From: a virus
UHGV virus genome: UHGV-0293664
DNA: 64,000 bases
Direction: 5' to 3' (one strand)
Both the position numbers and the translations under genes were made by a program. Below are positions 1 to 64,000 of the stretch, one piece after another; positions within the stretch are counted from its first letter, which is position 1, and each line of letters begins with the position of its first letter. A model generated the notes under the pieces. That model was not told the origin of the DNA. It saw only the letters and a program-made list of their open reading frames with translations, and made no database searches.

Positions 1-396
1 GTGTATAAAGATGGGAACATATTTCTTATTAAAACTTACGGTCACTCAGTAACAGCTAATGAGCCAATCGCCCTCGGGCCTACTGGTAACGACGATTTTT
101 TGAAGACGGTTGGGTGGGAGCCAAACAGAGACATAGCCAGAGCCGGGGATAAAATATCTGTCAATGATGAATTGAAAGTGGTAACAGCTCCAGTGCGTAG
201 CGATGGTGTTGGGTCTGCTGTTATAGGTATATCTCCAAGACTTAGAAAACCTATTGCCGCAGGGGACACCATGAAGATAATAACTCAATCTCCGAAGGGT
301 AGGTTTCATATCAGAGATATTTATAAAATTAAGCAAAAAGTCGATGCTATGCAAAAAGGTGATAATATAGTTATCAACTTCTTTGAGGATTTTTAA
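1..396 (+). CDS. Tail-module protein, probably truncated at window edge
   Basis: ORF in frame from position 1; stop TAA 394-396 two nt before next tail gene; no motif recognised. Confidence 0.45.
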   Translation: MYKDGNIFLIKTYGHSVTANEPIALGPTGNDDFLKTVGWEPNRDIARAGDKISVNDELKVVTAPVRSDGVGSAVIGISPRLRKPIAAGDTMKIITQSPKGRFHIRDIYKIKQKVDAMQKGDNIVINFFEDF

Positions 397-397
397 G

Positions 398-949
398 ATG
401 ATCAGAGCGCCATTAGATAATTTATTTCTTGAAAAGCTGGAGCTTGATGGTGTTGAGATCTTAATTGCTGCAAAGCTGGAGCTACCGACAGGAACTGTCA
501 GGGTGTGCTCAGGCACTGGTGTTGTAGTAATTGAGGGGCAACATTTTATAGGGATAGGGGGATCAGCAACATTAACTGCTGTGTCTGAGAAAGATGCCAC
601 CAACTTCGGATCTGTGGTAGCAACATTAAACGGGTTTGATCCTAAGTATGTGGGTGATCTGCTGAAGACAGAGTATTCTGGTTGTCGTGCCACGTTGTAC
701 ATTACCGCTATGGAGAATGGTCTGCCTGTCACAACCAATGGCTTGTTTGACGGTCTTATAACAGATATGGCTATTCAGACAGGAGAGAATAGTGCTTTGT
801 CCATATCCATCTCTTCCATCTTCAACAGCTGGTTAAGAGGTTTTCCTTATCGGTACACTGAGGAAAGCCACAGCTCAAGAAACGATAACGACAGATTTTT
901 TAAATATGTGGATCAGGTGGCGAGCCGCCCGATCATTTGGGAGGTTTAA
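398..949 (+). CDS. Minor tail protein (tail-tip assembly module)
   Basis: ATG 398 just after upstream stop; stop overlaps next start (TAATG 947-951); sits upstream of gpJ-like gene. Confidence 0.55.
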   Translation: MIRAPLDNLFLEKLELDGVEILIAAKLELPTGTVRVCSGTGVVVIEGQHFIGIGGSATLTAVSEKDATNFGSVVATLNGFDPKYVGDLLKTEYSGCRATLYITAMENGLPVTTNGLFDGLITDMAIQTGENSALSISISSIFNSWLRGFPYRYTEESHSSRNDNDRFFKYVDQVASRPIIWEV

Positions 950-1374
950 TGAGCACACATCCTCGTTTAGTGGACTGGCAAGAAAGATTGTGGAAAGTGT
1001 TTGACGAAGAGGCCACCATACCTTTTGAATGGGGATTCCACGATTGTTGCACCTTTGCGGCTAAGTGTGTTGATGCCCAATACGGAACAGATTTTCTTTC
1101 TAACTTCGAAGGAACGTATAAAACAGAGTTGGAAAGCAAGAGATGGTGCATGCTTCATTTCAAAACCACACACCTGCCCACTATTTTTGATTTCTTTATG
1201 ACTCGGCTGGACACTCCTAAACAGGTTCAGCGTGGCGATATTGTTATCTTCAAAGGTCTGAACGGCCTCACAGCTGGTGTGTTCTGGAACAACCAGATTT
1301 GGGCGAAAGGTGATAAAGGGGTCTTTATGTTCGACATGAAAGATTCTATCGTTGTTGATGTCTGGAGGTATTAA
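949..1374 (+). CDS. Tail assembly protein, possibly NlpC/P60-like peptidase (gpK/gpI position)
   Basis: ATG 949; FEWGFHDCCTF Cys motif; stop overlaps start of gpJ-like gene. Confidence 0.45.
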   Translation: MSTHPRLVDWQERLWKVFDEEATIPFEWGFHDCCTFAAKCVDAQYGTDFLSNFEGTYKTELESKRWCMLHFKTTHLPTIFDFFMTRLDTPKQVQRGDIVIFKGLNGLTAGVFWNNQIWAKGDKGVFMFDMKDSIVVDVWRY

Positions 1375-4300
1375 TGCCAATTGCAATGATTGATAACATC
1401 GTTGCTTCTGCAAGATCTTCAAGTTATGACTGGAACGCATCCAAGGCAGCTCTGGCTGACAGCCTGAACACTGTTACCACCAGAACTCTGGATAAGATTT
1501 TTGAGGGCAACAAATCTTACAGAAGTCAGCAAGATAGACAAAAGCTTCTCAGATCTTCTGCTGCACCCTGCTCTGTAGTGTATGGGAAGACACGCACATC
1601 CGGATTGCTTGCGTTTTTGGAGCAGGACAGAGACAGAACCCTCCATTGTGCTATTGTTCTTGCCAATCATCCTCTAGAAGGTATAGAAGACATACTCATC
1701 GACGGTAATCCTATTTCCTCGTATGGAGATCTGGTATCGTGGGAGCTACATAACGACAGAAAAACATCTGATCCTTTCATGGGTACACACTGCCCATCAT
1801 GGTCACCTGACATGATAGGTAGAGGGATCAGTTGGCTACGTGCCAGCTTCAGGTTTGACCCTAACAAGTTTCCTTTTGGGTTGCCAAACGTTACACTCGT
1901 TAAGGTTGGTAAAAAATGCTATGATCCTCGCATCAGTAAAGAGGTGTATACCAATAACGCGGCCTTGGTGATTCTAGACTATTTAAGAACGTACCTTAAA
2001 TGTCCTGACGAAACCATCAACTGGGAGTCCTTCAAGGAGGCTGCTAACATATGCGACGAGGCGGTAAAAAACGCAGACGGAACCAGTGAGCGCCGATACA
2101 CCATTAATGGCGAGTTTGACATGGACGAGGCTCCGGCAAGCATTATGGCAGAAATGCTGAAAGCTTGTGGCGCAGATCTCAGCTATGTAGCTGGTAAGTA
2201 TGGTTTGCTGGTTGGTGCATACTATGGCCCGGCAACAATGACGCTGAGTGAGGATTGTGTCTGTGGTGAGGTTAAGATCTATCCGGAAGCCTCGTTTGAC
2301 AAAAGATCCAACACAATAACTGGCAGATTCACCAGTCCGACCAAAGGGTATTCTGAAACAGATTTTCCATCAGTGTTTGTCCCAGAGTGGATAGAGAAGG
2401 ATGGAGAAAGAAAGATAATCGATATAGACTACCGCTTTGTTACCAGCCCTTATCAAGCTCAGCGTGTTTCTGCAATATTTTTAAGACGTGCTAGAGCTGG
2501 CAGGATTATTGAAGTCACCTGCAATATGCGAGGTTTTAAATTTAAACCTGGCCGTTACGTTACAATGAATCTCCCAAGTATTGGTATAGTGGGCCAAGAA
2601 ATGAGGGTTCTTGAGTGGGAGTTCACCAAAAAGGGCGGTGTCAAGGTAAAACTTCGTCAAGATGCTAAAGAGTGGAATGATGCCACAGGGCAACTTCCGG
2701 ATTCTGGCGATGTAGATATTCCGATATCCCCATCCGGTGTAGCTCAACCGCAAAACTTCAGATACTCCGTCCTCCAAGCTGGGGAAATAACTCACGGTGT
2801 TCTGGCTTGGGACAACGTTGGGACTTACGCTCAAAATATTGTGCAGGTAAGAAAGAACGGAGAGATTGTTTGGACAGCACAGACAGTTGAGCAGTTTGTC
2901 CGAGTAGAAGGCTTGACCAAAGGGTCATACACAGCAACCGTGGTTGCAACATCCTATAAAGGTGGTGTATCTCCAGAAGCGTACTGCGAGTTTAACATTC
3001 AGGCACCTGAAGCTCCGGTTTCTGTAGAGGTTAAGCAGGGATATTTCGCTATCACCTTGATTCCGCATAGTAGGGATTTAGCAAGCGTAAGCACCCAGTA
3101 TGACTTTTGGACATCTGGTATGACAAGGTTGCCAGACACCAGTGATGCTACCGTTACTTCAAAAGCCACCCGTATGGGTGTTGGTTCAACTTGGACGTCT
3201 GAAGGTCTCCAGAACGATAAGGTTTATTATTGGTATATTCGAACCACAAACGCTTTTGGTAGCTCTCAGTTTGTAGAATGCGCTGCACGCTGCTATACCT
3301 CTATTGAGGATTTGATGCCTCAGATAGATGCTGAATTCAAAAAGACAGAAACTTATAAAGAGTTGATGAGCACTTTGGATTCCTCTATTGAAGAGGTTGA
3401 AAATCGTGTCACAGAACTTAACAGGTACATGGATGGTAGGGTAGATGAAGCGTTCCAACAACTTGGGGACAGAATAGGTGCGGTAGTTACAGAAACAACT
3501 CAGAAGTTTGAAGATGTCAATGGTAACATTACAGCGCTGGATAGGAAACTTGTTGCTGCACAGAACAAATTCACCAACGATCTGAACACTGAAAGTGGCA
3601 GACTGGCATCTCTGATCGAGACAACCAATAAAGCAACTACTGATCTTCTGAACAAAAAGACAGAGGCTTTAGATGAGAAATTGGTTGCCGCCAAAGGTGA
3701 GCTGGTAGAGCAGATAGAGGGAGTTGAGAGCGGGTATTTAGCCGGAGATAAAACTCTGGATGGTAAGATCAATACTCAGAGAACAGAACTTGACGCAAGC
3801 ATCTTGAGCACTAACCAGGCAACTGTGGATCTTTTGAACAGGACATCTGAAACTCTGGATCAAAAGATCAGTCAGACAAACGCGACGGTATCTAAAAACT
3901 ATACCACCCTGGATGGCAAGATAACCACCGCAAAAACTGACCTCAACACCTTGATTGCCAATACCAACAAGGCCACCACTGACTTGTTGAATCAGAAAAC
4001 ATCTGCACTGTCAGAGCAGATAACTTCTGCACGTGGGGAGATTTCTACCAACAAGCAGGCGATTGATGCTTTGGATGGAAAACTGACTTCCACAAAAACA
4101 GCGCTGGATGCTACAATTTCCGATACCAACAAAGCCACTGTGGACCTTATCAACGGCACAGCGTCAGCTATTCGTCAAGAACTTGCTGTTGCTAAGCAGG
4201 AGATCATTGATGATGTTGGGGATGTGTCCGAGATCAGGGCTGCAGTAGCTACAACATCTAAGGCTGTAACCGACTTGGAGGGTAAAGTAAATGCTCAGTG

Positions 4301-5213
4301 GGGTACAAAAATACAGGTGGACTCCGCAGGGAATAAATATGTTGCAGGTATCCAGTTGGGGATGGAAGGGTCTGGGGGCCAAGTTCAATCCTACTTCATG
4401 GTTAGCGCAAACAATTTTGCGGTATACAACCCCGGCAATGGAACAGCAACCCTTGCTTTCGCAATCAAGAACAACCAAGCGTTCTTGAAAGACGCTTTTA
4501 TAGAGAATGGCACGATCTCTTCTGCCAAGATCGCACAAGAAATTTCGTCAAACAACTACGATGGCAACGGGTACCATAAATACGGTTGGTATATTAACAA
4601 GAACGGGCACGCCCAATTTATGGATGTGTGGGTGAAAGGCAACATCAACGCCAGTTCTGGTAACTTCACAGGGGCAGTTAACGCCACTAGTGGTACCTTC
4701 CGTGGGGATGTTTATGCCAACAATGGTAGCTTTAGGGGCACCATAGATGCAACCGGAGGTACCTTCCGTGGGCGTGTAGAAGCTTCTGTTATCCGCGCTA
4801 ACCAGTTCGAAGGTGCAATTGTTGCACACAGGACTTACGGAGATTGTGCTCCAGTATATAACTCCCGGCAAAGGGTTTGCCGTTGGAGGTGGAGATATGT
4901 GGACAACGTGCAAGGCCAAGGTAAAAACGTAACATTCTTCTTTAAACTGAACGGTACTCGTGCCAACTCTCAACTAAATGCGTGGATAGCTGGTCACCAA
5001 CTACTTGCTGGCAAGAAGTACGGAAACGATAACGATGGCATGTGTGCAGTTGGGATAACAGGTCTAGGTGAACAAACTATAGACATTATTATCGAGATTT
5101 ACACACCATGGTCAACAGGGAACGTGACAGGCATTACAATATCTTGTCCTACAGTCGTTGTAAGTCGTTCTAACTCAAGTTTCCAAGGTCCTTGGAATGA
5201 GTCTCACGACTAA
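1374..5213 (+). CDS. Central tail fibre / host-specificity protein (lambda gpJ-like) with inserted coiled-coil repeat segment
   Basis: 1279 aa; GYFAITLIPH, YYWYIRTTNAFGSSQFVE and YVAGIQLGMEG segments align to lambda J from memory; periodic TTDLLN/ATVDLLN repeats. Confidence 0.85.
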   Translation: MPIAMIDNIVASARSSSYDWNASKAALADSLNTVTTRTLDKIFEGNKSYRSQQDRQKLLRSSAAPCSVVYGKTRTSGLLAFLEQDRDRTLHCAIVLANHPLEGIEDILIDGNPISSYGDLVSWELHNDRKTSDPFMGTHCPSWSPDMIGRGISWLRASFRFDPNKFPFGLPNVTLVKVGKKCYDPRISKEVYTNNAALVILDYLRTYLKCPDETINWESFKEAANICDEAVKNADGTSERRYTINGEFDMDEAPASIMAEMLKACGADLSYVAGKYGLLVGAYYGPATMTLSEDCVCGEVKIYPEASFDKRSNTITGRFTSPTKGYSETDFPSVFVPEWIEKDGERKIIDIDYRFVTSPYQAQRVSAIFLRRARAGRIIEVTCNMRGFKFKPGRYVTMNLPSIGIVGQEMRVLEWEFTKKGGVKVKLRQDAKEWNDATGQLPDSGDVDIPISPSGVAQPQNFRYSVLQAGEITHGVLAWDNVGTYAQNIVQVRKNGEIVWTAQTVEQFVRVEGLTKGSYTATVVATSYKGGVSPEAYCEFNIQAPEAPVSVEVKQGYFAITLIPHSRDLASVSTQYDFWTSGMTRLPDTSDATVTSKATRMGVGSTWTSEGLQNDKVYYWYIRTTNAFGSSQFVECAARCYTSIEDLMPQIDAEFKKTETYKELMSTLDSSIEEVENRVTELNRYMDGRVDEAFQQLGDRIGAVVTETTQKFEDVNGNITALDRKLVAAQNKFTNDLNTESGRLASLIETTNKATTDLLNKKTEALDEKLVAAKGELVEQIEGVESGYLAGDKTLDGKINTQRTELDASILSTNQATVDLLNRTSETLDQKISQTNATVSKNYTTLDGKITTAKTDLNTLIANTNKATTDLLNQKTSALSEQITSARGEISTNKQAIDALDGKLTSTKTALDATISDTNKATVDLINGTASAIRQELAVAKQEIIDDVGDVSEIRAAVATTSKAVTDLEGKVNAQWGTKIQVDSAGNKYVAGIQLGMEGSGGQVQSYFMVSANNFAVYNPGNGTATLAFAIKNNQAFLKDAFIENGTISSAKIAQEISSNNYDGNGYHKYGWYINKNGHAQFMDVWVKGNINASSGNFTGAVNATSGTFRGDVYANNGSFRGTIDATGGTFRGRVEASVIRANQFEGAIVAHRTYGDCAPVYNSRQRVCRWRWRYVDNVQGQGKNVTFFFKLNGTRANSQLNAWIAGHQLLAGKKYGNDNDGMCAVGITGLGEQTIDIIIEIYTPWSTGNVTGITISCPTVVVSRSNSSFQGPWNESHD

Positions 5214-5217
5214 CAGT

Positions 5218-5246
5218 AAAGCCCCGCTTCGGCGGGGTTTATTTTT
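5218..5246 (+). terminator. Rho-independent terminator
   Basis: CCCCGC-TTCG-GCGGGG hairpin followed by T-run. Confidence 0.8.
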
Positions 5247-5255
5247 ATGCTCAGA

Positions 5256-5284
5256 TTGACTATTGTTACAAAATTTGGTAAAAT
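5256..5284 (+). promoter_or_regulatory. sigma70-like promoter
   Basis: TTGACT, 17-nt spacer, TAAAAT. Confidence 0.55.
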
Positions 5285-5317
5285 ACCTTGTAGAGATTTT
5301 CATACCGGAGGAGTGAC

Positions 5318-6808
5318 GTGGCTAAGTATGGATTGACAGAGGCTGGTTTCGTTATACCAACCCTAAATGACCTAATCGTTGAAACTAAGCAAAGCCTGAT
5401 CCGTGCTTTTGGCGAAAACTTCAACGTACAGAGTAACTCCGTTGCAGATAAGCTGACCACTATCTTCAACGAGCGAGAGTATCAACTTATTCTTATGGCA
5501 GCATCTGTATACGCATCACAGACGCTGTATGGGGCAGAAGGTATTTACCTGGATGAGCTTCTTGGAAGACAAGGTATTTACCGAAGAGGCCGTTCTAAAT
5601 CATCAGGTACCTGCCAGTTGACAATCAACACAACTGTGCCGTACAATATGATTTACGATTCCAAAACTTACACACTGGACAGTGGGAACTTTGTTCTTAG
5701 CAATGACGTGCAGGTAGCGGGAAATCTTATTGCTCATAGGATAAACGCTCCAGATCTAAGAATTGGGAAATACAACTTTCAAATTACCAACCAGACAGAT
5801 GGAAGTATCAAAACAAAAAGTCTGGTTTTAACAGATAAGGCTCTGGACTCTTCTGATCTGCCAAGCTTTTACGGAGAGATTAAGCAGTTCATTGTCGATA
5901 ATACAACCCTGTTGAACGACGATTTGATTCAGATCGATATGTTGACAGGAACGTTGTGGATAGGGTACAATTCGAATCTTGATCAAGTTGGACTTAATAG
6001 TAGAGTAGATTTCAGGGTATCCCCGATTGTAGGGGAAAGAACTATTACCCTGGATGTTATCGCTAACGAGGCTGGTGAGCTGTCAAGAGAGGCAGAAACC
6101 GTGACAACAATGTCGCCTACTCCCAGCGGATTTATCAAACTCACCAACCGAGAAAGATTCAATGAGGGTAGGGATGTTGAGAAAGACTCAGAGTATCGCT
6201 TAAGAGCTTCCAGCACAAAACAGTTAACATCTAAGGCTACCCGTCCTGCAATCCTTAGCGCTGTAAGCGAGGTGAAAGGTGTTGAGAAAGTGAGAGTGTT
6301 CTCCAACAACACCGATAAAACTGATGCTAAAGGTATACCTCCTTACAAGTTCCAAGTGGTTGTGTTTGGTGGTGCAACGGAAGACATTTGCCAAGCACTT
6401 TACCAAACTATAGCCTGCACGAACAGGACTTATGGTAATATTTTCTACGATGTCACTACATCTGACGGTCAAACTGAAAGAATTTATTACTCCAAGGCAA
6501 ATACCTACCGCCTAGATGTAAGAATTACCTACTCCGGTGCTGCGCTTTCCACAACCGAAAAAGATGCCATTACAGAGGCCCTTTTGCATGTTGTTAACGG
6601 ACTAGATGTTGCAGATACGTTGTACAATATCCAATTGGTCGGTGCTGCATCTGCTGCTGTGTCGATAGGCAGATTTAATAGACTGGTAATTCAAGTTAAA
6701 CCAGTAGGAGCTTCTGATGAAGCTTACACTACAAACGATATTGTTGCGAACATGACCGAGGTGTTTGACCTCGACGAAAGTAATATAACTTTCCAACAAA
6801 CTATTTAA
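5318..6808 (+). CDS. Tail/baseplate structural protein
   Basis: 496 aa; GTG start with GGAGGAG RBS; located in tail module. Confidence 0.5.
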   Translation: MAKYGLTEAGFVIPTLNDLIVETKQSLIRAFGENFNVQSNSVADKLTTIFNEREYQLILMAASVYASQTLYGAEGIYLDELLGRQGIYRRGRSKSSGTCQLTINTTVPYNMIYDSKTYTLDSGNFVLSNDVQVAGNLIAHRINAPDLRIGKYNFQITNQTDGSIKTKSLVLTDKALDSSDLPSFYGEIKQFIVDNTTLLNDDLIQIDMLTGTLWIGYNSNLDQVGLNSRVDFRVSPIVGERTITLDVIANEAGELSREAETVTTMSPTPSGFIKLTNRERFNEGRDVEKDSEYRLRASSTKQLTSKATRPAILSAVSEVKGVEKVRVFSNNTDKTDAKGIPPYKFQVVVFGGATEDICQALYQTIACTNRTYGNIFYDVTTSDGQTERIYYSKANTYRLDVRITYSGAALSTTEKDAITEALLHVVNGLDVADTLYNIQLVGAASAAVSIGRFNRLVIQVKPVGASDEAYTTNDIVANMTEVFDLDESNITFQQTI

Positions 6809-6819
6809 GGCGGCGAGAT

Positions 6820-7506
6820 ATGGCAGAGATTAAGTCGGATGTTAACCACATCCACACTCTGCCAGATTTTGTTCAGGGAGGTCTTGACTACCTGCCTGGA
6901 GATTTTCTGGCTGAGAAGGTTAATTTAGTCACATTCTTAACCGTGTACCTTAAAAGGTTGGAGGATGTTGATAAGATGCTGGTAGGTTTGGCTGAAGGAA
7001 GATTGCTTAACAATGCCAGCGGAAGATACCTTGACGAGGTTGGTAATCAACTTGGTATTCTTAGGAATGGACTTTCAGATGCTGATTTTCGTGCCACACT
7101 AATTATTCAGCAGGCCGCAGCATCAAGGGGCGGGACTCGCGAAGATGTCATCTCCACCTTGCGACAATTGTTCGGAAGAGACAATTTCGATACGTGGAAA
7201 GGAGACAACTTCCGGTTTGACATAAATATTAGAAAAACTTGCTTTGACATATTGCAGTCTATCGATCAGATCTTAGATATGCTACCATTGCCTTGTCATT
7301 TGCGTCTTACAGAATCGCAAGGGCAAGCTTTTGGTTTTGAAGGGGACTCTACAGCTCTTGGCTTCGGATCAGTGTGGGAAGAAAACCAATTCGGAGTTGG
7401 TGGGCTGGCTACTTTGCTGTATGTTCCTGACGTAAGACCTGATTGGGACACCACAACCATTTATTGTGAAAGTATTACAGTAAACGCAACTAGACAGGAG
7501 GGTTAA
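6820..7506 (+). CDS. Tail/baseplate structural protein
   Basis: 228 aa; RBS present; stop/start coupled to next gene. Confidence 0.5.
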   Translation: MAEIKSDVNHIHTLPDFVQGGLDYLPGDFLAEKVNLVTFLTVYLKRLEDVDKMLVGLAEGRLLNNASGRYLDEVGNQLGILRNGLSDADFRATLIIQQAAASRGGTREDVISTLRQLFGRDNFDTWKGDNFRFDINIRKTCFDILQSIDQILDMLPLPCHLRLTESQGQAFGFEGDSTALGFGSVWEENQFGVGGLATLLYVPDVRPDWDTTTIYCESITVNATRQEG

Positions 7507-9578
7507 TGGCAACAGCTGTTTTTAAACCTTACCGTGATTACTCTACAATGGCTGCACAGTTTCATTACCGCACAGTTCAGGATACTGCCGTTCCTGGTAG
7601 GGATTATGATCATGTTGAGGGCGATGTAACTATCCCAGTCGGGGCAACCAGTATTGAGATTCCGGTGGAAATTGTTGACAAATTGCCCAACAGATTGCCA
7701 AGAAGCTTCTTTATGGAGTTTTCATCAAAATCTCAAGGGGTGATGATTGGGACACAAAGGGCGAAATGTACAATAGTTTCAGATGAGAATCTTGACAGGA
7801 TATCTTGGGATACTGTCGAGGAGAGAATGTTCCACCCAAGATATTGGGTTACAAATACTCAGCAGACTGAAAGTACCTGTATTGTTGCAGATAACAACTG
7901 TTGTATTAACCGTTTAGTGTCAAGAACATATGGAGGTGTGGCTGGGTGCATTTGGGAAACAGTTGACAAGTATGACCATTTCGGTATTGGGTTTGATGAT
8001 CACTATGAGATGAGAAACACCAAGCTTTGGTTCAGAATGTCAATAACCAACGCCAGCAACTTCTCCACTCCTGAAAAGATGATTATGACTGTAGACCTTG
8101 TTGATGGCACAATCATCTATGTTCCTTTAGCTCAATATGCTGTCAGCATCTCAGAGGATAAGAATGTTGCAGAAATTCATATTGATTTTGAGGACTGCGT
8201 CGGGATGGACCAGAACAACAACATGATGGGTGTTGATCCTCGGCAGGTGAGAAGGATTTTAATACCGCTCATGCCTAAAGACTGGGTAAGTAATAGCACA
8301 GACCCGAGAACGGAAAATGTAGAGTGTGAGTTGCGCCTAGATTTGCTTCAGCCAGACACAGGCTGGAAAATGATGCAACTTAACAATATTCAGGTGAGAG
8401 AGCACGACGTTGGGATCTGCACCGCATATGACGATATGTGGAACGTATCTCCTTTAAGGGTGTTGAACAATATCAAGCGTCTGGGCTATACCGGAACCAT
8501 AAACCATTATGTTGGTATGAGTCATTATTATGACTACACATGGTCAGGAACCCAATGGTCTATAAACAGAACAGGAGCGCTAAACGCTGCAGCTTATAAA
8601 TGGCATGATGATTTTATGTACAATGCCAAACGACATAACTTCGACGTTATGCAATCTGTAAGTTTTGAGCTTTTCAGCGATGCCTGCCCGTTGGAATGGA
8701 CCCAAAGAGACTGGAACGATAACTATGCTAAAACAGGCTATACGCCTTGTAGTTACCTCCTATCTCCAACCATTGAAGAGGGTATGAATTTCCTTACTGC
8801 AGTATTTAAGAATTTTGCATCAGCCGCTATGAGAAACAATCTGCCAGTGATTATGCAGATTGGTGAACCGTGGTGGTGGTTCAATACCGATACTCGTAAG
8901 CCTTGTATTTATGACTACCCTACAAAACAGGCGTTTTATGATGAGACTGGTGAATATGCACTAGACATTGGGACTATTGACGATCCTAAAACTGGCGGTG
9001 TTTATGACAAGTATGTAGCATTTTGTCGTGGTAAGCTTGGCGCTCGTATTGCGGCTATTTCAAAGGCAATAAAGGCACACGCTGCATCAGCTCAGATGAC
9101 AGCTCTGCTGTTTTTCCCAACCATTATGGAAACCGAGCTTACGCAAAAGCTGAACCTTGCTGACCAATATAAAAAAGAAGCAGGTGCTCTTGATTTCTTC
9201 TGCACTGAGTGCTACGATTGGGTGATGCAGGGAGGTATTGAAAAGGCAAAAGAGTCTGTAAACATACCTATCGTTAAGTTAGGTTGGCAACCGTCTGAAA
9301 TACAATACCTTGCAGGGTTCGTTCCTAGCAAAGAGCTTGCTCCGGTATATGGCTACGACCCAACCAGGAATTACCAAGAATTTTTATGGAGATGTATCTG
9401 CGGAAACATGGCAACCATAGAGTATAGATACCCTGAGGTAAAACAGTATGTGTGGGCATACCCGCAAGTAATGTCTGACAGCATCACTGTTACCGCTAGG
9501 GATTCTACCGTGCTTCATATAGGGCAGGTTGCTCTGAAAGGGTATGTAGAAGATGTTGTCCCGCCAGACTTCTCATAA
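7506..9578 (+). CDS. Tail/baseplate structural protein
   Basis: 690 aa; ATGA-type coupling with upstream gene. Confidence 0.5.
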   Translation: MATAVFKPYRDYSTMAAQFHYRTVQDTAVPGRDYDHVEGDVTIPVGATSIEIPVEIVDKLPNRLPRSFFMEFSSKSQGVMIGTQRAKCTIVSDENLDRISWDTVEERMFHPRYWVTNTQQTESTCIVADNNCCINRLVSRTYGGVAGCIWETVDKYDHFGIGFDDHYEMRNTKLWFRMSITNASNFSTPEKMIMTVDLVDGTIIYVPLAQYAVSISEDKNVAEIHIDFEDCVGMDQNNNMMGVDPRQVRRILIPLMPKDWVSNSTDPRTENVECELRLDLLQPDTGWKMMQLNNIQVREHDVGICTAYDDMWNVSPLRVLNNIKRLGYTGTINHYVGMSHYYDYTWSGTQWSINRTGALNAAAYKWHDDFMYNAKRHNFDVMQSVSFELFSDACPLEWTQRDWNDNYAKTGYTPCSYLLSPTIEEGMNFLTAVFKNFASAAMRNNLPVIMQIGEPWWWFNTDTRKPCIYDYPTKQAFYDETGEYALDIGTIDDPKTGGVYDKYVAFCRGKLGARIAAISKAIKAHAASAQMTALLFFPTIMETELTQKLNLADQYKKEAGALDFFCTECYDWVMQGGIEKAKESVNIPIVKLGWQPSEIQYLAGFVPSKELAPVYGYDPTRNYQEFLWRCICGNMATIEYRYPEVKQYVWAYPQVMSDSITVTARDSTVLHIGQVALKGYVEDVVPPDFS

Positions 9579-9590
9579 TCAGGAGATAAA

Positions 9591-10631
9591 ATGTCAAAAC
9601 CTAGTTTTCCATTAGAGATTTGGGCAGAGGAGGATCAGGTTCTGCCTAACACCCACAGACAGAACAGGCTACGCCCGATTGATGATTTGTGGAGAAAAGG
9701 TTGGGATCTTGGTCAAAAGCCATCCTGTGAAGAACTTAACTATATTTTCAATATGCTCGGGACTTGGGCAAAATACATTGCTGACGAGCAGATCCCCGCT
9801 CAAGAAGGCCGCTATCTGGTACGTGATAATAACTTGAGTGATCTTTTAAACATCCCTGTTGCCCGTAGAAACCTTGGAATTATTACTAAGGAAGAGGCAG
9901 ACGCCAGGTATGTAAAAGTTACAGGTGATACAATGACAGGCCCATTGGGTTTGCAACGTATCAACTTTAAAGCTGCCGAGACAGATAAGGCTTGGATAGA
10001 GACAACTATTGGCCCAGATAAGACAACTCTTGACTTTGGGTTAAGTGATAATATTGGGGCGTTCGATGATGGTGGCACATCTACAGTGGATGCGTTCCGT
10101 TGGAGATTCCAGCCAACTCAGCCGGACATTAATCCAGAGTTCACTTTAATGTACCTGAACGCAATCACGGCTAATCGTGCGTTGTTGAAAGTGGTGGGCA
10201 ATGTTGAAGTTGTTGATAACATGCGGTGTAATAACCTCACCATTAGTAGCACAGCAACATTCACTAACTGCAATGTAGCCAGTCAGTTGACAGCTGGGTC
10301 AGTATATGTCAATGGCGGTGCAAGTTGTGATAGTATGGTTGTAAGAAGCCAGCATTGTGTTGTCGGTAACAGAAATGTGGTGCGCTCTGTGAATGGAGTG
10401 ACGGCTAACGGCAACGGCGATGTAACGATCACCATCCCACAGACAGGTGTACAGGATATCAGAATCGGTGCAAGACTTGTTGATGGCGTTTCTGAATCTC
10501 CAATCCGCAACGGATACGTTGTCACAGGTTGGCATTTTGGTGACAAAAAAGAGATGCGTGGTTCAACTTACTGGGCAGGACCTTTACAAAAACTTGTAAA
10601 TGGTCAATGGATCACTGTTAATTATGCATAG
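9591..10631 (+). CDS. Tail fibre / receptor-binding protein, paralog A
   Basis: 346 aa; N-term MSKPSFPLEIWA and C-term KLVNGQWITVNYA shared with 11646..12689. Confidence 0.65.
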   Translation: MSKPSFPLEIWAEEDQVLPNTHRQNRLRPIDDLWRKGWDLGQKPSCEELNYIFNMLGTWAKYIADEQIPAQEGRYLVRDNNLSDLLNIPVARRNLGIITKEEADARYVKVTGDTMTGPLGLQRINFKAAETDKAWIETTIGPDKTTLDFGLSDNIGAFDDGGTSTVDAFRWRFQPTQPDINPEFTLMYLNAITANRALLKVVGNVEVVDNMRCNNLTISSTATFTNCNVASQLTAGSVYVNGGASCDSMVVRSQHCVVGNRNVVRSVNGVTANGNGDVTITIPQTGVQDIRIGARLVDGVSESPIRNGYVVTGWHFGDKKEMRGSTYWAGPLQKLVNGQWITVNYA

Positions 10632-10645
10632 ATCGGAGGACTAGC

Positions 10646-11230
10646 ATGAAAATACTTCAAGAGTTTAAACTTTACCAACCGGGATCTGGCGAATACCACG
10701 CCAACAAGGAAACCAAGGAGCTGACCCCTCAAGAGGTTGAGGACTACACCGCATACACTGGGTATTTTTTACGTAATGATGATGGCGATTGGTATGTGCA
10801 GTCACGAACATTACGACAAGAAAATCCGGGTTGTATCTTCCTACTTGTTGACGAGAAAGGAATTCTTAAGACATCTACAGAAGAACCTGATGCCTTATGG
10901 CCTGCTCCAGGTCTTCGTGTGGTTATCGCCAAAAAAGAAGAGGTACCAGAAAACATTATGCTTCACCACGACGCTTTGCGTTTAGTTGGTGATGAATTTG
11001 TCACAGATAATGAATTCTTTGTTCAACAGGCAGAGGGTGTCATAGAGACAGAACTTGCTTGGGCTACTGCTAGACTTGGTGCCTATCAAGACATGATTGA
11101 CCTTGAATATGATCTTACTGATGACCAGAAACGTAACATCAGAGATTTGAAAATGTACAGGGTAAAACTTCTTGAAATAGATACATCTAAAGCCCCTGAC
11201 ATTTTCTTCCCGGAGCGACCTACCCTCTAA
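10646..11230 (+). CDS. Hypothetical protein, possible fibre accessory/chaperone
   Basis: 194 aa; RBS GGAGGA; between the two fibre paralogs. Confidence 0.45.
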   Translation: MKILQEFKLYQPGSGEYHANKETKELTPQEVEDYTAYTGYFLRNDDGDWYVQSRTLRQENPGCIFLLVDEKGILKTSTEEPDALWPAPGLRVVIAKKEEVPENIMLHHDALRLVGDEFVTDNEFFVQQAEGVIETELAWATARLGAYQDMIDLEYDLTDDQKRNIRDLKMYRVKLLEIDTSKAPDIFFPERPTL

Positions 11231-11241
11231 GAGGAGGTGTT

Positions 11242-11556
11242 GTGGAGTTGGATTTGGCGGCATTGTACGGTATCTGTATGGGTACCGTTGTCCCGATCTG
11301 TGTATGGGCTTTCAACCAGTGGCACACCAAATGGAAAGGCATTTCCCAGAGGTTGGATGAACTGGAGAAAGACCTCATCTTAGTGAAAAATAGTATGGTT
11401 ACAAAAGATAGACTTGATTCCGTTATCGAGACCCGGTTAAGCAAGCTAGAGGCCGATATTAACGACCTTAAGCAGGATGTCAGGACAGATGTCTCCGGCA
11501 TCCGAGCTGATGTACAAAAGATTTTGCACATGCTCGTAGAGCATAGTAAAAGGTAA
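11242..11556 (+). CDS. Small membrane-anchored coiled-coil protein
   Basis: 104 aa; GTG start; N-terminal hydrophobic helix then heptad-like region. Confidence 0.45.
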   Translation: MELDLAALYGICMGTVVPICVWAFNQWHTKWKGISQRLDELEKDLILVKNSMVTKDRLDSVIETRLSKLEADINDLKQDVRTDVSGIRADVQKILHMLVEHSKR

Positions 11557-11564
11557 ACAAAGGT

Positions 11565-11600
11565 CAGAACGGAAAGGACTCCGTTCTTGCATTTTGTTCT
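11565..11600 (+). terminator. Rho-independent terminator
   Basis: CAGAACGG...CCGTTCTT stem followed by T-rich tract. Confidence 0.6.
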
Positions 11601-11645
11601 CTAAAGTGTTAAAATAGTCCTAAGGAATTTTCTCAGGAGAACGCG

Positions 11646-12689
11646 ATGACTAAACCAGTTATCCCTCTTGATATTTGGGCCAATCAGGATGTTGTGCTTG
11701 AAAATACGGGAGAGTTGAATAAATCTCAACCAAAAAAAGAAGAGAGATTGAAAGGTTGGGATATGACACAAAGAATGGCATGTGAAGTTGTTAACTTTGA
11801 ACTTCACATGCTTTCTGCGTGGTTGAAGCATTTAACAGAAGATGTTGTCCCAGGATGGGATAATAGATTCTTAAGGGTCACTAATAACCTAGCAGACGTT
11901 CCAGACAAAGCTGCTGCACGTCAAGTTCTCAATGTATACTCACCTGAAGAAATGGACGATCTATATGTTGACAAGTCTGGAGACATAATGACTCAGACTC
12001 AAACTTTAGGTCTTCAAAGAATCGAGTTTGCATCTGCGTCAACAGACAGTGCGGCAATATACACCACCATAACTCCAGACAAGACGACGATGGATTTCTG
12101 GATTATGGACAACATCGGTGGTGCTGACGGCACAGACCTTGATGATCCTTCTCACCAAATAGACGGGTTCCGTTGGAGATTTCAACCTTCTGGTGGGCAG
12201 CCTGTGTTTTCGGCTATGAAGCTCAATGCTATAACTGCCAACCGTGCAAGACTGGCTATCCAAGGAAATCTTGAATGTAACGATGCAAAAAGTTCCTCTG
12301 CAAATGCCAATGCGGTCACGATACCAAGAGCCACTGTTAACGGACAACAATCCTGCGGAAGCGCTCAAATAGGTGGAAGAGTTGATTGTAACGATGAAAC
12401 CGTTAGGGGCCAATATGCAACCGTTGGTGGAAGAAACGTGGTCCGCAGGGTAAATGGTAACAGCGCAGACGGTAGTGGTAACCTTACTATCCCTATGCCT
12501 AGCAGAGGGGTTGATGATGTAAGGATAGCGAACCGTTTCAAAACCACCTACAGAGAGTCAAGAGTCTACCCTGGACATGTGATGTGCTCTGGTAACTACG
12601 CCTATAAACACCCTTATCAAGGTGATTACTGGACAGGTGCTATCCAAAAACTTGTAAATGGTCAATGGATCACTATATCTTATGCTTAA
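11646..12689 (+). CDS. Tail fibre / receptor-binding protein, paralog B
   Basis: 347 aa; N-term MTKPVIPLDIWA and C-term KLVNGQWITISYA shared with 9591..10631. Confidence 0.65.
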   Translation: MTKPVIPLDIWANQDVVLENTGELNKSQPKKEERLKGWDMTQRMACEVVNFELHMLSAWLKHLTEDVVPGWDNRFLRVTNNLADVPDKAAARQVLNVYSPEEMDDLYVDKSGDIMTQTQTLGLQRIEFASASTDSAAIYTTITPDKTTMDFWIMDNIGGADGTDLDDPSHQIDGFRWRFQPSGGQPVFSAMKLNAITANRARLAIQGNLECNDAKSSSANANAVTIPRATVNGQQSCGSAQIGGRVDCNDETVRGQYATVGGRNVVRRVNGNSADGSGNLTIPMPSRGVDDVRIANRFKTTYRESRVYPGHVMCSGNYAYKHPYQGDYWTGAIQKLVNGQWITISYA

Positions 12690-12700
12690 AAAGAGGGTAA

Positions 12701-12967
12701 ATGAAACTAACTCAGTTTTTATGGGGACTGGTTGCGGCATCTGATGACCCTACGAAAGTGTCCCAATCTAAGCTATGGTCGAACATAGGTATGGCGGTGA
12801 TGACTGGGGTGTTTATTCATATGGGGTATAATGATACGCTTCCTGAATGGTATGCGTGGATATACGCGCCTTCAGTAGCTTGCCCCCAGCTTATTAGCAA
12901 ATTCATCTCGCTCCGGTGGGGTTGCCAGCACCCTGACCACGTTAAAAACGAAGAGCAAAAAGCTTAA
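12701..12967 (+). CDS. Small membrane protein
   Basis: 88 aa; two or three hydrophobic segments; RBS AAGAGGG. Confidence 0.45.
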   Translation: MKLTQFLWGLVAASDDPTKVSQSKLWSNIGMAVMTGVFIHMGYNDTLPEWYAWIYAPSVACPQLISKFISLRWGCQHPDHVKNEEQKA

Positions 12968-12976
12968 GGAGAAATC

Positions 12977-14722
12977 ATGGCGCAAGACATGACAAGCTTT
13001 GAGCAGGCGGTAGATCAAGTAATTGTTGATTCTGAACGTTTGCACCTGATTGTCAACGGTAACGCTGTGGATGAAGTTGTCGTAGAGGATGGGACCACCA
13101 TCCCTACGGTACGAAAAGCCATGCTTGACACCCTTTATTTTAAAACGCCACCGATCCCTTGGGCGTATGGTGCATCCACAACAGTTTTTAACCAGCTGTA
13201 CGAGTTTAAGGGGGACACAGGCCCTCAGTGGTGGTACGCTCCCGCAGCATCAAAATCTAACCCGGTTAGAATGCCAGCAGATCCTTCACAATCTCCAAAC
13301 TGGAGATTATATACAGATTCTGCAGTAATGGCAAAATACTACGCAAAACTTAACAGTCCGAGGTTCGAAGGTGACCCGCGAGTACCGACACCTCCAATGG
13401 ACGACAAATCCGAGTCTATAGCAAACACAGAGTTTGTTGTTGACTACGTGGATAGCATATTTGAAGCCATGGAGGGGATGAAAGTTACTGTAGGGTCTTT
13501 GGTGGTAAAAGGTCTTACAGAACTTGCTAACACCATAGTTGGTGGCACACTCACCCTACATGGGCCTGTTAATGGAGCAGATTCTACTGCACGCTTCAGG
13601 AACCTAATCCTCACGGCAAACACTTCTACACTTACTTTTGCGTGGAGCGATCCTAAGCATGCAGACTGGAGAAGTACAGAGCTGCAGCCTCATGAAGTGT
13701 CCACCCACAGGATTATAGCTGACACTATAACTTCTGGGAAACCAGTGGCTAATAATAACGATGTGCATTTTGATGGTCTAGGTAATAACTTTTTTGACTA
13801 CGTGTACATTCGTGGTAATGCCATGAAGGCAGCAACCGAACCGACATTGCAGGTAGATGGAACCACCAGGGTTAAGAACCTTGAGGTGACAGGTACTGTT
13901 ACAGGAATAACCTACTCTGTCGATGGCACCATGATCTACCCTAGCTATATTGAAAGCACGGGGGACGCATTAATAAATGGTGATTTAGAAGTTGGCGGAT
14001 CTGTAGTTATTCGAGGTACAGCCTCTATCCAAAACATAGCTCTGAATACCTTAAGAGTCAATGAGCGTGCAACTTTTGAAGGAGAAGGGCTTGCAGCCAA
14101 TAAAGGTACAATTACCGAGCTGACCACCACCACTCTAACTGCAACAACTGCAAACTCTGAAAACTGCAACGTTACCAGAAACTTGCAGGTAAATGGGGAT
14201 GTTAGTTTAAACGCAGCAGGTACTGGCACCACCTACCTGCACAACCTTGAAATATCCGGCACAGTGACTGGGTGGCTGCCAGACTTCTCTAATGTCAACT
14301 TTGTTTGTAATGGCATTAACTCTAGCGGTAAGATAACCACCTCTCAAGGAATTGAAGCTGGTAAAACCATTACTGCCCCTACTTTCCACGCAGGGAAGGT
14401 AGATTTTGATTTAGAGGAGGTTGACGCGTCCAGTGGGACATGGACACCTAACGGGCAGGCCAGTATGTATGTTGTCCACGCGAAAGGGGATTTTACAATA
14501 GGACAGTGGCCTGGGACATCAGCGGAAGATAAACCTTATCCATTCACTGCAGTTATCTATGTAATTCAGGATGCTGTAGGTCACAACGTGACTTTGCACG
14601 ATAAGTATGCCATCCTGTCGGCAACACCTGTTATTAACAACAAGGCTAACAGTGTTACCTTGCTGCAATTAACGTATTGTGGTGTTGGTGATATTGTAGA
14701 CGTAGTAATTGCACAACGTTAA
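12977..14722 (+). CDS. Tail fibre or tailspike protein
   Basis: 581 aa; Thr/Gly/Asn-rich repetitive beta-type sequence. Confidence 0.55.
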   Translation: MAQDMTSFEQAVDQVIVDSERLHLIVNGNAVDEVVVEDGTTIPTVRKAMLDTLYFKTPPIPWAYGASTTVFNQLYEFKGDTGPQWWYAPAASKSNPVRMPADPSQSPNWRLYTDSAVMAKYYAKLNSPRFEGDPRVPTPPMDDKSESIANTEFVVDYVDSIFEAMEGMKVTVGSLVVKGLTELANTIVGGTLTLHGPVNGADSTARFRNLILTANTSTLTFAWSDPKHADWRSTELQPHEVSTHRIIADTITSGKPVANNNDVHFDGLGNNFFDYVYIRGNAMKAATEPTLQVDGTTRVKNLEVTGTVTGITYSVDGTMIYPSYIESTGDALINGDLEVGGSVVIRGTASIQNIALNTLRVNERATFEGEGLAANKGTITELTTTTLTATTANSENCNVTRNLQVNGDVSLNAAGTGTTYLHNLEISGTVTGWLPDFSNVNFVCNGINSSGKITTSQGIEAGKTITAPTFHAGKVDFDLEEVDASSGTWTPNGQASMYVVHAKGDFTIGQWPGTSAEDKPYPFTAVIYVIQDAVGHNVTLHDKYAILSATPVINNKANSVTLLQLTYCGVGDIVDVVIAQR

Positions 14723-14729
14723 TATATCT

Positions 14730-14757
14730 AACCGCTCCTGACGGGGCGGTTTTCTTA
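14730..14757 (+). terminator. Rho-independent terminator
   Basis: ACCGCTCC-TGAC-GGGGCGGT hairpin followed by TTTTCTT. Confidence 0.75.
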
Positions 14758-14770
14758 TCTGGAGAACACA

Positions 14771-17700
14771 ATGCTTCCAATCCCTTTGCTAAAACTTGGT
14801 CGTCATTTCCTCGATAAGAGGGGTGGAATTAAGGAACTTGCTGTTCTGTCATACCCAATAGACAACAGTGATGGCACAAGCACTACAGTATCCTATGTAA
14901 ATAGTTTAGCTATACTTTTTGATGATGGTCAACTCAATATCACGGGCTATAACAGGTTCGGAGAGTGCCGCACTGGGGGTCTTGACACGATAAACTACCC
15001 CAACGAGGCTGCCTGGAACGTTGATCATGTGTGGAGAGCAGACCGTGCGTTTGTGATCCGAACTTTTGATAACCAGTTTTTCTACATCGGCTGCACTGCA
15101 GGGCTTATTGGGTCTGATGCTGCAGGCGGTAATGATGTTTGTGTAAGAGAGTGGACACCTCTTCCTGAACAGATCGTTAAAGGGTTGCACCTTGACACCC
15201 ACCCAGAGCGCCTTATTGAAGTAATGGGCGGTATTAACAACACTATCTGGGTTATTGCAGAGGCAGAAGGCACTGGCATACTTAACCTGTATGGATCTGG
15301 TAACAACACCTACGGATCTTTGCATGTAGATAAAAATCAGCATGCAACCCCTGTAAAGATCGGTGAGACATCGGAAAATCCTGAAACAGGCCCTTGGAAA
15401 AACCCAAGCATCAACTGCGAGGTGCATGACAACTCTGTTATTTTCGGTGGTCCTAGAGGTTTCTGGATTGCTGGATACGACTTTCTGAGAAATAACAGTA
15501 GAAACGATCTTGTTTGGCCTCCTGTGCAGATTACTCGTAACGATTTGAGGGGCATTCCTGCAGATGAGGAGTGGAAAGGGTTTATGTGTGGTCCTAACGG
15601 GGCAATAATTGCCACACAGAGGATGCATAGACCCGATGACCAGCAGCTTGTTAACGTATTCTACGGGCAAGACGTTTGGGGAGATGACACATGGCGTTCC
15701 TTAAATATCACCTACACCCATGAGGTAATAATGGCTCGTGGGTACGGCACAAGTGGCATTTTCTTCAATAATGGCACTAAGCAGTATCGTGGATTCTCTC
15801 GCAACTTGTGTAATGATATTGGCGCACAATCTGCAAACAATAGCCCTAGGGCCAATTTTATCCACTATCAAGCTCTTGCTACAGCTAAATATGTTGAGCA
15901 ACGCCTGCCAGTTAGCTGGACAGAGAGTGTTTATTTCCAAGGCATCCACAGGGAAGGTTTCTTAGGAACCTTTACTGTTGTTAATGGTAAACTTTGGTGG
16001 TCAGGCATCCCAAGGGGGAGTTTTGCAGGCTCTAACAACCTGTTTGGCGGCAGACTTAATAGTCAGGGGTTCACAGAGGTTCCTGAGAATTGGTATAAAA
16101 ATGTCCCAGTAGACAGTTGGGATGTTGATGATATTTTCGACGTTAACGGTGTTAGCAGCGTTAGCAATATTTACATTGGTGACACGGTCAAGATGAAATT
16201 GAAGCCTCAGCCAGAAGGGGCTACGTTCATTATTGACAAGATTGAACTGGTAAATGCTGCAGGCACGGTTGTTACAGATGCAAATTACCAATTCTCCACC
16301 AACTGGAACCACGGCGGGGCCAATGAAGTTGTTGTTACCCAGTATAACAGAAATGTTAACAGACGTGGCCTGTACTCTGTAAAAATAACTTATCATGACA
16401 AGCATGGCACAGGCAGAACCCATACGACAAGGACTTTGAACTGGAACACCATAGTTCCTGCGTATCCGTCTAACGGCAAGTGGCATACCGTTGGTAGAAA
16501 CAAGCAGTTCCATGTTAACGATACTGTATACTTTGGGCTGAATGGTACTCAGCCTGCAGTAGAAGGTGATACATCATATATGGTCCGACTCCACAGAATG
16601 GATGCTGGATCAGTCACTTACGATGTTACCCAAGAGATTTATGATCAGAGAAGAAATACCTACAACAACTTGGTGCAGACACAGGCCGTATGGGAGTTCA
16701 ACCCTAACGGCAGAGGTGGTAAAATGTTGCAGGTTAACGAGCAAAACGGAACGTCGTTAACTGTCCACAAACACCCAGACCCTTGGCCTGATCCTGGAAA
16801 ACCTCACCCAGGCGCTCGTACGCTGAAAATTGTCAGCCATGATGTAGGATATTTCGGAATACGCTGGGAAGCTACAGTAAGGTATGCCGACGGGACAACA
16901 AACAACATAGGGATTACACTTGGTGGCACCAGTGAAGATAACTCGCTGAAAATTGCCTACACTCCTAGAGGTATATCTATTGACAATATGGATGTTGTTC
17001 GCAATGGTTACGGCGATGTGAATGTCAAAGTTACTCTTGGCGAACATCTTGGTGGGGAAAGGATCATCATGTATGCTTTTGATCATGACCCGCGTACCAA
17101 CGGAACTTATGCAAATCAGGCATGGAGTTACCTGATAAATGCACCTGGGCCGAATACTAAAGAGTTCTACTACGGCATGAAGCGAGATGTGTGCAAGAAA
17201 ACAGGAACACATGACTGGATTGCTATCTGCGTTAAAGATGAGCGCACAGCTTGGGATGAGCCTGTTAACAGATGGTTCATAGGTATTCCTACCAGAAGTG
17301 ATAAGTATGTCGCAGAATATATTGTATGCATGGGCGGTACCAACCTGAACATGTGTTGGAACGAGGATGCAAACAAATACTCTGATTATGACTATATGAG
17401 GGACTACTCTTGTAATCAGTGGTTTAACCAATCAACAGGATACCCTCCACGTCAGGCGAGAGTAAACCCTGCAATCTTCACAGATACGCAGGTTTTCTTG
17501 ACAAAACAGGCCAACAAGGTTCAGACCTTCAAGAATAAATACGATCCTAACAAGTGGTTCTACAACTGTTACGGCGCATTTTTCTGGGGACCTGGTGAGT
17601 TACCTGGTGGAGGATCTTGCTTGAATGAGGCAACTTACGCCAGTGACTACATCATGGGGCAGGTCAAGAAGTATAAGATAATCCCCGGTCCTGAGACTCT

Positions 17701-20398
17701 GGGCAATGCCGTTGACCCTTATATCATCATGACTGCACTGAGATCAAACATGGACGGGACATCCATGTCTATGCAAATTCCGGTAACAAACGGGTACAAA
17801 CGTGTTGTGATGATCATTAAGTGCGACTTAATAGGTAAACAAGTTCTTGCAGAAAACGGGACATCCACACATCCTTTTGAGATTGCTCTGCACTATCAGT
17901 TTGCTGACTCGCCTTTTGCAGGTGATAAGAGAATATCTGATACAGATGCACAGCGTTGTAAGAAAGTATTGTTGGGTGCAGGTTGGTGGTGGTATGAGTT
18001 TGATTTAACAGACAAATTCACCGACACGTCTAAAGTTGTAACAGGACTTCGTCTAGACCTTGGCGAGAACATGCACAAAGCTGTTTGTGATGGCACCTAT
18101 GGTGACCCTACAATATACCTAAAATATATTTCTTTTGAGCATCCGGAAGATGTTGTCTACGGTCCAAAACTGAGATTGTTTGGCAGTTGGATTGCAAAAG
18201 ATAGGGTAGGCATGGGTAAGAAGGTGAGAGGGTTCTTGGTTGATGCAGGAACAGAAGACATGCTGGTTAATGCAGTATGGCCTGAATTACCTGGGACTCA
18301 GTGGAACAACTCAGCCAAATCTATAAACTGGTTTAACATCCACAGGGCTATGTGGACCACTAACTGCTACTTGTGGAGAGAGCTTAACGATCAGGCTTTT
18401 GGCTTCAGTGATGGCAGGAGGATGGCGATCATTTGCTGGACAACGCTGCAAAGATGCTATGACCATGACTACGAGATTGGTGGTAGGGCATGGAAAAATA
18501 TCAGGGACAGAATCATAACCAATTTTGCAGACGACAACGGTGGTGGAGCACATAACTTTGGCACAAGCCGACTTATCCATTTGAATGGATCCTCGGCCTA
18601 CAAGAAAGAAGGTTACTCAGGGTCCATGATCGAGTGGGGTCTGGTGAAAGATGCTCGCGTATTGATGGGCCAGCAACTTGCTGCCGCAATAGGCCCAAGC
18701 GCAGTGCAGTCGGTTAAACCAGCGTGGTTCGATATCCCATTGTGGTCACCAGGAACACCGGGAACTGCTGCAATCAACCCTACCACTGGGGATCTAGAAA
18801 TATCCTGGGAGGACTTGAAGCAGGTCGGTGGTTGGGATAAAACGGGGTATCAGGTCCAGTGGTGGAGGGCTGATGGATCTTTAGCCTCTGATGAGTTTGT
18901 TAAGGACAATTTCTACACCATGTCCTCTGCAAAAGCACAGCAATTATTTGGTCAGGCCACTCCGTCAACGATCACCATGTCTATGTGCTGTAAAGACAAC
19001 AGGACTGGAGCTTTGGGGCCAAGGGTTGCTAAGGTTTTCTCAGGTATTAAATGGAATCTCCCTGTTCAAAGTGTTTCATGGAAGCAAATAGGTGATAACA
19101 AGCTGCTGGTTACCCCTGCCTGTCAGTTCAACGCAACTCTTAACGTTGATCCTGCTGTTGCGGCAAACTCAGCTAAAGCTTCTGACTTCTCTGTGTCTAA
19201 CACTGCTATGGCAGATGTGAGGAAGATTGACACACTGAACGCCAGAATTACCTGTAAAAACACTTATGGCACATTCCAAATCATCAACAACTTCACAGAT
19301 GCTGATTCTAAGGTAGTAAGGACAGCAAGCCAGACTCTGAGTTTAGGGACTCTGGCCTATGCGGCCCTGATCACCGAACAGTCGGCAACACTCCAAGGAG
19401 GCGGTGTAGGCAAGTCCATTGCAACACCTGTGTGGAAGCCGAATGAGTGGGTTGTGTTTGATTTGACTGTGGACTTCTCCAGTGATAATAACTGGACATG
19501 GGTAAGGAATTGTTTGTCACAGTTGATGGGCGGTCCAAGCTCCATTAGCGATAGTCACGACTCTACTGACCCGAGCGTGTTCCAGGTGGGTAAAACTCAC
19601 CCAGAGACTGGAGAAACGTTGCCTGACAGGAAGTATGCTTTGGTTTGCATCTCTTACGGGAAGGCAGATGTCACCTTCTCAGGGACACACACTTATAACG
19701 GAACCTACAACTTCTCAAGGAAGTATAGTCTCAAAGCAGGGAACATTGTAGACGAGGTTGGTGTGCTGTATAATCCAGGTAACGGCATAGGGATTGTGGG
19801 TGGTCAACTGCAGATGCAGGAACCTTCTATTACACCTTCCAACGTATCCGGGATTAGAAAGACTTGGGAAAGTAGTAATACCAACATTGCAACAGTGGAT
19901 GCCACCACAGGACTGGTAACATTTAAAGCCACTGGGAATGTCACCATAAAGTTTGTAGTTACAGATGATGCAGGCCGCAAAACGTCTTCAACATCATTCA
20001 CTGTCAAACAGATGGCACCTCAGTGGTTTATTTGGGAAGGAAATCCTCTTGACGGGGCTTACCCTAGACCTGCAGGAACGTCTAATATGAGGGTCTTTAC
20101 CGGTCCGGTCATGAACAATCCGACCACAACCACCAACCCTACATTTTTTGGTGCTTACATACCTGAAATCATTGGCCTACCAAGGAACCAGATACAACTG
20201 CTTTTCGGAGCAGGTGTTGATGGTCTAGCCACCTTTGGGTACAGTGACAACATTGATGCAGCCAGAAGCTCGGGTTGGATTGGATTTAAGTTCCAGTGGA
20301 ACCCTGGTGGTAGAACATTAGGTCTTGCAAGCATAGGTGTTATGCTACCTGGTAACCAGCAATACCATCTCGAAGCTTATACAAACTTCCCTAGTTAA
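14771..20398 (+). CDS. Giant tail fibre / adhesin-like structural protein with Ig-like domain
   Basis: 1875 aa; Trp/Asn/Gly-rich; Big_2-like segment near residue 1700 (TGLVTFKATGNVTIKFVVTDDAGRK). Confidence 0.6.
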   Translation: MLPIPLLKLGRHFLDKRGGIKELAVLSYPIDNSDGTSTTVSYVNSLAILFDDGQLNITGYNRFGECRTGGLDTINYPNEAAWNVDHVWRADRAFVIRTFDNQFFYIGCTAGLIGSDAAGGNDVCVREWTPLPEQIVKGLHLDTHPERLIEVMGGINNTIWVIAEAEGTGILNLYGSGNNTYGSLHVDKNQHATPVKIGETSENPETGPWKNPSINCEVHDNSVIFGGPRGFWIAGYDFLRNNSRNDLVWPPVQITRNDLRGIPADEEWKGFMCGPNGAIIATQRMHRPDDQQLVNVFYGQDVWGDDTWRSLNITYTHEVIMARGYGTSGIFFNNGTKQYRGFSRNLCNDIGAQSANNSPRANFIHYQALATAKYVEQRLPVSWTESVYFQGIHREGFLGTFTVVNGKLWWSGIPRGSFAGSNNLFGGRLNSQGFTEVPENWYKNVPVDSWDVDDIFDVNGVSSVSNIYIGDTVKMKLKPQPEGATFIIDKIELVNAAGTVVTDANYQFSTNWNHGGANEVVVTQYNRNVNRRGLYSVKITYHDKHGTGRTHTTRTLNWNTIVPAYPSNGKWHTVGRNKQFHVNDTVYFGLNGTQPAVEGDTSYMVRLHRMDAGSVTYDVTQEIYDQRRNTYNNLVQTQAVWEFNPNGRGGKMLQVNEQNGTSLTVHKHPDPWPDPGKPHPGARTLKIVSHDVGYFGIRWEATVRYADGTTNNIGITLGGTSEDNSLKIAYTPRGISIDNMDVVRNGYGDVNVKVTLGEHLGGERIIMYAFDHDPRTNGTYANQAWSYLINAPGPNTKEFYYGMKRDVCKKTGTHDWIAICVKDERTAWDEPVNRWFIGIPTRSDKYVAEYIVCMGGTNLNMCWNEDANKYSDYDYMRDYSCNQWFNQSTGYPPRQARVNPAIFTDTQVFLTKQANKVQTFKNKYDPNKWFYNCYGAFFWGPGELPGGGSCLNEATYASDYIMGQVKKYKIIPGPETLGNAVDPYIIMTALRSNMDGTSMSMQIPVTNGYKRVVMIIKCDLIGKQVLAENGTSTHPFEIALHYQFADSPFAGDKRISDTDAQRCKKVLLGAGWWWYEFDLTDKFTDTSKVVTGLRLDLGENMHKAVCDGTYGDPTIYLKYISFEHPEDVVYGPKLRLFGSWIAKDRVGMGKKVRGFLVDAGTEDMLVNAVWPELPGTQWNNSAKSINWFNIHRAMWTTNCYLWRELNDQAFGFSDGRRMAIICWTTLQRCYDHDYEIGGRAWKNIRDRIITNFADDNGGGAHNFGTSRLIHLNGSSAYKKEGYSGSMIEWGLVKDARVLMGQQLAAAIGPSAVQSVKPAWFDIPLWSPGTPGTAAINPTTGDLEISWEDLKQVGGWDKTGYQVQWWRADGSLASDEFVKDNFYTMSSAKAQQLFGQATPSTITMSMCCKDNRTGALGPRVAKVFSGIKWNLPVQSVSWKQIGDNKLLVTPACQFNATLNVDPAVAANSAKASDFSVSNTAMADVRKIDTLNARITCKNTYGTFQIINNFTDADSKVVRTASQTLSLGTLAYAALITEQSATLQGGGVGKSIATPVWKPNEWVVFDLTVDFSSDNNWTWVRNCLSQLMGGPSSISDSHDSTDPSVFQVGKTHPETGETLPDRKYALVCISYGKADVTFSGTHTYNGTYNFSRKYSLKAGNIVDEVGVLYNPGNGIGIVGGQLQMQEPSITPSNVSGIRKTWESSNTNIATVDATTGLVTFKATGNVTIKFVVTDDAGRKTSSTSFTVKQMAPQWFIWEGNPLDGAYPRPAGTSNMRVFTGPVMNNPTTTTNPTFFGAYIPEIIGLPRNQIQLLFGAGVDGLATFGYSDNIDAARSSGWIGFKFQWNPGGRTLGLASIGVMLPGNQQYHLEAYTNFPS

Positions 20399-20410
20399 CA
20401 AGAGGAAAAT

Positions 20411-20440
20411 AAAAAGGGGCCGTTTGGCCCCTTTCTTTTT
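20411..20440. terminator. Bidirectional rho-independent terminator between convergent operons
   Basis: A-run, GGGGCC-GTTT-GGCCCC hairpin, T-run. Confidence 0.8.
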
Positions 20441-20444
20441 ATAA

Positions 20445-20645
20445 TTAGTAATATTCCCAACACGACCCATCTTCAGACGGCTGGACACGCTTACCTTCAT
20501 GATCGACATAGGTGTAACCACAGCCTTCACAGATAACAGGTGCCGCATAACCTTCCTTCCACTGCTTCTCCGTGATCAATCCTTTCAGATCTCCGCAGTC
20601 ACGACCAAACAACTCTTCAGAACAGTCTTTACAAAAATCAGCCAT
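20445..20645 (-). CDS. Small zinc-ribbon-like protein
   Basis: 66 aa; CxxC...C...CxxC pattern. Confidence 0.45.
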   Translation of the reverse strand: MADFCKDCSEELFGRDCGDLKGLITEKQWKEGYAAPVICEGCGYTYVDHEGKRVQPSEDGSCWEYY

Positions 20646-20714
20646 CTCTATCAGTCTCCATATTTAACCAATCTGTATTACATATTGCCGAAGAAACAGT
20701 ATTTCATTTCATCA

Positions 20715-20933
20715 TTACAGATCTCCAACAACTTCCCAAATACCCCAGTGAGCATCCATATCCTTGATAAAGTATCTTTCTCCACGGTTTGTCCACACAC
20801 CTATCCCAACTTTACCATCTATCCCATTGTATACATCTGCCTCATACTCTTTGCCCGGTGTAAAGTGTACACCCATCATAAGGGCTGTTATTCCGTTAGG
20901 ATTTTTAAATTTAACAAATTTTACTTTGCTCAT
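20715..20933 (-). CDS. Small hypothetical protein
   Basis: 72 aa; shares IKDxDxxWG-type motif with small proteins near the polymerase gene. Confidence 0.45.
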   Translation of the reverse strand: MSKVKFVKFKNPNGITALMMGVHFTPGKEYEADVYNGIDGKVGIGVWTNRGERYFIKDMDAHWGIWEVVGDL

Positions 20934-20934
20934 A

Positions 20935-21264
20935 TTACTTAATCCTTGCAGTTACAGTAGCGCTATACCCCATGTAGTTATGAGACATAAAGAATGTAAG
21001 CCCTTTAAGTTCAGGATTCTTTCTAAGAAATCGTTTCAATTTTCGAATGCAATTAACACCATGATCATAGTTTGAGAAATTAAATTTAATACCCTGCTCT
21101 ATCATAGTGCACACTTCTTCATGGGTATGCCATTGTCTATCGTGGTCACAAAACCAGTAACCAATACTTTCTTTTTCTTGGATATGCAACCCCCAAAATA
21201 CTTTATGCATTGGATATTTTGGTTTTCTACCATGATAATGTAGTTTAATATTCACATGTGCCAT
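20935..21264 (-). CDS. Hypothetical protein
   Basis: 109 aa; His/Cys-rich; 1-nt gap to downstream gene. Confidence 0.45.
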   Translation of the reverse strand: MAHVNIKLHYHGRKPKYPMHKVFWGLHIQEKESIGYWFCDHDRQWHTHEEVCTMIEQGIKFNFSNYDHGVNCIRKLKRFLRKNPELKGLTFFMSHNYMGYSATVTARIK

Positions 21265-21434
21265 TTTTTTGTTACTCCGTTCTGTATCTGTGATAATGAG
21301 AATAGCAAACTGGAGTGTGTGCTGTCAACAACATTTTTTAAGCGTTTTGGGGAAGTTTTTTGAAAGGTGGGTGTAATCACAAGAGGGGGTAGAGTTATTG
21401 AAGGCACAGGCCTCGTTTGAGGCCTTAAAACAGA

Positions 21435-21815
21435 TTATGATGCTTTGACGTAGCGCTCTGACAAAGCTGGGAAGCCAAAAGCAGCACCTACACTGCCGTA
21501 CGCTATCCACCATTGAAGTTCATCGTGACACCATTTTCCGATCAGAAAGGTGCTGGGGTAGCGGGTCAATATTTTGGCATAAGCTTTAGGGTCTGCATCC
21601 TCTGGGATAATGATGCTTGGAACATCTTTGTTATGACCACAGCAGCAGTTTAGAGTTTTCAATCCTGCCGCCCATAGACTCATGATAGGCTTAGCCATGC
21701 ACTTATCAAGGCACACACGTTTTTTGCCGTCTCGAAGTTTTTTAGGCACATCAACGATAACATTTGGATGCTTGGCACCTTTCACTTTCCAATTATAGGA
21801 TTTACACTTGCACAT
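21435..21815 (-). CDS. Cys-rich hypothetical protein
   Basis: 126 aa; CxC...C...CCCGH cluster; GGAG RBS 9 nt upstream. Confidence 0.45.
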   Translation of the reverse strand: MCKCKSYNWKVKGAKHPNVIVDVPKKLRDGKKRVCLDKCMAKPIMSLWAAGLKTLNCCCGHNKDVPSIIIPEDADPKAYAKILTRYPSTFLIGKWCHDELQWWIAYGSVGAAFGFPALSERYVKAS

Positions 21816-21941
21816 TTAATCAGTCTCCGTCTAGAAAGCTCTGTAACTAAAATGATGCACAAAACTACCTAGCAATGCAATCTTATGCCTGCGGTGAGTT
21901 AAGTGCGCTACAGGGACTCCTGTTGCGTTTTAAGGCATATT

Positions 21942-22112
21942 TTACTTAAAGTCTTTATCACCTGCCACGATTGCATGAATCCACTCATTGTGATGCTTAA
22001 TAGCGGTGAGATGTAACATGATGTAGTGATCGTCATTGCCAAACATGGTATGATAGGCTTTGGCAGCATTTTGATATAACTTCCACATCAGGTAATAATA
22101 TCTTCGCCTCAT
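21942..22112 (-). CDS. Small hypothetical protein
   Basis: 56 aa ORF below track cutoff; ATG with GGAG about 10 nt upstream. Confidence 0.3.
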   Translation of the reverse strand: MRRRYYYLMWKLYQNAAKAYHTMFGNDDHYIMLHLTAIKHHNEWIHAIVAGDKDFK

Positions 22113-22117
22113 GGCTC

Positions 22118-22582
22118 TTACTCCGGTTCAGGATCTGGGTAATCTTCAATAATAAAGGGCCATCCGTTCCGCTTAGCCTCAGACTTATACTCGATCTCCT
22201 TCATTGCAAACTCTAACTGATTCTTAGCCGGAATACATGCCGGAGAATCATCAATCCAGATATCTGGGTAGATATCAAACTGCGCCAGATAGGCTGCCTT
22301 CTGAACACCCCCAGTATAAAACACACCAACATCAAGCTCCTTGCGCCAATACTCAATGTCTACATTGTCTTGAGTAATGAATCGGGAAGTCACAAGGTAG
22401 ACTGTCCACCCCTCCTTCTTCAGATCCCTGATCAGGCGGGAGAAGATGAAAGGGCTCGCATTAAACGTTCCATCAAAGTCAATGGCAATGATGTGCGTGC
22501 CGTGGCGAGTCTCATATGGATTGCTCGTGGTAAGATTGCTGTAGTTAAAAGGAACTTCTTCCCCGCAGTAGCTGTAGTCCAT
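22118..22582 (-). CDS. HAD-family phosphatase (5'-nucleotidase-like)
   Basis: IIAIDFDGTF motif I (DxDxT); start ATG 22582 preferred over in-frame GTG 22588. Confidence 0.6.
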   Translation of the reverse strand: MDYSYCGEEVPFNYSNLTTSNPYETRHGTHIIAIDFDGTFNASPFIFSRLIRDLKKEGWTVYLVTSRFITQDNVDIEYWRKELDVGVFYTGGVQKAAYLAQFDIYPDIWIDDSPACIPAKNQLEFAMKEIEYKSEAKRNGWPFIIEDYPDPEPE

Positions 22583-22584
22583 AT

Positions 22585-22860
22585 TCACACCTTCTCGTTG
22601 ATAAATTTACGGGCGGTTTGGTGAGTTGTTTCTGCTGTCTTCAGAATGATGTTAATTTTATTGTCAAGATCATTCATCTCTGCAGTTAATTCAGGAATCT
22701 CTCCGGCGTGCATAGTGAAATCATACATAGACATGCCCAGAATCTCATTGATGCGGCGGTTGCATTCTGCAGCACGCTGGTTCATTTTCCAAGCTAACAC
22801 CAAAGCCTCCTGCGTAGCCTCTAGTGCAAAATCTAATACGTCGGCCTCTTCTTTCGTCAT
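22585..22860 (-). CDS. Hypothetical helical protein
   Basis: 91 aa; ATG start. Confidence 0.45.
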   Translation of the reverse strand: MTKEEADVLDFALEATQEALVLAWKMNQRAAECNRRINEILGMSMYDFTMHAGEIPELTAEMNDLDNKINIILKTAETTHQTARKFINEKV

Positions 22861-22917
22861 GTCAGTCTCTCCTGTTGTATTGTTGGTAGGTGTATGAATA
22901 CCTTATAACTCACCTTT

Positions 22918-23484
22918 TTATTCAAACTGCAATAGTAAATCCACCACCGCGCTAGGTCTGTCAACAAATTCCCCTGGTCCACATGCCCATAAAGGGTATC
23001 CGTCTACATACCGCCAAATCCAACCTGCAGTGTGGAGTTCGAGCAGGGCAGTACCGTCCTTACTGTCAACCACTCTTTCCCACAGTGTCGGGCAGCGAAG
23101 CTTGAGGATCGGATCCCCTCCCTTATACCCGTCCATGTAGATACCCATTGCAAAGTTCAGCATCATCTTTTTGTGCACCGATCTCTTACTGAGAGTGCTC
23201 ATCACTTCCTCTTTGTGAATGTTTGTAAGCTTCTCCTTGGCTATCCGCAGATCGTTGCAACCATTGTTCAGCAAATCTTCTAGACACCTGATCCGAAGGT
23301 CGTGAATGTCTTTGTCGTGTACCGTTGGCACAGGGTCGTAGCGGTATAGCACTGTTGATACAAGGTTGCTCGGGTGTGGGTCTGACAGCAACCCATAACC
23401 CCAATACTCTTCTGTATCTGAAAGGACAAGACACCCAATGTCTCTGTCAAGCTTTCCTGTGTTGTAAGCCACATTGACCGCCAT
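22918..23484 (-). CDS. Hypothetical protein
   Basis: 188 aa; ATG start. Confidence 0.45.
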   Translation of the reverse strand: MAVNVAYNTGKLDRDIGCLVLSDTEEYWGYGLLSDPHPSNLVSTVLYRYDPVPTVHDKDIHDLRIRCLEDLLNNGCNDLRIAKEKLTNIHKEEVMSTLSKRSVHKKMMLNFAMGIYMDGYKGGDPILKLRCPTLWERVVDSKDGTALLELHTAGWIWRYVDGYPLWACGPGEFVDRPSAVVDLLLQFE

Positions 23485-23486
23485 GA

Positions 23487-23732
23487 CTATAGCTCCACTA
23501 GCAAAGTGCTTTCAAAGTGCCGTTCATGCAGACCGTTGTAAGGGACCACCTCCACAACGCCATCACGAACATATGGGGTCATCATAGTGGTATAATCTCC
23601 AAACGGGTTGGTATTGTCACTAACCACAACCACCTTCTGCCCTTCCTTGGCAGAGTGCCAAATAGATCTGCACTTCATCAGGTGTTCGAGAGCTCCAGGT
23701 AAAATTTTGTTACGTTCTTTACGGGTCTTCAT
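23487..23732 (-). CDS. Hypothetical protein
   Basis: 81 aa; 2-nt gap to downstream gene. Confidence 0.45.
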   Translation of the reverse strand: MKTRKERNKILPGALEHLMKCRSIWHSAKEGQKVVVVSDNTNPFGDYTTMMTPYVRDGVVEVVPYNGLHERHFESTLLVEL

Positions 23733-24178
23733 AACAGGTATAGCTCCTTATGAAAGTGATCTTTTAATTTCTCACTGAGAAACTTCTTGATACCTTCCTC
23801 TAAAGTGTTTTCGATGTAGTCCAGCTTAACTGCTTCGATAGACATATCATAGATCGCCAGCTCTAAGCTGTCAAGTCCCATCATAGCATGAACCATAAGA
23901 TTTTCATCTTCAGATACATTCAGGGGACTTCCTATAACATCTGGAGGCAGAATAGTTTCCCAATTATTCTGGGTGGTAGTTCTCCCCCCCTCTGCTTTAC
24001 GGCGCAGTTCGAATGTGTTCTTAGTATAGAACACTTCATAAGAAACGATACGACTGTCGCTCTCATAATAAACGAAGTTCAGGTAGGAGCCTAGCCGCAG
24101 TCGGCAAACTTCCACCCCAAACCATTGTTTCTTATAAGAATTCAGGCTAATGCTGTCGCATTCACGTTTGCTCAACAC
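23729..24178 (-). CDS. Hypothetical protein
   Basis: 149 aa; GTG start with AGGAGA RBS. Confidence 0.45.
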   Translation of the reverse strand: MLSKRECDSISLNSYKKQWFGVEVCRLRLGSYLNFVYYESDSRIVSYEVFYTKNTFELRRKAEGGRTTTQNNWETILPPDVIGSPLNVSEDENLMVHAMMGLDSLELAIYDMSIEAVKLDYIENTLEEGIKKFLSEKLKDHFHKELYLL

Positions 24179-24194
24179 GGCTCTCTCCTTTTTG

Positions 24195-24428
24195 TTAATC
24201 TTCGTAAATCAGGATTTCTGCTTTAGGTTTTCGTGCTTTCAGATCCAGCTCTATCCAATGCACCATGGCTGTTTCAAGAAAAACAGCCTGGATGCATCCG
24301 TCCTCAGCGTGCCCTACCAACATAACAAGATCTTCACCTTCGTCATCTGCATCACGAACATACAGAATCTCTCCAGATTCAAAGTCTTTCACAACCTGAT
24401 TGCTGGATAATTTACGAATTTTTGCCAT
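24195..24428 (-). CDS. Small protein, tandem paralog 4 (most divergent)
   Basis: 77 aa; last of four head-to-tail small genes. Confidence 0.5.
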   Translation of the reverse strand: MAKIRKLSSNQVVKDFESGEILYVRDADDEGEDLVMLVGHAEDGCIQAVFLETAMVHWIELDLKARKPKAEILIYED

Positions 24429-24429
24429 A

Positions 24430-24693
24430 TCAGAAACCCTCTAAAAAGCTCTTGTAGAAAACAATCTCAGTGTCCACACCAGTCACAATCTTGTCGTTCC
24501 TGATTTCATCGGTAAGATAGGTGTCAAAACGCAGAACCTGTGTGGTGTTGTCACACATCCACTCAGCTGTGACCATTGCGAAAATCTTAGCATCTTCATT
24601 ATCCGGTGTAAATGTTACCACCTCACCGCATTTAAACTTTTCGATAGGTTGAGTGTTAGCTTTCGGCTCTGCGATAGTGATTTTTGTGGTCAT
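24430..24693 (-). CDS. Small protein, tandem paralog 3
   Basis: 87 aa; CGEVV and FD motifs shared with neighbours; start overlaps upstream stop. Confidence 0.5.
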   Translation of the reverse strand: MTTKITIAEPKANTQPIEKFKCGEVVTFTPDNEDAKIFAMVTAEWMCDNTTQVLRFDTYLTDEIRNDKIVTGVDTEIVFYKSFLEGF

Positions 24694-24956
24694 TATTCTC
24701 CTCCTTGTTTTGAATAGCTTGTCTCTCCAAGGATGGTAATTTTGGTATCAAGCTCTGTAACTTTCATGTTTGGTGGCAGATCGTACAACTCCTTATTTTC
24801 TAAATCGAACCCCCACACACAATGTTCTCCTGTTTTGACAATCATAACTATGTTTTGAATGCCGTCTCCGTCGCAACTTACCACGGTCCCACACGGAAAA
24901 CTATCTGCACGCTTTTTGTTCTTCACCTTAGAATTGAATACAATGCTAGTAGCCAT
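24693..24956 (-). CDS. Small protein, tandem paralog 2
   Basis: 87 aa; MAT...K.KK...GTVV...WGFDL...VTELD...ILGE shared with paralog 1. Confidence 0.55.
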   Translation of the reverse strand: MATSIVFNSKVKNKKRADSFPCGTVVSCDGDGIQNIVMIVKTGEHCVWGFDLENKELYDLPPNMKVTELDTKITILGETSYSKQGGE

Positions 24957-25219
24957 TATTGTTCCTCCACCATAACTTCGCCAAGAATTTCTATGCAGGC
25001 ATCCATTTCTGTAACAACCAAGGTGTGAGGTAGTTCTGCAAACACCTTTCTGAACAGGTCAAATACCCCAACATATATGTTTGCAGGATGTGATTTTACA
25101 ACAAGTGCTGTATTCACATCCCCAAGTTCATCAACAAACATCACCACAGTGCCTGGAGCTACTGAAGACAGATACTTCTTAGTTTTACGGTTTGATGCAA
25201 ATTTTAACTCTGTTGCCAT
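24956..25219 (-). CDS. Small protein, tandem paralog 1
   Basis: 87 aa; AAGGAGG RBS; same length and motifs as paralog 2. Confidence 0.55.
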   Translation of the reverse strand: MATELKFASNRKTKKYLSSVAPGTVVMFVDELGDVNTALVVKSHPANIYVGVFDLFRKVFAELPHTLVVTEMDACIEILGEVMVEEQ

Positions 25220-25234
25220 AAATAATCTCCTCCT

Positions 25235-26716
25235 TTATTTAGCGTACTCGATTAATTCCACAGTTTTCCCAAAGCTCGGGATATAATTTTTATTATACCC
25301 CTCGGTGAGAACCCATAAAGTATCGTACTTTTTCCACTTGTTGTCAACAGCCTTTTGTTCAAAGTTATGCTCAAAGTATAGGTCGGTCAGGACGATGACA
25401 TCTTTTGCATTCGGTATATTGGCATCCAGATACTCGAACACGCAAGCAGCTGTTGTGCCCCATGTTGAGTGGACCTCATAGTTGATCATCTCATCTATGT
25501 TACCGCGAGTGTATACTTTAACCTCTCCAACCTCAGTTGACCAACAGAACATTGTAACCTTAAACTCTTTATACAGATTGCACAATCCGGTGATTTCATT
25601 GAACATTTTCTTTAAAGTTCTTTGAGAGATCGAGCCAGAAACGTCTAAAGCCACCACAATATCTATGGTGTTTTCCGGATTACGACCAGGAACAATAACG
25701 TGCTGGTTCTTGTTTATAGCCCCAACTTTTCGCATTGTGCTGGTCAAAGACCCAGATCGGCGACCAGGTTTTCTGTAGGTCAGTTCAGCCTTTCGTTTAG
25801 ACAACATGCGTTGCTTAATGATATCTATATAGTTGATTACAGGCTTGCCTCTGTTCTTGACAAACTCACGCACCGCCTCAGGGCAACGACCTCCGGAAGC
25901 TTGCATTGCTGCCTCCAGCATGTCACCAGAATCCTGCATGGCCTGATCTTTATCAGATTGGCTGATTACAGGTTGTGGCCGATCATACCCCATAGCCTTC
26001 CCAAGATCATCGCTGGTGCCACCGTTCCCGCTCATGTGATCATCGGTTTGTCGCTTATCTCCTTGGGAGTTATCACCTTTACCGCTCTTACTTTTACCGT
26101 TATTTTGATCTCTTTGCCTATCAAGAACTGCATAGACGTTCTCAGCAATCCATCCATGAAACTTCATGTCGCAGTAGCAGCTGGCTAAGAAACCAAAAGG
26201 CTTACCTTTTACGAACGTAGTGCTTTTCCCCTTCGGGAAGAAAACACAAGGGGGCTTGCTAAAGTCAACCACAAGACCTGTGTTGATAACGTGATCACAA
26301 GCAATATTGAACAGTTCCGGCTCAAAGCTTTTGCCACGGACCAGGTGATCACAGATAATATGCCCCACCTCATGTGACAGAAGGAAAGCCACCTCTTTCA
26401 CAGATTTGGGGGAATAGAAAACTTCAGCCATCTCAAACTGCTCTCCAGTTAGAGAGGCCTTGAGAATAGCCTTGCGTTCATCAGCCAACCCCATAATGAA
26501 CTCAGGACTGTAATAGATGCGTTTATGGTCGGTTGCCATGGTGGAGCACCATGTGTGGTTTTCTACGAACTGTAACCCTGACAGCAGTGTGCCATAAAAC
26601 GGCAGCTTTTCAAGGAGATACATACGTGCAGCCTGTAACATTCTCAGGGCATCATCTTTCTGTGAGGCAATGATTTCTGAACTTCTGCTATCCATTAAAA
26701 CTCCAGAAGGGGCCAT
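25235..26716 (-). CDS. vWA-domain protein with N-terminal zinc-metallopeptidase motif
   Basis: 493 aa; HEVGH (HExxH) and VVALDVSGSIS (MIDAS DxSxS). Confidence 0.7.
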   Translation of the reverse strand: MAPSGVLMDSRSSEIIASQKDDALRMLQAARMYLLEKLPFYGTLLSGLQFVENHTWCSTMATDHKRIYYSPEFIMGLADERKAILKASLTGEQFEMAEVFYSPKSVKEVAFLLSHEVGHIICDHLVRGKSFEPELFNIACDHVINTGLVVDFSKPPCVFFPKGKSTTFVKGKPFGFLASCYCDMKFHGWIAENVYAVLDRQRDQNNGKSKSGKGDNSQGDKRQTDDHMSGNGGTSDDLGKAMGYDRPQPVISQSDKDQAMQDSGDMLEAAMQASGGRCPEAVREFVKNRGKPVINYIDIIKQRMLSKRKAELTYRKPGRRSGSLTSTMRKVGAINKNQHVIVPGRNPENTIDIVVALDVSGSISQRTLKKMFNEITGLCNLYKEFKVTMFCWSTEVGEVKVYTRGNIDEMINYEVHSTWGTTAACVFEYLDANIPNAKDVIVLTDLYFEHNFEQKAVDNKWKKYDTLWVLTEGYNKNYIPSFGKTVELIEYAK

Positions 26717-26728
26717 TGGCCCCTGTTA

Positions 26729-27718
26729 TTATTTAACGTGTTTGAAAATACCTGCCAACTCGGTCATTGTCATGCGGGTGGTCTTCATAAGATCTGTCAT
26801 AGCTTTCTCCATAATTGGGGATACTACCATAAAGTTTCCTTTAGTGAAACCTTTATTCCAGTCGGTCACCAACAGTGGTTTAAGTCCAGCTCCGAGACGT
26901 TCACCAGTTAAAGCACAACATTTTCGAATGTATGTGCTCTTAAACTGGCTGAATGACAGATCCACTTTCATACCTGCATCGTAGAACGTCTGGCAATAGA
27001 AAGTGTAAGCTTTGGCAATCTCAACATCGTCAGGCAGTGCAGGAACCTCTTCTGTAAGCTCTTCTTCGACCCCTTGAGGCTCTTTTTCCTCTTCGTAAGC
27101 CTGTTGCGTCATCTCTTCAATCTCCTCTACTACAGGCTCGTTTACAATGTCAGAAATGTGCTTGTTGGCTCCACGATTAGCCATGAAGTTTTTAAAATCC
27201 TGCATTGGTGACATATCTTCCTCCCATTCTTCGTCAAAGAGTGCCAGTTTATCCTCTTCCGTTCCATATTGCAAGATGAAATCTTCAAAAGTGTAATCAC
27301 CTTTCAATTTCTCCATACGCTCTTCGCTCAGGTGGAGCATCATCTGCTGGACAATTTTTCGATCAGTTTTGTCTTTAATCAAGACTGCGGTCTTTTTATC
27401 TACCAGACAGTCCTTTAGAGAGTTGCATCTCAACCCTACCACACAACAGTTATCAACCGCATAAGGGCCTTCATCATCTATCCGCTCTAGAGATGGGTAG
27501 AAAGGATTTCCCAGTCCGTTTTCATCCGTGTGCATGTCGAAAGGTATAAGGGTATAGTCGCATACTCCATCTCCTAAAAGTTTTTTACCAAATAGGAGAT
27601 ATTCTTCCCATGACAGGTTGAACTCTATATCTCGTTTCCGTGCATTATTCTGTTTGCGTCTGTATTTTTTGAGCAAGCGCTCTAACTCTTCTGGTGTATA
27701 ATATTTTTCAAGATTCAT
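26729..27718 (-). CDS. Putative HNH-like (endonuclease VII-type) nuclease with acidic linker
   Basis: FNLSWEEYLLF...C...ERIDDEGPYAVDNCCVV module, weaker second copy; ATG 27718 preferred over in-frame TTG 27784. Confidence 0.4.
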   Translation of the reverse strand: MNLEKYYTPEELERLLKKYRRKQNNARKRDIEFNLSWEEYLLFGKKLLGDGVCDYTLIPFDMHTDENGLGNPFYPSLERIDDEGPYAVDNCCVVGLRCNSLKDCLVDKKTAVLIKDKTDRKIVQQMMLHLSEERMEKLKGDYTFEDFILQYGTEEDKLALFDEEWEEDMSPMQDFKNFMANRGANKHISDIVNEPVVEEIEEMTQQAYEEEKEPQGVEEELTEEVPALPDDVEIAKAYTFYCQTFYDAGMKVDLSFSQFKSTYIRKCCALTGERLGAGLKPLLVTDWNKGFTKGNFMVVSPIMEKAMTDLMKTTRMTMTELAGIFKHVK

Positions 27719-27749
27719 GAGTTGTCTCTTGTGCTCTGTGGGTGGAGAA

Positions 27750-27778
27750 ATCTTACCAAGGGCCTGGGAAGATGTCAA
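27750..27778 (-). promoter_or_regulatory. sigma70-like promoter for leftward operon
   Basis: On minus strand TTGACA, 17-nt spacer, TAAGAT. Confidence 0.5.
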
Positions 27779-27791
27779 CCTCAAAAACGTG

Positions 27792-27820
27792 TTGACTTTA
27801 CTCTAAATCCTCGATATAGT
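27792..27820 (+). promoter_or_regulatory. sigma70-like promoter for rightward operon
   Basis: TTGACT, 17-nt spacer, TATAGT. Confidence 0.6.
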
Positions 27821-27860
27821 GCACCCATTCGAAAGAAAACTAGCATAGGAGTACTTATTC

Positions 27861-28760
27861 ATGGCAAATCTTAACAGTTTTAGCACCAGGTGGCAACAGG
27901 ATATAACAACCAATCTTTCAGCTGGAGATATCCTTTCTGCAATTTACGAGGCTTTGGATGATAAAGCTACTTCAAGATCGGTTTGTACTAATCCGCTAAT
28001 TCCTATAGTGATGAAGGTAATTGAGCGGAGGTTGGTATCCGGGTCTGATAAGTGGACATACCTTGATAATGGAGGGCATACTTACTCCAACGGATATGTT
28101 GATATAAAAGTGGAATACGCAGTATCATACCGCCGGAGCGGTTCTGTAACTTTCAACTTCTCTGGAGGTTTTCGATCTCTGGCTACTTCACCTTTTGTTT
28201 CCTCAGAGGAGAAGTATGAGCTGCCATTTCTTTGGATGATGGCTAACGCGACAGGAAAAACCCCCGTTAGCATCCGAGTAAAATACAACTACAACGGATC
28301 TAGTAAGATCTATGCCGAAAGTGCCTCAGCAAGTTTTTATTTTGTGATGGGGGATGGAATCCTCAAACATATAAAGATGTGCGATATGCATGATGTTATA
28401 AATGAAGTGACTGATAAGAATGTTCTAGTGAAAGACCTCAATAATTTTTATACACCTGGAGACTATTACGTCAACCGCCCACTGTGCATCTTTAATGCCG
28501 CACACCCTTTAGGTGAGTATTTGATCGCCAATAGCGATATTGCCAATAACCGCTTCGAGGTAGCAAGAGTACAGAATGAGGTATTGACATCTTGCAAGAG
28601 CGGTGATAAGTTTACCGAAGAAGAGATGGGTGTTTTAGAAATGATGGGATATAAGTGTAGCCTTTGGGTAGATGAGGTGTTTAATGACTGCATCTATGGA
28701 CAGGATATTTACCCGTTAAAGAAGTATACTGATTCCAGTTTAATTTACGCGGAGATTTGA
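27861..28760 (+). CDS. Hypothetical protein
   Basis: 299 aa; AGGAG RBS. Confidence 0.55.
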   Translation: MANLNSFSTRWQQDITTNLSAGDILSAIYEALDDKATSRSVCTNPLIPIVMKVIERRLVSGSDKWTYLDNGGHTYSNGYVDIKVEYAVSYRRSGSVTFNFSGGFRSLATSPFVSSEEKYELPFLWMMANATGKTPVSIRVKYNYNGSSKIYAESASASFYFVMGDGILKHIKMCDMHDVINEVTDKNVLVKDLNNFYTPGDYYVNRPLCIFNAAHPLGEYLIANSDIANNRFEVARVQNEVLTSCKSGDKFTEEEMGVLEMMGYKCSLWVDEVFNDCIYGQDIYPLKKYTDSSLIYAEI

Positions 28761-28762
28761 CT

Positions 28763-29035
28763 ATGATGAAGTCATGTGGTAGTGTATATTATGTTGGTGA
28801 GAATGTTCAGGCAGACAGCGTGTGGAAATCCATTAAGTCTACCACCGACGATGCCTTCTTGAGCGGGTTATGTTTTCCCAGCCCTGGGGACACTCTCCCT
28901 TACCCTGGAGATTTTGTTGTCAACAAGATGGACGGTTATACCGTGTGCCTGATGGTTGAAAAAATCTTTTTAGACACTAGACACAATCACCGTCTTGTGT
29001 TAAAATTTCAAGAATGTAAAATGACAATTGCCTAA
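28763..29035 (+). CDS. Small hypothetical protein
   Basis: 90 aa; ATG 28763 preferred over track TTG 28757. Confidence 0.45.
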   Translation: MMKSCGSVYYVGENVQADSVWKSIKSTTDDAFLSGLCFPSPGDTLPYPGDFVVNKMDGYTVCLMVEKIFLDTRHNHRLVLKFQECKMTIA

Positions 29036-29048
29036 GGAGGCCTTGCCT

Positions 29049-29405
29049 ATGTCTAAAGTTACGTATCGTGCAGCTATTTACTGCAATGAACACCCAATCA
29101 ATAATGATGGTCACTGCCTTTTTAAAGAAAATCAGTTGGGCTGTATTGTCCTCCCTGATGAAGGGAAAGGTTATCTGATTGCATTGACAGGGTTTGAGCC
29201 TGAAGCTTTGGAAGCCAATCTGGACTACCTGGTAGAAGAGGGTGCTGCAGACCTGGTTGCCAATGGCCTCTCCATAAACCTTGACGAAGTGGAGCGCTTC
29301 ATGGGCAATTACCGTGTAGTGCGTGAGTTTACTATCGAGGTGGAAACTCCAGAGTGGGGTAGCCCTGAAACTAATACCGAAGAAAAAGAAGAGGAGGTAG
29401 AATAA
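29049..29405 (+). CDS. Small acidic protein
   Basis: 118 aa; ATG 29049 with AAGGAGG RBS; Glu-rich C-terminus. Confidence 0.5.
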   Translation: MSKVTYRAAIYCNEHPINNDGHCLFKENQLGCIVLPDEGKGYLIALTGFEPEALEANLDYLVEEGAADLVANGLSINLDEVERFMGNYRVVREFTIEVETPEWGSPETNTEEKEEEVE

Positions 29406-29662
29406 TGAAAGTGCAGATTTTGACTAATGCCGAGAAGATGTTTATTGAAGATACACCTTTTGAAGCTGGTGAGCTACAGTTCGTTTATTTTGTTGACTTA
29501 GATAAGGTGTTCCCTGCACTGAATCTGGGTCTGGATGAAGTTCCTCATAAGGTTTTGTGCCAAGTTGTTCGTGCTTTAGCGGCAGATGGGGAGTTCCACA
29601 CTCTTGAAGATATCCAGACCTACGGGTATCTTGAACTACAACGAGAAGAAGAGGTGGATTGA
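29405..29662 (+). CDS. Small acidic protein
   Basis: 85 aa; TAATG overlap with upstream gene. Confidence 0.5.
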   Translation: MKVQILTNAEKMFIEDTPFEAGELQFVYFVDLDKVFPALNLGLDEVPHKVLCQVVRALAADGEFHTLEDIQTYGYLELQREEEVD

Positions 29663-29664
29663 TA

Positions 29665-30045
29665 ATGGCCCGATGGAAGACAACGGTTGACCTGCATGAT
29701 CAGTGGTTAGGACGCATCACTGAAGACGGGAAACTAGTAGAGTGGGACAATAAACATGTCAGCGAGTTGGCAAGTATTGTGGCTGGCAAGTTACGCTCCA
29801 AGTTCCCTGAACAACTGGATCCTGATAATTCAAAGTTCGATCCTGAGTTGGAGGATGTTGTATACTACTTCGATACCGTGGATGACTACGATGCGTGGTT
29901 TGCAGCACGGGAGCTTTACCCACAAGGCTCCGCTATGCGTCAGATGGAAGAAGATTATCCTCCGTGCGAGCAATTCAATAGCGCAATGACTTGCCTCTAT
30001 GATTGGGCAGATAAGAACCTTGTCTGGATCCGGACTGCATTCTAG
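29665..30045 (+). CDS. Small acidic protein
   Basis: 127 aa; ATG 29665 with GAGGTGG RBS. Confidence 0.5.
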   Translation: MARWKTTVDLHDQWLGRITEDGKLVEWDNKHVSELASIVAGKLRSKFPEQLDPDNSKFDPELEDVVYYFDTVDDYDAWFAARELYPQGSAMRQMEEDYPPCEQFNSAMTCLYDWADKNLVWIRTAF

Positions 30046-30051
30046 CAGGCT

Positions 30052-30354
30052 GTGGCAAGGATGCCACTTAAAAGAGTAATAAGCATGTTATACCAGAAAC
30101 ACAAACTTTGTGCAGAAAAAGAGTTAAATTTTGACAAAGTTATCCACAGATATTGTTATGGGAAAACCGGAAGACAACTAAGAAGGTGTACCCCAACATT
30201 CTTTCACCCCAGTAGACGGCTAAGTCCTGAAGAAGCAACAGCAGAAAGGGTTGCATACAACTGGGAAGTTGTGTACGATATTGACAGATCCGATGTGGCA
30301 TCTGTTTTGGAAAACTTTGAAAACACTTACACACAAGTAGAGGACTTTTACTAA
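30052..30354 (+). CDS. Hypothetical protein
   Basis: 100 aa; start uncertain (GTG 30052 or ATG 30061); stop overlaps AAA gene start. Confidence 0.4.
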   Translation: MARMPLKRVISMLYQKHKLCAEKELNFDKVIHRYCYGKTGRQLRRCTPTFFHPSRRLSPEEATAERVAYNWEVVYDIDRSDVASVLENFENTYTQVEDFY

Positions 30355-31538
30355 TGTCAAGAAACGTATTTGAAAGTGGTCAAATCACTGTCCGTGAGTT
30401 GCCAGCTATCATTCAGTTTGCCCAGCGTCATAACCGATCTGTCCTGATTTTAGGACCAATGGGCGTGGGGAAGAGCCAGGTGATGAAGCAGATTGCCGAT
30501 AATATGTTCGGTGAGCGAGATGACAACCTGGTTGACGTGCGACTGTCAGATAAAGATCCTGCCGACTTATCTGGGCTACCTATCCCTGTAGAAGCGGATG
30601 GAACTACACGTACAGTGTTTGCAATTCCAGAATTCTGGCCTGCAGATCCAGACTGGAGCGGGATTATCTTTCTGGATGAGCTTACTCATGCAGATAACTA
30701 TCTACAAAAGGTTGCAATGCAGATTATGCTCGACCACAAGTGCGGCACCTATGCATTCCCTAAAGGCTCTGTTTTTGTGGCTGCGGGTAACCGTTCTACA
30801 GATGGTGCGGTTCTTTCGGCGCTCGAAGCCCCTCTGGCTAACCGTTTTATCATTGTAGAAGTTACAAGCAATGCAGAGGTGTTTATTGAGGACTACGCAT
30901 TCCTTAATGGGGTGCATTCCTCTGTAATTGGGTATCTGAAAAGAGTTCCATCAGCTATCGATAATTATGAGGCTATGGCTGAGATTAATTGTCCATCTTT
31001 TGCCACACCGCGATCTTGGGTTGCTGCATCTGACATCTTGCACGATTTTGACAGCGGTATTATTTCTGACGCTATGGCCCGTGTTCTTCTGCAAGGTGCT
31101 ATTGGTCACACTGCAGCGGTAGAGATCTGGACCTACCACACCAAGAAACGCAACTTACCGGAAATCGGTCGGATTATGGCAGGGGGTTGCAAAGAATACG
31201 TAGGTCCTAAACAGCCAGACATTTTGTGGATTCTTGGATCTGAAGGTTGTATCGCTATTCGTAATATGATGGAAAATGCAAGTATCTCCGACGAAGATCT
31301 TGTCAGCTGCGTGGCAAACTTCCTCGATTTCCTTTGGGAAAACTTCAAAGACGAGAACCGAGATTTTGTATTCTCAGTCTTTATGGCGATGATGAAACCT
31401 AATGCCTTAGGAAATGCCTTGCTTATCGGTAAAGGGCGTGACAAGATTGTTGCTCAGCTGATCAAAGCATACCCAAACCTGATGAAGATTGTAAAAGAGT
31501 TTGGTGAAGAGTTTAGCGCCATTTTGGCTAAAGCTTAA
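30354..31538 (+). CDS. AAA+ ATPase, MoxR/CobS-like
   Basis: Walker A LILGPMGVGKSQ, Walker B IIFLDELTHA. Confidence 0.7.
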   Translation: MSRNVFESGQITVRELPAIIQFAQRHNRSVLILGPMGVGKSQVMKQIADNMFGERDDNLVDVRLSDKDPADLSGLPIPVEADGTTRTVFAIPEFWPADPDWSGIIFLDELTHADNYLQKVAMQIMLDHKCGTYAFPKGSVFVAAGNRSTDGAVLSALEAPLANRFIIVEVTSNAEVFIEDYAFLNGVHSSVIGYLKRVPSAIDNYEAMAEINCPSFATPRSWVAASDILHDFDSGIISDAMARVLLQGAIGHTAAVEIWTYHTKKRNLPEIGRIMAGGCKEYVGPKQPDILWILGSEGCIAIRNMMENASISDEDLVSCVANFLDFLWENFKDENRDFVFSVFMAMMKPNALGNALLIGKGRDKIVAQLIKAYPNLMKIVKEFGEEFSAILAKA

Positions 31539-31547
31539 GGGGGTTGT

Positions 31548-31928
31548 ATGGCTAAAGTAGGTAAGCGGGGAAACTACCTGGTGGTATTGACCGAGGAGCC
31601 AGAGAAGGAGTACGAATGCAGCTCCACTTGCGTGATCGATATCCGAGAAAAAGATGTAGATGAAATCTGGTTTGAAATATTAGACGCTTGCGACAGCAGT
31701 GATTATTTCTTCATCTATGTCAACGATAAGGCTGGGTTCTTCCATGACGACGGAGAGTTGCCGTATGAAATCTATGAACTTGTAGAGGCTTGCCATCGCG
31801 GAGATGCGGAGTTGTTTGGCCTACGGCTGAAAAGCGGTAAATTCTTCTATCAAGATGAGTGCATGAATCTTCATAACTTTGTAGAGGGAACTTGCAACGA
31901 TGGAGAGATTTTGGCACACTACGATTAA
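31548..31928 (+). CDS. Small acidic protein
   Basis: 126 aa; Asp/Glu-rich. Confidence 0.5.
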   Translation: MAKVGKRGNYLVVLTEEPEKEYECSSTCVIDIREKDVDEIWFEILDACDSSDYFFIYVNDKAGFFHDDGELPYEIYELVEACHRGDAELFGLRLKSGKFFYQDECMNLHNFVEGTCNDGEILAHYD

Positions 31929-31937
31929 TTTCTAAGA

Positions 31938-31965
31938 CACCCCGCTTCGGCGGGGATTTTCTATT
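31938..31965 (+). terminator. Rho-independent terminator
   Basis: CCCCGC-TTCG-GCGGGG hairpin then T-rich tract; same hairpin as at 5218. Confidence 0.7.
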
Positions 31966-31975
31966 TGGAGTTATT

Positions 31976-32476
31976 GTGAAAATTAAGATCTTTGCTATTA
32001 TTTTGAGCGCATTTTTATCGCTGCCTGTTGTTGCAGCACCAAAACAAAAAGTATATCATACTTGCAAGCCCTCAGATACTAAGGAAAACATTCTGGCATG
32101 CAATATCTACAGGGAAGCTAGAGGGGATGGCACGATGGGTATGCTGGCATCTGGGTTTGCCACACTAAACAGGAAATCTCACCCCAAATACCCAGACACT
32201 ATAAGAAAGATCGTCTACCAACCTAACCAGTTTTCGTGGACAAACCACGGCAAAACTTTTAAGGTGACAGAAAAAGATTCATGGGATCACGCTAAAAGTC
32301 TTGCAAAGATGCTTCTAAAGGTCTATAATAACAACCATGTTGCATACATGGCTATGGATATAACAGGTGGAGCAACACACTACCATACAACCAAAGTACG
32401 ACCGAAATGGGCAAAAAAGATGCAGAGGACAGCTCAATTCGGGAACCATATCTACTACAAGGAGCGCAATAAATGA
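31976..32476 (+). CDS. Secreted cell-wall hydrolase, SleB-like
   Basis: GTG start after GGAG; signal-peptide-like N-terminus; YREARGDG...NR...YQPNQFSW motif. Confidence 0.55.
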   Translation: MKIKIFAIILSAFLSLPVVAAPKQKVYHTCKPSDTKENILACNIYREARGDGTMGMLASGFATLNRKSHPKYPDTIRKIVYQPNQFSWTNHGKTFKVTEKDSWDHAKSLAKMLLKVYNNNHVAYMAMDITGGATHYHTTKVRPKWAKKMQRTAQFGNHIYYKERNK

Positions 32477-34455
32477 TCGTAAACAGTAATGAAACTAAAG
32501 CGGTACTGACCGGGAATATGGAGGTCACCAGGGGCTCAATTTCTCTGAACAAAGAGACTTTTGGGCTAATCATTAAAGGGATTTACGAAGATAAGGTGCT
32601 GGCAAGCTGCCGTGAACCAATCTTCAATGCTGTGGACTCCCATGTTGAGTCTGGACGGGGTGATGTACCGATCATCATTCACTCTCCTACAGACCTTGAA
32701 CCATACTTCTTTGTGCAGGACGTTGGATTGGGCATGTCAGAAGAGATGGTCCGTAACACTTTCATGAACCTCGGGGAGTCAACCAAGCGCAACAGCAACG
32801 CCCTGGTTGGCAATAAAGGTGTTGGTTCAAAGGCCCCGTTCAGCATGGTGGACACTTTCGATGTGATCAGTGTGCACAATGGGGTTGAAAGCACATATCT
32901 ATTGTTCTTGGATCAGGGTATCCCAAACGTTACCAAGATCCGCGAGCGGAAGACCGAAGAGCACAATGGGGTAAAAGTTCAGTTCCATGTTAAGAAAGAG
33001 CATGTTCTGAAATATCGCACTGCTATTGCGTCATGCCTACGCTATGCAAAGTTTCCGTTTACCGTTACCGACCCTATGACCAGTAAGATGCTGGAAGGTG
33101 ACAAGGTTGAGGCGCAGTATCACTACGAGAAGGATGGTTGGAAAATGACCATCCTGAAAGGTTATACCAGCTCTGATGAGAGCCGTGTGGTGATGGGACA
33201 CCAACCTTACCGCTCTAAGTTCCTGGAAACATTGACAGACTACCCTGCAATCTGTGTGGAGATCCCTATCGGGGATTGCAATATTAACCCTGGGCGCGAA
33301 TGGACCATAGAGGGTCACGACGATGGTGGATTCCAAGAGCGTCTGGAGGCTTTTGTCAAAGAGGGTATCCGTCTTCGTGGGGCAGAAGTTGTTGCGGAAT
33401 TGGAAACAGCAAAAACATCCTCAGAAGCACGCGAAATGATGAAGAACAGCGGAGTGTTCGGGCACATCTTCGGTAAGAATTTTATGTGGGAACGATGGGA
33501 AGAGACAGGCCTAGGAAATTTGGGGGACTGTGAGATCTTCGCTGGCGGCTTAAATAAAGGCCGCATAGGTTACGCTTGTTACGGAAAGGTAGAATTCTTA
33601 CGGGGAGTCTATTTAGTATTTAACGACGGAGACGGCAAATATAACCGAAATAAGTGTAACTACTTAAGCGAGATCACCGGACGCAACGTTTTCTATTGCC
33701 GGAACACGGATCTGGTGAAAGAGTTTAAAGAGGCGGCACACCATCCGTTCTTTGCAGATACGATCAAATTGTTATCAGAGCTCCCTCGCCGACCTGCGAA
33801 GAAAGGTGAAACAAAAACTCATTATGAGCCAGGCTATTGGGTTAAAAAACTTGAGGATGATGGTTACTTCCGTCGTGAGCGTATTACTAAGGCAGAGTTC
33901 AAGAAGATTAAGCACTGCATTCCTTATGAGGGCGATATCCAACGTGGAAGTTGTTGGCTGGGACAGCTGAGTAACATCTACCAGCAAAATTATGACCGTG
34001 TGCGTGCGGCACTCCAAATTCCTGAAGGTGAAGATCTGTACTTGGTATCAGAATCTCGTCTGCTTTGGACTGATCCTGATTGCCAGTATGTTACAGAGAA
34101 GAGTGTGGAACATTTGTTGAAAGAGGATGCTTGGAAATTCTTACTGACTCGCGCAGCAAATGAAACCTCATATGACAGCCTGTATAGACAATTAGGGAAA
34201 ATTATCCCCATGCAAGATTTTGGAAATTATCGGCCACATTTCCACAAGTGGGAAGGTAACACCGCGTGGAAGCACAGTGAGCTAAATCATCGTGCCAAAA
34301 TCTTAATCGCCAACCGAGTTAAGTGCGGGAAGGCCTATATTGCAAGATTGGAAAAGAAATATCCACTTTTGAAGCATGTGGGCTTGAAATATTGGGACAC
34401 TCCTGCTATGATTGAATACCGTGAACTGATTGATACAAAGAATAACACCAACTAA
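32473..34455 (+). CDS. rIIA: rIIA-like protein with GHKL ATPase domain
   Basis: REPIFNAVDSH resembles T4 rIIA RELITNMIDAH; DVGLGM and GNKGVGSKA G-boxes. Confidence 0.6.
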   Translation: MIVNSNETKAVLTGNMEVTRGSISLNKETFGLIIKGIYEDKVLASCREPIFNAVDSHVESGRGDVPIIIHSPTDLEPYFFVQDVGLGMSEEMVRNTFMNLGESTKRNSNALVGNKGVGSKAPFSMVDTFDVISVHNGVESTYLLFLDQGIPNVTKIRERKTEEHNGVKVQFHVKKEHVLKYRTAIASCLRYAKFPFTVTDPMTSKMLEGDKVEAQYHYEKDGWKMTILKGYTSSDESRVVMGHQPYRSKFLETLTDYPAICVEIPIGDCNINPGREWTIEGHDDGGFQERLEAFVKEGIRLRGAEVVAELETAKTSSEAREMMKNSGVFGHIFGKNFMWERWEETGLGNLGDCEIFAGGLNKGRIGYACYGKVEFLRGVYLVFNDGDGKYNRNKCNYLSEITGRNVFYCRNTDLVKEFKEAAHHPFFADTIKLLSELPRRPAKKGETKTHYEPGYWVKKLEDDGYFRRERITKAEFKKIKHCIPYEGDIQRGSCWLGQLSNIYQQNYDRVRAALQIPEGEDLYLVSESRLLWTDPDCQYVTEKSVEHLLKEDAWKFLLTRAANETSYDSLYRQLGKIIPMQDFGNYRPHFHKWEGNTAWKHSELNHRAKILIANRVKCGKAYIARLEKKYPLLKHVGLKYWDTPAMIEYRELIDTKNNTN

Positions 34456-34465
34456 GGAGACCAAG

Positions 34466-35671
34466 ATGATTTTCATCTACGAACATTTCAAAACTCGTAA
34501 AGAAGCACGTGACCGCCGTGCAGAACTTGAGAAGAAGGGTTTCACATGTGCCATTGAGAAAGGTGATACAACCTGGACACTAGCAGTTGGTGCCCCAGAG
34601 CTGTTCGATCCTGACCGTGACAGCGTCTGCTACACCCGTGAGGATTTTGAAACCCGTGAAGAGGCCCGTTTATTTCGATATGGGCTGGAAGATAACGGTA
34701 AGTACGCCATGATCTTAGACTTAGGCGAAGGTTCCGTTAAACGTTGGGGCGTGGTATACCCACTGTGTGTTGTTCACGGTGTGGGGTTCACTGGTGTAGC
34801 AATCAAGTCAGAAGAACCTTTAGTAGAAGTCAAAGATCCGGTGCTGGAGGTGGTGAGCAGTGTGTCTCAGCAACAGACTCGAAGCATCGAGCCTTTGGTA
34901 GTTATTTGCGGAGAACTCCTCCAGATCACCTGCAACGAAGGCATTTTTGAAATTCGCCGCAGTGAAAGTGAGGAAGTTTACCAGAAAGTCTTTGACCATA
35001 TCTCTGTTCAGGAATATGACGAGGCAATTGGTGAAATCCTTGTCTGGCTGGAACGCAAGAATGAGTTCACCACACTTGCAGACAACTTGATCATGAAAGA
35101 TGGCAAGCTCTACTACTACGGCGTAGAGATGCGATCCACTATTGCAAAGAAAATTGAGAAAGACTATGCAGACGGAACATTGGATGACCGCTATGTGAAA
35201 TTCCTCGTTCGACTGCTACGCAATCCATCTGCAAAATCTGTAAACATGCTCTACGATTTTATGCAGGCCAATGATATTCAGATTGCAGAAGATGGTCGAA
35301 TCATTTGCTACAAAGGCGTTCAGTTTAACGGCAGCAAGTGGGTGGATTGGCACAGTGGTAAAGTCCCACAATACCAAGGTGCTTTTGTATCCATGCCTCG
35401 TAACTTTGTAGAGGATGATCCTGAAGCTGCGTGCTCCTATGGCTTACACTGCGCCAGCAAAGAGTATGCAAAGAGCTACGGCACTGTAATGACTGTTATG
35501 GTTGACCCTGCAGATGTGGTTAGTGTGCCATACCAACACAATAGCGCTAAGTGCCGTGCATGCCGCTATGAGATTGTGGTAGCTCCGGAAGCACGCAAGG
35601 ACGGCGACCCGATTGAATACGTGGTTGACCGAGACGGTAACACTATCGACATTCTTTACGAGGAGGCGTAA
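34466..35671 (+). CDS. Putative rIIB-like protein
   Basis: 401 aa directly downstream of rIIA-like gene; call is positional only. Confidence 0.35.
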   Translation: MIFIYEHFKTRKEARDRRAELEKKGFTCAIEKGDTTWTLAVGAPELFDPDRDSVCYTREDFETREEARLFRYGLEDNGKYAMILDLGEGSVKRWGVVYPLCVVHGVGFTGVAIKSEEPLVEVKDPVLEVVSSVSQQQTRSIEPLVVICGELLQITCNEGIFEIRRSESEEVYQKVFDHISVQEYDEAIGEILVWLERKNEFTTLADNLIMKDGKLYYYGVEMRSTIAKKIEKDYADGTLDDRYVKFLVRLLRNPSAKSVNMLYDFMQANDIQIAEDGRIICYKGVQFNGSKWVDWHSGKVPQYQGAFVSMPRNFVEDDPEAACSYGLHCASKEYAKSYGTVMTVMVDPADVVSVPYQHNSAKCRACRYEIVVAPEARKDGDPIEYVVDRDGNTIDILYEEA

Positions 35672-37041
35672 TGGAAAAAGGGCAGTATGATGTAGGCACA
35701 GATGCTGCCCTTGTTGCAATCATGAGCGGTGAGAATGTCTTCGTTTCAGGACCCGCAGGTTGTGGGAAGACGTACCTCATCAACATGATCCAGTCAATGT
35801 ATGGAGACTCTTGCATAACGGTTGCCCCGACAGGGGTAGCCGCTTTAAACGTTAATGGAGCAACAGCACACCGAACCTTCGATCTTGCAGCAGGTGTGAG
35901 CATGGAGTCAGACTGGACCGCAATAAGGGCAAAAACAGCAAAGCCTTTGAAAAGCAAGGCATTTACCATCCTAATTATCGATGAAATCTCTATGATCCGT
36001 GCTGATAAGTTTATAGAGATGGATAGGAAACTCCGCTTCCTTCGAAAAAATGACAAACCTTTCGGAGGCATACAGGTCATATTGTTTGGCGATTTTTACC
36101 AGGCACCTCCTGTTGTCTCTTCTATGGAGAAGGAGGCCTACTTCAACTTCTACCACACAGACCTATGTTGCTATACCGAATCTTGGAAAGAGCTTGACCT
36201 TCACAACATAGCCCTAATAGACCAGTTCCGACAGGAGTCTATTCGATTTGCCACAATGCTCAACTGTGTTCGTGAGGGTCGTCGCATAAAAGAGGTTGTA
36301 GCAGAACTTAATGCTCGCTGTTACAAAGGCGGTGTACCAACAGACGCTCTCACAATTTGCGCCACCAACAAACAAGCAGAGGAAGTGAACAGAAGGTTCT
36401 ATGATGCCATCAACGCCCCAGAGAAGGTATACACTGGTGAAATGAAGGGTAAGTTTCCCTCCACCCTGCCAGTGGAGCAGGAGATGAAGTTGAAAATTGG
36501 CATGAAAGTTATGATAACCGCCAACGATGTTGACCCGACGCACAAAGTACCTTATTATGTTAACGGAACACGTGCCACAATTGTTAAATTTAAGAACAAG
36601 GCGGTGGTGGTAGAGCTTGAAGATGGAACACAGGTTGACATAGAGCAGAGGTTGTGGGAGAATAACGAGTATAAGCCATCTCAGAGATACAACATTGCAG
36701 AAAGGAAGATGGAGAAGTTTATAGAGAGGGTAGTGATTGGGTCATACAAGCAACTTCCTCTGAAATCTGGGTACGCCGTAACATCTCATAAAAGTCAAGG
36801 ACTTACGTTAGATTGTTACAACCTAGACCTTGGAAAGAACGGAGCTTTCTCTCCTGGTATGACGTATGTTGCTTTGAGTAGAGTTAAGACAATACAAGGA
36901 ATAAACTTGTTGCGTCCACTAAGAGAGGTTGACATTATTGTTGACCCGCGAGTCGTAGAGTTTTACAATACAACATTCCCTGACTTAGACAAAATTGTCA
37001 GGAAAGATTTTGAAACCAGAGCAGAAGAGGGGGACGTATGA
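35671..37041 (+). CDS. Pif1/RecD/Dda-like SF1 DNA helicase
   Basis: Walker A GPAGCGKTY; ILIIDEISM; TSHKSQGLT; ALSRV motifs. Confidence 0.75.
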   Translation: MEKGQYDVGTDAALVAIMSGENVFVSGPAGCGKTYLINMIQSMYGDSCITVAPTGVAALNVNGATAHRTFDLAAGVSMESDWTAIRAKTAKPLKSKAFTILIIDEISMIRADKFIEMDRKLRFLRKNDKPFGGIQVILFGDFYQAPPVVSSMEKEAYFNFYHTDLCCYTESWKELDLHNIALIDQFRQESIRFATMLNCVREGRRIKEVVAELNARCYKGGVPTDALTICATNKQAEEVNRRFYDAINAPEKVYTGEMKGKFPSTLPVEQEMKLKIGMKVMITANDVDPTHKVPYYVNGTRATIVKFKNKAVVVELEDGTQVDIEQRLWENNEYKPSQRYNIAERKMEKFIERVVIGSYKQLPLKSGYAVTSHKSQGLTLDCYNLDLGKNGAFSPGMTYVALSRVKTIQGINLLRPLREVDIIVDPRVVEFYNTTFPDLDKIVRKDFETRAEEGDV

Positions 37042-37379
37042 GTTTGTGGAGAAATATCGTTAACTACGTGTGTGGCAATCCAACCCCTGAAGAGAAGGAT
37101 GTTGTGATTCACGATTTTACTAAAAGATCTCGTGAAAAAGATCTACTGCTAACAAAGGTGACTGATAAAGATCCCGCAGTAGGGGACTGGGCAGGTTTTG
37201 CATTTACATCGGACAAATACACCTTTAACAAAGGTGACTACCTTGTTGTGGATTTTAACGAAGACATTGAGGGTGCTGAACCTTACTATCAGACCCTTAT
37301 TGTTGCAGGGTGTGTTGATCTCTCTGCAGGTATGCACAGTTTGATTCTTTTTGAGCTTGACTCTGAAGACCTTGAGTAG
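37038..37379 (+). CDS. Hypothetical protein
   Basis: 113 aa; ATGA-type overlap with helicase stop. Confidence 0.5.
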   Translation: MSLWRNIVNYVCGNPTPEEKDVVIHDFTKRSREKDLLLTKVTDKDPAVGDWAGFAFTSDKYTFNKGDYLVVDFNEDIEGAEPYYQTLIVAGCVDLSAGMHSLILFELDSEDLE

Positions 37380-37395
37380 TAAGATGTGAGTCTAA

Positions 37396-37413
37396 AGGGG
37401 AGGCACTCCTCCC
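37396..37413 (+). promoter_or_regulatory. Leader or attenuator hairpin
   Basis: GGGGAGG-CACT-CCTCCCC followed by ACAAAAA, no T-run. Confidence 0.35.
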
Positions 37414-37439
37414 CACAAAAACTAAGGAAGCACTAAACG

Positions 37440-37742
37440 ATGAAACGTTATAAACCATACACTTTTGAAATCGATTTCGAACTTGACGATATGTTTACTG
37501 TGGAGGCTCAGGCAGTTGTCCAGTTGCCAGACCCGGAGTGCCGTGATTCTGATGTTGACTATTACGGATTTAGACAAATTACCGATGTGCATGTTTACCA
37601 CAACGGTGAAGAGGTGGACTTCTACAAATTGCCAAACGATATGCGCCACTCAATTTACAAACGTGCAGCCCGTGAACTAGATTCCTATCTGGATGCAGCG
37701 ACGACAGCAGCTGCATTTGCCGAAGAAGTGGGAGGTTTCTGA
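37440..37742 (+). CDS. Small acidic protein
   Basis: 100 aa; Asp/Glu-rich. Confidence 0.5.
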   Translation: MKRYKPYTFEIDFELDDMFTVEAQAVVQLPDPECRDSDVDYYGFRQITDVHVYHNGEEVDFYKLPNDMRHSIYKRAARELDSYLDAATTAAAFAEEVGGF

Positions 37743-38137
37743 TGATTACAGGTGTGAAGATTATCCAATACCACTTAACTAAATTGGAAGATGCTGAAAA
37801 AGAGCTTGCAGAAGTTCTGAACAGTGGATATACTTTGCTATCATGCGCCTGCTCAGACACCTACGCTGTGTGGACACTTACCCGGAAGGAAGAGCCTGCA
37901 TGGATCTTGGTGCCAAACCCTAAGATTATTAGTGAGGTGGATGACTACCCCCAGGACGGCCTGCCAGAAGGCTGGGAAGTATGGGAAGGTGGTGAAAACC
38001 CTGCACCAGGTAAGTGGGTAAAATACAAACTACGTAGTGGTGCACAGTACGCTGACTACTCTGATGACCTAGACTGGAGTCATTCTTCACCAGGATCATC
38101 TGCAAGTTCATATGATATCGTTGCTTTTCAGGAATAA
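37742..38137 (+). CDS. Hypothetical protein
   Basis: 131 aa; ATGA overlap with upstream gene. Confidence 0.5.
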   Translation: MITGVKIIQYHLTKLEDAEKELAEVLNSGYTLLSCACSDTYAVWTLTRKEEPAWILVPNPKIISEVDDYPQDGLPEGWEVWEGGENPAPGKWVKYKLRSGAQYADYSDDLDWSHSSPGSSASSYDIVAFQE

Positions 38138-38149
38138 GGAGAGAGCGCT

Positions 38150-38632
38150 ATGTCAGATTTTATGTGGAAAGTAGGCTATGCCACTCCTGAAATGTGTGAG
38201 GCTTGCTTTGTGAAAATAGGCCGCGAGGATATCGACAAAGTGATCCTTAAGTTTCGTGATGTAGCTGTGATCGGCAACCGAGTGCTTAAGCACTTAAAGA
38301 ATCTGAAGCTAACCAAAAAGAAGTTCTTCGGACTTTTCGAAGAGAAAGTTGATGCTTGGACCCATTGCATTCAGGAAGCGAAATCTCACTACAGTGCTAT
38401 CGTTACTCCAGAACGGGTAGCTAAGATGGAAGGATTCATCAACAGCACAGAATTTGAGTGTCTGAAAGCTGCACTCGATAGTTATCCGAAATGCCTCAAG
38501 CACTTGGACAAGTATGTAGAAAAGGATGGGGAAATGTATCTCACCCTAGACGCATATTATGAGATGCAAGAAATTTTAAATTTAGATTTGACATTGGTAT
38601 CCACCGAGTATACAATAGGTATCCGGGTTTAA
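38150..38632 (+). CDS. Hypothetical protein
   Basis: 160 aa; AAGGAGAGAG RBS. Confidence 0.5.
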   Translation: MSDFMWKVGYATPEMCEACFVKIGREDIDKVILKFRDVAVIGNRVLKHLKNLKLTKKKFFGLFEEKVDAWTHCIQEAKSHYSAIVTPERVAKMEGFINSTEFECLKAALDSYPKCLKHLDKYVEKDGEMYLTLDAYYEMQEILNLDLTLVSTEYTIGIRV

Positions 38633-38637
38633 CACTA

Positions 38638-38666
38638 GGCCCTGCCCGAAAGGGTGGGGCTTTTTG
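38638..38666 (+). terminator. Rho-independent terminator
   Basis: CCCTGCCC-GAAA-GGGTGGGG hairpin then TTTTT; duplicated at 49350. Confidence 0.75.
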
Positions 38667-38683
38667 CATTAGGAGACAGCAAA

Positions 38684-39295
38684 TTGAAATTTATATACAA
38701 AGAACACTACCACAAAGGTGTTGTGTGGAGTCTATTTGACGGGTCTGGTGGTGCAGTCATTGACTGGGCAAAAGCTGGGTACCTGTGCCTGTGCTTTAAT
38801 GCAGAAGGTGCTGATCACGGCAGTTATGCAGAGGTGATCACCGATCATCCCAACATTCACTATGTTGATTATTGGATTGACCCATGGTTCCCTCAGGAAA
38901 CTTTTTGCATGTACCCAGCTCCAGACTTTATTCTTGCATTTCCTCCGTGCACGCATTTAGCGGTGTCAGGTGCTGCACATTTTAAGAAAAAGCTGGCTAA
39001 GGACCCCCTGATCCAAATTAATGCTGTAAAGGATGCTCGGGTTGCGGAAGAGCTGGGAGAGATTTACGATTGCCCGTGGCATGTAGAGAATCCTGTGGGT
39101 GTTATGTCCACACTGTGGCGCAAACCTGTCCCGCAAATAGTTGACGTGGTTAGCGGGTATTCCATGCAACACGCCAAGCTGGGTGGAAAGAGTGCAAGAA
39201 CGAAGATGATTCGAAGCCTCACACCACGTGGCTGGGCAAAAGCCGTATTCTTAGCAAACGAGCCTGTAGTAAGGAGCAGAATTAATGGGAAGTAA
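38684..39295 (+). CDS. Small C5-cytosine methyltransferase-like protein
   Basis: TTG start after AGGAGA; motif I LFDGSGG, motif IV-like FPPCT, motif VI-like HVENP; about 203 aa, no obvious target-recognition domain. Confidence 0.5.
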   Translation: MKFIYKEHYHKGVVWSLFDGSGGAVIDWAKAGYLCLCFNAEGADHGSYAEVITDHPNIHYVDYWIDPWFPQETFCMYPAPDFILAFPPCTHLAVSGAAHFKKKLAKDPLIQINAVKDARVAEELGEIYDCPWHVENPVGVMSTLWRKPVPQIVDVVSGYSMQHAKLGGKSARTKMIRSLTPRGWAKAVFLANEPVVRSRINGK

Positions 39296-41363
39296 ATTTA
39301 TGGCATCTGCATACAACCGTTTCGGCGAGCCAAACCCGAAAGCAACTAAGTATAAAAGTGGGGGAAGTGTGAAACGAGACTATCGTGATGAAAAAGAAGT
39401 TGAAACTGTAGAGACTGTTTTAGAAAATACTAAAATTGTCCCTGTCCCACAACAGAATATCGGTCTGATGGCTGCACAATATTTTGGTGTGCGATCAGCA
39501 TTGTCCCAAGAAGACGGTGTGACAGTCACTGCAACATATTTCCCATATTACGACCGCTACGGAAATCTGTCCGGTTTCAAAAAGCGTGACTGGACTATTC
39601 CTAAAGAGCAAAGGGGCCATTTCTCCGTTGTTGGCATCGTAAAGGCCAACTCCCAGATGTTTGGTCAAAAGCTGTGTGCATCTTCCAACAACCGTAAGCA
39701 GATCAACGTTTGTGAGGGAGAAGGTGATGTTATTGCAGCATGGCAGGCTGCATATCAGATACAAGTAAAAGGGATTCTCACCAATGCTAAAGCCCCGGCA
39801 AAGGTGAAGCAGTGGGCTAAAGAGGTCCAGGACGGGATCGATGCAGTTATCAACGGCGGTGATCTGGCAGGAAAACCCTGCCTGCCTTTTGTTGGAATTA
39901 ACTGTGGATGTGCAAACGCAGTAGATACTTTTGCAAACAATGAGAAGTTTATCCGTAGCTATGGAACAGTTGTGCTGGCAATGGATAACGATGCAGCTAA
40001 CGAGGTAGAGAAGCAAAAACACGTCATTAAAGGTGTTGAGGCCACGCACAATATCGCAGCATTTTTAATGGCTGATAACGTTTACCACGTAGAATACCCT
40101 GGTGAAGTAAACGACCCTGACGGTGTAAAAGATATCCGAGACATGCTGAAGGCTAAAAAGCTGGAAGATATTGTCAACATGTTCCGGCATCCTGTTAAAT
40201 ATGTGCCTGATGCTGTGTCGGATTTAGAAGACTTCTCTATCGAGTCTTTGCGGAAAAAGACTTCCAACGGGGTAGATATCAGTGCAGAGTTCCCAAAACT
40301 GCAAAAAATGCTAAAAGGCTTGCACAAAGGGACACTTGTAATGCTTACAGGTCCATCAGGCGGCGGTAAAACAACCGTGGCTAAAAAACTGGAACACTGT
40401 ATTGCAAGATACCTAATGGACCCGACATGCCAGAAGGCTGATGACTATGAAGAGGATGATCGTCTATGTATGATCCATCTTGAGGAGGACCCAGAGGAAG
40501 CAATTAACTCCTTGTATGCAAACCAGTTAGGGTTTGATGTTAAAGAGTTTGTTGAAGATCCTAGCCAGTTTTTAACTGATCAAGAACACGCAGAGATTCA
40601 CCAATCATGGGCAAAAGCTGGAAAAATCAAAGTGTTCAAACATTTCGGATCTATTCCGGTGGACGAGTTGATTACCAAGCTTAAGCAAATGGTTTGCCTG
40701 TACCATTGCCGTTATATTGTGCTGGATCACCTGTCCATGGTAATTTCAGGGCTTAATGTTAAGGATGAGCGAAAAGAACTGGACATGGCTATGACTCAGC
40801 TGGCTGCGTTTTGTAAGCAGTTTAACGTGTTTATCTTGGTGATCGCTCACCTCAAACGTACAGAGATTGTGCCTCCTAAGGACAAGGATGGTAACCCGTT
40901 ACCTTTCTGGTATCCTGTGCGAAAAGAGAATTTGCGAGGATCGGCGGGGCTTGAACAGTTGAGTTGGGTAGTCATAGGTGTCGAGGCCGAAGAAATGGTG
41001 GATCGTTCTCGTGGACGTGTCCGTCTGGTAGGTCTTAAAAACCGTCCAGCAAAAACTCTAGGTATTGCTGACACTTTGGTTATGGACCCGCACACAGGTA
41101 AGTTCCATGATGCCAGTAATTGGTACTGGGACAAAGAAATGCAAATGTTTACAGACGGAGAAGGTGGGGAGGTTGTTTGGAGACCTCAGGCTATGTTTGA
41201 GGATCAGGAGCATGCAGTTGTAGAAACACCTATGGGCAAGGTTGTGGCTGATAAGGTTGTAACTCCTACTGTTAAGTCTGTTGACACGCAGGAAGACCTC
41301 CAGTACGATGATCCATCCTCTGACCCGGTCCCCGGTTTTGAGGATGATGAAACGCCTTTTTAA
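39285..41363 (+). CDS. Primase-helicase (TOPRIM plus DnaB-like)
   Basis: CEGEGD and AMDNDAANE TOPRIM-like; Walker A GPSGGGKTT; acidic C-terminus EDDETPF. Confidence 0.75.
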   Translation: MGSKFMASAYNRFGEPNPKATKYKSGGSVKRDYRDEKEVETVETVLENTKIVPVPQQNIGLMAAQYFGVRSALSQEDGVTVTATYFPYYDRYGNLSGFKKRDWTIPKEQRGHFSVVGIVKANSQMFGQKLCASSNNRKQINVCEGEGDVIAAWQAAYQIQVKGILTNAKAPAKVKQWAKEVQDGIDAVINGGDLAGKPCLPFVGINCGCANAVDTFANNEKFIRSYGTVVLAMDNDAANEVEKQKHVIKGVEATHNIAAFLMADNVYHVEYPGEVNDPDGVKDIRDMLKAKKLEDIVNMFRHPVKYVPDAVSDLEDFSIESLRKKTSNGVDISAEFPKLQKMLKGLHKGTLVMLTGPSGGGKTTVAKKLEHCIARYLMDPTCQKADDYEEDDRLCMIHLEEDPEEAINSLYANQLGFDVKEFVEDPSQFLTDQEHAEIHQSWAKAGKIKVFKHFGSIPVDELITKLKQMVCLYHCRYIVLDHLSMVISGLNVKDERKELDMAMTQLAAFCKQFNVFILVIAHLKRTEIVPPKDKDGNPLPFWYPVRKENLRGSAGLEQLSWVVIGVEAEEMVDRSRGRVRLVGLKNRPAKTLGIADTLVMDPHTGKFHDASNWYWDKEMQMFTDGEGGEVVWRPQAMFEDQEHAVVETPMGKVVADKVVTPTVKSVDTQEDLQYDDPSSDPVPGFEDDETPF

Positions 41364-41378
41364 TGTTTAACAAAGAGT

Positions 41379-41403
41379 GGGAGGGGTAGTACAACCGCCT
41401 CCC
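41379..41403 (+). promoter_or_regulatory. Hairpin, possible weak terminator or leader structure
   Basis: GGGAGG...CCTCCC stem followed by CTTT. Confidence 0.3.
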
Positions 41404-41421
41404 CTTTAAGGAGAACACTTC

Positions 41422-42156
41422 ATGAACGAGTTCAGAGATCACTGTGTAGCCAATCACTTGTGGTCAGAGATATTGGAGTATGACGGTCAAAATCTTTTTT
41501 GGAAGATAGACATTCTGGCAGGTAGCGGTGTAGGATATGTTAAAACTTCAGCAGGCTCTAGAGCTGACAAGGGGCAAGATGCTGATGGCAGGCCTGTGGT
41601 CAGTCTAGGAAAGCATTGCACTAAAGGTGCCCACGTCATAATTTGGGAAATGTTTAACGGTCCTGTACCGGAAGGGTATGAGGTTGACCACATCAAGGAG
41701 ATAAGAGAAACAGGTGGTGTGGCTGATAACAGTATTCAAAATTTGCAACTGCTCGAGCCTACAGATAACAAAAAGAAAAGTTGCAAGATACCTCGTAGTA
41801 ACAACAAGTCTGGTAGGGTCGGGGTGCACTATTCTGAAGAAAGAGAGGCATGGATAGCTCAAGGCACAGATTCTGCAGGTGAAAGAGTCTGGCTAGGCCA
41901 GTACAGAACTTTTGAAGAGGCAGAGTGGGCAAGAAAGTTCTTCGAAGATAATGGTTTTTCGCACAAGAGTGGAAGAGCCGTGCAGTATAATAACACCAGC
42001 GGTTGCTCAGGGGTGAATTGGGATAAAACCCATGAAAGATGGGTAGCCAGAATTTATGTAGATGGTAAAAGGAAATGCCTTGGGTATTTCAAGAACAGAG
42101 AAGATGCAATAGCTGCAAGAAAGAGTGCTGAGAAGAAACAGGAGGAGACAGTATGA
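41422..42156 (+). CDS. HNH homing endonuclease with AP2 DNA-binding domains
   Basis: EVDHIKEIRETGGVADNSIQNLQLL HNH motif; two AP2-like repeats; inserted between primase-helicase and polymerase. Confidence 0.7.
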   Translation: MNEFRDHCVANHLWSEILEYDGQNLFWKIDILAGSGVGYVKTSAGSRADKGQDADGRPVVSLGKHCTKGAHVIIWEMFNGPVPEGYEVDHIKEIRETGGVADNSIQNLQLLEPTDNKKKSCKIPRSNNKSGRVGVHYSEEREAWIAQGTDSAGERVWLGQYRTFEEAEWARKFFEDNGFSHKSGRAVQYNNTSGCSGVNWDKTHERWVARIYVDGKRKCLGYFKNREDAIAARKSAEKKQEETV

Positions 42157-44930
42157 GTAATTGGTGCTTCGACTTGGAGGCCTCCGGGCTTTTGGAAGAC
42201 CCAGATCTTTATTATCACTGCGGTCTGTTTAAAGAGCTGAATAAGAACCGTTTTATGCTGTTCCTTCCTCTAAATGACCGCACACACTACTCCGAGGAGG
42301 ATATAGAGAAGGCTAAGAACTTTATTCTGGCAAAGAAAACTCTTTATAAAGATTTTGAAGTTCGCATAGCAGATTTTTCGGAGTTGGAAGGTTGGCTTAC
42401 AGGCAATTCCGACTGGTCACCAACAGCTTTGAACTGCCATAACTGCTACAGTTATGACTTTATGCTAATGGAAAGATTGTCCGGTATTCATTTTGATATG
42501 TTCCGTGATCCTAAATGCATGGGGACTATCAACGACCACCAGGTTAACCTGTTTGATACGTTGGCGATGAGCCGAATCTTGTGGCCTGATCGCCCTTTAC
42601 CAAAAGGTTGTCCGGACTCTGTATTCAACCCGGTTACTAAGAAAATGCAGCCTGTTGGTCCTCACGGCCTTATGGCATGGGGCTACGCCCTTGGTAACCA
42701 GAAAGTTCAAATTGATGACTGGCGTGATCTTCCGTTGTGGAAGTATGTGGATCGTGTATTCGAGGACGTTATCATCCAAGAGCTGCTCTGGAAAGAGCTG
42801 GTAGCGGAATCAAAAGGTGTATTCTACGGCAAATCTGACATGCAGAACTTTATGTACGATCCTGCCAAAGAGAAGCCGAAAGGGTTCAAGAAGATCACCT
42901 GGAAGAACGCATTACGCCGAGGCATGCTGCAGCACTTCCTGATGGAGCTGCAGGCCCGTCAGGGTGTGTATTTCGACATAGATGGAGCTATTGCTTTACG
43001 TGACCGTTGCGATGCGTGGATGAAAGAGATCGCTGATCGTGTTGAACCTCAACTTCCTTTAAAAGAGTTGTCAATGTCTCAGCGGCCCAAGTTCCCTGAA
43101 AAGCCGTTTAACCAAGATGGGACAATCTCCAATAATGGTTGGAAATGGTTAAAAGATAAGCTTGGCTATCCTGTGGACATGAGCGCTTTAGAGTTCAAAG
43201 CCCCGCCTAAGCGAGCATTTACCTCCACAGGGGATGTCAGTAAGATGGGGATAAAGTGGTGTGAAGAGATGGGCTGCAAAGACCCAGATAAGATGGCTGA
43301 TTTCTTGAGAGGCTATATTAAGGGCACCTCCACACCACAACCTTTACCTAAAGAGCTAATGGATCAGGCAATAAGTGATCTACAGCAGAAGCGAATGCCG
43401 GACTGCAAGATACCTATGAAAATCAGCAATCAGGACGACATTAAGAGATACCTGATCAGTGCTGGTTGGCTTCCGACAATGTGGAGAACTAAGGATGTAA
43501 CTAAAGACAGCAAGAAGAAAGCTCTACCTGATGCAGATGTTGATGCACGAGTGTATGCATATATGGACGAGCTTTTAGAGTCAGAGTATTGTGACCTAAT
43601 TATCAACTTCTGGAACAAAACTGATGCTAAGTTCCAGACAACCGTGCACAAGTTCCGAAGCTTTCCTAACTCTGAAAGGATTAAAAAGGAAGTATTCGGG
43701 AAAATACGTAGAAAAGCTAGGACACTTATTACTTCTCCGCAGCTGAAAGATACGTTTGGACACCTATGCCCGAATCTTGAAAAATTGAACGGGGAGATGG
43801 CTAAAGATATCGTCTTGTGGTTATCATTGCGAAACCGCAGATCGGTCCTTGATCCAATCAAGGAGGATAAGGTTGATACTGGTCTTCTTAATCACCCACG
43901 TTTGAAGATTGACCATAAGCTTCCGGCTAAAAGCTCTGGATTAACAAACACTTCCAGACAGAAACACAGTATTTGTGCAAACATGCCTAAACCATCTCCT
44001 AAAGTGGTTATGGGTAAAGAGATGCGCAGTCTGTGGGGTGTTCCTCCAGGATACTTTGAGATCGGTATTGACGGGTCCAACTTAGAGCAGCTTATCGGGG
44101 CTTGGGGTGCCTTTGAGTTCGACAACGGCTTGTATTATGATGTTGTAAGTAACGGGGACGCACACCAAAACAATGCTGAGGCATATACAAAAGTAGCAGG
44201 CAGAGAGGTGTCTCGTAACGACGGTAAACCTATCACGTATGGGGTTATGTATGGGGCACAAAAAGACAAAGTTGCAGACATGCTGGATATCTCCCCAGAG
44301 TTGGGACAAAGGGTAATCGATGCACTTTGGGATGCCAACCCCGGTCTTAAGGGGCGTAAAGAAGATCTGGAGAAATTCTGGGAAGCAACGGGTAAGAAGT
44401 TTATCTACTCTTTTGATGGTCATGCTATCTGGACCCGATCTAAACACTCTTTACTTAATGCATACCAACAGAATGGTGGTGCATCGTTGTGTGACTTAGT
44501 TGGGATACTCATGCACCACCAAATGGTGAAGCGCGGGTGGTACGATGAAGGTGTTCGTCGTATTATTTATTACCATGACGAATATCAGCTTCAAGTCCCT
44601 GACACACCTAAGTATAAGACTGTGTACACCTTCGACACAATTGAAGAACTGGAAGCATTTAAGGCAGAGCAGGAGGCCAAACTTCATGTGTTCGACGGTC
44701 ATAAGTACAAAAAGGCACGCAAGGATGAGGACGGAAACGAAGTGGTTGACAGAGACGGAAACACGGTGTACGATCCTATCCTGAACGATGACGGAAAGCT
44801 TGAACTTATCTGGAGCCCTGTGGGTGAAATGGTGGTGCATTGCTTCTGGCAAGCTTCTAAAATGATGGGAGTCCCGTTCCAGATCACAGGTGAATACTTG
44901 TGCGGTCGTAATTGGGGTGATTGTCACTAA
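42153..44930 (+). CDS. Family A DNA polymerase with 3'-5' exonuclease domain
   Basis: Exo I FDLEASG; K...YGVMYG motif B-like; YYHDE motif C-like. Confidence 0.8.
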   Translation: MSNWCFDLEASGLLEDPDLYYHCGLFKELNKNRFMLFLPLNDRTHYSEEDIEKAKNFILAKKTLYKDFEVRIADFSELEGWLTGNSDWSPTALNCHNCYSYDFMLMERLSGIHFDMFRDPKCMGTINDHQVNLFDTLAMSRILWPDRPLPKGCPDSVFNPVTKKMQPVGPHGLMAWGYALGNQKVQIDDWRDLPLWKYVDRVFEDVIIQELLWKELVAESKGVFYGKSDMQNFMYDPAKEKPKGFKKITWKNALRRGMLQHFLMELQARQGVYFDIDGAIALRDRCDAWMKEIADRVEPQLPLKELSMSQRPKFPEKPFNQDGTISNNGWKWLKDKLGYPVDMSALEFKAPPKRAFTSTGDVSKMGIKWCEEMGCKDPDKMADFLRGYIKGTSTPQPLPKELMDQAISDLQQKRMPDCKIPMKISNQDDIKRYLISAGWLPTMWRTKDVTKDSKKKALPDADVDARVYAYMDELLESEYCDLIINFWNKTDAKFQTTVHKFRSFPNSERIKKEVFGKIRRKARTLITSPQLKDTFGHLCPNLEKLNGEMAKDIVLWLSLRNRRSVLDPIKEDKVDTGLLNHPRLKIDHKLPAKSSGLTNTSRQKHSICANMPKPSPKVVMGKEMRSLWGVPPGYFEIGIDGSNLEQLIGAWGAFEFDNGLYYDVVSNGDAHQNNAEAYTKVAGREVSRNDGKPITYGVMYGAQKDKVADMLDISPELGQRVIDALWDANPGLKGRKEDLEKFWEATGKKFIYSFDGHAIWTRSKHSLLNAYQQNGGASLCDLVGILMHHQMVKRGWYDEGVRRIIYYHDEYQLQVPDTPKYKTVYTFDTIEELEAFKAEQEAKLHVFDGHKYKKARKDEDGNEVVDRDGNTVYDPILNDDGKLELIWSPVGEMVVHCFWQASKMMGVPFQITGEYLCGRNWGDCH

Positions 44931-44946
44931 TGTAAACTATCAACAC

Positions 44947-45264
44947 ATGGAAGTGTTGTTGAGCAAAGAGGAGACTTTTATGGTAGTAGAACCAACAAAA
45001 ACATTTACATCCATGACTATTCCTGTTATTATGCAGGTGGAGTGTGTTCAGGTATCTCAAGTGTGGCCTGGCACCAAAATCCCGACAGGGCCTGATTTCT
45101 TTCAGGTTGGCAAAGTGTACAATGTCTGGAAGGCACCAGATTGTTACCCTTTCATCAAAGATGACCGTGGGATGCTGTGGTATCTTGGAAATGATTTGAC
45201 ACTGCACCTTGGGAATGCTATTATTGCAGTATTCAGACTTAACAAGAAGGAGACTGATCAATGA
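44947..45264 (+). CDS. Small protein, dispersed paralog family
   Basis: 105 aa from ATG 44947; IKDDRGMLWYL motif. Confidence 0.5.
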   Translation: MEVLLSKEETFMVVEPTKTFTSMTIPVIMQVECVQVSQVWPGTKIPTGPDFFQVGKVYNVWKAPDCYPFIKDDRGMLWYLGNDLTLHLGNAIIAVFRLNKKETDQ

Positions 45265-45488
45265 CGACTTTGGTTAAAGCTACCTTTGTAGAAGAAAAGA
45301 TGACAGACCTGTCATTCTTTAAAGAAGGAAAGACCTACGAGGTTTATTACGATAAAGCTCGTGCAAATAAAATGATTAAAGACGAGGAAGGGGTTGCCTG
45401 GCTTATCTCCCATCTGGCAAACGGTGAGTATCATATCTACGGAACCACCCTGCTTGCCAAGTTTGTAGCTGTTGAAGAGGACCTATGA
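45261..45488 (+). CDS. Small protein, dispersed paralog family
   Basis: 75 aa; ATGA overlap; IKDEEGVAWLI motif. Confidence 0.5.
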   Translation: MTTLVKATFVEEKMTDLSFFKEGKTYEVYYDKARANKMIKDEEGVAWLISHLANGEYHIYGTTLLAKFVAVEEDL

Positions 45489-45679
45489 AAGTAAAGTATC
45501 TGGCTGAGGGTATGAGTAGGTATTTCACCCTTGGTGAAGAATATTGGCCATTTACAAGCAACGGCGATGTCTACGTGAAAGATAATTTCGGCACGCCATG
45601 GTTTTTGCACTCTAACGGGTTAGGGTATTCTATTTATCGCAGTGCAATGAGCGACACAACCCTTGCAGAGTTTGTATAG
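45485..45679 (+). CDS. Small protein, dispersed paralog family
   Basis: 64 aa; ATGA overlap; VKDNFGTPWFL motif. Confidence 0.5.
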   Translation: MKVKYLAEGMSRYFTLGEEYWPFTSNGDVYVKDNFGTPWFLHSNGLGYSIYRSAMSDTTLAEFV

Positions 45680-45689
45680 AGGAGGTAGA

Positions 45690-46061
45690 ATGTTAGTAAA
45701 AGGTACTCACACAGTCAAACAGCGTATTGAAGTTGAGATTGATGATTGTGAGCTGAAGCATATTCTACGGTCATGCTCCAACGTTTTGCTCCTTGGTATT
45801 CTCCAGGAGCGAGCGGAGAACGAGTTCTTAAATGCATTGGCAGGCCGCCCTGGTGACTTCTGTGTGCGTAAGCGTGGTGACAACAAGTCATGGCTGTGGG
45901 AGATAGACGCAGAATGGGATTACCACAAAAATGAGGGTATAGATGAGCCTATTCGTGAATTGACAGACAAAGAGATTCAGATGTACAATGAAGTTTGTCA
46001 TTGGGCAAGACGTCAACAAATTTACCTCGACCCTGTGTGGATGATTGAAAATAGCCATTGA
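45690..46061 (+). CDS. Hypothetical protein
   Basis: 123 aa from ATG 45690 with GAGGAGG RBS. Confidence 0.5.
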   Translation: MLVKGTHTVKQRIEVEIDDCELKHILRSCSNVLLLGILQERAENEFLNALAGRPGDFCVRKRGDNKSWLWEIDAEWDYHKNEGIDEPIRELTDKEIQMYNEVCHWARRQQIYLDPVWMIENSH

Positions 46062-46086
46062 CAAGAAGTAAGATTAGATATAAGAT
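46058..46086 (+). promoter_or_regulatory. sigma70-like promoter
   Basis: TTGACA, 17-nt spacer, TAAGAT. Confidence 0.5.
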
Positions 46087-46137
46087 GCTTCACACAAACA
46101 GAGCGTTGATTTTTAAATAACTAAGGAGACTGCCAAG

Positions 46138-46392
46138 ATGAAAATTACTTTGAAGCCAGAATGCGTTGCAAATGACCGAGCTTTTAAAGATTGCACAGTC
46201 GGTGCAATTTATGAAGCGGAGTTTTGTGAGAACCCTCTGGTAAAAGCCCTTCTGGAAGAAGGGGCCCCTTTATCACAAGAAGAGATTGATGAGCTGGAAA
46301 ACTCAGCACAGTGCCTTACCTTTAAAGATGACGAAGGAGATTCTGTCTGGTGCACTGTTAATGAAGTAGTTTTTGTAAAACCTGAACATTAA
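46138..46392 (+). CDS. Small acidic protein
   Basis: 84 aa; AAGGAGA RBS; FKDDEGDSVWC motif. Confidence 0.5.
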   Translation: MKITLKPECVANDRAFKDCTVGAIYEAEFCENPLVKALLEEGAPLSQEEIDELENSAQCLTFKDDEGDSVWCTVNEVVFVKPEH

Positions 46393-46395
46393 TAC

Positions 46396-46424
46396 TTGAC
46401 AACAGTGATGGGGCCTAATATAAT
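46396..46424 (+). promoter_or_regulatory. Consensus sigma70 promoter
   Basis: TTGACA, 17-nt spacer, TATAAT; -10 flanked by GGGCC/GGCCC inverted repeat. Confidence 0.6.
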
Positions 46425-46455
46425 GGCCCTATCGAAACGAAAGGGGACCACAGCA

Positions 46456-46716
46456 ATGACCAAACAATATCAACGAATTAAAGCCAAGGTTAAGCCAGAC
46501 TATCTGGAAAAGGACTCTGCTTTTCGGGACTGCACAGCCGACAAAGTTTACACAGGGGCTGTCCTGTTGAACGATAAACTTGAAGTAGATGTGCTGGGTA
46601 AAGAGGCCGTTATCGAGGATGACAACGGTGACTGTGTTTTCTGCACCACACGGGAGCTAGAAGTCTTAGAATACTTCGGTGAAATCTTCAACTCCTTAGA
46701 CGACGAGGAAGCGTGA
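46456..46716 (+). CDS. Small acidic protein
   Basis: 86 aa from ATG 46456; track ORF start lies inside the promoter; IEDDNGDCVFC motif. Confidence 0.5.
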   Translation: MTKQYQRIKAKVKPDYLEKDSAFRDCTADKVYTGAVLLNDKLEVDVLGKEAVIEDDNGDCVFCTTRELEVLEYFGEIFNSLDDEEA

Positions 46717-47105
46717 TGAAAAATATTTGGGATATTGATATCTTTGAAGCCTCTAAGCTTGACGGTGCTGATGGAGTGATTATGGTGTCTGACGGCAAGG
46801 CAACACTAACTTCCGGAGATATCATCTATGCCTTGGACGAGCTGGCGCTTCTGAAATCTACCGGTAACACTTTGGAGGAGCGTCTTCAAGGCTTCGCTTT
46901 CAAAGAAGGTACAAATACCGCCATGATGTGCACCACACGGACAGTTCAGGTTGGTAACGGTGTCTATATGATCATTGCGGTGTGTCCTAAATTCAGCAAC
47001 GTCAACAAAGATGATGCTGACGCTGTCAACGATGTGGTTGTTCTCTTCGTGGGTGACGCTATGGCAGATCTGATGAATGCAGGAGAAGCAGCAAATGAAG
47101 ACTGA
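46713..47105 (+). CDS. Hypothetical protein
   Basis: 130 aa; ATGA overlap. Confidence 0.5.
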   Translation: MMKNIWDIDIFEASKLDGADGVIMVSDGKATLTSGDIIYALDELALLKSTGNTLEERLQGFAFKEGTNTAMMCTTRTVQVGNGVYMIIAVCPKFSNVNKDDADAVNDVVVLFVGDAMADLMNAGEAANED

Positions 47106-47397
47106 AAACATCACCCCCGCAGGGTTCTTAAAAGTATACCGTGAACTGCTATATACTACAGAGGACAGCGTTCTAGAGTATCCAGAATATCTTTTGCTGT
47201 ATAAGTATCTGCAGGAGGCTGGTGAAAATCTGCCAGTTAGTGCAGAAGGTGGTCCGAACTGGATATACAGCGCATGGAGAAAGGTTGACATTCTCCCAGA
47301 CCCAGGTAAAGATATGGTAGTTTGGCAGCTTATCAACAACATCGGGATTCCAATCTTTGATGAAGCTGTTAAAATCTATTTTGAACTTGACGATTAA
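47095..47397 (+). CDS. Hypothetical protein
   Basis: 100 aa from ATG 47095 with GGAGAAG RBS. Confidence 0.45.
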   Translation: MKTENITPAGFLKVYRELLYTTEDSVLEYPEYLLLYKYLQEAGENLPVSAEGGPNWIYSAWRKVDILPDPGKDMVVWQLINNIGIPIFDEAVKIYFELDD

Positions 47398-47414
47398 TAT
47401 CAGGAGACCTTAAG

Positions 47415-47660
47415 ATGACTGAAGTAGTTGCTCGCGCAGGACAGAAAGTACGTTGTGTTGAAGTAGGTTTTGGTGGCAAAGGGTGTCAAAACTTGACTCA
47501 AGGTAAGGAATACGCTGTTATTTCTGGTGGTGGCGACGAAAGTATTGTGTTCGAGGGCCACATCCTGGATGCTGAAAACTTTGAAATCTTTGACGACGAT
47601 GGGGATCCGATCACCTGCCTGCTGGACGGGAATTGGGGAACTTTTGAAGTGATTGGCTAA
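47415..47660 (+). CDS. Small protein, dispersed paralog family
   Basis: 81 aa; AGGAGA RBS; FDDDGDPITCL motif. Confidence 0.5.
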   Translation: MTEVVARAGQKVRCVEVGFGGKGCQNLTQGKEYAVISGGGDESIVFEGHILDAENFEIFDDDGDPITCLLDGNWGTFEVIG

Positions 47661-47743
47661 CAAATACCTATTGTAATTTGCAGAAGGGGATGCTAAAATA
47701 GTGTCTCCTTTTATGTTGTTCAAATAAAATCGGAGATTCCATA

Positions 47744-48109
47744 ATGGAACAAATGAACGATCAAACGTCGGTTGCGATGAACGAGCAAGAACAACCTCAA
47801 GAATTTTTCTTAGGGTTAAGTAAAGATCAAGTGTCTCTTCTGCTAGTGCTTTCTTCTTTCATGGGAAGACTTCAGGAGCTTACACAACAGCCAGAGGCTG
47901 AACAATTATTCCAGGCTCTGCGTGAAGAAGAAAAATATCGTCGTTTGGACTATGCCTTAGGTTGGGTAGCTCAACAACGAGATATGCTGATGGCCCTCTC
48001 TGGGACCACAAGTTTTGCAATGGGCCTGTTGGCTCAAGTTCAGGACAAATTAATTCAAGCAGGGTTTGCACACACGGCAAACACTAACGAAGAACAAGGA
48101 GACAAATAA
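47744..48109 (+). CDS. Hypothetical protein
   Basis: 121 aa; stop overlaps SSB-like start. Confidence 0.5.
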   Translation: MEQMNDQTSVAMNEQEQPQEFFLGLSKDQVSLLLVLSSFMGRLQELTQQPEAEQLFQALREEEKYRRLDYALGWVAQQRDMLMALSGTTSFAMGLLAQVQDKLIQAGFAHTANTNEEQGDK

Positions 48110-49335
48110 TGAGCGTTATTCAACAATTCGCTAACCCGATGAATCCGCGTGAAACTGTTTTACTGGCTCACGGCATGATTAAACGTGTCAGCATCAAGCC
48201 TATCAAGGGTGCTGATCCTACAACAGGTATTAAAACCACTGTGTGGCAAGGTAAGAAAATTGAATCCAGCCACACCATCTCTTTACTGATTTCTGAACTG
48301 GATTCCTCTGATAACCTGCTTCAAGGTGGTGAAGAAGTTTGGATCAGTATGGGTGATAAGCTGCTTAAACCTGGTCATCAAGACTCTGTCTCTGTTAAAA
48401 TTGATGACAAGTGGGAAACCGTAACGCCGGGATGGATCGTAAATATCCCTTTGAAGGCAAACGAGCATAAAGGTAAGACCTATTACAAAGGCTCACTGGC
48501 TAAGATGGTCAAGCTGGGTGCAGGAGAGGCTCCAGCAGCGACTCAGCAGCAAAAACAGCAACAAGGTGCACAATCACAAGGCCAGAAGCAGAAACCTCAG
48601 CAGAATGCCAATCAGGACGTTTTACGCATCTATGGTGATGTGACTCAGATTGTTGGCAACGTGGTTACTGTTAATGACCACAAGATTGGCGAAGGTGCTA
48701 TGGTTGTCACTGATGAGCAGCTTAAAGACCTGGTGGTAGGTGGTCGTGTTGCAGCCATTGTTGACAAAGACACCGGAAACATTATCAGTGGTTTCAAAGC
48801 CTACCCACCTAAGGAAGAGAACGGCACTCAAGGCTCTGGTGGCAAGCGTAAATCCTCTTACGACCCTATCGGTGTGGAAACGGGGCATAGCATCAATGCG
48901 TTGCAGATCATCCTGGATCGCGGGTTTAAGGTAGACGACCCACTGGGCGTGGCTAAAACACTGCACGTAGTCACCATTGAGCTTAAGAAAGAGTATGCTC
49001 AAGCCACCAACCGAACTGAAGATGAAGTAGGTGCCAGTGTCGGTAATGCGGTGTTGAACGCTTGTCGCCGTATTGACAAGAAAACGAAAGTTGATGATTT
49101 TGCAGCGGCAATTACTGCAGAAGCAAAAGATGTCTTGACTAATCTGGCTGAGCCGTTGTACGATTGGATCAAGAACGGTGCTGGGTCAACTGACCATCAA
49201 GAACCTCAGGCTGCCAAACAGGAAGCAGCTCCACAGCAAAACACTGTAGACGCTCCTCCTGTAAATGATGAGGAAGATGACCCAATGGATCAGAATCCAG
49301 CACAGTACGCCTTTGATGATGACATCCCTTTTTAA
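48109..49335 (+). CDS. Single-stranded DNA-binding protein-like
   Basis: 408 aa; Gln-rich linker; C-terminal DDDIPF matches the E. coli SSB tail tip. Confidence 0.55.
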   Translation: MSVIQQFANPMNPRETVLLAHGMIKRVSIKPIKGADPTTGIKTTVWQGKKIESSHTISLLISELDSSDNLLQGGEEVWISMGDKLLKPGHQDSVSVKIDDKWETVTPGWIVNIPLKANEHKGKTYYKGSLAKMVKLGAGEAPAATQQQKQQQGAQSQGQKQKPQQNANQDVLRIYGDVTQIVGNVVTVNDHKIGEGAMVVTDEQLKDLVVGGRVAAIVDKDTGNIISGFKAYPPKEENGTQGSGGKRKSSYDPIGVETGHSINALQIILDRGFKVDDPLGVAKTLHVVTIELKKEYAQATNRTEDEVGASVGNAVLNACRRIDKKTKVDDFAAAITAEAKDVLTNLAEPLYDWIKNGAGSTDHQEPQAAKQEAAPQQNTVDAPPVNDEEDDPMDQNPAQYAFDDDIPF

Positions 49336-49349
49336 CAATTAGTTAACAT

Positions 49350-49378
49350 AGCCCTGCCCGAAAGGGTGGGGCATTTTT
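49350..49378 (+). terminator. Rho-independent terminator
   Basis: CCCTGCCC-GAAA-GGGTGGGG hairpin then T-run; same as 38638. Confidence 0.75.
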
Positions 49379-49397
49379 GTACAAGGAGATCTGAAAA

Positions 49398-49814
49398 ATG
49401 ACATTAGAAGATATCATTGTTAAACCTGAGAACTATGACCAATACAACCTGTCAACTCAATCTGTAGACCTCGGATGCGCCACAGTCAGTGCATGGCTGG
49501 TTAACGGAAAAGAGCTTGACGAGTGCCTGGAAGCACACATGTCGGTGAATAAATTTCTTGATGAAAATACCCACTGGCTAGAGGGTGCAGGAGTATATGC
49601 TTCATGGTTGGAGAGTATGGGATTCGACTACCAATCTGAAGAGGGGTGGTGGAGCTATTTAGCTATCTGCCCAGAGACGCTGCAATGCTTCATGAAATAC
49701 TCTGAAGATTTGGAGTACCGGGCGGTGGTTGATAGTGCTATTGCCCGTTATAGCCGTAAACCTTTTTCCCACGACATTAAAACTGTGGAAGAATTTGTTG
49801 AAGTTTTCTGTTGA
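49398..49814 (+). CDS. Hypothetical protein
   Basis: 138 aa; AAGGAGA RBS. Confidence 0.5.
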   Translation: MTLEDIIVKPENYDQYNLSTQSVDLGCATVSAWLVNGKELDECLEAHMSVNKFLDENTHWLEGAGVYASWLESMGFDYQSEEGWWSYLAICPETLQCFMKYSEDLEYRAVVDSAIARYSRKPFSHDIKTVEEFVEVFC

Positions 49815-49910
49815 CACAGGTTGAAAGGCGTGCAATTATAACTTCATATAACGGGAGGACGCGATGAACGAAGAAAACTGGGATGTATAACTAACAGGAG
49901 GCCACTGCCC

Positions 49911-50108
49911 ATGATTTATCGAATCCGTGTAAGAGAAGATGCACCAGGCTGTTACTTTGACTGGCGTGGGTGGTGGTTTCTCCACCCGATGGATGGACTC
50001 ACAGATAGAATGCTGGATGCTGCCCTTTATACAGATACCGACATAGAATATAATCTCTATCTGAAGGACGGTATAGATAACGGTCTATTTGAAGCAATTC
50101 CTGTGTAA
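49911..50108 (+). CDS. Small hypothetical protein
   Basis: 65 aa; AGGAGG RBS. Confidence 0.45.
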   Translation: MIYRIRVREDAPGCYFDWRGWWFLHPMDGLTDRMLDAALYTDTDIEYNLYLKDGIDNGLFEAIPV

Positions 50109-50176
50109 GAGACTGTGATAGCCATGTTTTATGATCTTCCTGTAGCACCACCACCTGTTGAACCCGGAGAACTAAG

Positions 50177-50602
50177 ATGACCTATGAAATGCCAAAACTG
50201 ATTCGTGACGATGCCCAAAACGCCCACACCTTTATCATGGGCAAACGCATGGATATTATTTGTCATAAAGATTTCTGGGAAGGAAGTTACTTCACAGAGT
50301 ATTTTGGTAAACTGGACAATGGTCTGCTGATCCAGTTCTACACCGATGCGGAAAACAACATTCACTGGGAGTTCGAAACTGAAGATATCCATAAACTTTT
50401 CACCTTCCTCGGTATTAAGGTTGAGGCCAAGTTTGAAGAAGGTGAGTGCGACGATTGTGGATTCTATGAGGTAACAGATTTCTATCTCCCGAGTGGTGAG
50501 AACCTTTACTATGAAAGCCACTTCGGTAACTCCAATATGCCACAGTGCTGGACTGAGTTTTTTGAAATTGCGGAAGAGGAGCTGGCATACCGTGATTATT
50601 GA
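50177..50602 (+). CDS. Hypothetical protein
   Basis: 141 aa; GGAG RBS. Confidence 0.5.
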   Translation: MTYEMPKLIRDDAQNAHTFIMGKRMDIICHKDFWEGSYFTEYFGKLDNGLLIQFYTDAENNIHWEFETEDIHKLFTFLGIKVEAKFEEGECDDCGFYEVTDFYLPSGENLYYESHFGNSNMPQCWTEFFEIAEEELAYRDY

Positions 50603-51050
50603 TACTGTAGAGGGGGATTTAATCTCCCTTTTTAAGAGCGGTGCTGGTCACCTGATCCACGGTTGCAACTGCTTCCACACAATGGGCAAGGGGATAGCAA
50701 AACAGATCGCCCGTGAGTTCCCTCAAGCACTGGCAGCTGACAAAGAGACCAGACATGGTTGCCTAAGTAAACTGGGCGCGTTCTCAAGATGGGAGCACTT
50801 ATCTCCGATAGGTATTGTCTACGGAATAAATCTGTATACTCAGTTCTACCCAGGGCCTAATGCTGAATATTTCTCAATCCTGAAAGGCTTTGAGCGAGTC
50901 AATGAGGTATTCGAGGGATCGACTTTACCATTCTACATCCCTAAGATCGGGTGCGGCATAGGCGGTTTGAAGTGGGAACACGTAGAGGACGTTATTAACC
51001 TTGCCACTTTCGACATAGATATTGTCGTGGTGGAGTACAAAAAGTGTTGA
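50592..51050 (+). CDS. Macro-domain (ADP-ribose binding/processing) protein
   Basis: GTG start after GAGGAG; GAGHLIHGCNCFHTMGKGIAKQI and IGCGIGG resemble macro-domain glycine-rich motifs. Confidence 0.5.
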   Translation: MIIDTVEGDLISLFKSGAGHLIHGCNCFHTMGKGIAKQIAREFPQALAADKETRHGCLSKLGAFSRWEHLSPIGIVYGINLYTQFYPGPNAEYFSILKGFERVNEVFEGSTLPFYIPKIGCGIGGLKWEHVEDVINLATFDIDIVVVEYKKC

Positions 51051-51075
51051 CGACAATCTTCTGAGGTGATATAGT
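51047..51075 (+). promoter_or_regulatory. sigma70-like promoter
   Basis: TTGACG, 17-nt spacer, TATAGT. Confidence 0.55.
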
Positions 51076-51104
51076 TTCCACAACAACTAAGAGAGGAGAG
51101 CACT

Positions 51105-51275
51105 GTGGAGACTAAAATCTTAATTCTTGCTGTGGTAGATACAACCGAAGGAGCTATATTCGAATCTGCAGGAGGGTATTTCTACCTACCATACGGAAAA
51201 AGAACTTCCGAGCCAAGTAAAGATTCAATCCTCAAAGTGTTCCCGTGTGCTTTCTGGCTGGAGATTTTGGTATAA
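51105..51275 (+). CDS. Small hypothetical protein
   Basis: 56 aa ORF below track cutoff; GTG start after AAGAGAGGAGAG. Confidence 0.3.
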   Translation: METKILILAVVDTTEGAIFESAGGYFYLPYGKRTSEPSKDSILKVFPCAFWLEILV

Positions 51276-51301
51276 GATTGCAGAGGATTTGGGAGAGAAT
51301 T

Positions 51302-51496
51302 ATGAGAAACAAGAAAGAACTTTACTCTGGTGAGTGGATCAACGATCAACAGGTGGGAGAGGTAACCTGCTTCCGATGTTTTACCAGGTACAATCTTAAA
51401 ACTGCACCAAAAAGTGTTCCAAAGACTGACGGTTATTACATAAAAGAACCTCATTGCCCAAAATGTAAATGCCGATTGTACTGGAGCAATCTGTAA
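51302..51496 (+). CDS. Small zinc-ribbon protein
   Basis: 64 aa; CFRC...CPKCKC pattern; GGAG RBS. Confidence 0.45.
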   Translation: MRNKKELYSGEWINDQQVGEVTCFRCFTRYNLKTAPKSVPKTDGYYIKEPHCPKCKCRLYWSNL

Positions 51497-51500
51497 GAGG

Positions 51501-51529
51501 TTGACATCTGAAAACTGCAGTGTATAATA
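51501..51529 (+). promoter_or_regulatory. Consensus sigma70 promoter
   Basis: TTGACA, 17-nt spacer, TATAAT. Confidence 0.6.
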
Positions 51530-51762
51530 TACGCATAAACTAACAGAGAGCGATGTATTATGGTAATTTTTAACCGGGATGGTATCATAGTTAGACAGCA
51601 CCCGTTCCTTGAATACTATCAAATTGAGCAATGGTGCTACGGGGATTGCAGTCACTCCTATGGACAAAGTTGGGGGGTATCGCACAGTTTTTGAATCAAC
51701 AGATCTTGACAAAGTAAGACAGAAAGTTTTAGAACTTCTTAACAACAAGTGAGTATCGTGCC

Positions 51763-52095
51763 ATGGTAACATTGGAAAGACGTAAAGCTATCGCCGCCAC
51801 ACTGGCAGACATCTTTTGGGATTGCAACTTAAAAGATACCCGAAATTGTGGCGCATCTGTAGATGTATTATTCCCACGGCCCACCATTGTTGCAATGGGC
51901 AACCTGCTCGATGTGGTATATGGAGCATGGGACAAGGAAGGTGGATTCTATATCTGGCAACCTGACTACGGGACCTGGAAAGAGGTTAGTGGTTCTGCGG
52001 ACTTCACTCCTGCAGAGGCTAAAATGGATGGCTGGAAAATCTATGTCGGTAACGACATGGAACTGAAAGGCGAAATTGTTTACTGGTTACCTTAA
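51763..52095 (+). CDS. Hypothetical protein
   Basis: 110 aa; weak RBS. Confidence 0.45.
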   Translation: MVTLERRKAIAATLADIFWDCNLKDTRNCGASVDVLFPRPTIVAMGNLLDVVYGAWDKEGGFYIWQPDYGTWKEVSGSADFTPAEAKMDGWKIYVGNDMELKGEIVYWLP

Positions 52096-52115
52096 GAAAG
52101 TGCAGGAGATAAAGT

Positions 52116-52361
52116 ATGAACAAAGGGTGGACATTTGTAGACGGCGTTAAAAACATGCCTCTAGGAAAGTATATTGTAGCCATGGCAGATGAGAATGGCA
52201 AGGTGGATTTCGGAGTTTGCGAGGTTGTTCTTGCAGGATCTGGTGACTATGCTCACAAAACTGGGATAATTAACGGTCATTTCTACTTTGATTACAACCC
52301 TGTTGTGGCGTATATGGCTATGCCAGAGTTAGAGCTCCCAAAGGAGGGTGCAGATGTTTAA
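52116..52361 (+). CDS. Small protein, dispersed paralog family
   Basis: 81 aa; CAGGAGA RBS; ADENGKVDFGVC motif. Confidence 0.5.
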   Translation: MNKGWTFVDGVKNMPLGKYIVAMADENGKVDFGVCEVVLAGSGDYAHKTGIINGHFYFDYNPVVAYMAMPELELPKEGADV

Positions 52362-52551
52362 GCTTAAATCTGCATGGAACATCGCTGTGGGGGACGAGAT
52401 CCGTATCCCAGGTGGAAAGACCATTATGAAGATATCTCGTATCGAGTACGAAGGTGATCGTGTATTTCATATCTTTGCAGAAGATGGTCGAGAAATTTAT
52501 ATACAGGCAGGCTCTCACATCTATATCTGTAAGAAAGGGGACGACAAATGA
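52354..52551 (+). CDS. Small hypothetical protein
   Basis: 65 aa from ATG 52354 with AAGGAGGG RBS. Confidence 0.45.
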   Translation: MFKLKSAWNIAVGDEIRIPGGKTIMKISRIEYEGDRVFHIFAEDGREIYIQAGSHIYICKKGDDK

Positions 52552-52880
52552 CAGAGATCATCGTTTCAACTGCAGGGTATGTATTCCTGACAATCATTGC
52601 GTTGGCTATTCTGGTGGCGGTGTATGGATTTGTTATCCTGCCTATTCTTGAGACATTTAGTTTGTGTCGGTGTTGGAGAAAAGCTTACGGACCACAACCG
52701 TGGAAAGACTGGTTCCATTTGGTGCGTATAGCGTTCTCTTATGCCTATGACCACTCTAGCAGTGCATGCGTAACTGGGTACCATGCCTACAACTGGAACT
52801 GGGAAGGGCTGGGGAGATGGACTGTTACAAAAACTATACCCTTACGGTTGTACAAAGGAAAGAACACACTGGGAGCCTGA
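52548..52880 (+). CDS. Small membrane protein
   Basis: 110 aa; two N-terminal hydrophobic helices; ATGA overlap. Confidence 0.5.
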   Translation: MTEIIVSTAGYVFLTIIALAILVAVYGFVILPILETFSLCRCWRKAYGPQPWKDWFHLVRIAFSYAYDHSSSACVTGYHAYNWNWEGLGRWTVTKTIPLRLYKGKNTLGA

Positions 52881-52909
52881 TATTTTAAGTTATCAGGTTG
52901 CCAGAGATC

Positions 52910-52945
52910 AGGAGGATTTCTAAAATGGATTTCCTCCTTTTGATA
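52910..52945 (+). terminator. Possible terminator at operon end
   Basis: AGGAGGA...TCCTCCT stem with 15-nt loop then TTTTG. Confidence 0.35.
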
Positions 52946-53191
52946 TTTTACCTGCCAGGATATTTTAAAATCCTTAGAAAATCAGAAAATGGATCGAAAA
53001 CTAAAATGGATTTTTCAGGGCAGGCACGACGAGATGAACCACTCATCCTGTCGTTTGCACCATATTCCAGACCACCATTACAGATTTCCCGCACATGCTT
53101 ACATCCTTCTACTGGAACTTCCTCCGCTTGCCCTTGACCTTTTATGGTAATAATCCAACCACTATCTTGAAGTTGCGATGCAGCTTTTCAG

Positions 53192-53354
53192 GTACTCGAT
53201 CTGTTTTTCGTTTCAAAGATTGAATTTTCTGAAAATTTTTCTCGATAAATTTCTCAGTACTCGATCTGTTTTTCGTTTTCTGAATCGGATTTTCTGGAAA
53301 TCGTTCCGGCTCTCGACCTGAAATTTTTGGGGACGAAATCGATTTTTCGTTTTC
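53192..53354. repeat. Iteron-like direct repeats, three copies
   Basis: Repeat unit TCGATYTKTTTTTCGTTTTC at 53192-53214, 53257-53280 and 53334-53354 in AT-rich non-coding DNA. Confidence 0.7.
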
Positions 53355-53481
53355 AGAAATGGATTTTTAAAATTTCTATATGGGAATATTTTATGGGATA
53401 CTGTTTTATAGGAAATTGTTACGGAGGGTAATTAGCGTGCTAATTAAATTTATGAAATGCGAGGAGTTCTCATTTAGAATT

Positions 53482-53500
53482 TTGAATGATAATCATTCTC
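53482..53500. promoter_or_regulatory. Fur-box-like palindrome A
   Basis: TTGAATGATAATCATTCTC matches 15 of 19 positions of the E. coli Fur consensus; contains perfect palindrome GAATGAT-A-ATCATTC. Confidence 0.4.
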
Positions 53501-53514
53501 GTTTGCAGAATAAC

Positions 53515-53538
53515 GGGCACCCCCGGTGATTGTCTCCC
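53515..53538. repeat. GC-rich conserved element, copy 1
   Basis: GGGCACCCCCGGTGATTGTCTCCC; related copies at 53655 and, inverted, 62331. Confidence 0.6.
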
Positions 53539-53617
53539 GGCCCCTGTTGCCCCGGCTTGTTATTATAGTATCACACAGGACAAAGAAAGCAAGGACTTTT
53601 TGCATAAATTTTTAGAC

Positions 53618-53636
53618 GATAATGATAATCGTTCTC
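53618..53636. promoter_or_regulatory. Fur-box-like palindrome B
   Basis: GATAATGATAATCGTTCTC matches 17 of 19 positions of the Fur consensus. Confidence 0.5.
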
Positions 53637-53654
53637 ATTTCATGCAGCGCCCAT

Positions 53655-53692
53655 CCCCGGTGGTTGTCTCCCCCGTCACCGGTGCCTGCCGT
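53655..53692. repeat. GC-rich conserved element, copy 2
   Basis: CCCCGGTGGTTGTCTCCCCCGTCACCGGTGCCTGCCGT; reverse complement of 62331-62378 is near-identical. Confidence 0.6.
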
Positions 53693-53844
53693 CCTTTCGA
53701 TATGTATATTGTGCCACCTGGCGGGGCCGCTGTCAACACTTTTCAAAAAATTTTTCTAACCTGATGCGCTAACCGTTGCAACCTGGCGGGGCCAGCCTGG
53801 CAGGTCCGCGTTATAAAGTAAACAGCTACGGAAGAGGTACAAAA

Positions 53845-53994
53845 ATGAAAGGTAATGCTACTCGCCTGGAAAATGTAGTAATTGATGATACGGAAGCTAT
53901 CGCCCTGGTCGAGAAGGTTGAAACGGAAGCGCGGGAACATAAAGAAGAGTACGAAAAAATGGTAGTTAACCTGGCGGGGGCGATTCTATCATAA
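53845..53994 (+). CDS. Small hypothetical protein
   Basis: 49 aa from ATG 53845 with GAAGAGG RBS; first gene after the non-coding island. Confidence 0.4.
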   Translation: MKGNATRLENVVIDDTEAIALVEKVETEAREHKEEYEKMVVNLAGAILS

Positions 53995-54013
53995 AAATAA
54001 TTTAAAATAATCG

Positions 54014-54042
54014 TTGACAGCTCGGACAGCTATTGTTATTCT
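54014..54042 (+). promoter_or_regulatory. sigma70-like promoter
   Basis: TTGACA, 17-nt spacer, TATTCT. Confidence 0.5.
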
Positions 54043-54094
54043 TATCCTCGCAAGGTGAACAACACCACACCAATTAACAGAGAGGATAAAAATC

Positions 54095-54292
54095 ATGAAC
54101 GCCTACGGAATTAAAGTACGTCGCAACACCCGCCAGGTGGTCACCGATCAAATGGTTTGCCGGGTGGATGTAACCATCAACAACGGGCAAGGCCTTTATA
54201 AATTTCGTCGCGGTCATAGCTATACCCTGCAGCAGCTTAATCGTTGCGCCCTGACAAAAGGTCAGATCAACCACTGGTTTAATAAAAAATAA
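54095..54292 (+). CDS. Small basic protein
   Basis: 65 aa; GAGAGGA RBS. Confidence 0.5.
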   Translation: MNAYGIKVRRNTRQVVTDQMVCRVDVTINNGQGLYKFRRGHSYTLQQLNRCALTKGQINHWFNKK

Positions 54293-54295
54293 ATA

Positions 54296-54324
54296 TTGAC
54301 ATGTAGTCTGAAACAAAATATACT
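54296..54324 (+). promoter_or_regulatory. sigma70-like promoter
   Basis: TTGACA, 17-nt spacer, TATACT. Confidence 0.6.
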
Positions 54325-54356
54325 GAAAGCACAAAAGACACTAAGAGGATAAAATC

Positions 54357-54755
54357 ATGAAAACCACAACCTTTAATTTTGACAATGCTAACTTCTCTTT
54401 TTCTGATGTTAAAAGCTGCCGCCGTGATCGCGGATTCTACAAGGCCTATAATCTGGTTGTCTTGGACGATGATAATAATTTGCACGAAGTAGCGGAGATC
54501 CGGTACTATGCCGCCGCCAGCGGTAACACTCACTACTGTGTATTTTGGATTCACGACAACAAGAACAATAAGTACGGTTATACTGGCGGCAAGGCGAGCG
54601 GTCACGGTTATGATAAAGCCAACGCTGCACTTGAAAGCGCATTAAGTGCCATGGGAATCACTGCCGACGGCTGGATCTATGAAGAAGAGTTTTTGGCGGC
54701 ACTTGCTAACCGCTTGGGCTATAAAAAGCACATTGTAACGTGCGCCCACGAATAA
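54357..54755 (+). CDS. Hypothetical protein
   Basis: 132 aa; AAGAGGA RBS. Confidence 0.55.
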   Translation: MKTTTFNFDNANFSFSDVKSCRRDRGFYKAYNLVVLDDDNNLHEVAEIRYYAAASGNTHYCVFWIHDNKNNKYGYTGGKASGHGYDKANAALESALSAMGITADGWIYEEEFLAALANRLGYKKHIVTCAHE

Positions 54756-54768
54756 AAAAAAAAAATTA

Positions 54769-54796
54769 TTGACACGCTGCAAAATTAAAGTAAACT
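54769..54796 (+). promoter_or_regulatory. sigma70-like promoter
   Basis: TTGACA, 16-nt spacer, TAAACT; followed by GGCGGGAATATTTCCCGCC leader palindrome. Confidence 0.5.
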
Positions 54797-54844
54797 AGAC
54801 ACAAAAGGCGGGAATATTTCCCGCCAACACAAAGGAAAAAGATC

Positions 54845-55249
54845 ATGAATAAGAACGTACGCCGCATCATGAACGAGTTGGCAAACGATGAAAAAATTAT
54901 TGACATGCATTTGATCAACATTTGCCGCCGTTGTGTAACATATAACAACCGCGCCGCAAAAGCGCGTGAGATGAACGCAAAAGGTACCTTAAAGCCATTC
55001 CAGGTGGTGGTAAAGGCCATTAAAGATGTAACTAATACGGCAAACCAGGTACAGGGGAACACCAACGAGAGTACCAATATTGATCCGTCTTACGTAATGA
55101 AACGGATCCGGACTTGCAAGAATAAAGAGCAGGTGTATAACGTCATAGATTGGCTGGACTCCCTGGGTGATGTGGTTTACAATAGGTTTTCTGCAGCTAT
55201 CGAGATCCAGCTTGACAGATTAGACGGGAAAGTACTAAAAACTTATTGA
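54845..55249 (+). CDS. Hypothetical protein
   Basis: 134 aa; AAGGAAAAAG RBS. Confidence 0.55.
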   Translation: MNKNVRRIMNELANDEKIIDMHLINICRRCVTYNNRAAKAREMNAKGTLKPFQVVVKAIKDVTNTANQVQGNTNESTNIDPSYVMKRIRTCKNKEQVYNVIDWLDSLGDVVYNRFSAAIEIQLDRLDGKVLKTY

Positions 55250-55252
55250 GTT

Positions 55253-55297
55253 TATTTTTAGATGGCCTTGACTTCAGGGCCATCAATAAAGTAAACT
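55253..55297 (+). promoter_or_regulatory. Promoter with -35 inside palindromic operator, copy 1
   Basis: GATGGCC-TTGACT-N-GGCCATC then TAAACT; near-identical copies at 55875 and 59620. Confidence 0.6.
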
Positions 55298-55329
55298 AAC
55301 CACAATTGAGCGGAAAAGGAGGCTTAAAG

Positions 55330-55449
55330 ATGAGCACTACACGCCAGCACACAAAGGTAACTATTATCGTTTGCATCATTGGTTACATCCTGGCGCAAAT
55401 GTTGATGAGTAGCGCCAACAGTTTTGCAAAATTTTTCTTAAATTTTTAA
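55330..55449 (+). CDS. Small hydrophobic peptide
   Basis: 39 aa ORF below track cutoff; AAAGGAGG RBS; one predicted transmembrane helix. Confidence 0.4.
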   Translation: MSTTRQHTKVTIIVCIIGYILAQMLMSSANSFAKFFLNF

Positions 55450-55478
55450 TTGACAAGCTAACCCAAATCGGTATACTT
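55450..55478 (+). promoter_or_regulatory. sigma70-like promoter
   Basis: TTGACA, 16-17-nt spacer, TATACT; followed by GGGAAAACTTCCC leader palindrome. Confidence 0.55.
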
Positions 55479-55528
55479 AAACACGTAAACGGGAAAACTT
55501 CCCAAAACACACAAAAGGAGAAAACACC

Positions 55529-55870
55529 ATGACTACTATGACCGCCGAAGAAAAAGCCCTGCAGATCGCCGCTCTGAAAAAACAGATCGCAGACCTTGAG
55601 AATAAGATCGATAACTTTGAAATCGACGAGGACAAGTACGACGAAAACTATGATGAATGGCTAGACGAGGTTTATGGCGAAATTATGATCGGAAACATTT
55701 CTTTTCTTCCGTCGCGTATCCTCAAGGAGTTAGATCCTATCGCTTACCGCTGCGGATTTAGCGACTACATCGACAGCCTGGATATTGAGGACGATGAAGA
55801 GTACCAAGAATTGCAGACAGAGATTGAAGAAGTGAAAGAAGAGCTTTCAAAGCTGGAAGAAAACGAGTAA
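55529..55870 (+). CDS. Strongly acidic coiled-coil protein, candidate DNA mimic
   Basis: 113 aa; runs of Asp/Glu (IDEDKYDENYDEWLDE, DIEDDEEYQELQTEIEE). Confidence 0.55.
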   Translation: MTTMTAEEKALQIAALKKQIADLENKIDNFEIDEDKYDENYDEWLDEVYGEIMIGNISFLPSRILKELDPIAYRCGFSDYIDSLDIEDDEEYQELQTEIEEVKEELSKLEENE

Positions 55871-55874
55871 AATT

Positions 55875-55919
55875 TATTTTTAGATGGCCTTGACTCCAGG
55901 GCCATCAATAAAGTAAACT
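55875..55919 (+). promoter_or_regulatory. Promoter with -35 inside palindromic operator, copy 2
   Basis: Near-identical to 55253-55297. Confidence 0.6.
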
Positions 55920-55960
55920 TTATACTGTTAACACTGAACTACTGCAAAGGAGTTAAAACC

Positions 55961-56206
55961 ATGGCAGCACTAATCACCAAGTATTATGCCCCTACTAACA
56001 CCAAAAGCGCCCGTATCATGGTAAAAGGCTTCGGACGTAAAAAGGTTTACACCTGGGATTATGCCTTAGATACGGAAGACAACTACACCAACGCGATGAC
56101 CGATTTTATTAATGAGCTGAACACGCGGATCTTGACAAATTATAAAATTACCGATATTGCCTATATAGGGGAAGGCGGGATCTGTTTTGTCGGTATCGTC
56201 AAATAA
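55961..56206 (+). CDS. Small hypothetical protein
   Basis: 81 aa; AAGGAG RBS. Confidence 0.5.
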   Translation: MAALITKYYAPTNTKSARIMVKGFGRKKVYTWDYALDTEDNYTNAMTDFINELNTRILTNYKITDIAYIGEGGICFVGIVK

Positions 56207-56281
56207 ACTATTTTTTCGGTGGTCCTGGCTGCAGGGCCATCTATAAAGATAATTTATTAACACCGTGAAAGGAGAAAGTAC

Positions 56282-56635
56282 ATGATCAGCGGGGCTAGTT
56301 TTATTATTGGCGCTATTGCTACGGCTTTAATTGTAAACAAGATCCAATCTAAAAACGAAAAAGATAGCAACGCGCTCACAGAATACCCATTTTGGGTATT
56401 CAACGACAACGAAGACTACATAATCAAGTACAAGAATGAGAAGGGCGACCAGGTAACACCGCGACCGATCCCGGCTTACAAAATGCAAGAAACACTATAC
56501 CGCCTAAAGGCTGGAGGCGCAAAAATCGTAGACTTTTGGGGATATGATTGCAAGGATCAGGAGGTTATAAAACGGCGTATCCGGGCGATTCAGGCAAATA
56601 TCGAGATCAGTAAGGGGGGAAGTTATGAAAATTAA
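56282..56635 (+). CDS. Small membrane-anchored protein
   Basis: 117 aa; N-terminal hydrophobic helix; AAAGGAGAAAG RBS. Confidence 0.5.
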   Translation: MISGASFIIGAIATALIVNKIQSKNEKDSNALTEYPFWVFNDNEDYIIKYKNEKGDQVTPRPIPAYKMQETLYRLKAGGAKIVDFWGYDCKDQEVIKRRIRAIQANIEISKGGSYEN

Positions 56636-56822
56636 TTTCGAAAAAATTGTAAAGCGCCCCCACGATTCCGAAGAGCTGCCGGAACGCCGCCAGCGCAACA
56701 ATAAACTGAATAAACCGAAAAGATTTGGGAAGATCTGGCGGAATCATTATGATCGTAAACTGCCTGGCCTACTCTTGGAACGTGAACGACAGGCGGAACG
56801 ATACCGCCACAAAGGCAAATAA
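56625..56822 (+). CDS. Small basic protein
   Basis: 65 aa; Arg/Lys-rich; overlaps upstream gene by 11 nt. Confidence 0.45.
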   Translation: MKINFEKIVKRPHDSEELPERRQRNNKLNKPKRFGKIWRNHYDRKLPGLLLERERQAERYRHKGK

Positions 56823-56828
56823 CAACCA

Positions 56829-56858
56829 ACGCCCCGCCATTGTGCGGGGCTTTTTATT
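56829..56858 (+). terminator. Rho-independent terminator
   Basis: CCCCGC...GCGGGG hairpin then TTTTTATTT. Confidence 0.75.
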
Positions 56859-57002
56859 TCTATCCTACGAATAGCGCCCCTGGTTGGTCCCACAAACGCC
56901 ACAAAAGCCCCTACCTATGCAATCCCCTTTCTTAGTCTGAAAACATCGCCCAGGGCCGTTTTATGGTGTTAAAAATAGCATTGACAGTGATTTTATTTAA
57001 AG

Positions 57003-57031
57003 CTTGACACCTTGGAATAGCCCAGATATAC
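57003..57031 (+). promoter_or_regulatory. sigma70-like promoter
   Basis: TTGACA, 17-nt spacer, TATACT. Confidence 0.6.
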
Positions 57032-57067
57032 TAACCACATCAAAGCAAGAAGGAAGGAGTAAACGCC

Positions 57068-57328
57068 ATGCGTAAATTAAAAAATTTTGATAAAGTCGAT
57101 ATTGTCCTGAATAATTTTTACTACTGCAATAATAAAGCCGTTTGGTGGCGTGATAGTTCCACCGATAAAGTTAAAGCGCGCTTTCTCCAGGGGCACTGGC
57201 AAGGCCGCCCAGTGATTAAGATCCTGGGGCAATCGGTAGCGTTTAAAAATTGCCGCCGTGTTGATGACGTTGAAGAGATTCTAAACATTTTACGCCACAA
57301 TAATTTAAAAAATAGTGTTGACAAGTAA
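57068..57328 (+). CDS. Small hypothetical protein
   Basis: 86 aa; AGGAAGGAG RBS. Confidence 0.5.
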   Translation: MRKLKNFDKVDIVLNNFYYCNNKAVWWRDSSTDKVKARFLQGHWQGRPVIKILGQSVAFKNCRRVDDVEEILNILRHNNLKNSVDK

Positions 57329-57346
57329 ATCTTGATAAGTATACTT
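57318..57346 (+). promoter_or_regulatory. sigma70-like promoter
   Basis: TTGACA, 17-nt spacer, ATACTT; followed by GGCGGGAAAACTTCCCGCC leader palindrome. Confidence 0.55.
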
Positions 57347-57402
57347 AAACACACAGGCGGGAAAACTTCCCGCCACTAACAAAGAAAATAGGAGAAAATA
57401 TC

Positions 57403-58026
57403 ATGACCACCGTTAACATTACCGCAGGTTACAATTTATCTTTCGACGTGCTGACCGACGAACAAAAAGAAAAAGCTATTGAAATGGTCCGCGAAAGAGA
57501 AGAACACAGCGGAGAGGATTTTTTCGCAGAAAGTGTAATTGAATATTATAAAGAACAAGTTTTTCCAGAGTACGGCCTTGAAGATACCGAAGTACATTGG
57601 TCCGGATTTTGGTGTCAAGGCGATGGCGCGTCAATTAGTGCTGAAAATGTAGACTTAGAAAAATTCTTGCGTAAAGTAAAGGCCCTGACCAAGTTCCGAT
57701 CAATTCGTCACTTGTTCGGCACAATGCACGATGGCGAGTTATCAGCCAGTATTGAACGCGACAAGTACAGCCATTACAGCCATGAAAACACTGTAAACGG
57801 ATACATTGATACCACCTGGATAAATCTGACCGCCAAACAAGAAAACAAAGTGGAAGACCTGGAAGAGCTGATCACCGAGACGGCACGGGAGCTATCCCGT
57901 AAGGTTTACGTAGACCTGGAGGAGGCCTATCTAGAACAGTTCACTACCGAAAACCTGATCGATCTTATTAAGGCTAATGATTGGCGGTTTGATGTAGATG
58001 AACATGGCGAGATGACTTTTTCATAA
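57403..58026 (+). CDS. Acidic protein, candidate anti-restriction or DNA-mimic protein
   Basis: 207 aa; Asp/Glu-rich throughout; no confident family assignment. Confidence 0.55.
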   Translation: MTTVNITAGYNLSFDVLTDEQKEKAIEMVREREEHSGEDFFAESVIEYYKEQVFPEYGLEDTEVHWSGFWCQGDGASISAENVDLEKFLRKVKALTKFRSIRHLFGTMHDGELSASIERDKYSHYSHENTVNGYIDTTWINLTAKQENKVEDLEELITETARELSRKVYVDLEEAYLEQFTTENLIDLIKANDWRFDVDEHGEMTFS

Positions 58027-58034
58027 ATAAAGTG

Positions 58035-58062
58035 TTGCAATAACCTAAAAACCTGCTATATT
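58035..58062 (+). promoter_or_regulatory. sigma70-like promoter
   Basis: TTGCAA, 16-nt spacer, TATATT; followed by GGGGCAAGACGTTTGCCCC hairpin. Confidence 0.45.
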
Positions 58063-58115
58063 AAAACTCAAGGGGCAAGACGTTTGCCCCCACACAAAAC
58101 AAAGAGGAAAACATC

Positions 58116-58496
58116 ATGAAAAACACTACTAAAGCTATTGACACCGTTATGTTTAACCTGGTTACCTTTCGCGAGGATATGAAAGATCTTCCGCGTGAAA
58201 CAGTGTGCGACCATATCGAAAACTATCGCAAACTAATCAAAAAGTTGCCTTTAAAACGTGATCAGTATGCGGCTAACGCCATGCTTAATGCCATGATCAA
58301 AAAGATGATCCAGTGTGATTTAACTCTGGCCTATGATTATGCAGGTGGTCGTTTTGCAGTATACAATCAGCCCGTGCCTGGTATGAGCACCACAGAAGAA
58401 TTGCACGCGTTAAATCTAAAACAAGACGTGTGGGATAGCATGCCTCGCGTGGTGGTATGGGTAGAAAGCGGGAAGATTTACGGCGATAATTTTTAA
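58116..58496 (+). CDS. Hypothetical protein
   Basis: 126 aa; AAGAGGAAAAC RBS. Confidence 0.55.
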   Translation: MKNTTKAIDTVMFNLVTFREDMKDLPRETVCDHIENYRKLIKKLPLKRDQYAANAMLNAMIKKMIQCDLTLAYDYAGGRFAVYNQPVPGMSTTEELHALNLKQDVWDSMPRVVVWVESGKIYGDNF

Positions 58497-58504
58497 TCAG
58501 ATAA

Positions 58505-58538
58505 CAGGCGGCGGCATATTTGCCGCCGCCTTATTGTT
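58505..58538 (+). terminator. Rho-independent terminator
   Basis: GGCGGCGGCA-TATT-TGCCGCCGCC hairpin then T-rich tract. Confidence 0.75.
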
Positions 58539-58566
58539 AAACAGAACTGCAAAAGAGGTACATAGA

Positions 58567-58938
58567 ATGGAATTTATTATTTTGGCTGTATTGGTTGCCT
58601 TGTTTAACGCCTGGATTGCTGGCAAGATGGGCAGATCCGCCTTTTTATGGTTTATTATATCTATTTTCCTGGGGGTGGTTGCAACTATTGTATTGGTTAT
58701 CCTTGCAATTGTTGACAAGGGGAATAATAGAAAGGGTAAAGTATTTTCAGACCTGTACGACGCTCAAACGTTTGTCAACGCATATTATAGTGATCTTCCA
58801 GTCTCCCTACGCTGCAGCCTGGCACAACAAGTTTTCGATGAGGCTAAAACCAGAGATCAAGCCCATGAGATATGTTTAACTGAGGCGGATCGCCTATTTG
58901 AGAGGAATAGAAAATATGTGGGCCAACCGTTTAAATAA
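58567..58938 (+). CDS. Membrane protein with two transmembrane helices
   Basis: 123 aa from ATG 58567 with AGAGG RBS; two long hydrophobic segments. Confidence 0.5.
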   Translation: MEFIILAVLVALFNAWIAGKMGRSAFLWFIISIFLGVVATIVLVILAIVDKGNNRKGKVFSDLYDAQTFVNAYYSDLPVSLRCSLAQQVFDEAKTRDQAHEICLTEADRLFERNRKYVGQPFK

Positions 58939-59161
58939 TGCCACGTTAATTAATCCCTTTAGTGAAGATTTGAAGCCAGCCGCCTGGCGTGATGGATTCA
59001 ATACCGAACGCTTTATTTTCAGGCCTGATCTTGAGGAATTTTATAACAATGGATCGAACAACGACAGAGATAATTTTTCTTGTGATGTGCGTGGTGATGG
59101 TACTCCTGGGGGCCATTGTAAACCACGTCACTACTACCAGGGGGAAAGGGGGAGACGATGA
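58916..59161 (+). CDS. Small hypothetical protein
   Basis: 81 aa from ATG 58916; overlaps upstream gene end. Confidence 0.4.
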   Translation: MWANRLNNATLINPFSEDLKPAAWRDGFNTERFIFRPDLEEFYNNGSNNDRDNFSCDVRGDGTPGGHCKPRHYYQGERGRR

Positions 59162-59277
59162 CACCCAAGGATAAGCCACGCACCAATAAGGCGCGCCGTG
59201 TTATGGTGTGGCTGGAGATCATCGCCCTTGAAATATTGCTAGGCGTAGGGATGTACTTTATCGCTGTAAGTAACTAA
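59158..59277 (+). CDS. Small hydrophobic peptide
   Basis: 39 aa ORF below track cutoff; GGGGGAGA RBS; ATGA overlap; one hydrophobic helix. Confidence 0.35.
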   Translation: MTPKDKPRTNKARRVMVWLEIIALEILLGVGMYFIAVSN

Positions 59278-59279
59278 GA

Positions 59280-59315
59280 ACGGCCCCCCGATCATGGGGG
59301 CCTATCTTTAAAAAA
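59280..59315 (+). terminator. Rho-independent terminator
   Basis: GGCCCCC...GGGGGCC hairpin, then A-run and T-run. Confidence 0.65.
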
Positions 59316-59332
59316 ATTTTTCTTCCGGGGTG

Positions 59333-59361
59333 TTGCAATCCGGTCCGGAATGTGGATAATA
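59333..59361 (+). promoter_or_regulatory. sigma70-like promoter
   Basis: TTGCAA, 17-nt spacer, ATAATA; TGTGGATAA overlaps the -10. Confidence 0.45.
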
Positions 59362-59415
59362 ACAATCAACGGGGAGCTAATCCCACCACCACAAAAACCA
59401 GAAAGGAGAAACAAA

Positions 59416-59616
59416 ATGAGCAACAATATCCGCGTTATTAACTTCAAAAAAGAAGAAAAAATTGCCGTGCTGATTGACGGTCAAGAAATCTTCAAGGGCG
59501 ACTATGAAGATCATCAAACGGCGATTAGTATCACCCGCGTGATTGGTTACCATAATTTCTACCCCCAAGGTGCTGAGGCAGCAGTTAAACGAATCAAAGA
59601 GATTGTAGGCCTGTAA
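59416..59616 (+). CDS. Small hypothetical protein
   Basis: 66 aa from ATG 59416 with AAAGGAGA RBS. Confidence 0.5.
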   Translation: MSNNIRVINFKKEEKIAVLIDGQEIFKGDYEDHQTAISITRVIGYHNFYPQGAEAAVKRIKEIVGL

Positions 59617-59619
59617 AAT

Positions 59620-59666
59620 TTATTTTTAGATGGCCTTGACTCCGGGGGCCATCAATAAAGTAAATT
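59620..59666 (+). promoter_or_regulatory. Promoter with -35 inside palindromic operator, copy 3
   Basis: GATGGCC-TTGACT-N-GGCCATC then TAAATT. Confidence 0.55.
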
Positions 59667-59708
59667 TAAACCCTGTTAAAATAATCAGTGCAAAAAGGAG
59701 TAATGATC

Positions 59709-60008
59709 ATGTTTATACCCGCCAATAATCTTTATTTCTTTGATGGTCAAATCGTAGACGGCGTGGAAGTTGAGATCACCGGGTGCCCTGGTGGTCAGGC
59801 TATGACTTTTCGGAATAATGCTTTTGATGATTCTCATATCGTTATGAGAATGGAAGTTACGAAGCTGGACGACAAGAAAACACTTATTGACTATTCTGTG
59901 AAAGATCATCCAGACTACCGCATGATCCATGGCGATTTGTGCAGTGTTGACCGTGACAAGGTGGGCGGCATTGTGATCGCTATTGTGAACGATGTTTTCT
60001 CAAACTAA
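59709..60008 (+). CDS. Small hypothetical protein
   Basis: 99 aa from ATG 59709, 8 nt after AAAGGAG; ATG 59703 also possible. Confidence 0.5.
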   Translation: MFIPANNLYFFDGQIVDGVEVEITGCPGGQAMTFRNNAFDDSHIVMRMEVTKLDDKKTLIDYSVKDHPDYRMIHGDLCSVDRDKVGGIVIAIVNDVFSN

Positions 60009-60025
60009 TTTCAGCAGGTGATTTT

Positions 60026-60376
60026 ATGAAAGTCAAACTATATTACCTTAATGAGCTTAACCCCCTTGCCCAGGTCCGCGCCCTGGCTAATACCTTGATT
60101 TGTGAGAAATCTGCATATTGTGTTGAGCTTAACGCCATGCGTGAACGTCTCAAAGGGGGTTACTTCGACATCCATGCTGCAATCAACGGCCTGAATATGG
60201 AATTTATACGCTTACGTAACAGCCGCCGGAATCTGGCAAGAATGGAACAAGATCCGGCCCACCTTCGTAAGCTGGTTATTGAAAATCATCTGATGTTTAA
60301 TGCCGAGGGTGATTATTACCATTTTCACCGCAAACGCTGGTACCGTGGCGGCAATACAGGCAAGAATGCAAAATAA
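60026..60376 (+). CDS. Hypothetical protein
   Basis: 116 aa; weak RBS. Confidence 0.45.
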   Translation: MKVKLYYLNELNPLAQVRALANTLICEKSAYCVELNAMRERLKGGYFDIHAAINGLNMEFIRLRNSRRNLARMEQDPAHLRKLVIENHLMFNAEGDYYHFHRKRWYRGGNTGKNAK

Positions 60377-60411
60377 GGCCCCAGGCAGGGCCTGCAGCGA
60401 TATAATCACAT

Positions 60412-60445
60412 AAAGGCTATGCGGTTGCATGGCCTTTATTATTTT
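60412..60445 (+). terminator. Rho-independent terminator
   Basis: AAAGGCTATGC...GCATGGCCTTT stem then ATTATTTT. Confidence 0.6.
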
Positions 60446-60493
60446 AGCGTTACAGCGACCCCCAAGGCGCTTAAAAAAATTTTAAAGAAGTAC

Positions 60494-60522
60494 TTGCATC
60501 AAGCCCTACAATATGGATAATA
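60494..60522 (+). promoter_or_regulatory. sigma70-like promoter
   Basis: TTGCAT, 17-nt spacer, ATAATA. Confidence 0.45.
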
Positions 60523-60577
60523 GGACGTGTCGGGGGGCGGCCCCCAATCATTAACCGGATAGATAGGAGTTAAAACC

Positions 60578-60862
60578 ATGGCTATTGTTACCGCTGGCGA
60601 TGTAGTAGAAATGGAAGCAAAATACTTAAAAGCGGGTATGCATATCCTACGCAACGATCTTGAACTGGTCCTGACAATGGTTGACTATAACCCAGGGCAA
60701 GATTATCCAAGTGTTGACTACTTTTTTAGGTATGTTGATGAAGAATTAAAAGAGGATGAGGCTTATCAGGGCGAATTCTGTAATTTCTTTTGCTCTGATG
60801 AGGTTGTAAAAGTTATCTATCAACCTGGCGTACCTTTCCCGTTGCACGCTATCAATAAATAA
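60578..60862 (+). CDS. Small acidic protein
   Basis: 94 aa; TAGGAG RBS. Confidence 0.5.
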   Translation: MAIVTAGDVVEMEAKYLKAGMHILRNDLELVLTMVDYNPGQDYPSVDYFFRYVDEELKEDEAYQGEFCNFFCSDEVVKVIYQPGVPFPLHAINK

Positions 60863-60917
60863 ACCTGGCGGGGCCGAAAAGGCCCCCAATTATGAAAATA
60901 AAGAGAGGTAAATCATC

Positions 60918-61151
60918 ATGATGGAACAAATTAAACGCGCTGAGGCTATTAATGGCAATGTGATCTACTTTGTCAGCAAAAACGAAAAAGGCGTACCATA
61001 TGCGGCGGTAATAGTACAGCCTGACGGTGATTATTGGTTTACTGTGTACGGCGCTTATTCTTTCGGGCGTCCGGTGCATGATAGAATTTTGAAAGTAGCG
61101 AACCCCACCGGGAAGAATATCACGGCAGAAAAATTTTTTGAAAATAATTGA
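60918..61151 (+). CDS. Small hypothetical protein
   Basis: 77 aa; AGAGAGG RBS. Confidence 0.5.
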   Translation: MMEQIKRAEAINGNVIYFVSKNEKGVPYAAVIVQPDGDYWFTVYGAYSFGRPVHDRILKVANPTGKNITAEKFFENN

Positions 61152-61176
61152 CAACGTTTTAAATTAGTTTAAGATG
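61148..61176 (+). promoter_or_regulatory. sigma70-like promoter
   Basis: TTGACA then TAAGAT; shares TAAGATGTATCACGTAGGG with promoter at 61997. Confidence 0.5.
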
Positions 61177-61232
61177 TATCACGTAGGGGAGACAAGCGCC
61201 CTATTAAACGCAACAGGAAGAGGATAAACACC

Positions 61233-61472
61233 ATGAAAAGCAATAAAGGTTATAACGGTTACAAAAACAAAACTCATTGGAATGTAAGCCTTTGGATTAA
61301 TAACGATGAGTCATTGTACCGGTTGGCCCAAGGCTTTATCAACGCTAATGCTAATCGTAATGATGCGGCGCGGGATATGATGCTTTTTCTGGAGCTAACC
61401 GGACAAGATAAGACCCCGGACGGCTTCAAGTACAGCACTACGGCGATCCGTGCCGCGATGGTTGGAATGTGA
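61233..61472 (+). CDS. Small hypothetical protein
   Basis: 79 aa; GGAAGAGGA RBS. Confidence 0.5.
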   Translation: MKSNKGYNGYKNKTHWNVSLWINNDESLYRLAQGFINANANRNDAARDMMLFLELTGQDKTPDGFKYSTTAIRAAMVGM

Positions 61473-61481
61473 TAAAATAGC

Positions 61482-61509
61482 TTGACACTGTTTTTTATTC
61501 TGGTATAGT
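61482..61509 (+). promoter_or_regulatory. sigma70-like promoter
   Basis: TTGACA, 16-nt spacer, TATAGT. Confidence 0.55.
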
Positions 61510-61651
61510 TTATCACATAGGACGGCACGACAGAGTACTACGGATTCGAGGGTGTCCGGTGCGGTGAACTTGCTCGCGACCTTAAGGAAGATCCAGACCT
61601 GGAAGATCTGCCCATCACCGTAAACGGGAAAACTTACGTAAACCGTTAACC

Positions 61652-61786
61652 ATGAGAAAGATAATCATCACCTTGGGGATTGTGGCGGGATCGCTGGCGC
61701 TCTTTCCCCTTATGGTTAGATATGTGCTGATCAGTATTGTCCTGATAGTTAGTGATTTATTGGAAACGGTTGGCACCTTGTTTTAA
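61652..61786 (+). CDS. Small hydrophobic peptide
   Basis: 44 aa ORF below track cutoff; almost entirely hydrophobic; weak RBS. Confidence 0.3.
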   Translation: MRKIIITLGIVAGSLALFPLMVRYVLISIVLIVSDLLETVGTLF

Positions 61787-61798
61787 AGAGCGGTAAAA

Positions 61799-61990
61799 AT
61801 GAATATCGAACAAGTTAGAAAGGTATTGGCGGTACTGCGTTATCATAATCATAGAAAGGTCATAGACGATCCTGATTATGTCGATTCAAGCCTGGAAGGG
61901 GATACACTACAAGCCATAAGCAACATGCAAGAATTGCTAAAGCGCATGACAGAGAAAAACAGATCTGATTATATAGGTGACGAGATCTAA
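61799..61990 (+). CDS. Small hypothetical protein
   Basis: 63 aa; weak RBS. Confidence 0.4.
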   Translation: MNIEQVRKVLAVLRYHNHRKVIDDPDYVDSSLEGDTLQAISNMQELLKRMTEKNRSDYIGDEI

Positions 61991-61996
61991 AATAGC

Positions 61997-62024
61997 TTGC
62001 ACAATGTATCTGATAGTGTAAGAT
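61997..62024 (+). promoter_or_regulatory. sigma70-like promoter
   Basis: TTGCAC then TAAGAT; paralogous to promoter at 61148. Confidence 0.45.
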
Positions 62025-62074
62025 GTATCACGTAGGGCGGCAATAGTGCCGCTCACAACTGGAAGGAAAACACC

Positions 62075-62278
62075 ATGACTACAGCTAACCGCCTGATCGC
62101 CGTCCTGAACAAAGCAAAGGCTAACCGCCTGGATGTTCAAATCAAAGAGCAAGCAAATGGCGAGATCCTTGCTACGGTGTCCGATGGCGGTTATGTATCG
62201 GAATCATTTTTATCAGGGAGCTTAGATCATCTTGTTTGGAAATTAGAAATTATCGTGGAGGATATGCAGATCATCTAA
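62075..62278 (+). CDS. Small hypothetical protein
   Basis: 67 aa; GGAAGGA RBS. Confidence 0.5.
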   Translation: MTTANRLIAVLNKAKANRLDVQIKEQANGEILATVSDGGYVSESFLSGSLDHLVWKLEIIVEDMQII

Positions 62279-62283
62279 TCTTT

Positions 62284-62318
62284 ACAAAACAGGGCTTGTT
62301 TTTATCCTGTTTTTTGTT
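62284..62318 (+). terminator. Possible rho-independent terminator
   Basis: AAAACAGG...CCTGTTTT stem with long loop then TTTTTGTT. Confidence 0.4.
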
Positions 62319-62330
62319 ATACTTGTTTCA

Positions 62331-62378
62331 CGGCAGGCACCTGGCGACGGGGGGAGACAATCACCGTGGGTGCCTGTC
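62331..62378. repeat. GC-rich conserved element, copy 3 (inverted)
   Basis: Reverse complement aligns closely with 53655-53692; GGCAGGCACC...GGTGCCTGTC can form about a 10-bp stem. Confidence 0.6.
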
Positions 62379-62399
62379 ATGTAAGAACTATAAAAACCG

Positions 62400-62428
62400 T
62401 TGACATCTGCCAGGGGGTGGGGTAACAT
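62400..62428 (+). promoter_or_regulatory. sigma70-like promoter
   Basis: TTGACA, 17-nt spacer, TAACAT. Confidence 0.5.
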
Positions 62429-62482
62429 TTATCTTGAAGGGGCAAAAGTGCCCACACAACAACCAGAAGAGAGGAAAACATT

Positions 62483-62755
62483 ATGTCAAGCTGGATTAAT
62501 CAAGAAGTCGAATCACGTTTTAATGCTATTTGGGATCTCATCGAAAAAGAGGACGGAACATCAAGCCCCTACCTCAACAATTTGGAATTCCATTTTGTGG
62601 AAGCGATGAACGCAGAACATGATCACGAAGGTGGTGCGGATGAATTCGCTAAAGGATATGGCTTCAACAATGCCAACGAAATGATCGAGGCGGTTGTACT
62701 CCAGGCTGAGGAAGATTATCAATTAAAAACGCTTGAATTCTGCCGCCGTAAGTAA
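62483..62755 (+). CDS. Small acidic protein
   Basis: 90 aa; AGAGAGGAAAAC RBS. Confidence 0.5.
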   Translation: MSSWINQEVESRFNAIWDLIEKEDGTSSPYLNNLEFHFVEAMNAEHDHEGGADEFAKGYGFNNANEMIEAVVLQAEEDYQLKTLEFCRRK

Positions 62756-62817
62756 TAAGATAATGACACGGGCCAAAAGGCCCACTAAACAAAAACCACA
62801 TAAAGAGGAAAAACATC

Positions 62818-63081
62818 ATGAAACGCCTTGATCAGCTCAAATTAGTTCAATATATGGCTTATCGTGTTCTTGAAGTCCAGAAAGGTAGCAAAAAAGAGGT
62901 TTGCGAGAAAGCTTATAAGATCTTCACTCGCAAAAAAGATGACTGGATGCTACGCCAGACCAAAAAGGCTGACATCTTGGGGTACCTGGAAGAAGAGATC
63001 CGACTTGAAGAGCAAGAAGAGATCCGCCGTAGTGAGGCAGATTATCAGGCCGCTTGGGAAAACTGGATGAGCAACAAATAA
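62818..63081 (+). CDS. Small hypothetical protein
   Basis: 87 aa; AAGAGGAAAAAC RBS. Confidence 0.5.
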   Translation: MKRLDQLKLVQYMAYRVLEVQKGSKKEVCEKAYKIFTRKKDDWMLRQTKKADILGYLEEEIRLEEQEEIRRSEADYQAAWENWMSNK

Positions 63082-63100
63082 TACAACAAGGTGCACGGTC

Positions 63101-63117
63101 AGGGGCTTAAAGCCCCT
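63101..63117 (+). terminator. Hairpin, possible weak terminator
   Basis: AGGGGCT-TAA-AGCCCCT; no clear T-run; same core as 63663 hairpin. Confidence 0.35.
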
Positions 63118-63146
63118 TGATCACATAAAAATTATGCTATCCCTGG

Positions 63147-63175
63147 TTGACAGGGATCGGCAGTTTTGCTATATT
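63147..63175 (+). promoter_or_regulatory. sigma70-like promoter
   Basis: TTGACA, 17-nt spacer, TATATT. Confidence 0.6.
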
Positions 63176-63224
63176 CTTTTTTGAAGGGAAGTTGTAAGAA
63201 AATTAACTAAGAGGTAAAAACACC

Positions 63225-63644
63225 ATGAACATTAAATCTAATAATCCGGCATATAGCTTTGATAACGCTTTTTGTCACGGTCCGGCGGCGAAAGGATTCG
63301 AAATCGATGGTAAACTAATTATTGTCAATGTTGACGGGGAAGAGGTTGCAGTATATCCGGTGGCAGACGTAAAAAGCCGTTTACAATGCCGCATGGATGT
63401 TACCGCCTATCAGCTTGATCCGGTCCGCATAGTTGCCCTGGTCCTGGAGGAAGAAATTAAAGCCATGCACCATAGCAACAGGTTTATTGGTGACGCTCAG
63501 GATAATATGAAGGTGTGCCGCCATAAAGTTAATGAAGTGCTTAAAGAGTACGGCTATAAGGATTTAATGATCAAGCGTGATGAAAAATTCCGCTACCGTA
63601 ACGACCTGGCAAATCGGATTTTTGAAATATACGAATCATTATAA
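63225..63644 (+). CDS. Hypothetical protein
   Basis: 139 aa; AAGAGGTAAAAAC RBS. Confidence 0.55.
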   Translation: MNIKSNNPAYSFDNAFCHGPAAKGFEIDGKLIIVNVDGEEVAVYPVADVKSRLQCRMDVTAYQLDPVRIVALVLEEEIKAMHHSNRFIGDAQDNMKVCRHKVNEVLKEYGYKDLMIKRDEKFRYRNDLANRIFEIYESL

Positions 63645-63662
63645 TTTCTTAACTGAATTATC

Positions 63663-63690
63663 AAGGGGCTTAAAGGCCCCTTTCTTTTTG
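63663..63690 (+). terminator. Rho-independent terminator
   Basis: AAGGGGC-TTAAAG-GCCCCTT hairpin then TTTCTTTTT. Confidence 0.7.
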
Positions 63691-64000
63691 TCTGCTCTTC
63701 TCCTACCATAAACGGCCCTACCTGGCAAGTGGAATAATTGACTAGCCATCAATCCCACACACTGTACAAATATACATGGAAAATAACTATTGCATAATTT
63801 TTCATTGTGTGGTAGCAAGTCCATTTTTACCCGTTTTCTCTCCCAAAATTGCACGTAATGCCGCTATTGCACAAATTTTAACCTGATGCACATCTCCAAT
63901 ATCTTGTCAACAACTAAAAATCTTTATAAGTCATACACTTACACAGCATCGAAAGCGTGTTCTACGCGAAAAATCGAGTATAACTATAGCCGCCAGATCT

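What the first reader, a model, noticed from the sequence alone, without database searches (positions are those of the whole stretch)
31976..32476. Secreted SleB-like cell-wall hydrolase in the replication module, with no canonical lysis cassette in the window
The protein has a signal-peptide-like N-terminus and a SleB/Hydrolase_2-like motif. It lies between an acidic small protein and rIIA, separated from any candidate holin. It may be a signal-anchored endolysin or a virion-associated hydrolase, and the true lysis genes may be outside the window.
Basis: partly seen in the sequence, partly recalled or inferred. Interest (0 to 1): 0.35.

Follow-up and report, generated by a model that had tools for sequence, protein, structure and literature searches.

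The report
Known secreted SleB-type hydrolase of rV5-like phages
The gene is real and encodes a cell-wall-cutting enzyme with an export signal, but it is the already annotated gene 2 of rV5-like E. coli phages, whose proven main lysis enzyme lies outside this window.

Summary
ORF 31976-32476 (+) encodes a 166-aa protein with a signal-peptide-like N-terminus and one SleB/CwlJ-type Hydrolase_2 domain. The domain match is strong (Pfam E 6.6e-20), the AlphaFold model (pLDDT 94.7) matches only the SleB catalytic-domain structures, and the catalytic Glu47 is invariant.

The window is a Vequintavirus (rV5-like E. coli myophage). This gene is rV5 gene 2, 'cell wall hydrolase', at 98.4% nucleotide identity. 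It is present at 95% identity or more in 116 phage records.

In relatives, the lambda-R-type endolysin (rV5 gp89, LL12 gp90, LysECP26, purified and lytic), the spanins beside terL and a two-helix holin candidate all map outside the window.

The signal looks cleavable (PVVA|AP), not signal-anchor-like. The protein was not among the 19 proteins found in rV5 virions.

Most likely it is a Sec-exported accessory lytic-transglycosylase-type enzyme made at a low level. It follows a conserved terminator, starts with GTG and is coupled to rIIA. Purifying selection is strong (dN/dS 0.06). Its physiological role is untested. The gene is ordinary and already known, so interest is low.

The parts
31548..31928 (+). 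Upstream neighbour: a 126-aa acidic protein of unknown function (rV5 gp3 homologue). It is context only.
   Evidence: ORF seen; phrog_12370 at E 1.6e-88 with unknown function. It is found only in Vequintavirus records, 116 of them at 95% identity or more. It has no Pfam hit and is unrelated to the gene upstream of the T5-like homologue.
31940..31966 (+). Intrinsic-terminator-like hairpin CCCCGC-TTCG-GCGGGG followed by ATTTTCTATTT, directly upstream of the RBS.
   Evidence: Found by the scan (6 G-C pairs). It is identical to terminator t003 of rV5, listed at -16 kcal/mol. A hairpin of different sequence occupies the same position in the divergent relative L012 and in Hena1, L013, CR9 and phiMK. 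The local fold has a z-score of only -1.8.
31967..31970 (+). Shine-Dalgarno GGAG, 5 nt before the GTG start.
   Evidence: Read from the sequence. The LL12 record annotates the equivalent RBS.
31976..32476 (+). CDS of the SleB-type (Hydrolase_2) cell-wall hydrolase pre-protein: 166 aa, GTG start, homologue of rV5 gene 2.
   Evidence: dN/dS is 0.06 against the 78%-identical gene in L012.
31976..32035 (+). Predicted cleavable Sec signal peptide (aa 1-20, MKIKIFAIILSAFLSLPVVA). Cleavage is inferred between A20 and A21.
   Evidence: Hydrophobicity and composition. Signal-like N-termini occur in nearly all of the 150 nearest family representatives. This segment evolves fast (dN/dS 0.70) but keeps its signal-peptide character in L012. 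The CB7 homologue is reported to have a predicted signal peptide. No SignalP run was possible.
32063..32101 (+). Cys30 (32063-32065) and Cys42 (32099-32101), a pair conserved in the closest subclade. They may form a periplasmic disulfide; this is an inference.
   Evidence: Alignment A1 shows the H-x-C...L-A-C-N-I-Y pattern in the window protein and in P0004, P0012, P0014 and P0016. The distance between the two residues in the model could not be measured.
32114..32116 (+). Codon of Glu47, the predicted catalytic glutamate in the motif Y-R-E-A-R-G-D.
   Evidence: Glu47 aligns with the Glu of YGESRGE in SleB 4f55/4fet. Y45, E47 and R66 are invariant in 55-56 family members.
32126..32458 (+). Core of the Hydrolase_2 (PF07486) domain match, aa 51-161.
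   Evidence: The whole mature part (aa 28 to 163) is modelled at pLDDT above 93 and matches the SleB catalytic domains.
32473..34455 (+). rIIA homologue. Its ATG overlaps the hydrolase stop (ATGA), which implies translational coupling.
   Evidence: The overlap is conserved in L012.

Best explanation
The ORF is the Vequintavirus homologue of rV5 gene 2. It encodes a small pre-protein with a cleavable Sec signal peptide of about 20 residues and a single SleB/CwlJ-type (Pfam Hydrolase_2) catalytic domain. The following steps are inferred. The protein is exported by Sec, cut by signal peptidase I after Ala20, and released as a 16.9-kDa, very basic (pI about 10) soluble periplasmic enzyme. There it cleaves peptidoglycan glycan strands using Glu47. 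By analogy with SleB it would act as a lytic transglycosylase. It is not the phage's main endolysin. In relatives that role belongs to a lambda-R-type enzyme encoded elsewhere, with the spanins beside terL. The SleB-type enzyme is best read as a holin-independent accessory muralytic enzyme that weakens or remodels the sacculus from the periplasmic side. Its dose appears to be kept low in three ways: it lies just after a conserved terminator hairpin with no room for a promoter, it uses a GTG start, and it shares its transcript with rIIA and rIIB. What the data show: family, fold, conserved catalytic residue, signal-peptide features, gene order, purifying selection, and the absence of lysis genes from the window. 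What is inferred: export and cleavage, enzymatic chemistry, low expression, and an accessory role in lysis.
For: Family and fold. Catalytic residue: Glu47 is invariant. Selection: the mature domain has dN/dS 0.03 against a 78%-identical relative. Signal peptide. The T5-like homologue has a textbook signal peptide ending SHA|T, and a signal peptide was predicted for CB7_83, which was also toxic when expressed in E. coli (data not shown in that paper). Known gene: 98.4% nucleotide identity to rV5 1980-2480, listed as 'cell wall hydrolase, PF07486' in rV5 Table S3. Main endolysin elsewhere: LL12 gp90 matches lambda lysozyme 1am7 at E 3e-56. rV5 gp89 is called the 'obvious lysin'. LysECP26, which has the same MKLDKNV N-terminus, was purified and lyses EDTA-treated Gram-negative cells. 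The gene is present in about 110 Vequintavirus records, including the window's closest relatives. The family can act as a true endolysin: Pseudomonas phage Ab31 ORF65 belongs to it, lacks a signal and sits in a Q-holin-endolysin-Rz cassette. Regulation: terminator t003 lies immediately upstream and the nearest predicted upstream promoter is P010. The hairpin and the GTG or TTG start are conserved across genera with different stem sequences.
Against: No muralytic activity, export or processing has been shown for this protein or for any Gram-negative-phage Hydrolase_2 enzyme in the papers I could search. SignalP could not be run. The history of T4 RI, long called a SAR protein and later shown to have a cleavable signal peptide, shows that such calls need experiments (title). 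A freely active periplasmic muramidase made early should cause premature lysis, so some restraint is needed that I cannot identify. The annotators of LL12 left this gene as 'hypothetical' while naming gp90 the endolysin. A promoter-like site inside the gene (32301-32329) and possible unrecognised phage promoters leave expression timing uncertain.
Confidence: 0.55

Rival explanations
1. It is a signal-anchored (SAR-type) endolysin. The N-terminal helix is not cleaved and tethers an inactive enzyme to the inner membrane. Membrane depolarisation by a holin or pinholin releases and activates it. Under this view it is a co-equal or ancestral endolysin of the subfamily.
For: In sister genera the gene is followed directly by a small multi-TMD, holin-like protein: CB7_82, Hena1_02090 and L013 5583-5813. 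The gene is conserved in all Vequintavirinae genera, whereas the second hydrolase differs between genera. The Pakpunavirus homologue phiMK gp141 has an N-terminal TM-like segment with no basic n-region. Early synthesis without early lysis would be explained.
Against: The hydrophobic core is 59% I/L/F/V and only 35% G/A/S/T. A published SAR example, MKQKLLISAATAAAIYIAAP, is about 56% G/A/S/T. A Pro at -4 and a V-x-A|A site fit signal peptidase I. Nearly all close family members end their signals in A-x-A-type sites. The small membrane protein is absent at this locus in the window, and no homologue is detectable there.
Confidence: 0.15
2. It is a periplasmic peptidoglycan-remodelling enzyme with an early, non-lytic job. 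Examples would be local opening of the sacculus, altering the envelope against superinfection, or working with the rII membrane-integrity functions. Lysis itself would be left to the lambda-R-type enzyme.
For: It lies in the early/replication transcription unit 10-1-238-164 and not among late genes. It is translationally coupled to rIIA, and the order hydrolase-rIIA-rIIB-helicase is conserved across genera. In the phi92-like phage VivaForever a good sigma-70 promoter (TTGCAA-17-TACAAT) precedes the gene. Purifying selection is strong even though a separate endolysin is present. T5-like phages also keep it far from their holin-endolysin pair.
Against: No specific partner or target is identifiable. 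Certrevirus phages lack rIIA/rIIB yet keep the gene. The same family serves as a plain endolysin in Ab31. This reading is an argument from location only.
Confidence: 0.2
3. It is a virion-associated hydrolase that helps the tail penetrate the cell wall at infection.
For: Hydrolase_2 domains occur inside very large proteins of more than 1000 aa in Rhizobium and Agrobacterium phages; I take these to be virion proteins from their size only, without checking.
Against: The protein is small, stands alone and carries an export signal that would remove it from the cytoplasm where virions assemble. The gene is outside the structural module. It is not among the 19 proteins identified in rV5 virions. The PA5oct SleB-domain protein was likewise absent from virions.
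Confidence: 0.03
4. It is a catalytically dead or merely peptidoglycan-binding relic.
For: No activity data exist. The SleB equivalog model scores far below its cut-off.
Against: The catalytic Glu and all near-invariant family positions are kept. The mature domain has dN/dS 0.03. The homologue CB7_83 was reported to be toxic on expression.
Confidence: 0.03

Closest known systems
rV5 gene 2 product ('cell wall hydrolase' / 'SleB') and its orthologues in Vequintavirus phages (FFH2, slur16, nomine, LL12_002 and others)
   Same: It is the same gene. Identity is 98.4% at the nucleotide level and about 98-99% at the protein level. Length (166 aa), start codon, upstream terminator t003, acidic upstream neighbour and overlap with rIIA all match.
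   Different: Only a few substitutions differ. Annotations across records vary between 'hypothetical', 'cell wall hydrolase', 'SleB' and 'endolysin'.
CB7_83 and CR3_087, the SleB-like hydrolases of Certrevirus, and the Hena1 cell wall hydrolase (Vequintavirinae)
   Same: They share the family and about 50% identity. They also share a predicted signal peptide, the upstream hairpin and a position in the early region.
   Different: In those genera a small multi-TMD, holin-like gene follows the hydrolase. The window lacks it, and the hydrolase stop overlaps the rIIA start instead.
Bacillus SleB (spore cortex-lytic enzyme; PDB 4f55, 4fet)
   Same: The catalytic-domain fold and the catalytic Glu in the Y-x-E-[AS]-R-G-[ED] motif are shared.
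   Different: Identity is only 24%. The N-terminal PG_binding_1 domain of SleB is absent. The TIGR02869 equivalog model scores 50 bits against a cut-off of 236.5. SleB needs muramic-delta-lactam in spore cortex (established knowledge), and E. coli has none. The substrate specificity must therefore differ.
Sec-exported endolysins with cleavable signal peptides (the Lys44 paradigm of Oenococcus phage fOg44; recalled from memory, not checked here) and SAR endolysins (P1 Lyz, R21)
   Same: Export to the wall compartment does not depend on a holin, and it happens before lysis.
   Different: The catalytic family is different. No experimental evidence exists here. SAR features are not met.
Ab31 ORF65, a Hydrolase_2 endolysin in a lambdoid lysis cassette
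   Same: The catalytic family is the same, at about 31% identity.
   Different: The Ab31 protein has no signal peptide and sits between a multi-TMD holin-like gene and an Rz-like gene after Q, which is the classic holin-dependent arrangement.

Membership tests
Pfam Hydrolase_2 (PF07486; SleB/CwlJ catalytic domain) | Score above the curated gathering threshold over the full domain | tested here: met
   72 bits against a cut-off of 27, E 6.6e-20, covering profile positions 2-100 of 100.
Pfam Hydrolase_2 (PF07486; SleB/CwlJ catalytic domain) | SleB catalytic-domain fold | tested here: met
   The AlphaFold2 model has pLDDT 94.7. Its only significant PDB matches are 4f55 and 4fet, at probability 1.00 and TM 0.75-0.79 normalised to the target.
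Pfam Hydrolase_2 (PF07486; SleB/CwlJ catalytic domain) | Conserved catalytic glutamate in the Y-x-E-[AS]-R-G motif | tested here: met
   E47 aligns with the Glu of YGESRGE in SleB and is invariant in 55-56 homologues. That this Glu is the catalytic residue is taken from the SleB structure papers, recalled from memory.
SleB proper (spore cortex-lytic enzyme, TIGR02869 equivalog) | Full-length match above the equivalog cut-off, including the N-terminal peptidoglycan-binding domain | tested here: not met
   50.1 bits against a cut-off of 236.5. Only profile positions 83-201 (the catalytic part) match. Pfam finds no PG_binding domain.
SleB proper (spore cortex-lytic enzyme, TIGR02869 equivalog) | Lytic transglycosylase activity dependent on muramic-delta-lactam | not testable with these tools
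   This needs biochemistry. The host is a non-sporulating Gram-negative bacterium.
Phage endolysin (functional class) | Muralytic activity and a requirement for host lysis | not testable with these tools
   No experimental data were found in six literature searches. [quoted passage not shown]
Phage endolysin (functional class) | Location in a lysis cassette, or adjacency to holin or spanin genes | tested here: not met
   The neighbours are an acidic protein and rIIA. There is no holin or spanin homologue in the window. The nearest membrane proteins are unrelated ORFs of unknown function.
SAR (signal-anchor-release) endolysin | Uncleaved N-terminal TMD rich in Gly/Ala/Ser/Thr and lacking a signal peptidase site | tested here: not met
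   The core is 35% G/A/S/T and 59% I/L/F/V, with a PVVA|A site. This was tested by composition only; no SignalP run or experiment was possible.
SAR (signal-anchor-release) endolysin | Partner pinholin or holin | tested here: not met
   None is adjacent. The small membrane protein of sister genera is absent here.
Virion-associated peptidoglycan hydrolase | Present in purified virions, or encoded in or fused to structural genes | tested here: not met
   The protein is not among the 19 rV5 virion proteins. The gene lies in the replication unit. The MS depth was limited.
Sec signal-peptide protein (signal peptidase I substrate) | Basic n-region, hydrophobic h-region of 7-17 residues, and small residues at -3 and -1 | tested here: met
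   The n-region MKIK, the h-region IFAIILSAFLSLPVVAA, and V(-3) and A(-1) before A21 are all present. The same design is seen in L012 (SFA|A) and in most family members. Actual cleavage was not tested.

The most novel reading that the evidence does not exclude
The signal-peptide SleB-type hydrolase may be a conserved core gene of Vequintavirinae, and independently of T5-like, phi92-like and Pakpuna-like phages, with a role distinct from end-point lysis. Under this reading it would be an early, dose-limited periplasmic peptidoglycan remodeller. Its expression would be set by a conserved terminator-readthrough hairpin and a weak start codon. It would condition the envelope, possibly together with rIIA/rIIB or as the remnant of an ancestral hydrolase-plus-small-membrane-protein lysis module. 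The canonical endolysin would then be a freely swapped add-on.
Probability: 0.2. Interest if true: 0.5.

Novelty: already known. Interest (0 to 1): 0.2.

Why it matters
For annotation, this gene should be named 'secreted SleB-family (Hydrolase_2) cell wall hydrolase'. It should not be named 'SleB' or, without evidence, 'endolysin'. A window-limited scan should not infer a missing or unusual lysis system: in this phage group the lysis genes are scattered and lie outside the window. One biological question stays open, and others have already noted it. Many large virulent phages of Gram-negative bacteria keep a strongly selected, exported second muralytic enzyme far from their endolysin. Simple genetics and biochemistry could answer why. 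The enzyme may also interest enzybiotic work, as a small, very basic lytic enzyme of a little-studied family.

Tried and rejected
1. A conserved two-gene module of acidic protein plus hydrolase, shared with T5-like phages. This was prompted by the rV5 table, which lists a T5.083 hit for gp3. I rejected it. The acidic protein is found only in Vequintavirus and is unrelated to the gene upstream of the T5-like hydrolase.

2. The longer ORF from TTG 31892 (194 aa). I rejected it. It runs through the terminator hairpin and overlaps the upstream gene. All relatives and the RBS support GTG 31976.

3. A single-sequence AlphaFold model was unusable, with pLDDT 50.8. I replaced it with an alignment-based model.

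5. A search for a relocated copy of the Henunavirus small membrane protein in the window and in LL12 found nothing significant; the best hit was E 0.26.

6. PHROG and Pfam scans of the window's membrane-protein ORFs for holin families gave only unknown-function families.

7. RBS sequestration by an outer stem around the terminator is possible in the minimum-free-energy fold, but the z-score of -1.8 is not significant, so I make no claim.

8. Six literature searches for an experimentally characterised Hydrolase_2 enzyme from a Gram-negative phage found none.

9. The word-index homologue search found only 10 proteins. The exhaustive search was needed to see the family: 11,602 representatives at E 0.001 or below.

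Full report
**What is there.** The finding's coordinates match an ORF exactly. A GTG at 31976 lies 5 nt after a GGAG, and a TGA stop ends at 32476, giving 166 aa.
- The product matches Pfam Hydrolase_2 (PF07486, the SleB/CwlJ catalytic domain) at E 6.6e-20 and 72 bits, against a cut-off of 27.
- It matches PHROG 938 'endolysin' at E 5e-28.
- It matches the crystal structures of the Bacillus SleB catalytic domain, 4f55 and 4fet, at E 2e-6.
- A single-sequence AlphaFold model was poor. With a 55-sequence alignment the model reached pLDDT 94.7.
- That model's only significant PDB neighbours are 4f55 and 4fet, at probability 1.00 and TM 0.75-0.79.
- In the viral structure library it matches dozens of phage 'cell wall hydrolase SleB' proteins.
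- In family alignments Y45, E47 and R66 are invariant. E47 aligns with the Glu of the SleB motif YGESRGE.

**Where the window comes from.** The region 30000-36000 is 96-97% identical to rV5-like E. coli myophages of the genus Vequintavirus, including bov10K2, slur16, nomine and PDX.
- The gene is 98.4% identical to rV5 positions 1980-2480. It is present at 95% identity or more in 116 phage records.
- The rV5 genome paper lists it as gene 2, 'cell wall hydrolase', 166 aa, 19.05 kDa, pI 10.0, PF07486.
- Other records call it SleB, cell wall hydrolase, endolysin or hypothetical protein.

The gene is already known and annotated.

**The lysis genes.** I mapped the window onto the completely annotated relative LL12. 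The window covers LL12 33904 to 1 and 136016 to 106159.
- LL12's annotators named gp90 (71587-72057) the endolysin and gp65/gp66 (60847-61529, next to terL) the spanins. They could not identify a holin, and they left the SleB-type gene as 'hypothetical'.
- gp90 is a close homologue of phage lambda R lysozyme/transglycosylase (PDB 1am7, E 3e-56).
- The rV5 paper calls the equivalent gp89 the 'obvious lysin'. It proposes the 78-aa, two-TMD gp129 as the holin.
- The same enzyme from the rV5-like phage ECP26, LysECP26 (156 aa, N-terminus MKLDKNV), has been purified. It lyses EDTA-treated Gram-negative cells.
- All these genes lie outside the window's span. tblastn finds no copies of them in the window; the best hit is E 0.28.
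- The lambda-R-type gene is present in about 110 Vequintavirus records, including the window's nearest relatives.

They hold for relatives; the rest of this particular genome is not available to me.

**Export signal.** The N-terminus is MKIK-IFAIILSAFLSLPVVAA-PKQK.
- It has a basic n-region and a 17-residue hydrophobic core. The core has mean Kyte-Doolittle 2.6, is 59% I/L/F/V and only 35% G/A/S/T.
- A Pro sits at -4, and V-x-A precedes Ala21.
- This is the design of a substrate for signal peptidase I. It is not the design of a Gly/Ala-rich SAR anchor; a published SAR example is about 56% G/A/S/T.
- An exhaustive search found 11,602 cluster representatives at E 0.001 or below. Nearly all of the 150 nearest carry an N-terminal signal, often ending in an A-x-A-type site.
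- The T5-like homologue has a textbook signal peptide ending SHA|T.
- A signal peptide was also predicted for CB7_83, the Certrevirus homologue, which was toxic when expressed in E. coli (data not shown in that paper).
- Two cysteines, C30 and C42, are conserved in the nearest subclade and could form a periplasmic disulfide. This is an inference.
- I could not run SignalP, so cleavage remains a prediction.

**Selection.** I compared the gene with a divergent relative from a metagenome contig, L012, at 78% nucleotide and 81% amino-acid identity.
- dN/dS is 0.06 overall and 0.03 in the mature domain.
- dN/dS is 0.70 in the signal peptide, which nevertheless keeps its signal-peptide character.

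This is what is expected of an active exported enzyme.

**Regulatory context.** A strong hairpin, CCCCGC-TTCG-GCGGGG plus a T-run (31940-31966), lies directly before the RBS.
- It is terminator t003 of rV5, listed at -16 kcal/mol. The nearest predicted upstream promoter on that strand is P010, about 4 kb away.
- The gap between hairpin and RBS leaves no room for a sigma-70 promoter.
- In L012 a hairpin of different sequence (ACCCCC-GAAA-GGGGGT) occupies the same place. Hena1, L013, CR9 and the Pseudomonas phage phiMK also have a GC-rich hairpin 10-25 nt upstream of their homologues.
- The start codon is GTG in the window and L012, and TTG in Hena1, L013 and VivaForever.
- The stop codon overlaps the rIIA ATG (ATGA). 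This overlap is conserved in L012.
- The rV5 paper places the gene in transcription unit 10-1-238-164, together with replication genes and not with late genes.

I infer low, attenuated expression through terminator readthrough. A promoter-like site inside the gene (32301-32329) and unknown phage promoters keep this uncertain.

**Comparative picture.** The family is used in three export modes.
- It appears as a signal-less enzyme in a classic Q-holin-endolysin-Rz cassette in Pseudomonas phage Ab31.
- It appears with a cleavable-looking signal peptide in Vequintavirinae, T5-like phages and Mendera.
- It appears with an N-terminal TM-like segment in phiMK.
- It also occurs as a domain inside proteins of more than 1000 aa in some alphaproteobacterial phages, which I take to be virion proteins from their size only.

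Within Vequintavirinae the SleB-type gene is reported to be conserved in all genera. The second hydrolase differs between genera: lambda-R type here, M15 peptidase in CB7 and Septuagintavirus, and a lysozyme-like enzyme in PVP-SE1. In Vequintavirus the lambda-R allele is itself mosaic, whereas the SleB-type gene is 95% identical or more in every record that carries it.

In Henunavirus and Certrevirus a small multi-TMD, holin-like protein follows the hydrolase. In Henunavirus the order is hydrolase, small membrane protein, rIIA, rIIB, helicase. That small gene is missing in the window, and no relocated copy is detectable.

**Interpretation.** The best-supported reading is a Sec-exported, signal-peptide-cleaved, soluble periplasmic glycan-strand-cleaving enzyme. 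By analogy with SleB it would be a lytic transglycosylase. It would act as an accessory, holin-independent muralytic factor beside the proven lambda-R-type endolysin, with its dose kept low.
- The SAR reading is less likely on composition, but only experiment can exclude it.
- An early, non-lytic remodelling role cannot be excluded and is the most interesting residual possibility.
- A virion role is disfavoured by the export signal and the gene's location. The protein is also absent from the 19 proteins detected in rV5 virions. The PA5oct homologue is likewise absent from virions.

**Membership.** The protein is a member of the Hydrolase_2 family by score, fold and catalytic residue. It is not an orthologue of spore SleB: the TIGR02869 model gives 50 bits against a cut-off of 236.5, and there is no peptidoglycan-binding domain. 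The name 'SleB' is therefore a domain label only. 'Endolysin' is a functional claim that has not been tested.

**Verdict.** The feature is an already described gene of a well-sequenced phage group. Its physiological role is unresolved, and others have already flagged this. Interest is low.

Noticed in passing
window 31940-31966; L012 about 1075-1100; L009 about 2930-2960; L013 about 4965-4990; L011 about 2880-2915; L008 2773-2814: A GC-rich hairpin followed by a T-rich run lies 10-25 nt upstream of the Hydrolase_2 start codon in several genera. The stem sequences differ but the position is the same. The start codon is often GTG or TTG. Together these look like a conserved dose-limiting arrangement.
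   Followed up: partly
L009 3511-3744 (Hena1_02090); L013 5583-5813; L011 about 3450-3640: Henunavirus-type phages encode a small multi-TMD protein of 76-77 aa between the SleB-type gene and rIIA. CR9 shows what looks like a frameshifted remnant. The window lacks this gene, and the hydrolase stop overlaps the rIIA start instead.
   Followed up: partly
window 58534-58938 (+): This ORF has two strong transmembrane helices followed by a charged stretch (DKGNNRKGK). It matches phrog_13090, of unknown function, with the profile starting at Met12. It is the only two-TMD small protein in the window and belongs to no known holin family.
   Followed up: partly
window 52548-52880 (+), 56282-56635 (+), 55306-55449 (+), 59158-59277 (+), 11242-11556 (+): These are further small single-TMD proteins of unknown function in the early region. 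One N-terminal-TMD, coiled-coil-like 104-aa protein lies among the tail-fibre genes.
   Followed up: no
GenBank records MG065635-MG065690 (hits H5-H8, H62-H80): More than 16 records labelled 'Campylobacter phage' with host C. jejuni are 96-99% identical to E. coli rV5-like phages over this region. The host label looks doubtful.
   Followed up: no
L003 22121-22327 (LL12 gp91, outside the window): A 68-aa protein with a signal- or lipobox-like N-terminus (MKDFLLAILFMAACLACG) lies directly downstream of the lambda-R-type endolysin. It has no Pfam hit. It may be relevant to the unidentified holin or lysis-control genes.
   Followed up: no
window 3362-4230, 20026-21937, 41416-42152, 61153-62312: These stretches have no match or only a patchy megablast match to LL12. 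The one at 41416-42152 lies in the DNA polymerase region, where LL12 has an annotated intron. This suggests intron or homing-endonuclease variation.
   Followed up: no
window 32301-32329 (+): A sigma-70-like site (TTGCAA-17-TATAAT, 10 of 12 matches) lies inside the hydrolase gene. It is partly kept in L012 (TTGCAA-17-TACACT). It could give rIIA its own promoter, but coding constraints confound the comparison.
   Followed up: partly
phage records (for example A141, A13b, DrSchubert, ECML-10, phiWec196): The lambda-R-type endolysin gene of Vequintavirus is mosaic. In some genomes only the first 42 nt match at the nucleotide level. The SleB-type gene, by contrast, is 95% identical or more in all 116 records.
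   Followed up: no

Follow-up and report, generated by a model that had tools for sequence, protein, structure and literature searches.

Genes and signals at the locus

The window, by which we mean the whole stretch of 64,000 nucleotides of the virus genome UHGV-0293664 that was analysed, comes, as judged by nucleotide comparison, from a Vequintavirus, an rV5-like phage of E. coli. The DNA of the region is 96-98% identical to that of E. coli Vequintavirus genomes (rV5-like myophages of about 136-140 kb), the window sequence itself being absent from the searched phage collection. Sixteen GenBank records that are labelled 'Campylobacter phage' (MG0656xx, namely H2, H8, H61-H63 and others) resemble this E. 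coli Vequintavirus window as well, with identity of up to 98% over 3.5 kb and ~96% over 24 kb, and the host label of these records looks doubtful.

On the + strand, an open reading frame (ORF) of 203 codons runs from TTG 38684-38686 to TAA 39293-39295, in the following setting:

38637..38662, + strand: terminator-like hairpin with a T-run, ending the upstream gene; stem of 11 pairs, of which 7 are G-C
38671..38676, + strand: Shine-Dalgarno sequence AGGAGA, 7 nt 5' of the TTG start
38684..39295, + strand: CDS of 203 aa, internally deleted allele of a 'Dcm-like C5 cytosine methyltransferase' (phrog_757 match and alignment with the WalterGehring protein)
39285..41363, + strand: primase-helicase gene, with an 11-nt overlap that takes in the methyltransferase stop codon

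The ORF as called mechanically starts at GTG 38654, a position inside the stem of the terminator hairpin, as had been pointed out in the preliminary description, where TTG 38684, following AGGAGA, was proposed as the actual start. The comparison with relatives supports this choice. The same hairpin precedes the ortholog both in phage WalterGehring, in which the annotated gene starts at the same TTG, and in L116. A relative that is ~80% identical over the aligned residues (L117) has GTG at the equivalent codon, with AGGAGG before it, and in the second diverged relative, L116, the same terminator is followed by ATG 10 codons further in.

The location just upstream of a primase-helicase gene was likewise recognized correctly. 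The primase-helicase ORF overlaps the methyltransferase stop codon, its ribosome-binding site (RBS), AAGGAG, is located within the 3' end of the methyltransferase gene, and its ortholog contains the AAA_25 and DnaB_C domains. In WalterGehring, the ortholog is flanked in the same manner, namely, by a gene for a 160-aa hypothetical protein and by the primase-helicase gene.

Upstream of the hairpin, within the 3' end of the ORF 38150-38632, there is a strong match to a sigma-70-like promoter (38588-38616; TTGACA, 17-nt spacer, TACAAT; 11/12); the distance to the hairpin is ~20 nt, so that a transcript initiated there would enter the hairpin directly. On the downstream side, an ORF that aligns to a WalterGehring 'putative homing endonuclease' (41422-42156) sits between the primase-helicase and polymerase genes. 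The DNA polymerase itself is a single uninterrupted ORF of 925 aa in the window (42153-44930), and the WalterGehring polymerase CDS consists of two joined pieces, with a homing-endonuclease gene within. Some relatives carry extra genes between the methyltransferase and the primase, one in L120 (L120:2256-2927, with HNH_3/AP2 matches) and two in L116 (L116:3747-4264, with DUF723 and T5orf172/MUG113 matches), so this junction may be an insertion hot spot.

A divergent and compact family of C5 DNA methyltransferases

The protein was initially perceived as C5-methyltransferase-like, and the HMM search that had been proposed as a check gave a divided answer. The window protein matches phrog_757 of the PHROG collection ('DNA methyltransferase') at E = 3.9e-64, in two stretches owing to a gap, and homologs of the ORF are found in 1,435 phage records, so the ORF is not a chance one. 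The phages that carry homologs include Vequintavirus, Drexlerviridae and many phages of Klebsiella, Salmonella, Cronobacter and Vibrio, and 1,583 homologs were recovered from a large protein collection at E <= 0.001. The name that the ortholog carries in the annotated BASEL phages is 'Dcm-like C5 cytosine methyltransferase'; the native Vequintavirus form is a protein of 254 aa, and the full-length members of the family span 225-258 aa. By contrast, PF00145 was not matched by the window protein even at E <= 10, nor by the full-length ortholog P0001 at E <= 0.01, and was reached at the latter threshold by 28 of the 118 family members (best, 1.3e-6). Sequence searches of Pfam, NCBIfam and PDB with the window protein produced only a sub-threshold SCO4226-like match and motif I of M.HaeIII (E = 0.43), and the family profile found nothing among the PDB sequences, that is, no sequence relative with a solved structure.

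The AlphaFold model of P0001, the full-length protein from Vequintavirus (pLDDT 92, pTM 0.91), has its best solved matches in the methyltransferase domains of DNMT3A and DNMT3B (Foldseek probability 1.0, E ~1e-6, TM ~0.5). Given that PF00145 is reached by some of the members and that the structural matches are DNMT3A/3B, the family represents a branch of the C5 DNA methyltransferases that is divergent and very compact, and the lineage originally suggested for the ORF is borne out by these matches together with phrog_757.

The conserved elements that are retained in the window protein are as follows:

38732..38752, + strand: motif I, LFDGSGG (aa 17-23), the SAM-binding glycine loop after strand beta1
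38939..38953, + strand: motif IV variant FPPCT (aa 86-90) with the catalytic Cys89, which corresponds to C82 of K42 Dcm
39080..39094, + strand: motif VI variant HVENP (aa 133-137) with Glu135, which corresponds to E128 of K42 Dcm
39182..39247, + strand: C-terminal conserved block GGKSARTKMIRSLTPRGWAKAV, in which G, G, I, R, S and R are invariant

The first three of these had been assigned the same motif roles from the window sequence, and the comparison with the family upholds the assignment. In the alignment of 118 members, F18, D19, G20, S21 and G22 are nearly invariant, and P87, P88, C89 and T90, as well as E135, N136 and P137, are invariant; all the family motifs (FDGSG, 18-22; PPCT, 87-90; ENP, 135-137; GGK..TK.IRSL.PRG, 167-183) are present in the window protein. 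The replacement of Gln by Thr in motif IV is real but is not a peculiarity of this protein, PPCT being invariant across the 118 members. The GGKSARTKMIRSLTPRGWAKAV block probably represents the short DNA-recognition segment of the family together with the equivalents of motifs IX and X. That there is no room for a normal target-recognition domain also holds, and for the intact enzyme: the full-length model has only ~40 residues (190-232) between strand beta7 and the last helices, with no sizeable target-recognition domain.

A 153-bp in-frame deletion between short direct repeats

When the window protein was aligned with the 254-aa WalterGehring protein, the two were found to be 99% identical over the aligned residues, with 51 consecutive residues missing from the former. 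The missing DNA amounts to 153 bp (51 codons, codons about 149-199), and the site of the loss is readily located:

39122..39128, + strand: deletion junction, where AAACCTG is left as a single copy; relatives have the repeat twice, with 153 bp in between

The relatives read GCGC-AAACCTG-ATTACC at one boundary and CCACA-AAACCTG-TCCCGC at the other, the window keeps a single AAACCTG, and the two BLAST segments overlap exactly at 39122-39128. Since none of the 118 aligned family members is without the segment, it is the deletion that is derived. The converse possibility, an insertion of the segment in the relatives (a mobile element or an intein), was rejected in view of this conservation across unrelated phages and of the core strands that the segment contains. 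The small size of the 203-aa protein, which the preliminary description had taken at face value, is thus largely due to the in-frame deletion of 51 core residues from a native 254-aa protein.

A query that spans the junction matches 112 phage records, and the best 60 of these are all split, with the two pieces 153 bp apart. A degenerate pattern of the junction was absent from IMG/VR, where the control pattern, the undeleted left boundary, did find Vequintavirus contigs. In the metagenome and genome collections, the degenerate pattern hit 14 and 47 loci, none of them related to the gene by BLAST; these loci, mostly from Micromonospora, were rejected as true copies of the junction and dismissed as chance matches. 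That the junction occurs in no other record of these sets (the best 60 of the 112 phage records, IMG/VR, and the metagenome and genome collections) is what would be expected if it were an artefact of assembly or sequencing, or a minority variant of the stock, in a phage that actually possesses the 254-aa gene. Nevertheless, we find this explanation very unlikely. The deletion is precise, with exactly 51 codons removed between 7-bp direct repeats, and so resembles real slippage rather than an assembler error. Moreover, a public collection of proteins contains a sequence identical to the 203-aa one, for which both NCBI and Logan are given as sources and which is placed on a contig of 138,142 nt, so the deletion allele exists in deposited data.

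The deletion removes conserved core residues

The lost block, PDYRFHPSDYGGYLPEDDVNPWFPEFIAPRDAYPKITCGWIGNGFIIPATK, contains the family's longest stretch of positions that are invariant or nearly so (PD..FHP.EYGGYLP..D.HP.FPE.I..RDAYPKKTC.W.GNGF..P), and none of the 51 deleted residues remains in the window protein. In particular, the invariant K182 of the full-length protein, which corresponds to K175 of K42, falls within the deletion. In the full-length model, the deleted part forms a strand (150-152), a helix (154-160) and a second strand (184-189), with pLDDT of 95-98. By strand order, the two deleted strands would be beta6 and beta7 of the class I methyltransferase sheet, and the second one, with the KxTC signature, would stand at the canonical place of motif VIII, a placement suggested by the C5-methyltransferase architecture and not by a residue-level alignment. 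The window protein is missing this motif VIII region as well as a sizeable target-recognition domain.

In the model of the window protein, most of residues 1-90 have pLDDT of 85-94 and residues 141-180, after the junction, have pLDDT of 43-58; this confidence is no measure of protein stability, and the model was built from an alignment of 23 rows compared with 118 for the full-length protein. Structure prediction, another of the checks suggested at the outset, accordingly supports the C5-methyltransferase fold for the full-length ortholog, with DNMT3A/3B as the best matches, whereas only the N-terminal half of the window protein aligns: its model matches DNMT3A over ~150 N-terminal columns, no better than it matches unrelated Rossmann-fold epimerases.

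These observations bear on the idea, raised in the preliminary description, of a naturally minimal, functional C5 methyltransferase that modifies DNA or RNA and dispenses with the target-recognition domain. Indeed, the protein has motifs I, IV and VI as well as the conserved C-terminal block, all undamaged and in frame, and the family as a whole is truly compact (225-258 aa). However, the form of 203 aa is confined to one genome, the 51 residues being present in all 118 homologs and in the best 60 of the 112 relatives, the lost residues comprise two core strands and the invariant lysine, and the confidence of the model drops after the junction. We therefore view a minimal functional enzyme as extremely improbable, and a disabled allele as the better reading given the loss of 51 core residues.

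Specifically, we consider it likely that the ORF is an allele of a known phage C5 cytosine methyltransferase that carries an internal deletion and has probably lost its activity. By analogy with the family and with standard C5-methyltransferase chemistry, the intact 254-aa enzyme would bind SAM via motif I, Cys89 of PPCT would attack C6 of the flipped-out cytosine with the assistance of Glu135 of ENP, and a two-strand hairpin bearing the invariant lysine would close the active site. Slippage or recombination between the two AAACCTG repeats would then have removed residues about 149-199, and with them strands beta6 and beta7, the intervening helix and the lysine. The remaining protein would retain its SAM-binding half together with both catalytic residues, Cys and Glu, yet be unable to complete the seven-stranded methyltransferase sheet, so the 203-aa product is most likely catalytically dead, with the qualification that a residual or altered activity is conceivable, given that these two residues, the SAM loop and the C-terminal block are all kept in frame.

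Survival of the reading frame and other disrupted alleles

By chance, one deletion in three is in frame. The survival of the frame in the disabled allele could be due to such chance or, alternatively, to a requirement that ribosomes arrive at the start of the essential primase-helicase gene, which overlaps the ORF. Conceivably, catalysis has been lost and a non-catalytic use, such as binding of SAM or DNA, has been kept, or else the frame is held only for ribosomes that proceed to the primase-helicase start. Such a retained role would agree with the in-frame nature of the deletion and with the N-terminal SAM-binding half, most of which (residues 1-90) is modelled with the high confidence given above; translational coupling, in addition, would agree with the position of the RBS and start codon of the primase-helicase, both of which lie within the 3'-terminal part of the ORF (overlap of 11 nt). 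Nonetheless, we deem this explanation quite unlikely: the one-in-three expectation accounts for the frame, the short form shows no sign of being conserved among the best 60 of the 112 records or in the protein collection, and frameshifted alleles of the gene occur upstream of an intact primase gene, so the reading frame is not obligatory.

The frameshifted alleles, which come from other public assemblies and are independent of each other, affect the same Vequintavirus gene. One is a -1 frameshift (A in GTAAAGG) that is found in three sequencing runs (L122:1501-1902, L123, L124), and the other is a +1 frameshift (A in AAGAAAAAG) found in one run (L120:1501-2263); the primase gene that follows is intact. 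The two alleles fit recurrent loss of the gene, with sequencing error in short homopolymers as an alternative. The picture is that of a gene that phages can do without and sometimes lose, the allele in the window being one more natural example.

A second methyltransferase gene differs between the window and its relatives. At the junction 37435-37443, WalterGehring and most of the relatives have a 1.33-kb gene for a 'putative N6 adenine methyltransferase' (L001:1103-2435), and tblastn detected no copy of it anywhere in the window. We considered and rejected the possibility that this is a second private lesion: the same gene-less junction is common to ~30 of the 117 Vequintavirus records, so the absence of the adenine methyltransferase is an ordinary presence/absence polymorphism. 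The replication module of the window phage is without any intact DNA methyltransferase gene.

Comparison with known systems

The closest known counterpart of the ORF is the Vequintavirus 'Dcm-like C5 cytosine methyltransferase' (bas51_0074 / QXV85584.1 of WalterGehring; cluster P0001, with 332 member sequences), with which it shares the position, the terminator, the RBS and the TTG start, and from which it differs by the loss of codons about 149-199 (153 bp).

The characterized member of the family is the Dcm of K42, a KarlJaspers-like phage of the Drexlerviridae with a dcm gene of 711 bp (10.1101/2023.08.16.553469). K42 Dcm is the trigger of retron Ec86 (10.1101/2023.08.16.553469; cited in PMC12916289 as Wang et al., Cell Rep 2024) and, as determined by LC-MS, raises 5-methylcytosine (5mC) on the retron Ec86 msDNA; the quadruple mutant C82A/E128A/K175A/K176A is inactive, the four residues having been changed together, so that the individual need for the lysine is not separable (10.1101/2023.08.16.553469). 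All four retron escaper phages had lesions in or near dcm, which consisted of a deletion of 2.2 kb, a frameshift of 1 bp and two point mutations located upstream, and the gene has thus been shown to be dispensable for the phage (10.1101/2023.08.16.553469). The KarlJaspers ortholog is also 711 bp long (236 aa) and has C, E, K and K at exactly the positions mutated in K42. This ortholog and the full-length Vequintavirus protein share 54% identity (E = 1e-86), along with the PPCT, ENP and C-terminal blocks. The K42/KarlJaspers Dcm is from another phage family, and among the members of the methyltransferase family it is only for K42 that 5mC activity has been demonstrated. C82 and E128 of K42 Dcm are kept in the window protein, as C89 and E135, whereas the K175/K176 region is missing.

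The dispensability and occasional loss of the gene fit the demonstrated role of the family as a trigger of retron Ec86. The loss could be neutral, the gene being dispensable, or could have been selected because host defences sense 5mC, with retron Ec86 as a demonstrated example and type IV restriction as a plausible one. In a more specific version of the latter scenario, which we regard as possible but rather unlikely, the deletion is an adaptive escape allele that has shed the 5mC-making catalytic hairpin under pressure from defences of the retron Ec86 or McrBC type while keeping a useful, translated N-terminal SAM-binding half, which might serve translational coupling with the primase-helicase or sequestration of SAM. 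Should this be the case, natural populations of Vequintavirus would carry recurrent trigger-loss alleles, and the two frameshift alleles would fit. CCWGG, the assumed Dcm-type site, occurs 128 times in the whole window, compared with 113 +/- 10 expected from shuffles, that is, no avoidance that could serve as a clue to specificity is seen; a search of the literature on Vequintavirus methylation and 5mC found nothing relevant.

The canonical C5 DNA methyltransferases (PF00145: M.HhaI, M.HaeIII, E. coli Dcm and the catalytic domain of DNMT3A/3B) share their fold with the full-length ortholog model, and the phage family possesses their motif I, catalytic Pro-Cys and Glu-Asn motif. The family differs from the canonical enzymes in having PCT in place of PCQ and ENP in place of ENV, a KxTC strand at the presumed place of motif VIII (QxRxR), and only ~40 residues where the target-recognition domain would be.

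By descent, the gene is a member of this known family of Dcm-like phage methyltransferases rather than a new kind of enzyme, so the novelty implied by the description of a miniature enzyme does not survive: the designation 'Dcm-like C5 cytosine methyltransferase' is already in use for the family, of which one member has been characterized (10.1101/2023.08.16.553469). The window allele fails one defining feature of the family, the conserved beta6-beta7 block, which is deleted. The appropriate label for it in annotation is that of a Dcm-like C5 cytosine methyltransferase allele with an internal deletion, probably non-functional, and not that of a novel minimal enzyme. Independent of the fate of this allele, the intact family is of interest in its own right, as C5 DNA methyltransferases of ~230-250 aa with almost no recognition domain, which raises the question of how such an enzyme reads its site.

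Follow-up and report, generated by a model that had tools for sequence, protein, structure and literature searches.

Does the open reading frame that separates a primase/helicase gene from a DNA polymerase gene in this viral genome belong to the replication operon, or is it a mobile element that marks a variable junction? The window analyzed here is the whole 64,000-nucleotide stretch from UHGV virus genome UHGV-0293664, and the gene in question, which we call the homing endonuclease gene (HEG), occupies positions 41422 to 42156 on the plus strand, begins with ATG, and is an intact open reading frame of 244 amino acids. Sequence comparisons lead us to place at roughly 85% the probability that it is a functional, free-standing homing endonuclease gene that lies at the polymerase start and spreads by homing.

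The host genome of the window is a Vequintavirus (an rV5-like coliphage), with best megablast matches that are 97 to 98% identical over the 5.6-kb region. The upstream neighbor (39285 to 41363, plus strand) encodes a DnaB-type DNA primase/helicase of 692 amino acids, as evidenced by matches to PHROG_239 (E = 8.8e-160) and to the Pfam families AAA_25 and DnaB_C, and it lies outside the mobile unit. The downstream neighbor (42153 to 44930, plus strand), the presumed target, encodes a T7-like family A DNA polymerase of 925 amino acids that matches PHROG_17, PHROG_8888, and Pfam DNA_pol_A. Among PDB entries, T7 DNA polymerase is closest to it (E = 4.9e-16 with the full-length query); this alignment needed the full length, and a PDB search with the N-terminal 250 amino acids alone returned no match. 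PHROG and Pfam thus identify both flanking genes as a first-pass annotation of this DNA had named them, and the HEG, which that annotation placed between the two, sits precisely at the translation start of the polymerase.

The 58-nt gap upstream of the HEG holds a conserved GC-rich stem-loop, located 3' of the primase stop codon (41374 to 41407, plus strand) and predicted to fold as RNA with −20.4 kcal/mol (z = −2.6). Downstream of the stem-loop come TTT and then a Shine-Dalgarno sequence, AAGGAG (41408 to 41413). The stem-loop sequence does not differ between occupied and empty sites, and a more distant phage group has an analogous stem-loop. This element (41374 to 41407) failed the terminator rule, and a scan for consensus promoters and terminators found nothing exceeding the expectation from shuffled sequence.

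The HEG product appears, from profile matches and a predicted model, to be an I-HmuI-like His-Me finger nuclease (HNH_3, or "HNN") fused to two AP2-fold domains. An N-terminal beta-rich DNA-contact module and the beta-beta-alpha-metal (HNH_3) core together make up amino acids 1 to 116 (41422 to 41769, plus strand). Pfam HNH_3 (PF13392) matches amino acids 68 to 116 with E = 5.3e-12 and 45.6 bits, against a curated cutoff of 24.8 bits, and PHROG_99, named "HNH endonuclease," matches with E = 3.8e-52. The HNH motif noticed in the first-pass annotation (EVDH...DNS..NL) is therefore well founded: EVDH occupies amino acids 87 to 90, DNS 102 to 104, QNL 106 to 108, and a further motif, DNKKK, 115 to 119. 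In a family alignment of 103 sequences, conservation of D89, H90, N107, L108, and N116 reaches 90% or more, and the HNH core residues are all invariant in the close family. Its predicted fold is beta-beta-alpha-metal, with D-H as the general-base pair and a conserved Asn as metal ligand; a CxxC zinc site is absent, and D89-H90, N107, and N116 are the predicted catalytic residues. NCBIfam holds no family matching the protein, and tblastn found no paralogues of the HEG in the 64-kb window.

The HMM search that had been proposed as a check on the domain assignments was positive for HNH_3 and negative for AP2, with Pfam AP2 (PF00847) scoring 29.8 bits over two stretches (E = 7.6e-7), below the gathering threshold of 33.3 bits, so that the AP2 call from sequence alone falls slightly short. 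The claim of two AP2-like repeats is nonetheless upheld by the alignment of the repeats with each other and by a predicted structure that contains two beta3-alpha units. Repeat 1 (about amino acids 130 to 177; 41809 to 41952, plus strand) has a weak match to ERF096 and aligns with repeat 2 (about amino acids 193 to 243; 41998 to 42150, plus strand), and a profile built from the close family of the HEG matches the AP2 domain of WRI1 at E = 0.008. All structural statements on the protein are based on the predicted AlphaFold2 model (mean pLDDT, 83.7), which consists of a beta-rich N-terminal module, a beta-beta-alpha core at amino acids 87 to 121, and beta3-alpha units at amino acids 135 to 177 and 198 to 243; the first of these units has strands at 135 to 138, 143 to 149, and 155 to 161 and a helix at 164 to 177. 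As expected structurally of an AP2 domain, a three-stranded antiparallel sheet lies against one helix in the model and superposes on solved AP2 domains, and Foldseek results are concordant with the domain assignments. A PDB search with the single HEG sequence gave no meaningful match; useful information came solely from the family profile and from fold comparison.

Presence or absence at the junction, which had been suggested as a test of mobility, was assessed by comparing a 793-nt query (the intergenic region plus the HEG) with GenBank phage records, 121 of which matched. The HEG is full length in 10 of these records (about 1 in 12), which represent eight distinct phages because JES2013 and FFH2 each occur twice. 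The carriers are JES2013 (two records), O157 typing phage 4, C2, C5, navn, WalterGehring, FFH2 (two records), and HdK5. In the other records, the match is limited to the first 53 to 62 nt, which are intergenic, and 108 records contain the complete empty junction as seen in phage inoa. Two or more ICTV species (JES2013 and FFH2) are represented among the carriers; phage PDX, which belongs to species FFH2, lacks the gene. A scan of IMG/VR with the HEG protein returned no match, while a scan with the polymerase returned six loci, in all of which the junction is empty. Had the gene been a fixed part of the locus, every relative would share it and no trace of insertion would be visible; instead, it is a precise 731-nt insert by which near-identical genomes differ, and these comparisons indicate that it is a mobile, dispensable element and not a core replication gene.

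The boundaries of the insert were defined by base-by-base inspection of nine occupied and eleven sampled empty sites, out of about 120 genomes. Identity between the window and the empty sites stops at 41416. The insert is 731 nt long, and because ATGA is present at both ends, two placements 4 nt apart fit the sequence equally well (41422 to 42152 or 41426 to 42156). The anchor-to-anchor length is 849 nt in occupied sites (n = 9) versus 118 nt in standard empty sites; the occupied site of HdK5 measures 848 nt because of a 1-nt deletion, and two sampled empty sites measure 119 and 122 nt. We rejected the interpretation of ATGA...ATGA as a target-site duplication, as the two copies are a start codon and an overlapping stop/start that are required for function. 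Homing creates no target-site duplications. A separate set of empty sites (Pr121LW, EduardKellenberger, and 241Ecol014PP) nevertheless has the ACTTT spacer of occupied sites, which could be taken for a trace of precise HEG excision; simple deletion is unsupported, because polymerase codons 3 to 5 in these phages (ATG TAT AGC) match neither allele.

The way in which the insert is joined to the polymerase gene is more intimate than a loose position "between" genes. The ATG of the HEG is at the position of the polymerase ATG at empty sites, 8 nt past the same AAGGAG ribosome-binding site, such that the HEG takes over both the ribosome-binding site and the start position of the polymerase. A replacement translation start for the polymerase is supplied within the 3' end of the HEG (42140 to 42156, plus strand), where a Shine-Dalgarno sequence, AGGAGGAG (42140 to 42147), precedes an ATGA (42153 to 42156) in which the TGA of the HEG overlaps the ATG of the polymerase. 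This arrangement is seen at all occupied sites, including those of relatives whose HEG proteins are 65 to 84% identical, and to judge from the sequence, the ATGA overlap and the new Shine-Dalgarno sequence should keep the polymerase translated through coupling.

Such an intimate position could also suit a domesticated protein that is no longer mobile and whose AP2 domains control expression of the polymerase or its operon, or whose nuclease serves replication or recombination. The HEG is in the replication operon, at the polymerase's start position, and is apparently coupled to it in translation; its purifying selection is strong, its locus is retained across distant phages, and AP2-type DNA binders are reported in a bioRxiv preprint to serve phages as repressors elsewhere. 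A regulatory or domesticated role is in our view very unlikely, given that about 92% of close relatives lack the HEG and have an intact polymerase start. It is also at odds with a near-isogenic pair of phages separated just by the insert and its conversion tract, with the conservation of the catalytic residues, and with a transfer between phage groups that, together with its co-conversion tract, is the signature of homing and not of a fixed regulator.

That pair consists of WalterGehring, which carries the HEG, and inoa, which does not, and the differences between them are concentrated to the right of the insert. In the 2,637 nt to the left of the ATG there are seven differences, of which two are near the 5' end of the primase gene, two are in its last 90 nt, and three are in the 5-nt spacer; the primase genes thus have four differences over their entire length, and a left-side stretch of about 1.7 kb is identical. 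On the right side, polymerase nucleotides 1 to 48 contain 14 differences (at nt 8, 9, 14, 15, 22, 24, 28, 30, 33, 36, 37, 39, 40, and 48), nucleotides 49 to 582 contain none, and the next difference is at nt 583 (Fisher P = 2.7e-20 for the patch versus its flanks). A comparison of the window with inoa gives a similar picture, with 12 differences in the 60 nt at polymerase positions 1 to 60 versus 4 in the 270 nt at positions 61 to 330. The pattern in WalterGehring and inoa appears to be what homing with a short co-conversion tract leaves. Together with the patchy distribution of the 731-nt insert and the absence of an intron, this conversion tract supports the earlier description of the HEG as a free-standing, mobile selfish element at a variable junction.

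The co-converted tract, or 5' patch, of the window's polymerase (42153 to 42200, plus strand; polymerase nt 1 to 48, codons 1 to 16) encodes MSNWCFDLEASGLLED, which includes the D-x-E of the putative Exo I motif, and on the basis of these alignments it is a candidate target or immunity region. Within it, AGTAATTGGTGC at polymerase nt 4 to 15 (Ser-Asn-Trp-Cys) is present at 9 of 9 occupied sites and at 0 of 11 sampled empty sites. Likewise, identity to the window's right junction reaches at most 93.6% in records without the HEG and exceeds 95% in all 10 records with it. The downstream half of the patch (polymerase nt 21 to 40) is also found in phages YP-6 and PDX and in IMG/VR locus L005, all of which lack the HEG and appear from this mixture to be recombinants with a crossover within the patch. 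The linked patch could reflect hitchhiking of donor sequence and not immunity. Nucleotide diversity peaks at polymerase nt 1 to 30 (pi = 0.154; other bins reach about 0.10), a peak that is biased upward because the empty sites were sampled partly for being unusual.

The HEG alleles themselves also bear on how the element moves. The window's allele has 23 to 26 differences from the eight other copies (17 to 18 synonymous and 5 to 8 nonsynonymous codon changes), versus 0 to 7 differences among those eight. The window and WalterGehring differ at just three positions (41277, 41354, and 41421) in the last approximately 990 nt upstream of the HEG ATG and at 24 positions inside the 735-nt HEG. Since divergent HEG alleles lie on a near-identical left flank, it seems that the gene was acquired separately, or its alleles were exchanged, two or more times.

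Whether the gene still encodes a working enzyme is a separate matter, and a decaying, inactive remnant that persists and spreads by ordinary recombination and by linkage to the polymerase deserves consideration. The HdK5 copy has a 1-nt deletion at gene nt 465 that shifts the frame and splits the open reading frame, although this deletion may be either decay or a sequencing error. Moreover, the life cycle of homing endonucleases predicts decay after fixation, both as general knowledge and in the discussion of HNN-AP2 proteins in PMC2248197. Nevertheless, the open reading frame is intact in the window and in seven of the eight other copies, the HNH core is unchanged throughout the close family, and the HEG, at about 8% of records, is far from fixation and so in the phase where active homing is expected. 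By the Nei-Gojobori method, HEG dN/dS is 0.066 to 0.079 within the genus and 0.056 to 0.25 over the lineage, which suggests that the HEG is under purifying selection and that its protein is therefore kept functional. On balance, we regard an inactive remnant as quite unlikely.

Beyond the genus, the HEG lineage keeps to the same junction, and it also appears to have moved between phage groups. A search of about 5.8 billion proteins identified relatives of the HEG protein at 84, 81, 68, and 65% identity. In all four, the gene lies about 60 nt 3' of a DnaB-type helicase gene and shares 4 nt with the gene that follows; this following gene has a Pfam DNA_pol_A match in one locus (L028) and a polymerase motif at its N terminus in 4 of 4 loci. 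Some of the comparisons come from a second phage group, which has no close GenBank relative and whose polymerase DNA is about 73% identical to that of Vequintavirus. At empty sites in this group (n = 4), the polymerase begins MALF[CL]YDFE, and at occupied sites (n = 2), it begins MSMWCFDLE or MSIWLFDAE. One of its loci, L027, is particularly informative: polymerase nt 1 to 38 have 3 differences in 38 nt from the patch linked to the HEG in Vequintavirus, and from nt 40 onward the polymerase matches its own group's empty sites without a difference, which places the breakpoint at nt 38 to 40. From this mosaic, it follows that the HEG probably crossed between groups with about 38 nt of donor polymerase. 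The L027 HEG protein is itself a mosaic of two endonuclease sublineages. The HEG-linked polymerase codons 3 and 5 (Asn and Cys) differ in more distant occupied loci.

This constancy of position across lineages also bears on the idea that the HEG encodes an accessory, nonhoming HNH nuclease, either one that is associated with terminase in packaging or a general nuclease for the breakdown of host or competitor DNA. Proteins of this sort are generally known to lie behind many phage "HNH endonuclease" annotations, and homing endonucleases are known to cause marker exclusion of competing phages as a side effect. A role of this kind is extremely improbable here: the gene is not near a terminase gene, its product falls in the HNH_3/I-HmuI group with sequence-specific AP2 modules and outside the zinc-binding HNH group, most relatives do without it, and its position is site specific.

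An intron-borne gene was considered and rejected as well. A search of positions 39000 to 45500 with Rfam (E ≤ 0.1) found no family and no intron RNA, yet the same tool detected a group I intron in the polymerase gene of WalterGehring, which served as a positive control. The window's polymerase open reading frame is continuous over 925 amino acids and lacks an intron, and the HEG is a separate open reading frame with its own start and stop, embedded in neither a self-splicing intron nor an intein. Because no intron RNA is present, we conclude that the HEG is free-standing.

What the homing endonuclease recognizes can be narrowed down by considering what the converted tract encodes. HMMER aligns residues 7 to 46 of the polymerase (DLEASGLLEDPDLYYHCG...) with residues 5 to 43 of T7 gp5 (DIEANALLESVT-KFHCG...), a segment that is weak alone and colinear with the strong polymerase-domain match. 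D5 and E7 of T7 gp5 are Exo I proofreading residues, and given this alignment, the converted tract would therefore encode the Exo I motif. Homing endonucleases typically recognize conserved, essential sequence such as the Exo I motif, and the likely target of the HEG is the polymerase start region that encodes it. Enzymes of the I-HmuI type are monomeric and act on an extended, asymmetric site, and I-HmuI, the nearest structural relative of the HEG protein, is a nickase.

We propose the following course for homing in a mixed infection. The HEG protein, as an extended monomer, would bind a long asymmetric site at the polymerase start of a genome that lacks the gene and would nick or cut it there. 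Recombinational repair off the HEG-carrying genome would then copy the HEG together with the first 40 to 50 nt of the donor's polymerase. Carriers could be protected by the insert, which would separate the site from its upstream half, by the linked substitutions at polymerase nt 8 to 40, which would destroy recognition, or by both.

A more ambitious version of this scheme would treat the HEG and the polymerase N terminus as one portable cassette, in which homing swaps codons 1 to 16 and repeated invasion and escape have made codons 3 to 5 a hot spot of amino acid variation. Codons 3 to 5 do vary, encoding M-W-S, M-Y-S, M-W-N, or N-W-C, and in the second phage group, L-F-C or L-F-L at empty sites versus M-W-C or I-W-L at occupied sites. 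We find this extension doubtful. If it were true, the proofreading end of an essential replicase would owe its adaptive, or at least functional, diversification to a selfish nuclease, and a segment of the polymerase N terminus would be exchanged across phage genera.

The behavior of the HEG closely recalls "intronless homing" by the T4-like endonucleases SegF, SegG, and MobE, which have their target in an adjacent essential gene, co-convert flanking sequence, and are linked to resistant alleles of the target gene. Like them, the HEG lies between two conserved genes and varies in presence among close relatives, and the 14-substitution tract at polymerase nt 8 to 48 is a footprint resembling their co-conversion. 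Nevertheless, the Seg proteins are GIY-YIG enzymes whereas the HEG protein belongs to HNH_3, and SegF, SegG, and MobE have no AP2 domains whereas the HEG protein has two. Also, unlike all three, the HEG takes over the ribosome-binding site and start of its target gene and supplies a new one. The HNH domain of MobE is assigned to group 1 of the His-Me finger enzymes (PMC5714182).

Group 2 of the same classification comprises I-HmuI and the HNH_3 proteins, with AP2, NUMOD, and helix-turn-helix modules providing specificity (PMC5714182, Jablonska et al. 2017). The enzymes I-HmuI, I-HmuII, and I-BasI of Bacillus phages SPO1, SP82, and Bastille (structure 1U3E) are, like the HEG protein, group 2 HNH_3 enzymes, and their target is likewise in a phage DNA polymerase gene, as we propose for the HEG. 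However, they are encoded within group I introns whereas the HEG is free-standing, they share only about 16% sequence identity with the HEG protein, and the C-terminal DNA-binding part consists of two AP2 domains in the HEG protein versus helical or helix-turn-helix modules in I-HmuI.

In terms of domains, the closest comparison is with phage HNN-AP2 endonucleases, in which AP2 follows an HNH_3-type "HNN" core that lacks zinc-binding cysteines (PMC2248197). The HNN-AP2 genes of phages T1, T5, RB16/RB43, and Xp10/OP1/Xop411 (Magnani et al. 2004) have the same domain combination as the HEG, and tblastn identified relatives of the HEG at 30 to 45% identity in T1-like and other enterobacterial phages. 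Most HNN-AP2 proteins, however, have one AP2 domain and about 150 to 180 amino acids, whereas the HEG protein has two AP2 domains and 244 amino acids. The HNN-AP2 genes of Xanthomonas phages are reported to be dispersed and to have no conserved flanks (PMC2248197); unlike them, the HEG lineage is strictly site specific.

A comparison can also be made with phage CB7, which has 23 homing endonuclease genes, including two that are in polymerase introns (PMC7344957). One of its genes, CB7_54, which has a counterpart in phiTE, was unspliced by reverse transcription-PCR and hence free-standing (PMC7344957); CB7 belongs to the same phage subfamily as the window's genome, and with respect to the polymerase gene, CB7_54 is placed just as the HEG is, a likeness of position. 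The CB7 polymerase gene has introns, and that of the window does not.

The HEG protein is already public, its 90%-identity cluster carrying the names "putative homing endonuclease," "AP2 domain protein," and "HNH endonuclease," and our literature search found no paper describing this specific HEG. It is a real but ordinary and already annotated kind of mobile element, to be expected in a large lytic phage. The BASEL paper describes homing endonucleases and gene conversion as common in larger genomes. The main points of interest are the clean natural before/after pair and the cross-group co-conversion.

These findings have some practical consequences. The HEG explains the drop in identity at the 5' end of the polymerase gene, which could mislead phylogenies of Vequintavirus or the design of primers. 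Vequintavirus phages are used in phage therapy and in biocontrol collections. Furthermore, the WalterGehring/inoa pair makes it likely that recognition takes place within about 60 bp surrounding the polymerase start, and it thereby defines a substrate for a two-AP2 HNH enzyme, which could be modestly useful as a reagent for nicking or cutting long sites.

Copies of the endonuclease gene found between the primase/helicase and polymerase genes vary. P0004, encoded at positions 4001-4753 of L027, a distant relative with an endonuclease gene at this junction, is a mosaic protein. The N-terminal two-thirds are similar to the alleles of the second group (P0005-P0007), and the C-terminal AP2 repeat is similar to the P0002/Vequintavirus type. 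This mosaic make-up indicates that endonuclease alleles recombine with one another. In the copy carried by phage HdK5 (locus L012, 459-1192), a 1-nt deletion at the equivalent of window position 41886 divides the gene into two ORFs, one of 157 aa with the HNH part and one of 58 aa with the AP2 part. The deletion marks either the onset of gene decay or an error in sequencing.

Insertions also occur within the adjacent polymerase gene. In WalterGehring and FFH2, both of which carry the endonuclease gene, the polymerase is split near nt 2430 of its coding sequence by a group I intron. The WalterGehring intron (L002, 5783-6584, corresponding to approximately window position 44576) matches Rfam RF00028 with 40.5 bits, which is below the gathering score of 50, and an E value of 1.8e-8, and it contains a second endonuclease gene (L002, 5933-6439). 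The polymerase in the window has no intron. Phages C2, C5, and navn and the IMG/VR locus L005 have an extra polymerase segment of 276 nt, which is possibly an ORF-less version of the WalterGehring/FFH2 intron.

Among the distant metagenomic relatives whose junction is occupied, the polymerase is split or enlarged in L024, L025, and L027 (608 plus 307 aa, 600 plus 525 aa, and 1149 aa), and enlarged helicases (996 aa and >1347 aa) are found among the same loci. Together, these unusual sizes suggest that the replication genes of these phages harbor further introns or inteins.

Upstream of the primase lies a gene for a Dcm-like cytosine methylase (38654..39295). Compared with inoa, WalterGehring, and JES2013, the window's methylase has an in-frame deletion of 153 nt (51 codons) at 39121|39122, bordered by a 7-nt direct repeat, AAACCTG. 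Because of this deletion, the enzyme may be inactive or altered. The methylase/primase junction next to it serves as a second landing site: in several relatives it is occupied by a different HNH_3 and AP2 gene (~35% identical), for instance at 1200-1871 of the distant relative L028 and at 131103-131738 of Phage 203 (MG022439). The same junction is empty in the window, where the two genes overlap at 39285-39295.

Finally, the comparison raised doubts about some public records. The rV5 reference (L023, DQ832317) has one extra base near polymerase nt 15-20 relative to all other genomes compared. As a consequence, the annotated polymerase begins at an internal start codon, and a spurious ORF of 26 aa precedes it. 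The extra base in this type genome is probably a sequencing error. Also, 16 GenBank records (MG0656xx; e.g., L013, L014, and L022) are named "Campylobacter phage" and marked UNVERIFIED. Across the endonuclease-locus region, these records share 97-98% identity with Vequintavirus phages of E. coli, and their host label is doubtful.

Follow-up and report, generated by a model that had tools for sequence, protein, structure and literature searches.

A probable superfamily of diverged small beta-barrel proteins in an rV5-like coliphage

Several small open reading frames (ORFs) follow the DNA polymerase gene in the stretch of DNA analysed here, a 64,000-nucleotide window from an rV5-like (Vequintavirus) coliphage, and share a short motif; the question they raise is whether this motif marks diverged copies of one protein or a string of residues reached independently. 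A preliminary description had counted at least eight small ORFs with the motif and proposed an expanded, diversified, phage-specific small-domain family. All eight ORFs lie where they had been placed and contain the strings quoted for them, and the proposal stands for seven of the eight, with a moderate link for two (E and F), while it fails for J. The seven form three sub-groups, A/B/C, E/F and I/K (coordinates are those of the window, plus strand unless stated). Gene A (44980..45264, 94 aa, equivalent to rV5 ORF224; phrog_12922) has its barrel domain at residues ~36–94; its start, formerly given as 44947 (an ATG further upstream in the same frame), is 44980 in PHROG and GenBank calls. B (45261..45488, 75 aa, rV5 ORF223) and C (45485..45679, 64 aa, rV5 ORF222) complete its sub-group. 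E (46138..46392, 84 aa, rV5 ORF220) is a probable member, and for F (46456..46716, rV5 ORF219) we revise the start to the ATG at 46456, giving 86 aa, because a promoter lies at 46396–46424. I (47415..47660, 81 aa, rV5 ORF216) is a canonical stand-alone SH3-like family member, and K (20715..20933, minus strand, 72 aa) is a divergent one whose counterpart in rV5 is the N-terminal domain of ORF25 (135 aa).

The motif exists, though in a narrower form than first claimed. The strict pattern [KED]D-x-x-G-x-x-[WV]-hydrophobic has six matches among the coding-strand ORFs of the window, against 0.63 ± 0.79 expected and a maximum of 4 in 2000 shuffles, and five of the six fall within 1.8 kb in adjacent genes; chance therefore does not explain the pattern. 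These five are the matches in A (hairpin FIKDDRGMLWYL, 45151–45186), B (MIKDEEGVAWLI, 45372–45407), C (YVKDNFGTPWFL, 45572–45607), E (TFKDDEGDSVWC, 46318–46353) and F (VIEDDNGDCVFC, 46609–46644). The sixth, KARKDEDGNEVV in the C-terminal part of the 925-aa DNA polymerase, was set aside as a chance match, ~0.6 being expected. In I (hairpin EIFDDDGDPITC, 47583–47618) the string FDDDGDPITCL breaks the strict pattern at two positions, and in the profile alignment this relaxed motif is in register with that of A/B/C with no indel. The string originally quoted for K, FIKDMDAHWGI (20739–20771, minus strand), is a non-equivalent element that aligns with the segment following strand 4; the hairpin of K that corresponds to those of the family when aligned is GVWTNRGERYFI (20766–20801, minus strand). 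The string from J, ADENGKVDFGVC, does not fit the motif and is matched by no family profile. The motif as first described is thus strict in five ORFs, relaxed in I, misplaced in K and absent from J, and a difference in motif position or fold, which had been named as speaking against the proposal, applies to J and to the quoted string of K but does not hold across the family.

Where it is found, the motif has a structural role, forming the tight 'distal' hairpin between beta3 and beta4 in an SH3-like barrel: a hydrophobic strand, a D-D-x-G turn and an aromatic or hydrophobic strand. A second signature strand, LTxGKxYxV or (L/F)TxGKxYxV, stands before the hairpin (QVGKVYNV at 45103–45126 in A, KEGKTYEV at 45321–45344 in B, TQGKEYAV at 47496–47519 in I). 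Hairpin and strand are elements of a scaffold, not of a catalytic site. The DDxG hairpin alone is a poorer definition of the family than a ~50-residue SH3-like core that also takes in strand 1 and the LTxGKxYxV strand.

Both signatures are shared by the members of an unnamed phage family (phrog_4927, phrog_10169 and related PHROGs; consensus MKKGDKVKCV..YLTxGKxYEVxAGxGD..FEIxDDxGDxIYC..CAHGxWELV), which occurs in Drexlerviridae and Vequintavirinae, often in several copies per genome, and which has neither a Pfam model nor a solved structure. I is a clear member (3e-25 with the deep I-like HMM) and K a divergent one (4e-8; hhalign 96.6%), while B and C reach the family by profile iteration. C, which is collinear with B over its full length, scores 1.2e-3 with the deep I-like HMM (hhalign 58%), and C as the sole seed leads by iteration to the I-like family. 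With converged family profiles in a database of 721 ORFs, A, B, C and E score 3.2e-5, 1.4e-6, 1.6e-6 and 2.9e-5 respectively, E-values that are generous, the pooled iteration database being small and enriched in I-like sequences, and not fully independent of the choice of candidates, which were picked by a motif that the profiles include. A alone as an iteration seed recruited nothing, and is tied to the family only via B (phmmer 8e-4; hhalign 86%). We consider it likely that A, B, C, I and K are diverged paralogs within one small beta-barrel superfamily, a group of stand-alone phage proteins of 60–80 aa with at least 152 cluster representatives. Family members beyond those of the preliminary description exist.

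E and F are clear paralogs of each other (phmmer 2e-8, hhalign 95%). F scores 0.007–0.018 with the family profiles, a K-seeded profile gives 1.6e-3 for gene E and 9e-3 for gene F, and the two together align with the deep I-like profile over 45 collinear columns (hhalign 57%, E-value 1.1e-4). Iteration seeded with E, F or both recruited no family sequences, and a tblastn search with E matched only rV5-like phages and provided no bridge for the pair. On these sequence comparisons the link to the rest of the family is moderately supported, and E and F probably belong to the same superfamily. The 67-aa product of 52348..52551, absent from the original list (HIFAEDGREIYI at 52468–52503), always ranks eighth in the window with the family profiles (E 0.05–0.09; hhalign 9%) and is a possible, weak additional member.

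Two further candidates were rejected. J (52116..52361, 81 aa, rV5 ORF203) has its own family, phrog_7252; its scores, 3.6 for the deep HMM and 0.057 for hhalign, are in the control range, and it matches no candidate protein or family profile, and is absent from all converged-profile lists. By eye it looks like what we take to be DUF551-type phage proteins, a likeness that finds no Pfam match and that we do not claim. The gene at 51763..52095 reached 14% against A with shallow profiles, but no deeper profile matched it.

Searches of named families returned little. No protein of the window scored above the gathering threshold in Pfam, where only four of 93 I-like members match DUF6501, weakly, one matches DUF7938 and one DUF7244, and PDB sequence and profile searches with the I/K and A/B/C alignments gave no significant match. 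Word-indexed searches with B and I found close orthologs only, at 76% identity or more. In the distant Vequintavirinae Seu621, PVP-SE1 and CR3, synteny yielded no orthologs, the genes after the polymerase differ, and the family profiles found almost nothing.

Structure models cover B and I and were compared by strand number, strand order and structural neighbours. The model of I is a five-stranded SH3-like barrel with SH3 strand order and structural similarity to SH3/KOW domains; that of B is a six-stranded barrel whose beta1-beta2 loop is prominent, and it resembles Gp54 of Escherichia phage Bas11, superposing closely on PDB 9AXB, an entry absent from the top 60 structural matches of I. Members vary in the long beta1-beta2 loop, in the loop between strands 2 and 3, which is long in I and in E holds a ~30-residue insert that parts its TVGAIYEA strand from the hairpin and sets it apart from the phrog_4927-type family, and in the C-terminus, which in the A/B/C type forms a sixth strand as in Gp54. 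Compared with the phrog_4927-type family, A/B/C have one extra strand, and they lack its GD loop and its CxH..WE C-terminus. The predicted fold is like that of SH3, KOW, Tudor/chromo-like and FeoA domains, but the proteins have no sequence relationship to the named SH3, KOW and Tudor families in Pfam, and whereas SH3-like domains are modules of larger proteins, these are stand-alone viral proteins, with a few of tandem-repeat form.

The differences between the two models bear on the main competing explanation, that A/B/C, E/F and I/K are three unrelated small families which came to resemble one another by convergence on favoured beta strings. D-D-x-G flanked by hydrophobic residues is favoured for a tight beta-hairpin and G-K-x-Y-x-V for the start of a strand; each ORF falls in its own PHROG; E/F, which recruit no others by iteration, reach only 0.7% against A/B/C in hhalign; the models of B and I have different numbers of strands and different top structural neighbours; and A/B/C and Gp54 offer an example of a shared fold with no sequence signal. 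Nevertheless, alignments between A/B/C and the I-like proteins span 26–60 columns and take in strand 1 and the GKxY strand, well beyond the hairpin. Iteration started from B, from C or from K ends in one shared set of ~170 sequences, of which 11 controls recruit none; bridging sequences match both the A/B/C and the I-like profiles; and strands 1–4 occur in the same order in both models. We therefore regard convergence of three separate families as unlikely.

Gp54 of Bas11 (PDB 9AXB; phrog_7421) triggers the fused toxin-antitoxin defence CapRelSJ46, is non-essential, and has close homologues in Bas5, Bas8, Bas10 and SECphi27 that do not activate CapRelSJ46 (Nature 2024, PMC11578894); its six-stranded barrel has been described as a very rare topology. 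From the model of B, A, B and C are predicted to share this rare fold. Gp54 differs from the family members in having no D-D-x-G turn, and it is in a different PHROG from A/B/C, B and C matching phrog_3249 and not phrog_7421. A Gp54 HMM had zero matches in the window or in phage HdK5, and A/B/C show no significant sequence similarity to the Gp54 family (hhalign E 0.92), so that the shared small fold could be a product of convergence.

As to function, the small-barrel genes are under purifying selection (dN/dS 0.01–0.03 in A), adjoin replication genes, stand behind sigma-70-like promoters and encode acidic products, although acidity does not discriminate, since nearly all small genes of the region are acidic. 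Upstream of E is a sigma-70-like promoter (46058..46086, 10 of 12 positions matching) at the position of the annotated rV5 P220, and upstream of F a perfect sigma-70 consensus, TTGACA-17-TATAAT (46396..46424, by sequence match), with a GGGGA ribosome-binding site between it and the ATG. A terminator-like hairpin at 47682..47712, where a terminator is annotated in HdK5, ends the gene block that runs from the polymerase to I. The proteins would then be produced early, together with the replication genes, from host-type sigma-70 promoters, each perhaps a module that binds some host or defence protein and has no enzymatic activity; duplication and divergence of such modules would furnish the phage with a set of specific binders, and, on the analogy of Bas11 Gp54, individual copies could also be recognised by bacterial sensors such as CapRel. 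This role as early accessory protein-binding modules, drawn from gene context and analogy, is a tentative proposal.

As small barrels of the KOW, Sm or OapB kind, the proteins might instead bind nucleic acid and influence transcription, translation or replication in phage or host, a role in keeping with the position next to the DNA polymerase; we consider this decidedly improbable. One of B's structural neighbours in BFVD, a protein of the rV5-like phage isim, bears the label 'putative minor capsid protein' and would suggest a role as minor virion or assembly proteins. The label is an unverified database name, however, the small-barrel genes belong to the replication/early block and follow sigma-70-like promoters, the structural genes are far away on the opposite strand, and Bas11 Gp54 is dispensable (PMC11578894), leaving this role very remote. 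For the preferred explanation, a superfamily of diverged small barrels together with the proposed binding function, we put the probability at about 0.6, a figure that blends the two parts.

The grouping would merge at least seven separate rV5-like PHROG unknowns into one structural family and link it to abundant relatives in T1-like phages. The family would merit a Pfam entry. Current understanding is not overturned. Bas11 Gp54 is the only relative with experimental data, and three members are tied to it by predicted fold. A further-reaching possibility, which we hold to be doubtful, is that rV5-like phages carry ~10 duplicated and diversified SH3-like or Gp54-like barrels at the phage-immunity interface, different copies inhibiting or being sensed by different defence or host factors, and that the six-stranded Gp54 barrel is a common phage fold derived from the five-stranded stand-alone SH3-like family; if true, this would explain how a known CapRel trigger evolved and provide a large natural library of its variants. 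Many small genes in large lytic phages are uncharacterised, and grouping them in this way may aid their study.

The window belongs to an rV5-like (Vequintavirus) coliphage; 113 phage records align to positions 42000-50000 at 90–99% identity with at least 80% of the stretch covered, and in these the genes 3' of the DNA polymerase are all labelled 'hypothetical protein'. Across this region sixteen GenBank 'Campylobacter phage' records (MG0656xx, host C. jejuni) share about 97% identity with rV5-like coliphages, and their host assignments look doubtful. The eight small ORFs singled out for a common motif are A (44980..45264, 94 aa), B (45261..45488, 75 aa), C (45485..45679, 64 aa), E (46138..46392, 84 aa), F (46456..46716, 86 aa), I (47415..47660, 81 aa) and J (52116..52361, 81 aa) on the plus strand, corresponding to rV5 ORFs 224, 223, 222, 220, 219, 216 and 203 respectively, and K (20715..20933, 72 aa) on the minus strand, whose domain corresponds to the N-terminal part of rV5 ORF 25. 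The start of A follows PHROG and GenBank; 44947, taken as the start in the preliminary description, is an in-frame ATG upstream. These are real genes, with dN/dS of 0.01–0.28 against two diverged rV5-like contigs, a comparison in which A and C show the same degree of constraint as the polymerase. Each falls in a separate PHROG of unknown function, with weak cross-matches linking B-C, E-F and I-K. Genes D, G and H, interspersed among the candidates, and eight other small neighbours served as controls; orthologs of H (47095-47397) have a precomputed Pfam match to DUF7238.

A scan of every window ORF of 40 aa or longer for the motif in its strict form, [KED]D-x-x-G-x-x-[WV]-hydrophobic, gave six matches, namely A, B, C, E, F and one in the polymerase, compared to 0.63 ± 0.79 (maximum 4) in 2000 shuffles of the coding-strand ORFs (25,629 aa). 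Having five of them in neighbouring genes is clearly not random. The strict pattern is absent from I, J and K. The preliminary description had credited all eight ORFs with the motif, which holds strictly for these five and, in profile alignment, in register for I (G63 against G44 and D60 against D41 of the A/B/C group). The string quoted for K, FIKDMDAHWGI, is not the equivalent element, that place being occupied by the hairpin GVWTNRGERYFI, and J matched neither motif nor family in any comparison.

Pairwise tests (phmmer within the window; hhalign on shallow ortholog profiles) joined E to F (E 2e-8; 95%) and A to B (8e-4; 86%), with weaker values for B-C (0.1; 5.9%) and I-K (0.5-0.9; 8.7%) and nothing between J and any candidate. 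B and C are collinear over their full lengths, including GEYHIYG...TLLAKFV / LGYSIYR...TTLAEFV.

Word-indexed searches with B and I returned close orthologs and none more distant. By tblastn, weak relatives of I and K were found in Drexlerviridae (Klebsiella phage SCNJ1-C, Bas09 PaulSarasin, Webervirus Chell), and a K variant of about 50% identity in most rV5-like phages. An alignment of I/K relatives retrieved 30 proteins, and an exhaustive HMMER search 152 cluster representatives (E ≤ 1e-3). The I-like representatives are mostly stand-alone proteins of 60–80 aa with the consensus MKKGDKVKCV..YLTxGKxYEVxAGxGD..FEIxDDxGDxIYC..CAHGxWELV, covered by no Pfam family in a Pfam scan and without a sequence match in the PDB. 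Some proteins of 126–396 aa (P0096, P0101, P0158, P0064, P0066) carry two to five tandem copies of the domain, joined by A-, T-, S- or D-rich linkers.

The deep I-like HMM, built without A, B, C, E, F and J, was run against all 721 window ORFs and ranked I (3e-25), K (4e-8), C (1.2e-3), E (4.5e-3), F (0.018), B (0.024) and the ORF 52348..52551 (0.09) in that order, with A at 1.4 and J at 3.6. By hhalign the same profile matched A, B and C combined at E 6e-6 (85%), C at 1e-4 (58%), E and F combined at 1.1e-4 (57%), F at 1.2e-3 (19%), B at 1.8e-3 (15%) and A at 1.9e-3 (15%), compared to E ≥ 0.033 (under 2%) for ten control genes and 0.057 (1%) for J. The link between the A/B/C group and the I-like family was recovered from an independent alignment (83%), and does not rest on the hairpin alone but on strand 1 and the (L/F)TxGKxYxV strand as well. 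Drexlerviridae bridging proteins match both profiles, for example bas09_0074, FVYDDHGDTWAI.

Jackhmmer-style iteration drew on a pool of 4,297 sequences that is small and over-represents I-like sequences, with candidates that had been picked by motif. Seeded with A/B/C, B alone or C alone, it first reached I-like representatives, next I (3e-8) and finally K and rV5 ORF25, and K alone converged on the same ~170 sequences; in this pool eleven control families, J, Gp54 of phage Bas11, A alone, E and F recruited nothing. The eight best-scoring window ORFs are identical for the three converged profiles (I, K, B, C, E, A, F and 52348..52551), with no other scoring below about 0.4; the A/B/C-seeded profile gave 2.9e-5 for E and 3.2e-5 for A. 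Sequence comparison ties E and F only moderately to the rest. J is rejected on its deep HMM and hhalign scores and its empty iteration. The preliminary observation is thus confirmed in part, and its reading as an expanded and diversified set is supported in part. The family is real; it is larger than listed, excludes J, and is less well defined by the hairpin motif alone.

In the predicted models of B and I the motif forms the strand 3-turn-strand 4 hairpin, while strand 2 starts with GKxYxV; the B model has an extra strand in place of a short connection after strand 4. As modelled, the family includes two fold variants. Gp54, a non-essential 66 aa protein of unknown function, folds into a barrel of six strands whose topology is very rare and whose nearest fold is the RecD SH3 domain; it directly activates the defence protein CapRelSJ46, which its close homologues do not (PMC11578894). 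No sequence link to Gp54 was found (hhalign E 0.92). Foldseek comparison of B with BFVD returned numerous small, uncharacterized proteins from phages of the Drexlerviridae and Vequintavirinae (TM 0.6-0.8), several in each genome.

Two members from beyond the window came from a search of the whole genome of HdK5, a close relative, bringing the total to about ten copies per genome. HdK5_00187 (78 aa, between nrdD and nrdG, the genes for anaerobic ribonucleotide reductase) matches the A/B/C HMM at 9e-7, with C and B its top window relatives, and HdK5_00227 scores about 3e-3; the two lie at 121979-122215 and 135699-135950 of the HdK5 record (L022 26979-27215 and 40699-40950). The former has the same length (78 aa) as a phage isim BFVD match labelled 'putative minor capsid protein', a label that looks wrong. 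E and F were found by tblastn of E in rV5-like phages alone. At the K locus, which is modular, most rV5-like phages encode a 135 aa protein whose K-like domain, ~50% identical, is accompanied by a ~55-aa C-terminal extension (L009 2465-2872, rV5 ORF25), P0043 is a 125-aa hybrid, and K here (20715-20933, minus strand) is the 72 aa domain alone. In Bas09 (L012 2462-3433) a polynucleotide kinase gene is directly flanked by I-like and A/B/C-like genes; the family profiles detect none of the small kinase-flanking genes of unknown function in Bas11 (L014 43206-44189).

The polymerase (42153-44930) is intact here (925 aa); in many relatives it appears in two or three pieces, with HNH, LAGLIDADG or other homing endonuclease genes lying within or beside it. 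The early block also holds a macro-domain protein (50493-51050) and a small protein (51245-51496) whose orthologs match Pfam Phage_zn_bind_2, plausibly accessory genes unrelated to the family. A to I lie 3' of the polymerase, share its strand and are closed off by a terminator-like hairpin at 47682-47712. Sigma-70-like sites are enriched (35 versus 20.5 ± 5.2); one before E is the annotated promoter P220 in rV5, and a perfect consensus, TTGACA-17-TATAAT, precedes F at 46396-46424. Within 46396-46460, the TTG 'start' of a 106-aa F ORF is the -35 box of this promoter, and a GGGGA ribosome-binding site lies 5' of the ATG at 46456; public F annotations with the upstream start (e.g. HdK5_00047, 101 aa) are therefore probably overlong.

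The family proteins are acidic to neutral, and checks including a Pfam scan revealed no enzyme signature. They resemble known small SH3-like and Gp54-like phage accessory proteins, of which they form a new set of members. From this context and analogy, we infer that they may be early-expressed, non-enzymatic binding modules, in which conserved residues would build the scaffold and variable loops would confer specificity. By analogy with what has been proposed for Gp54, their targets are likely to be host or defence proteins.
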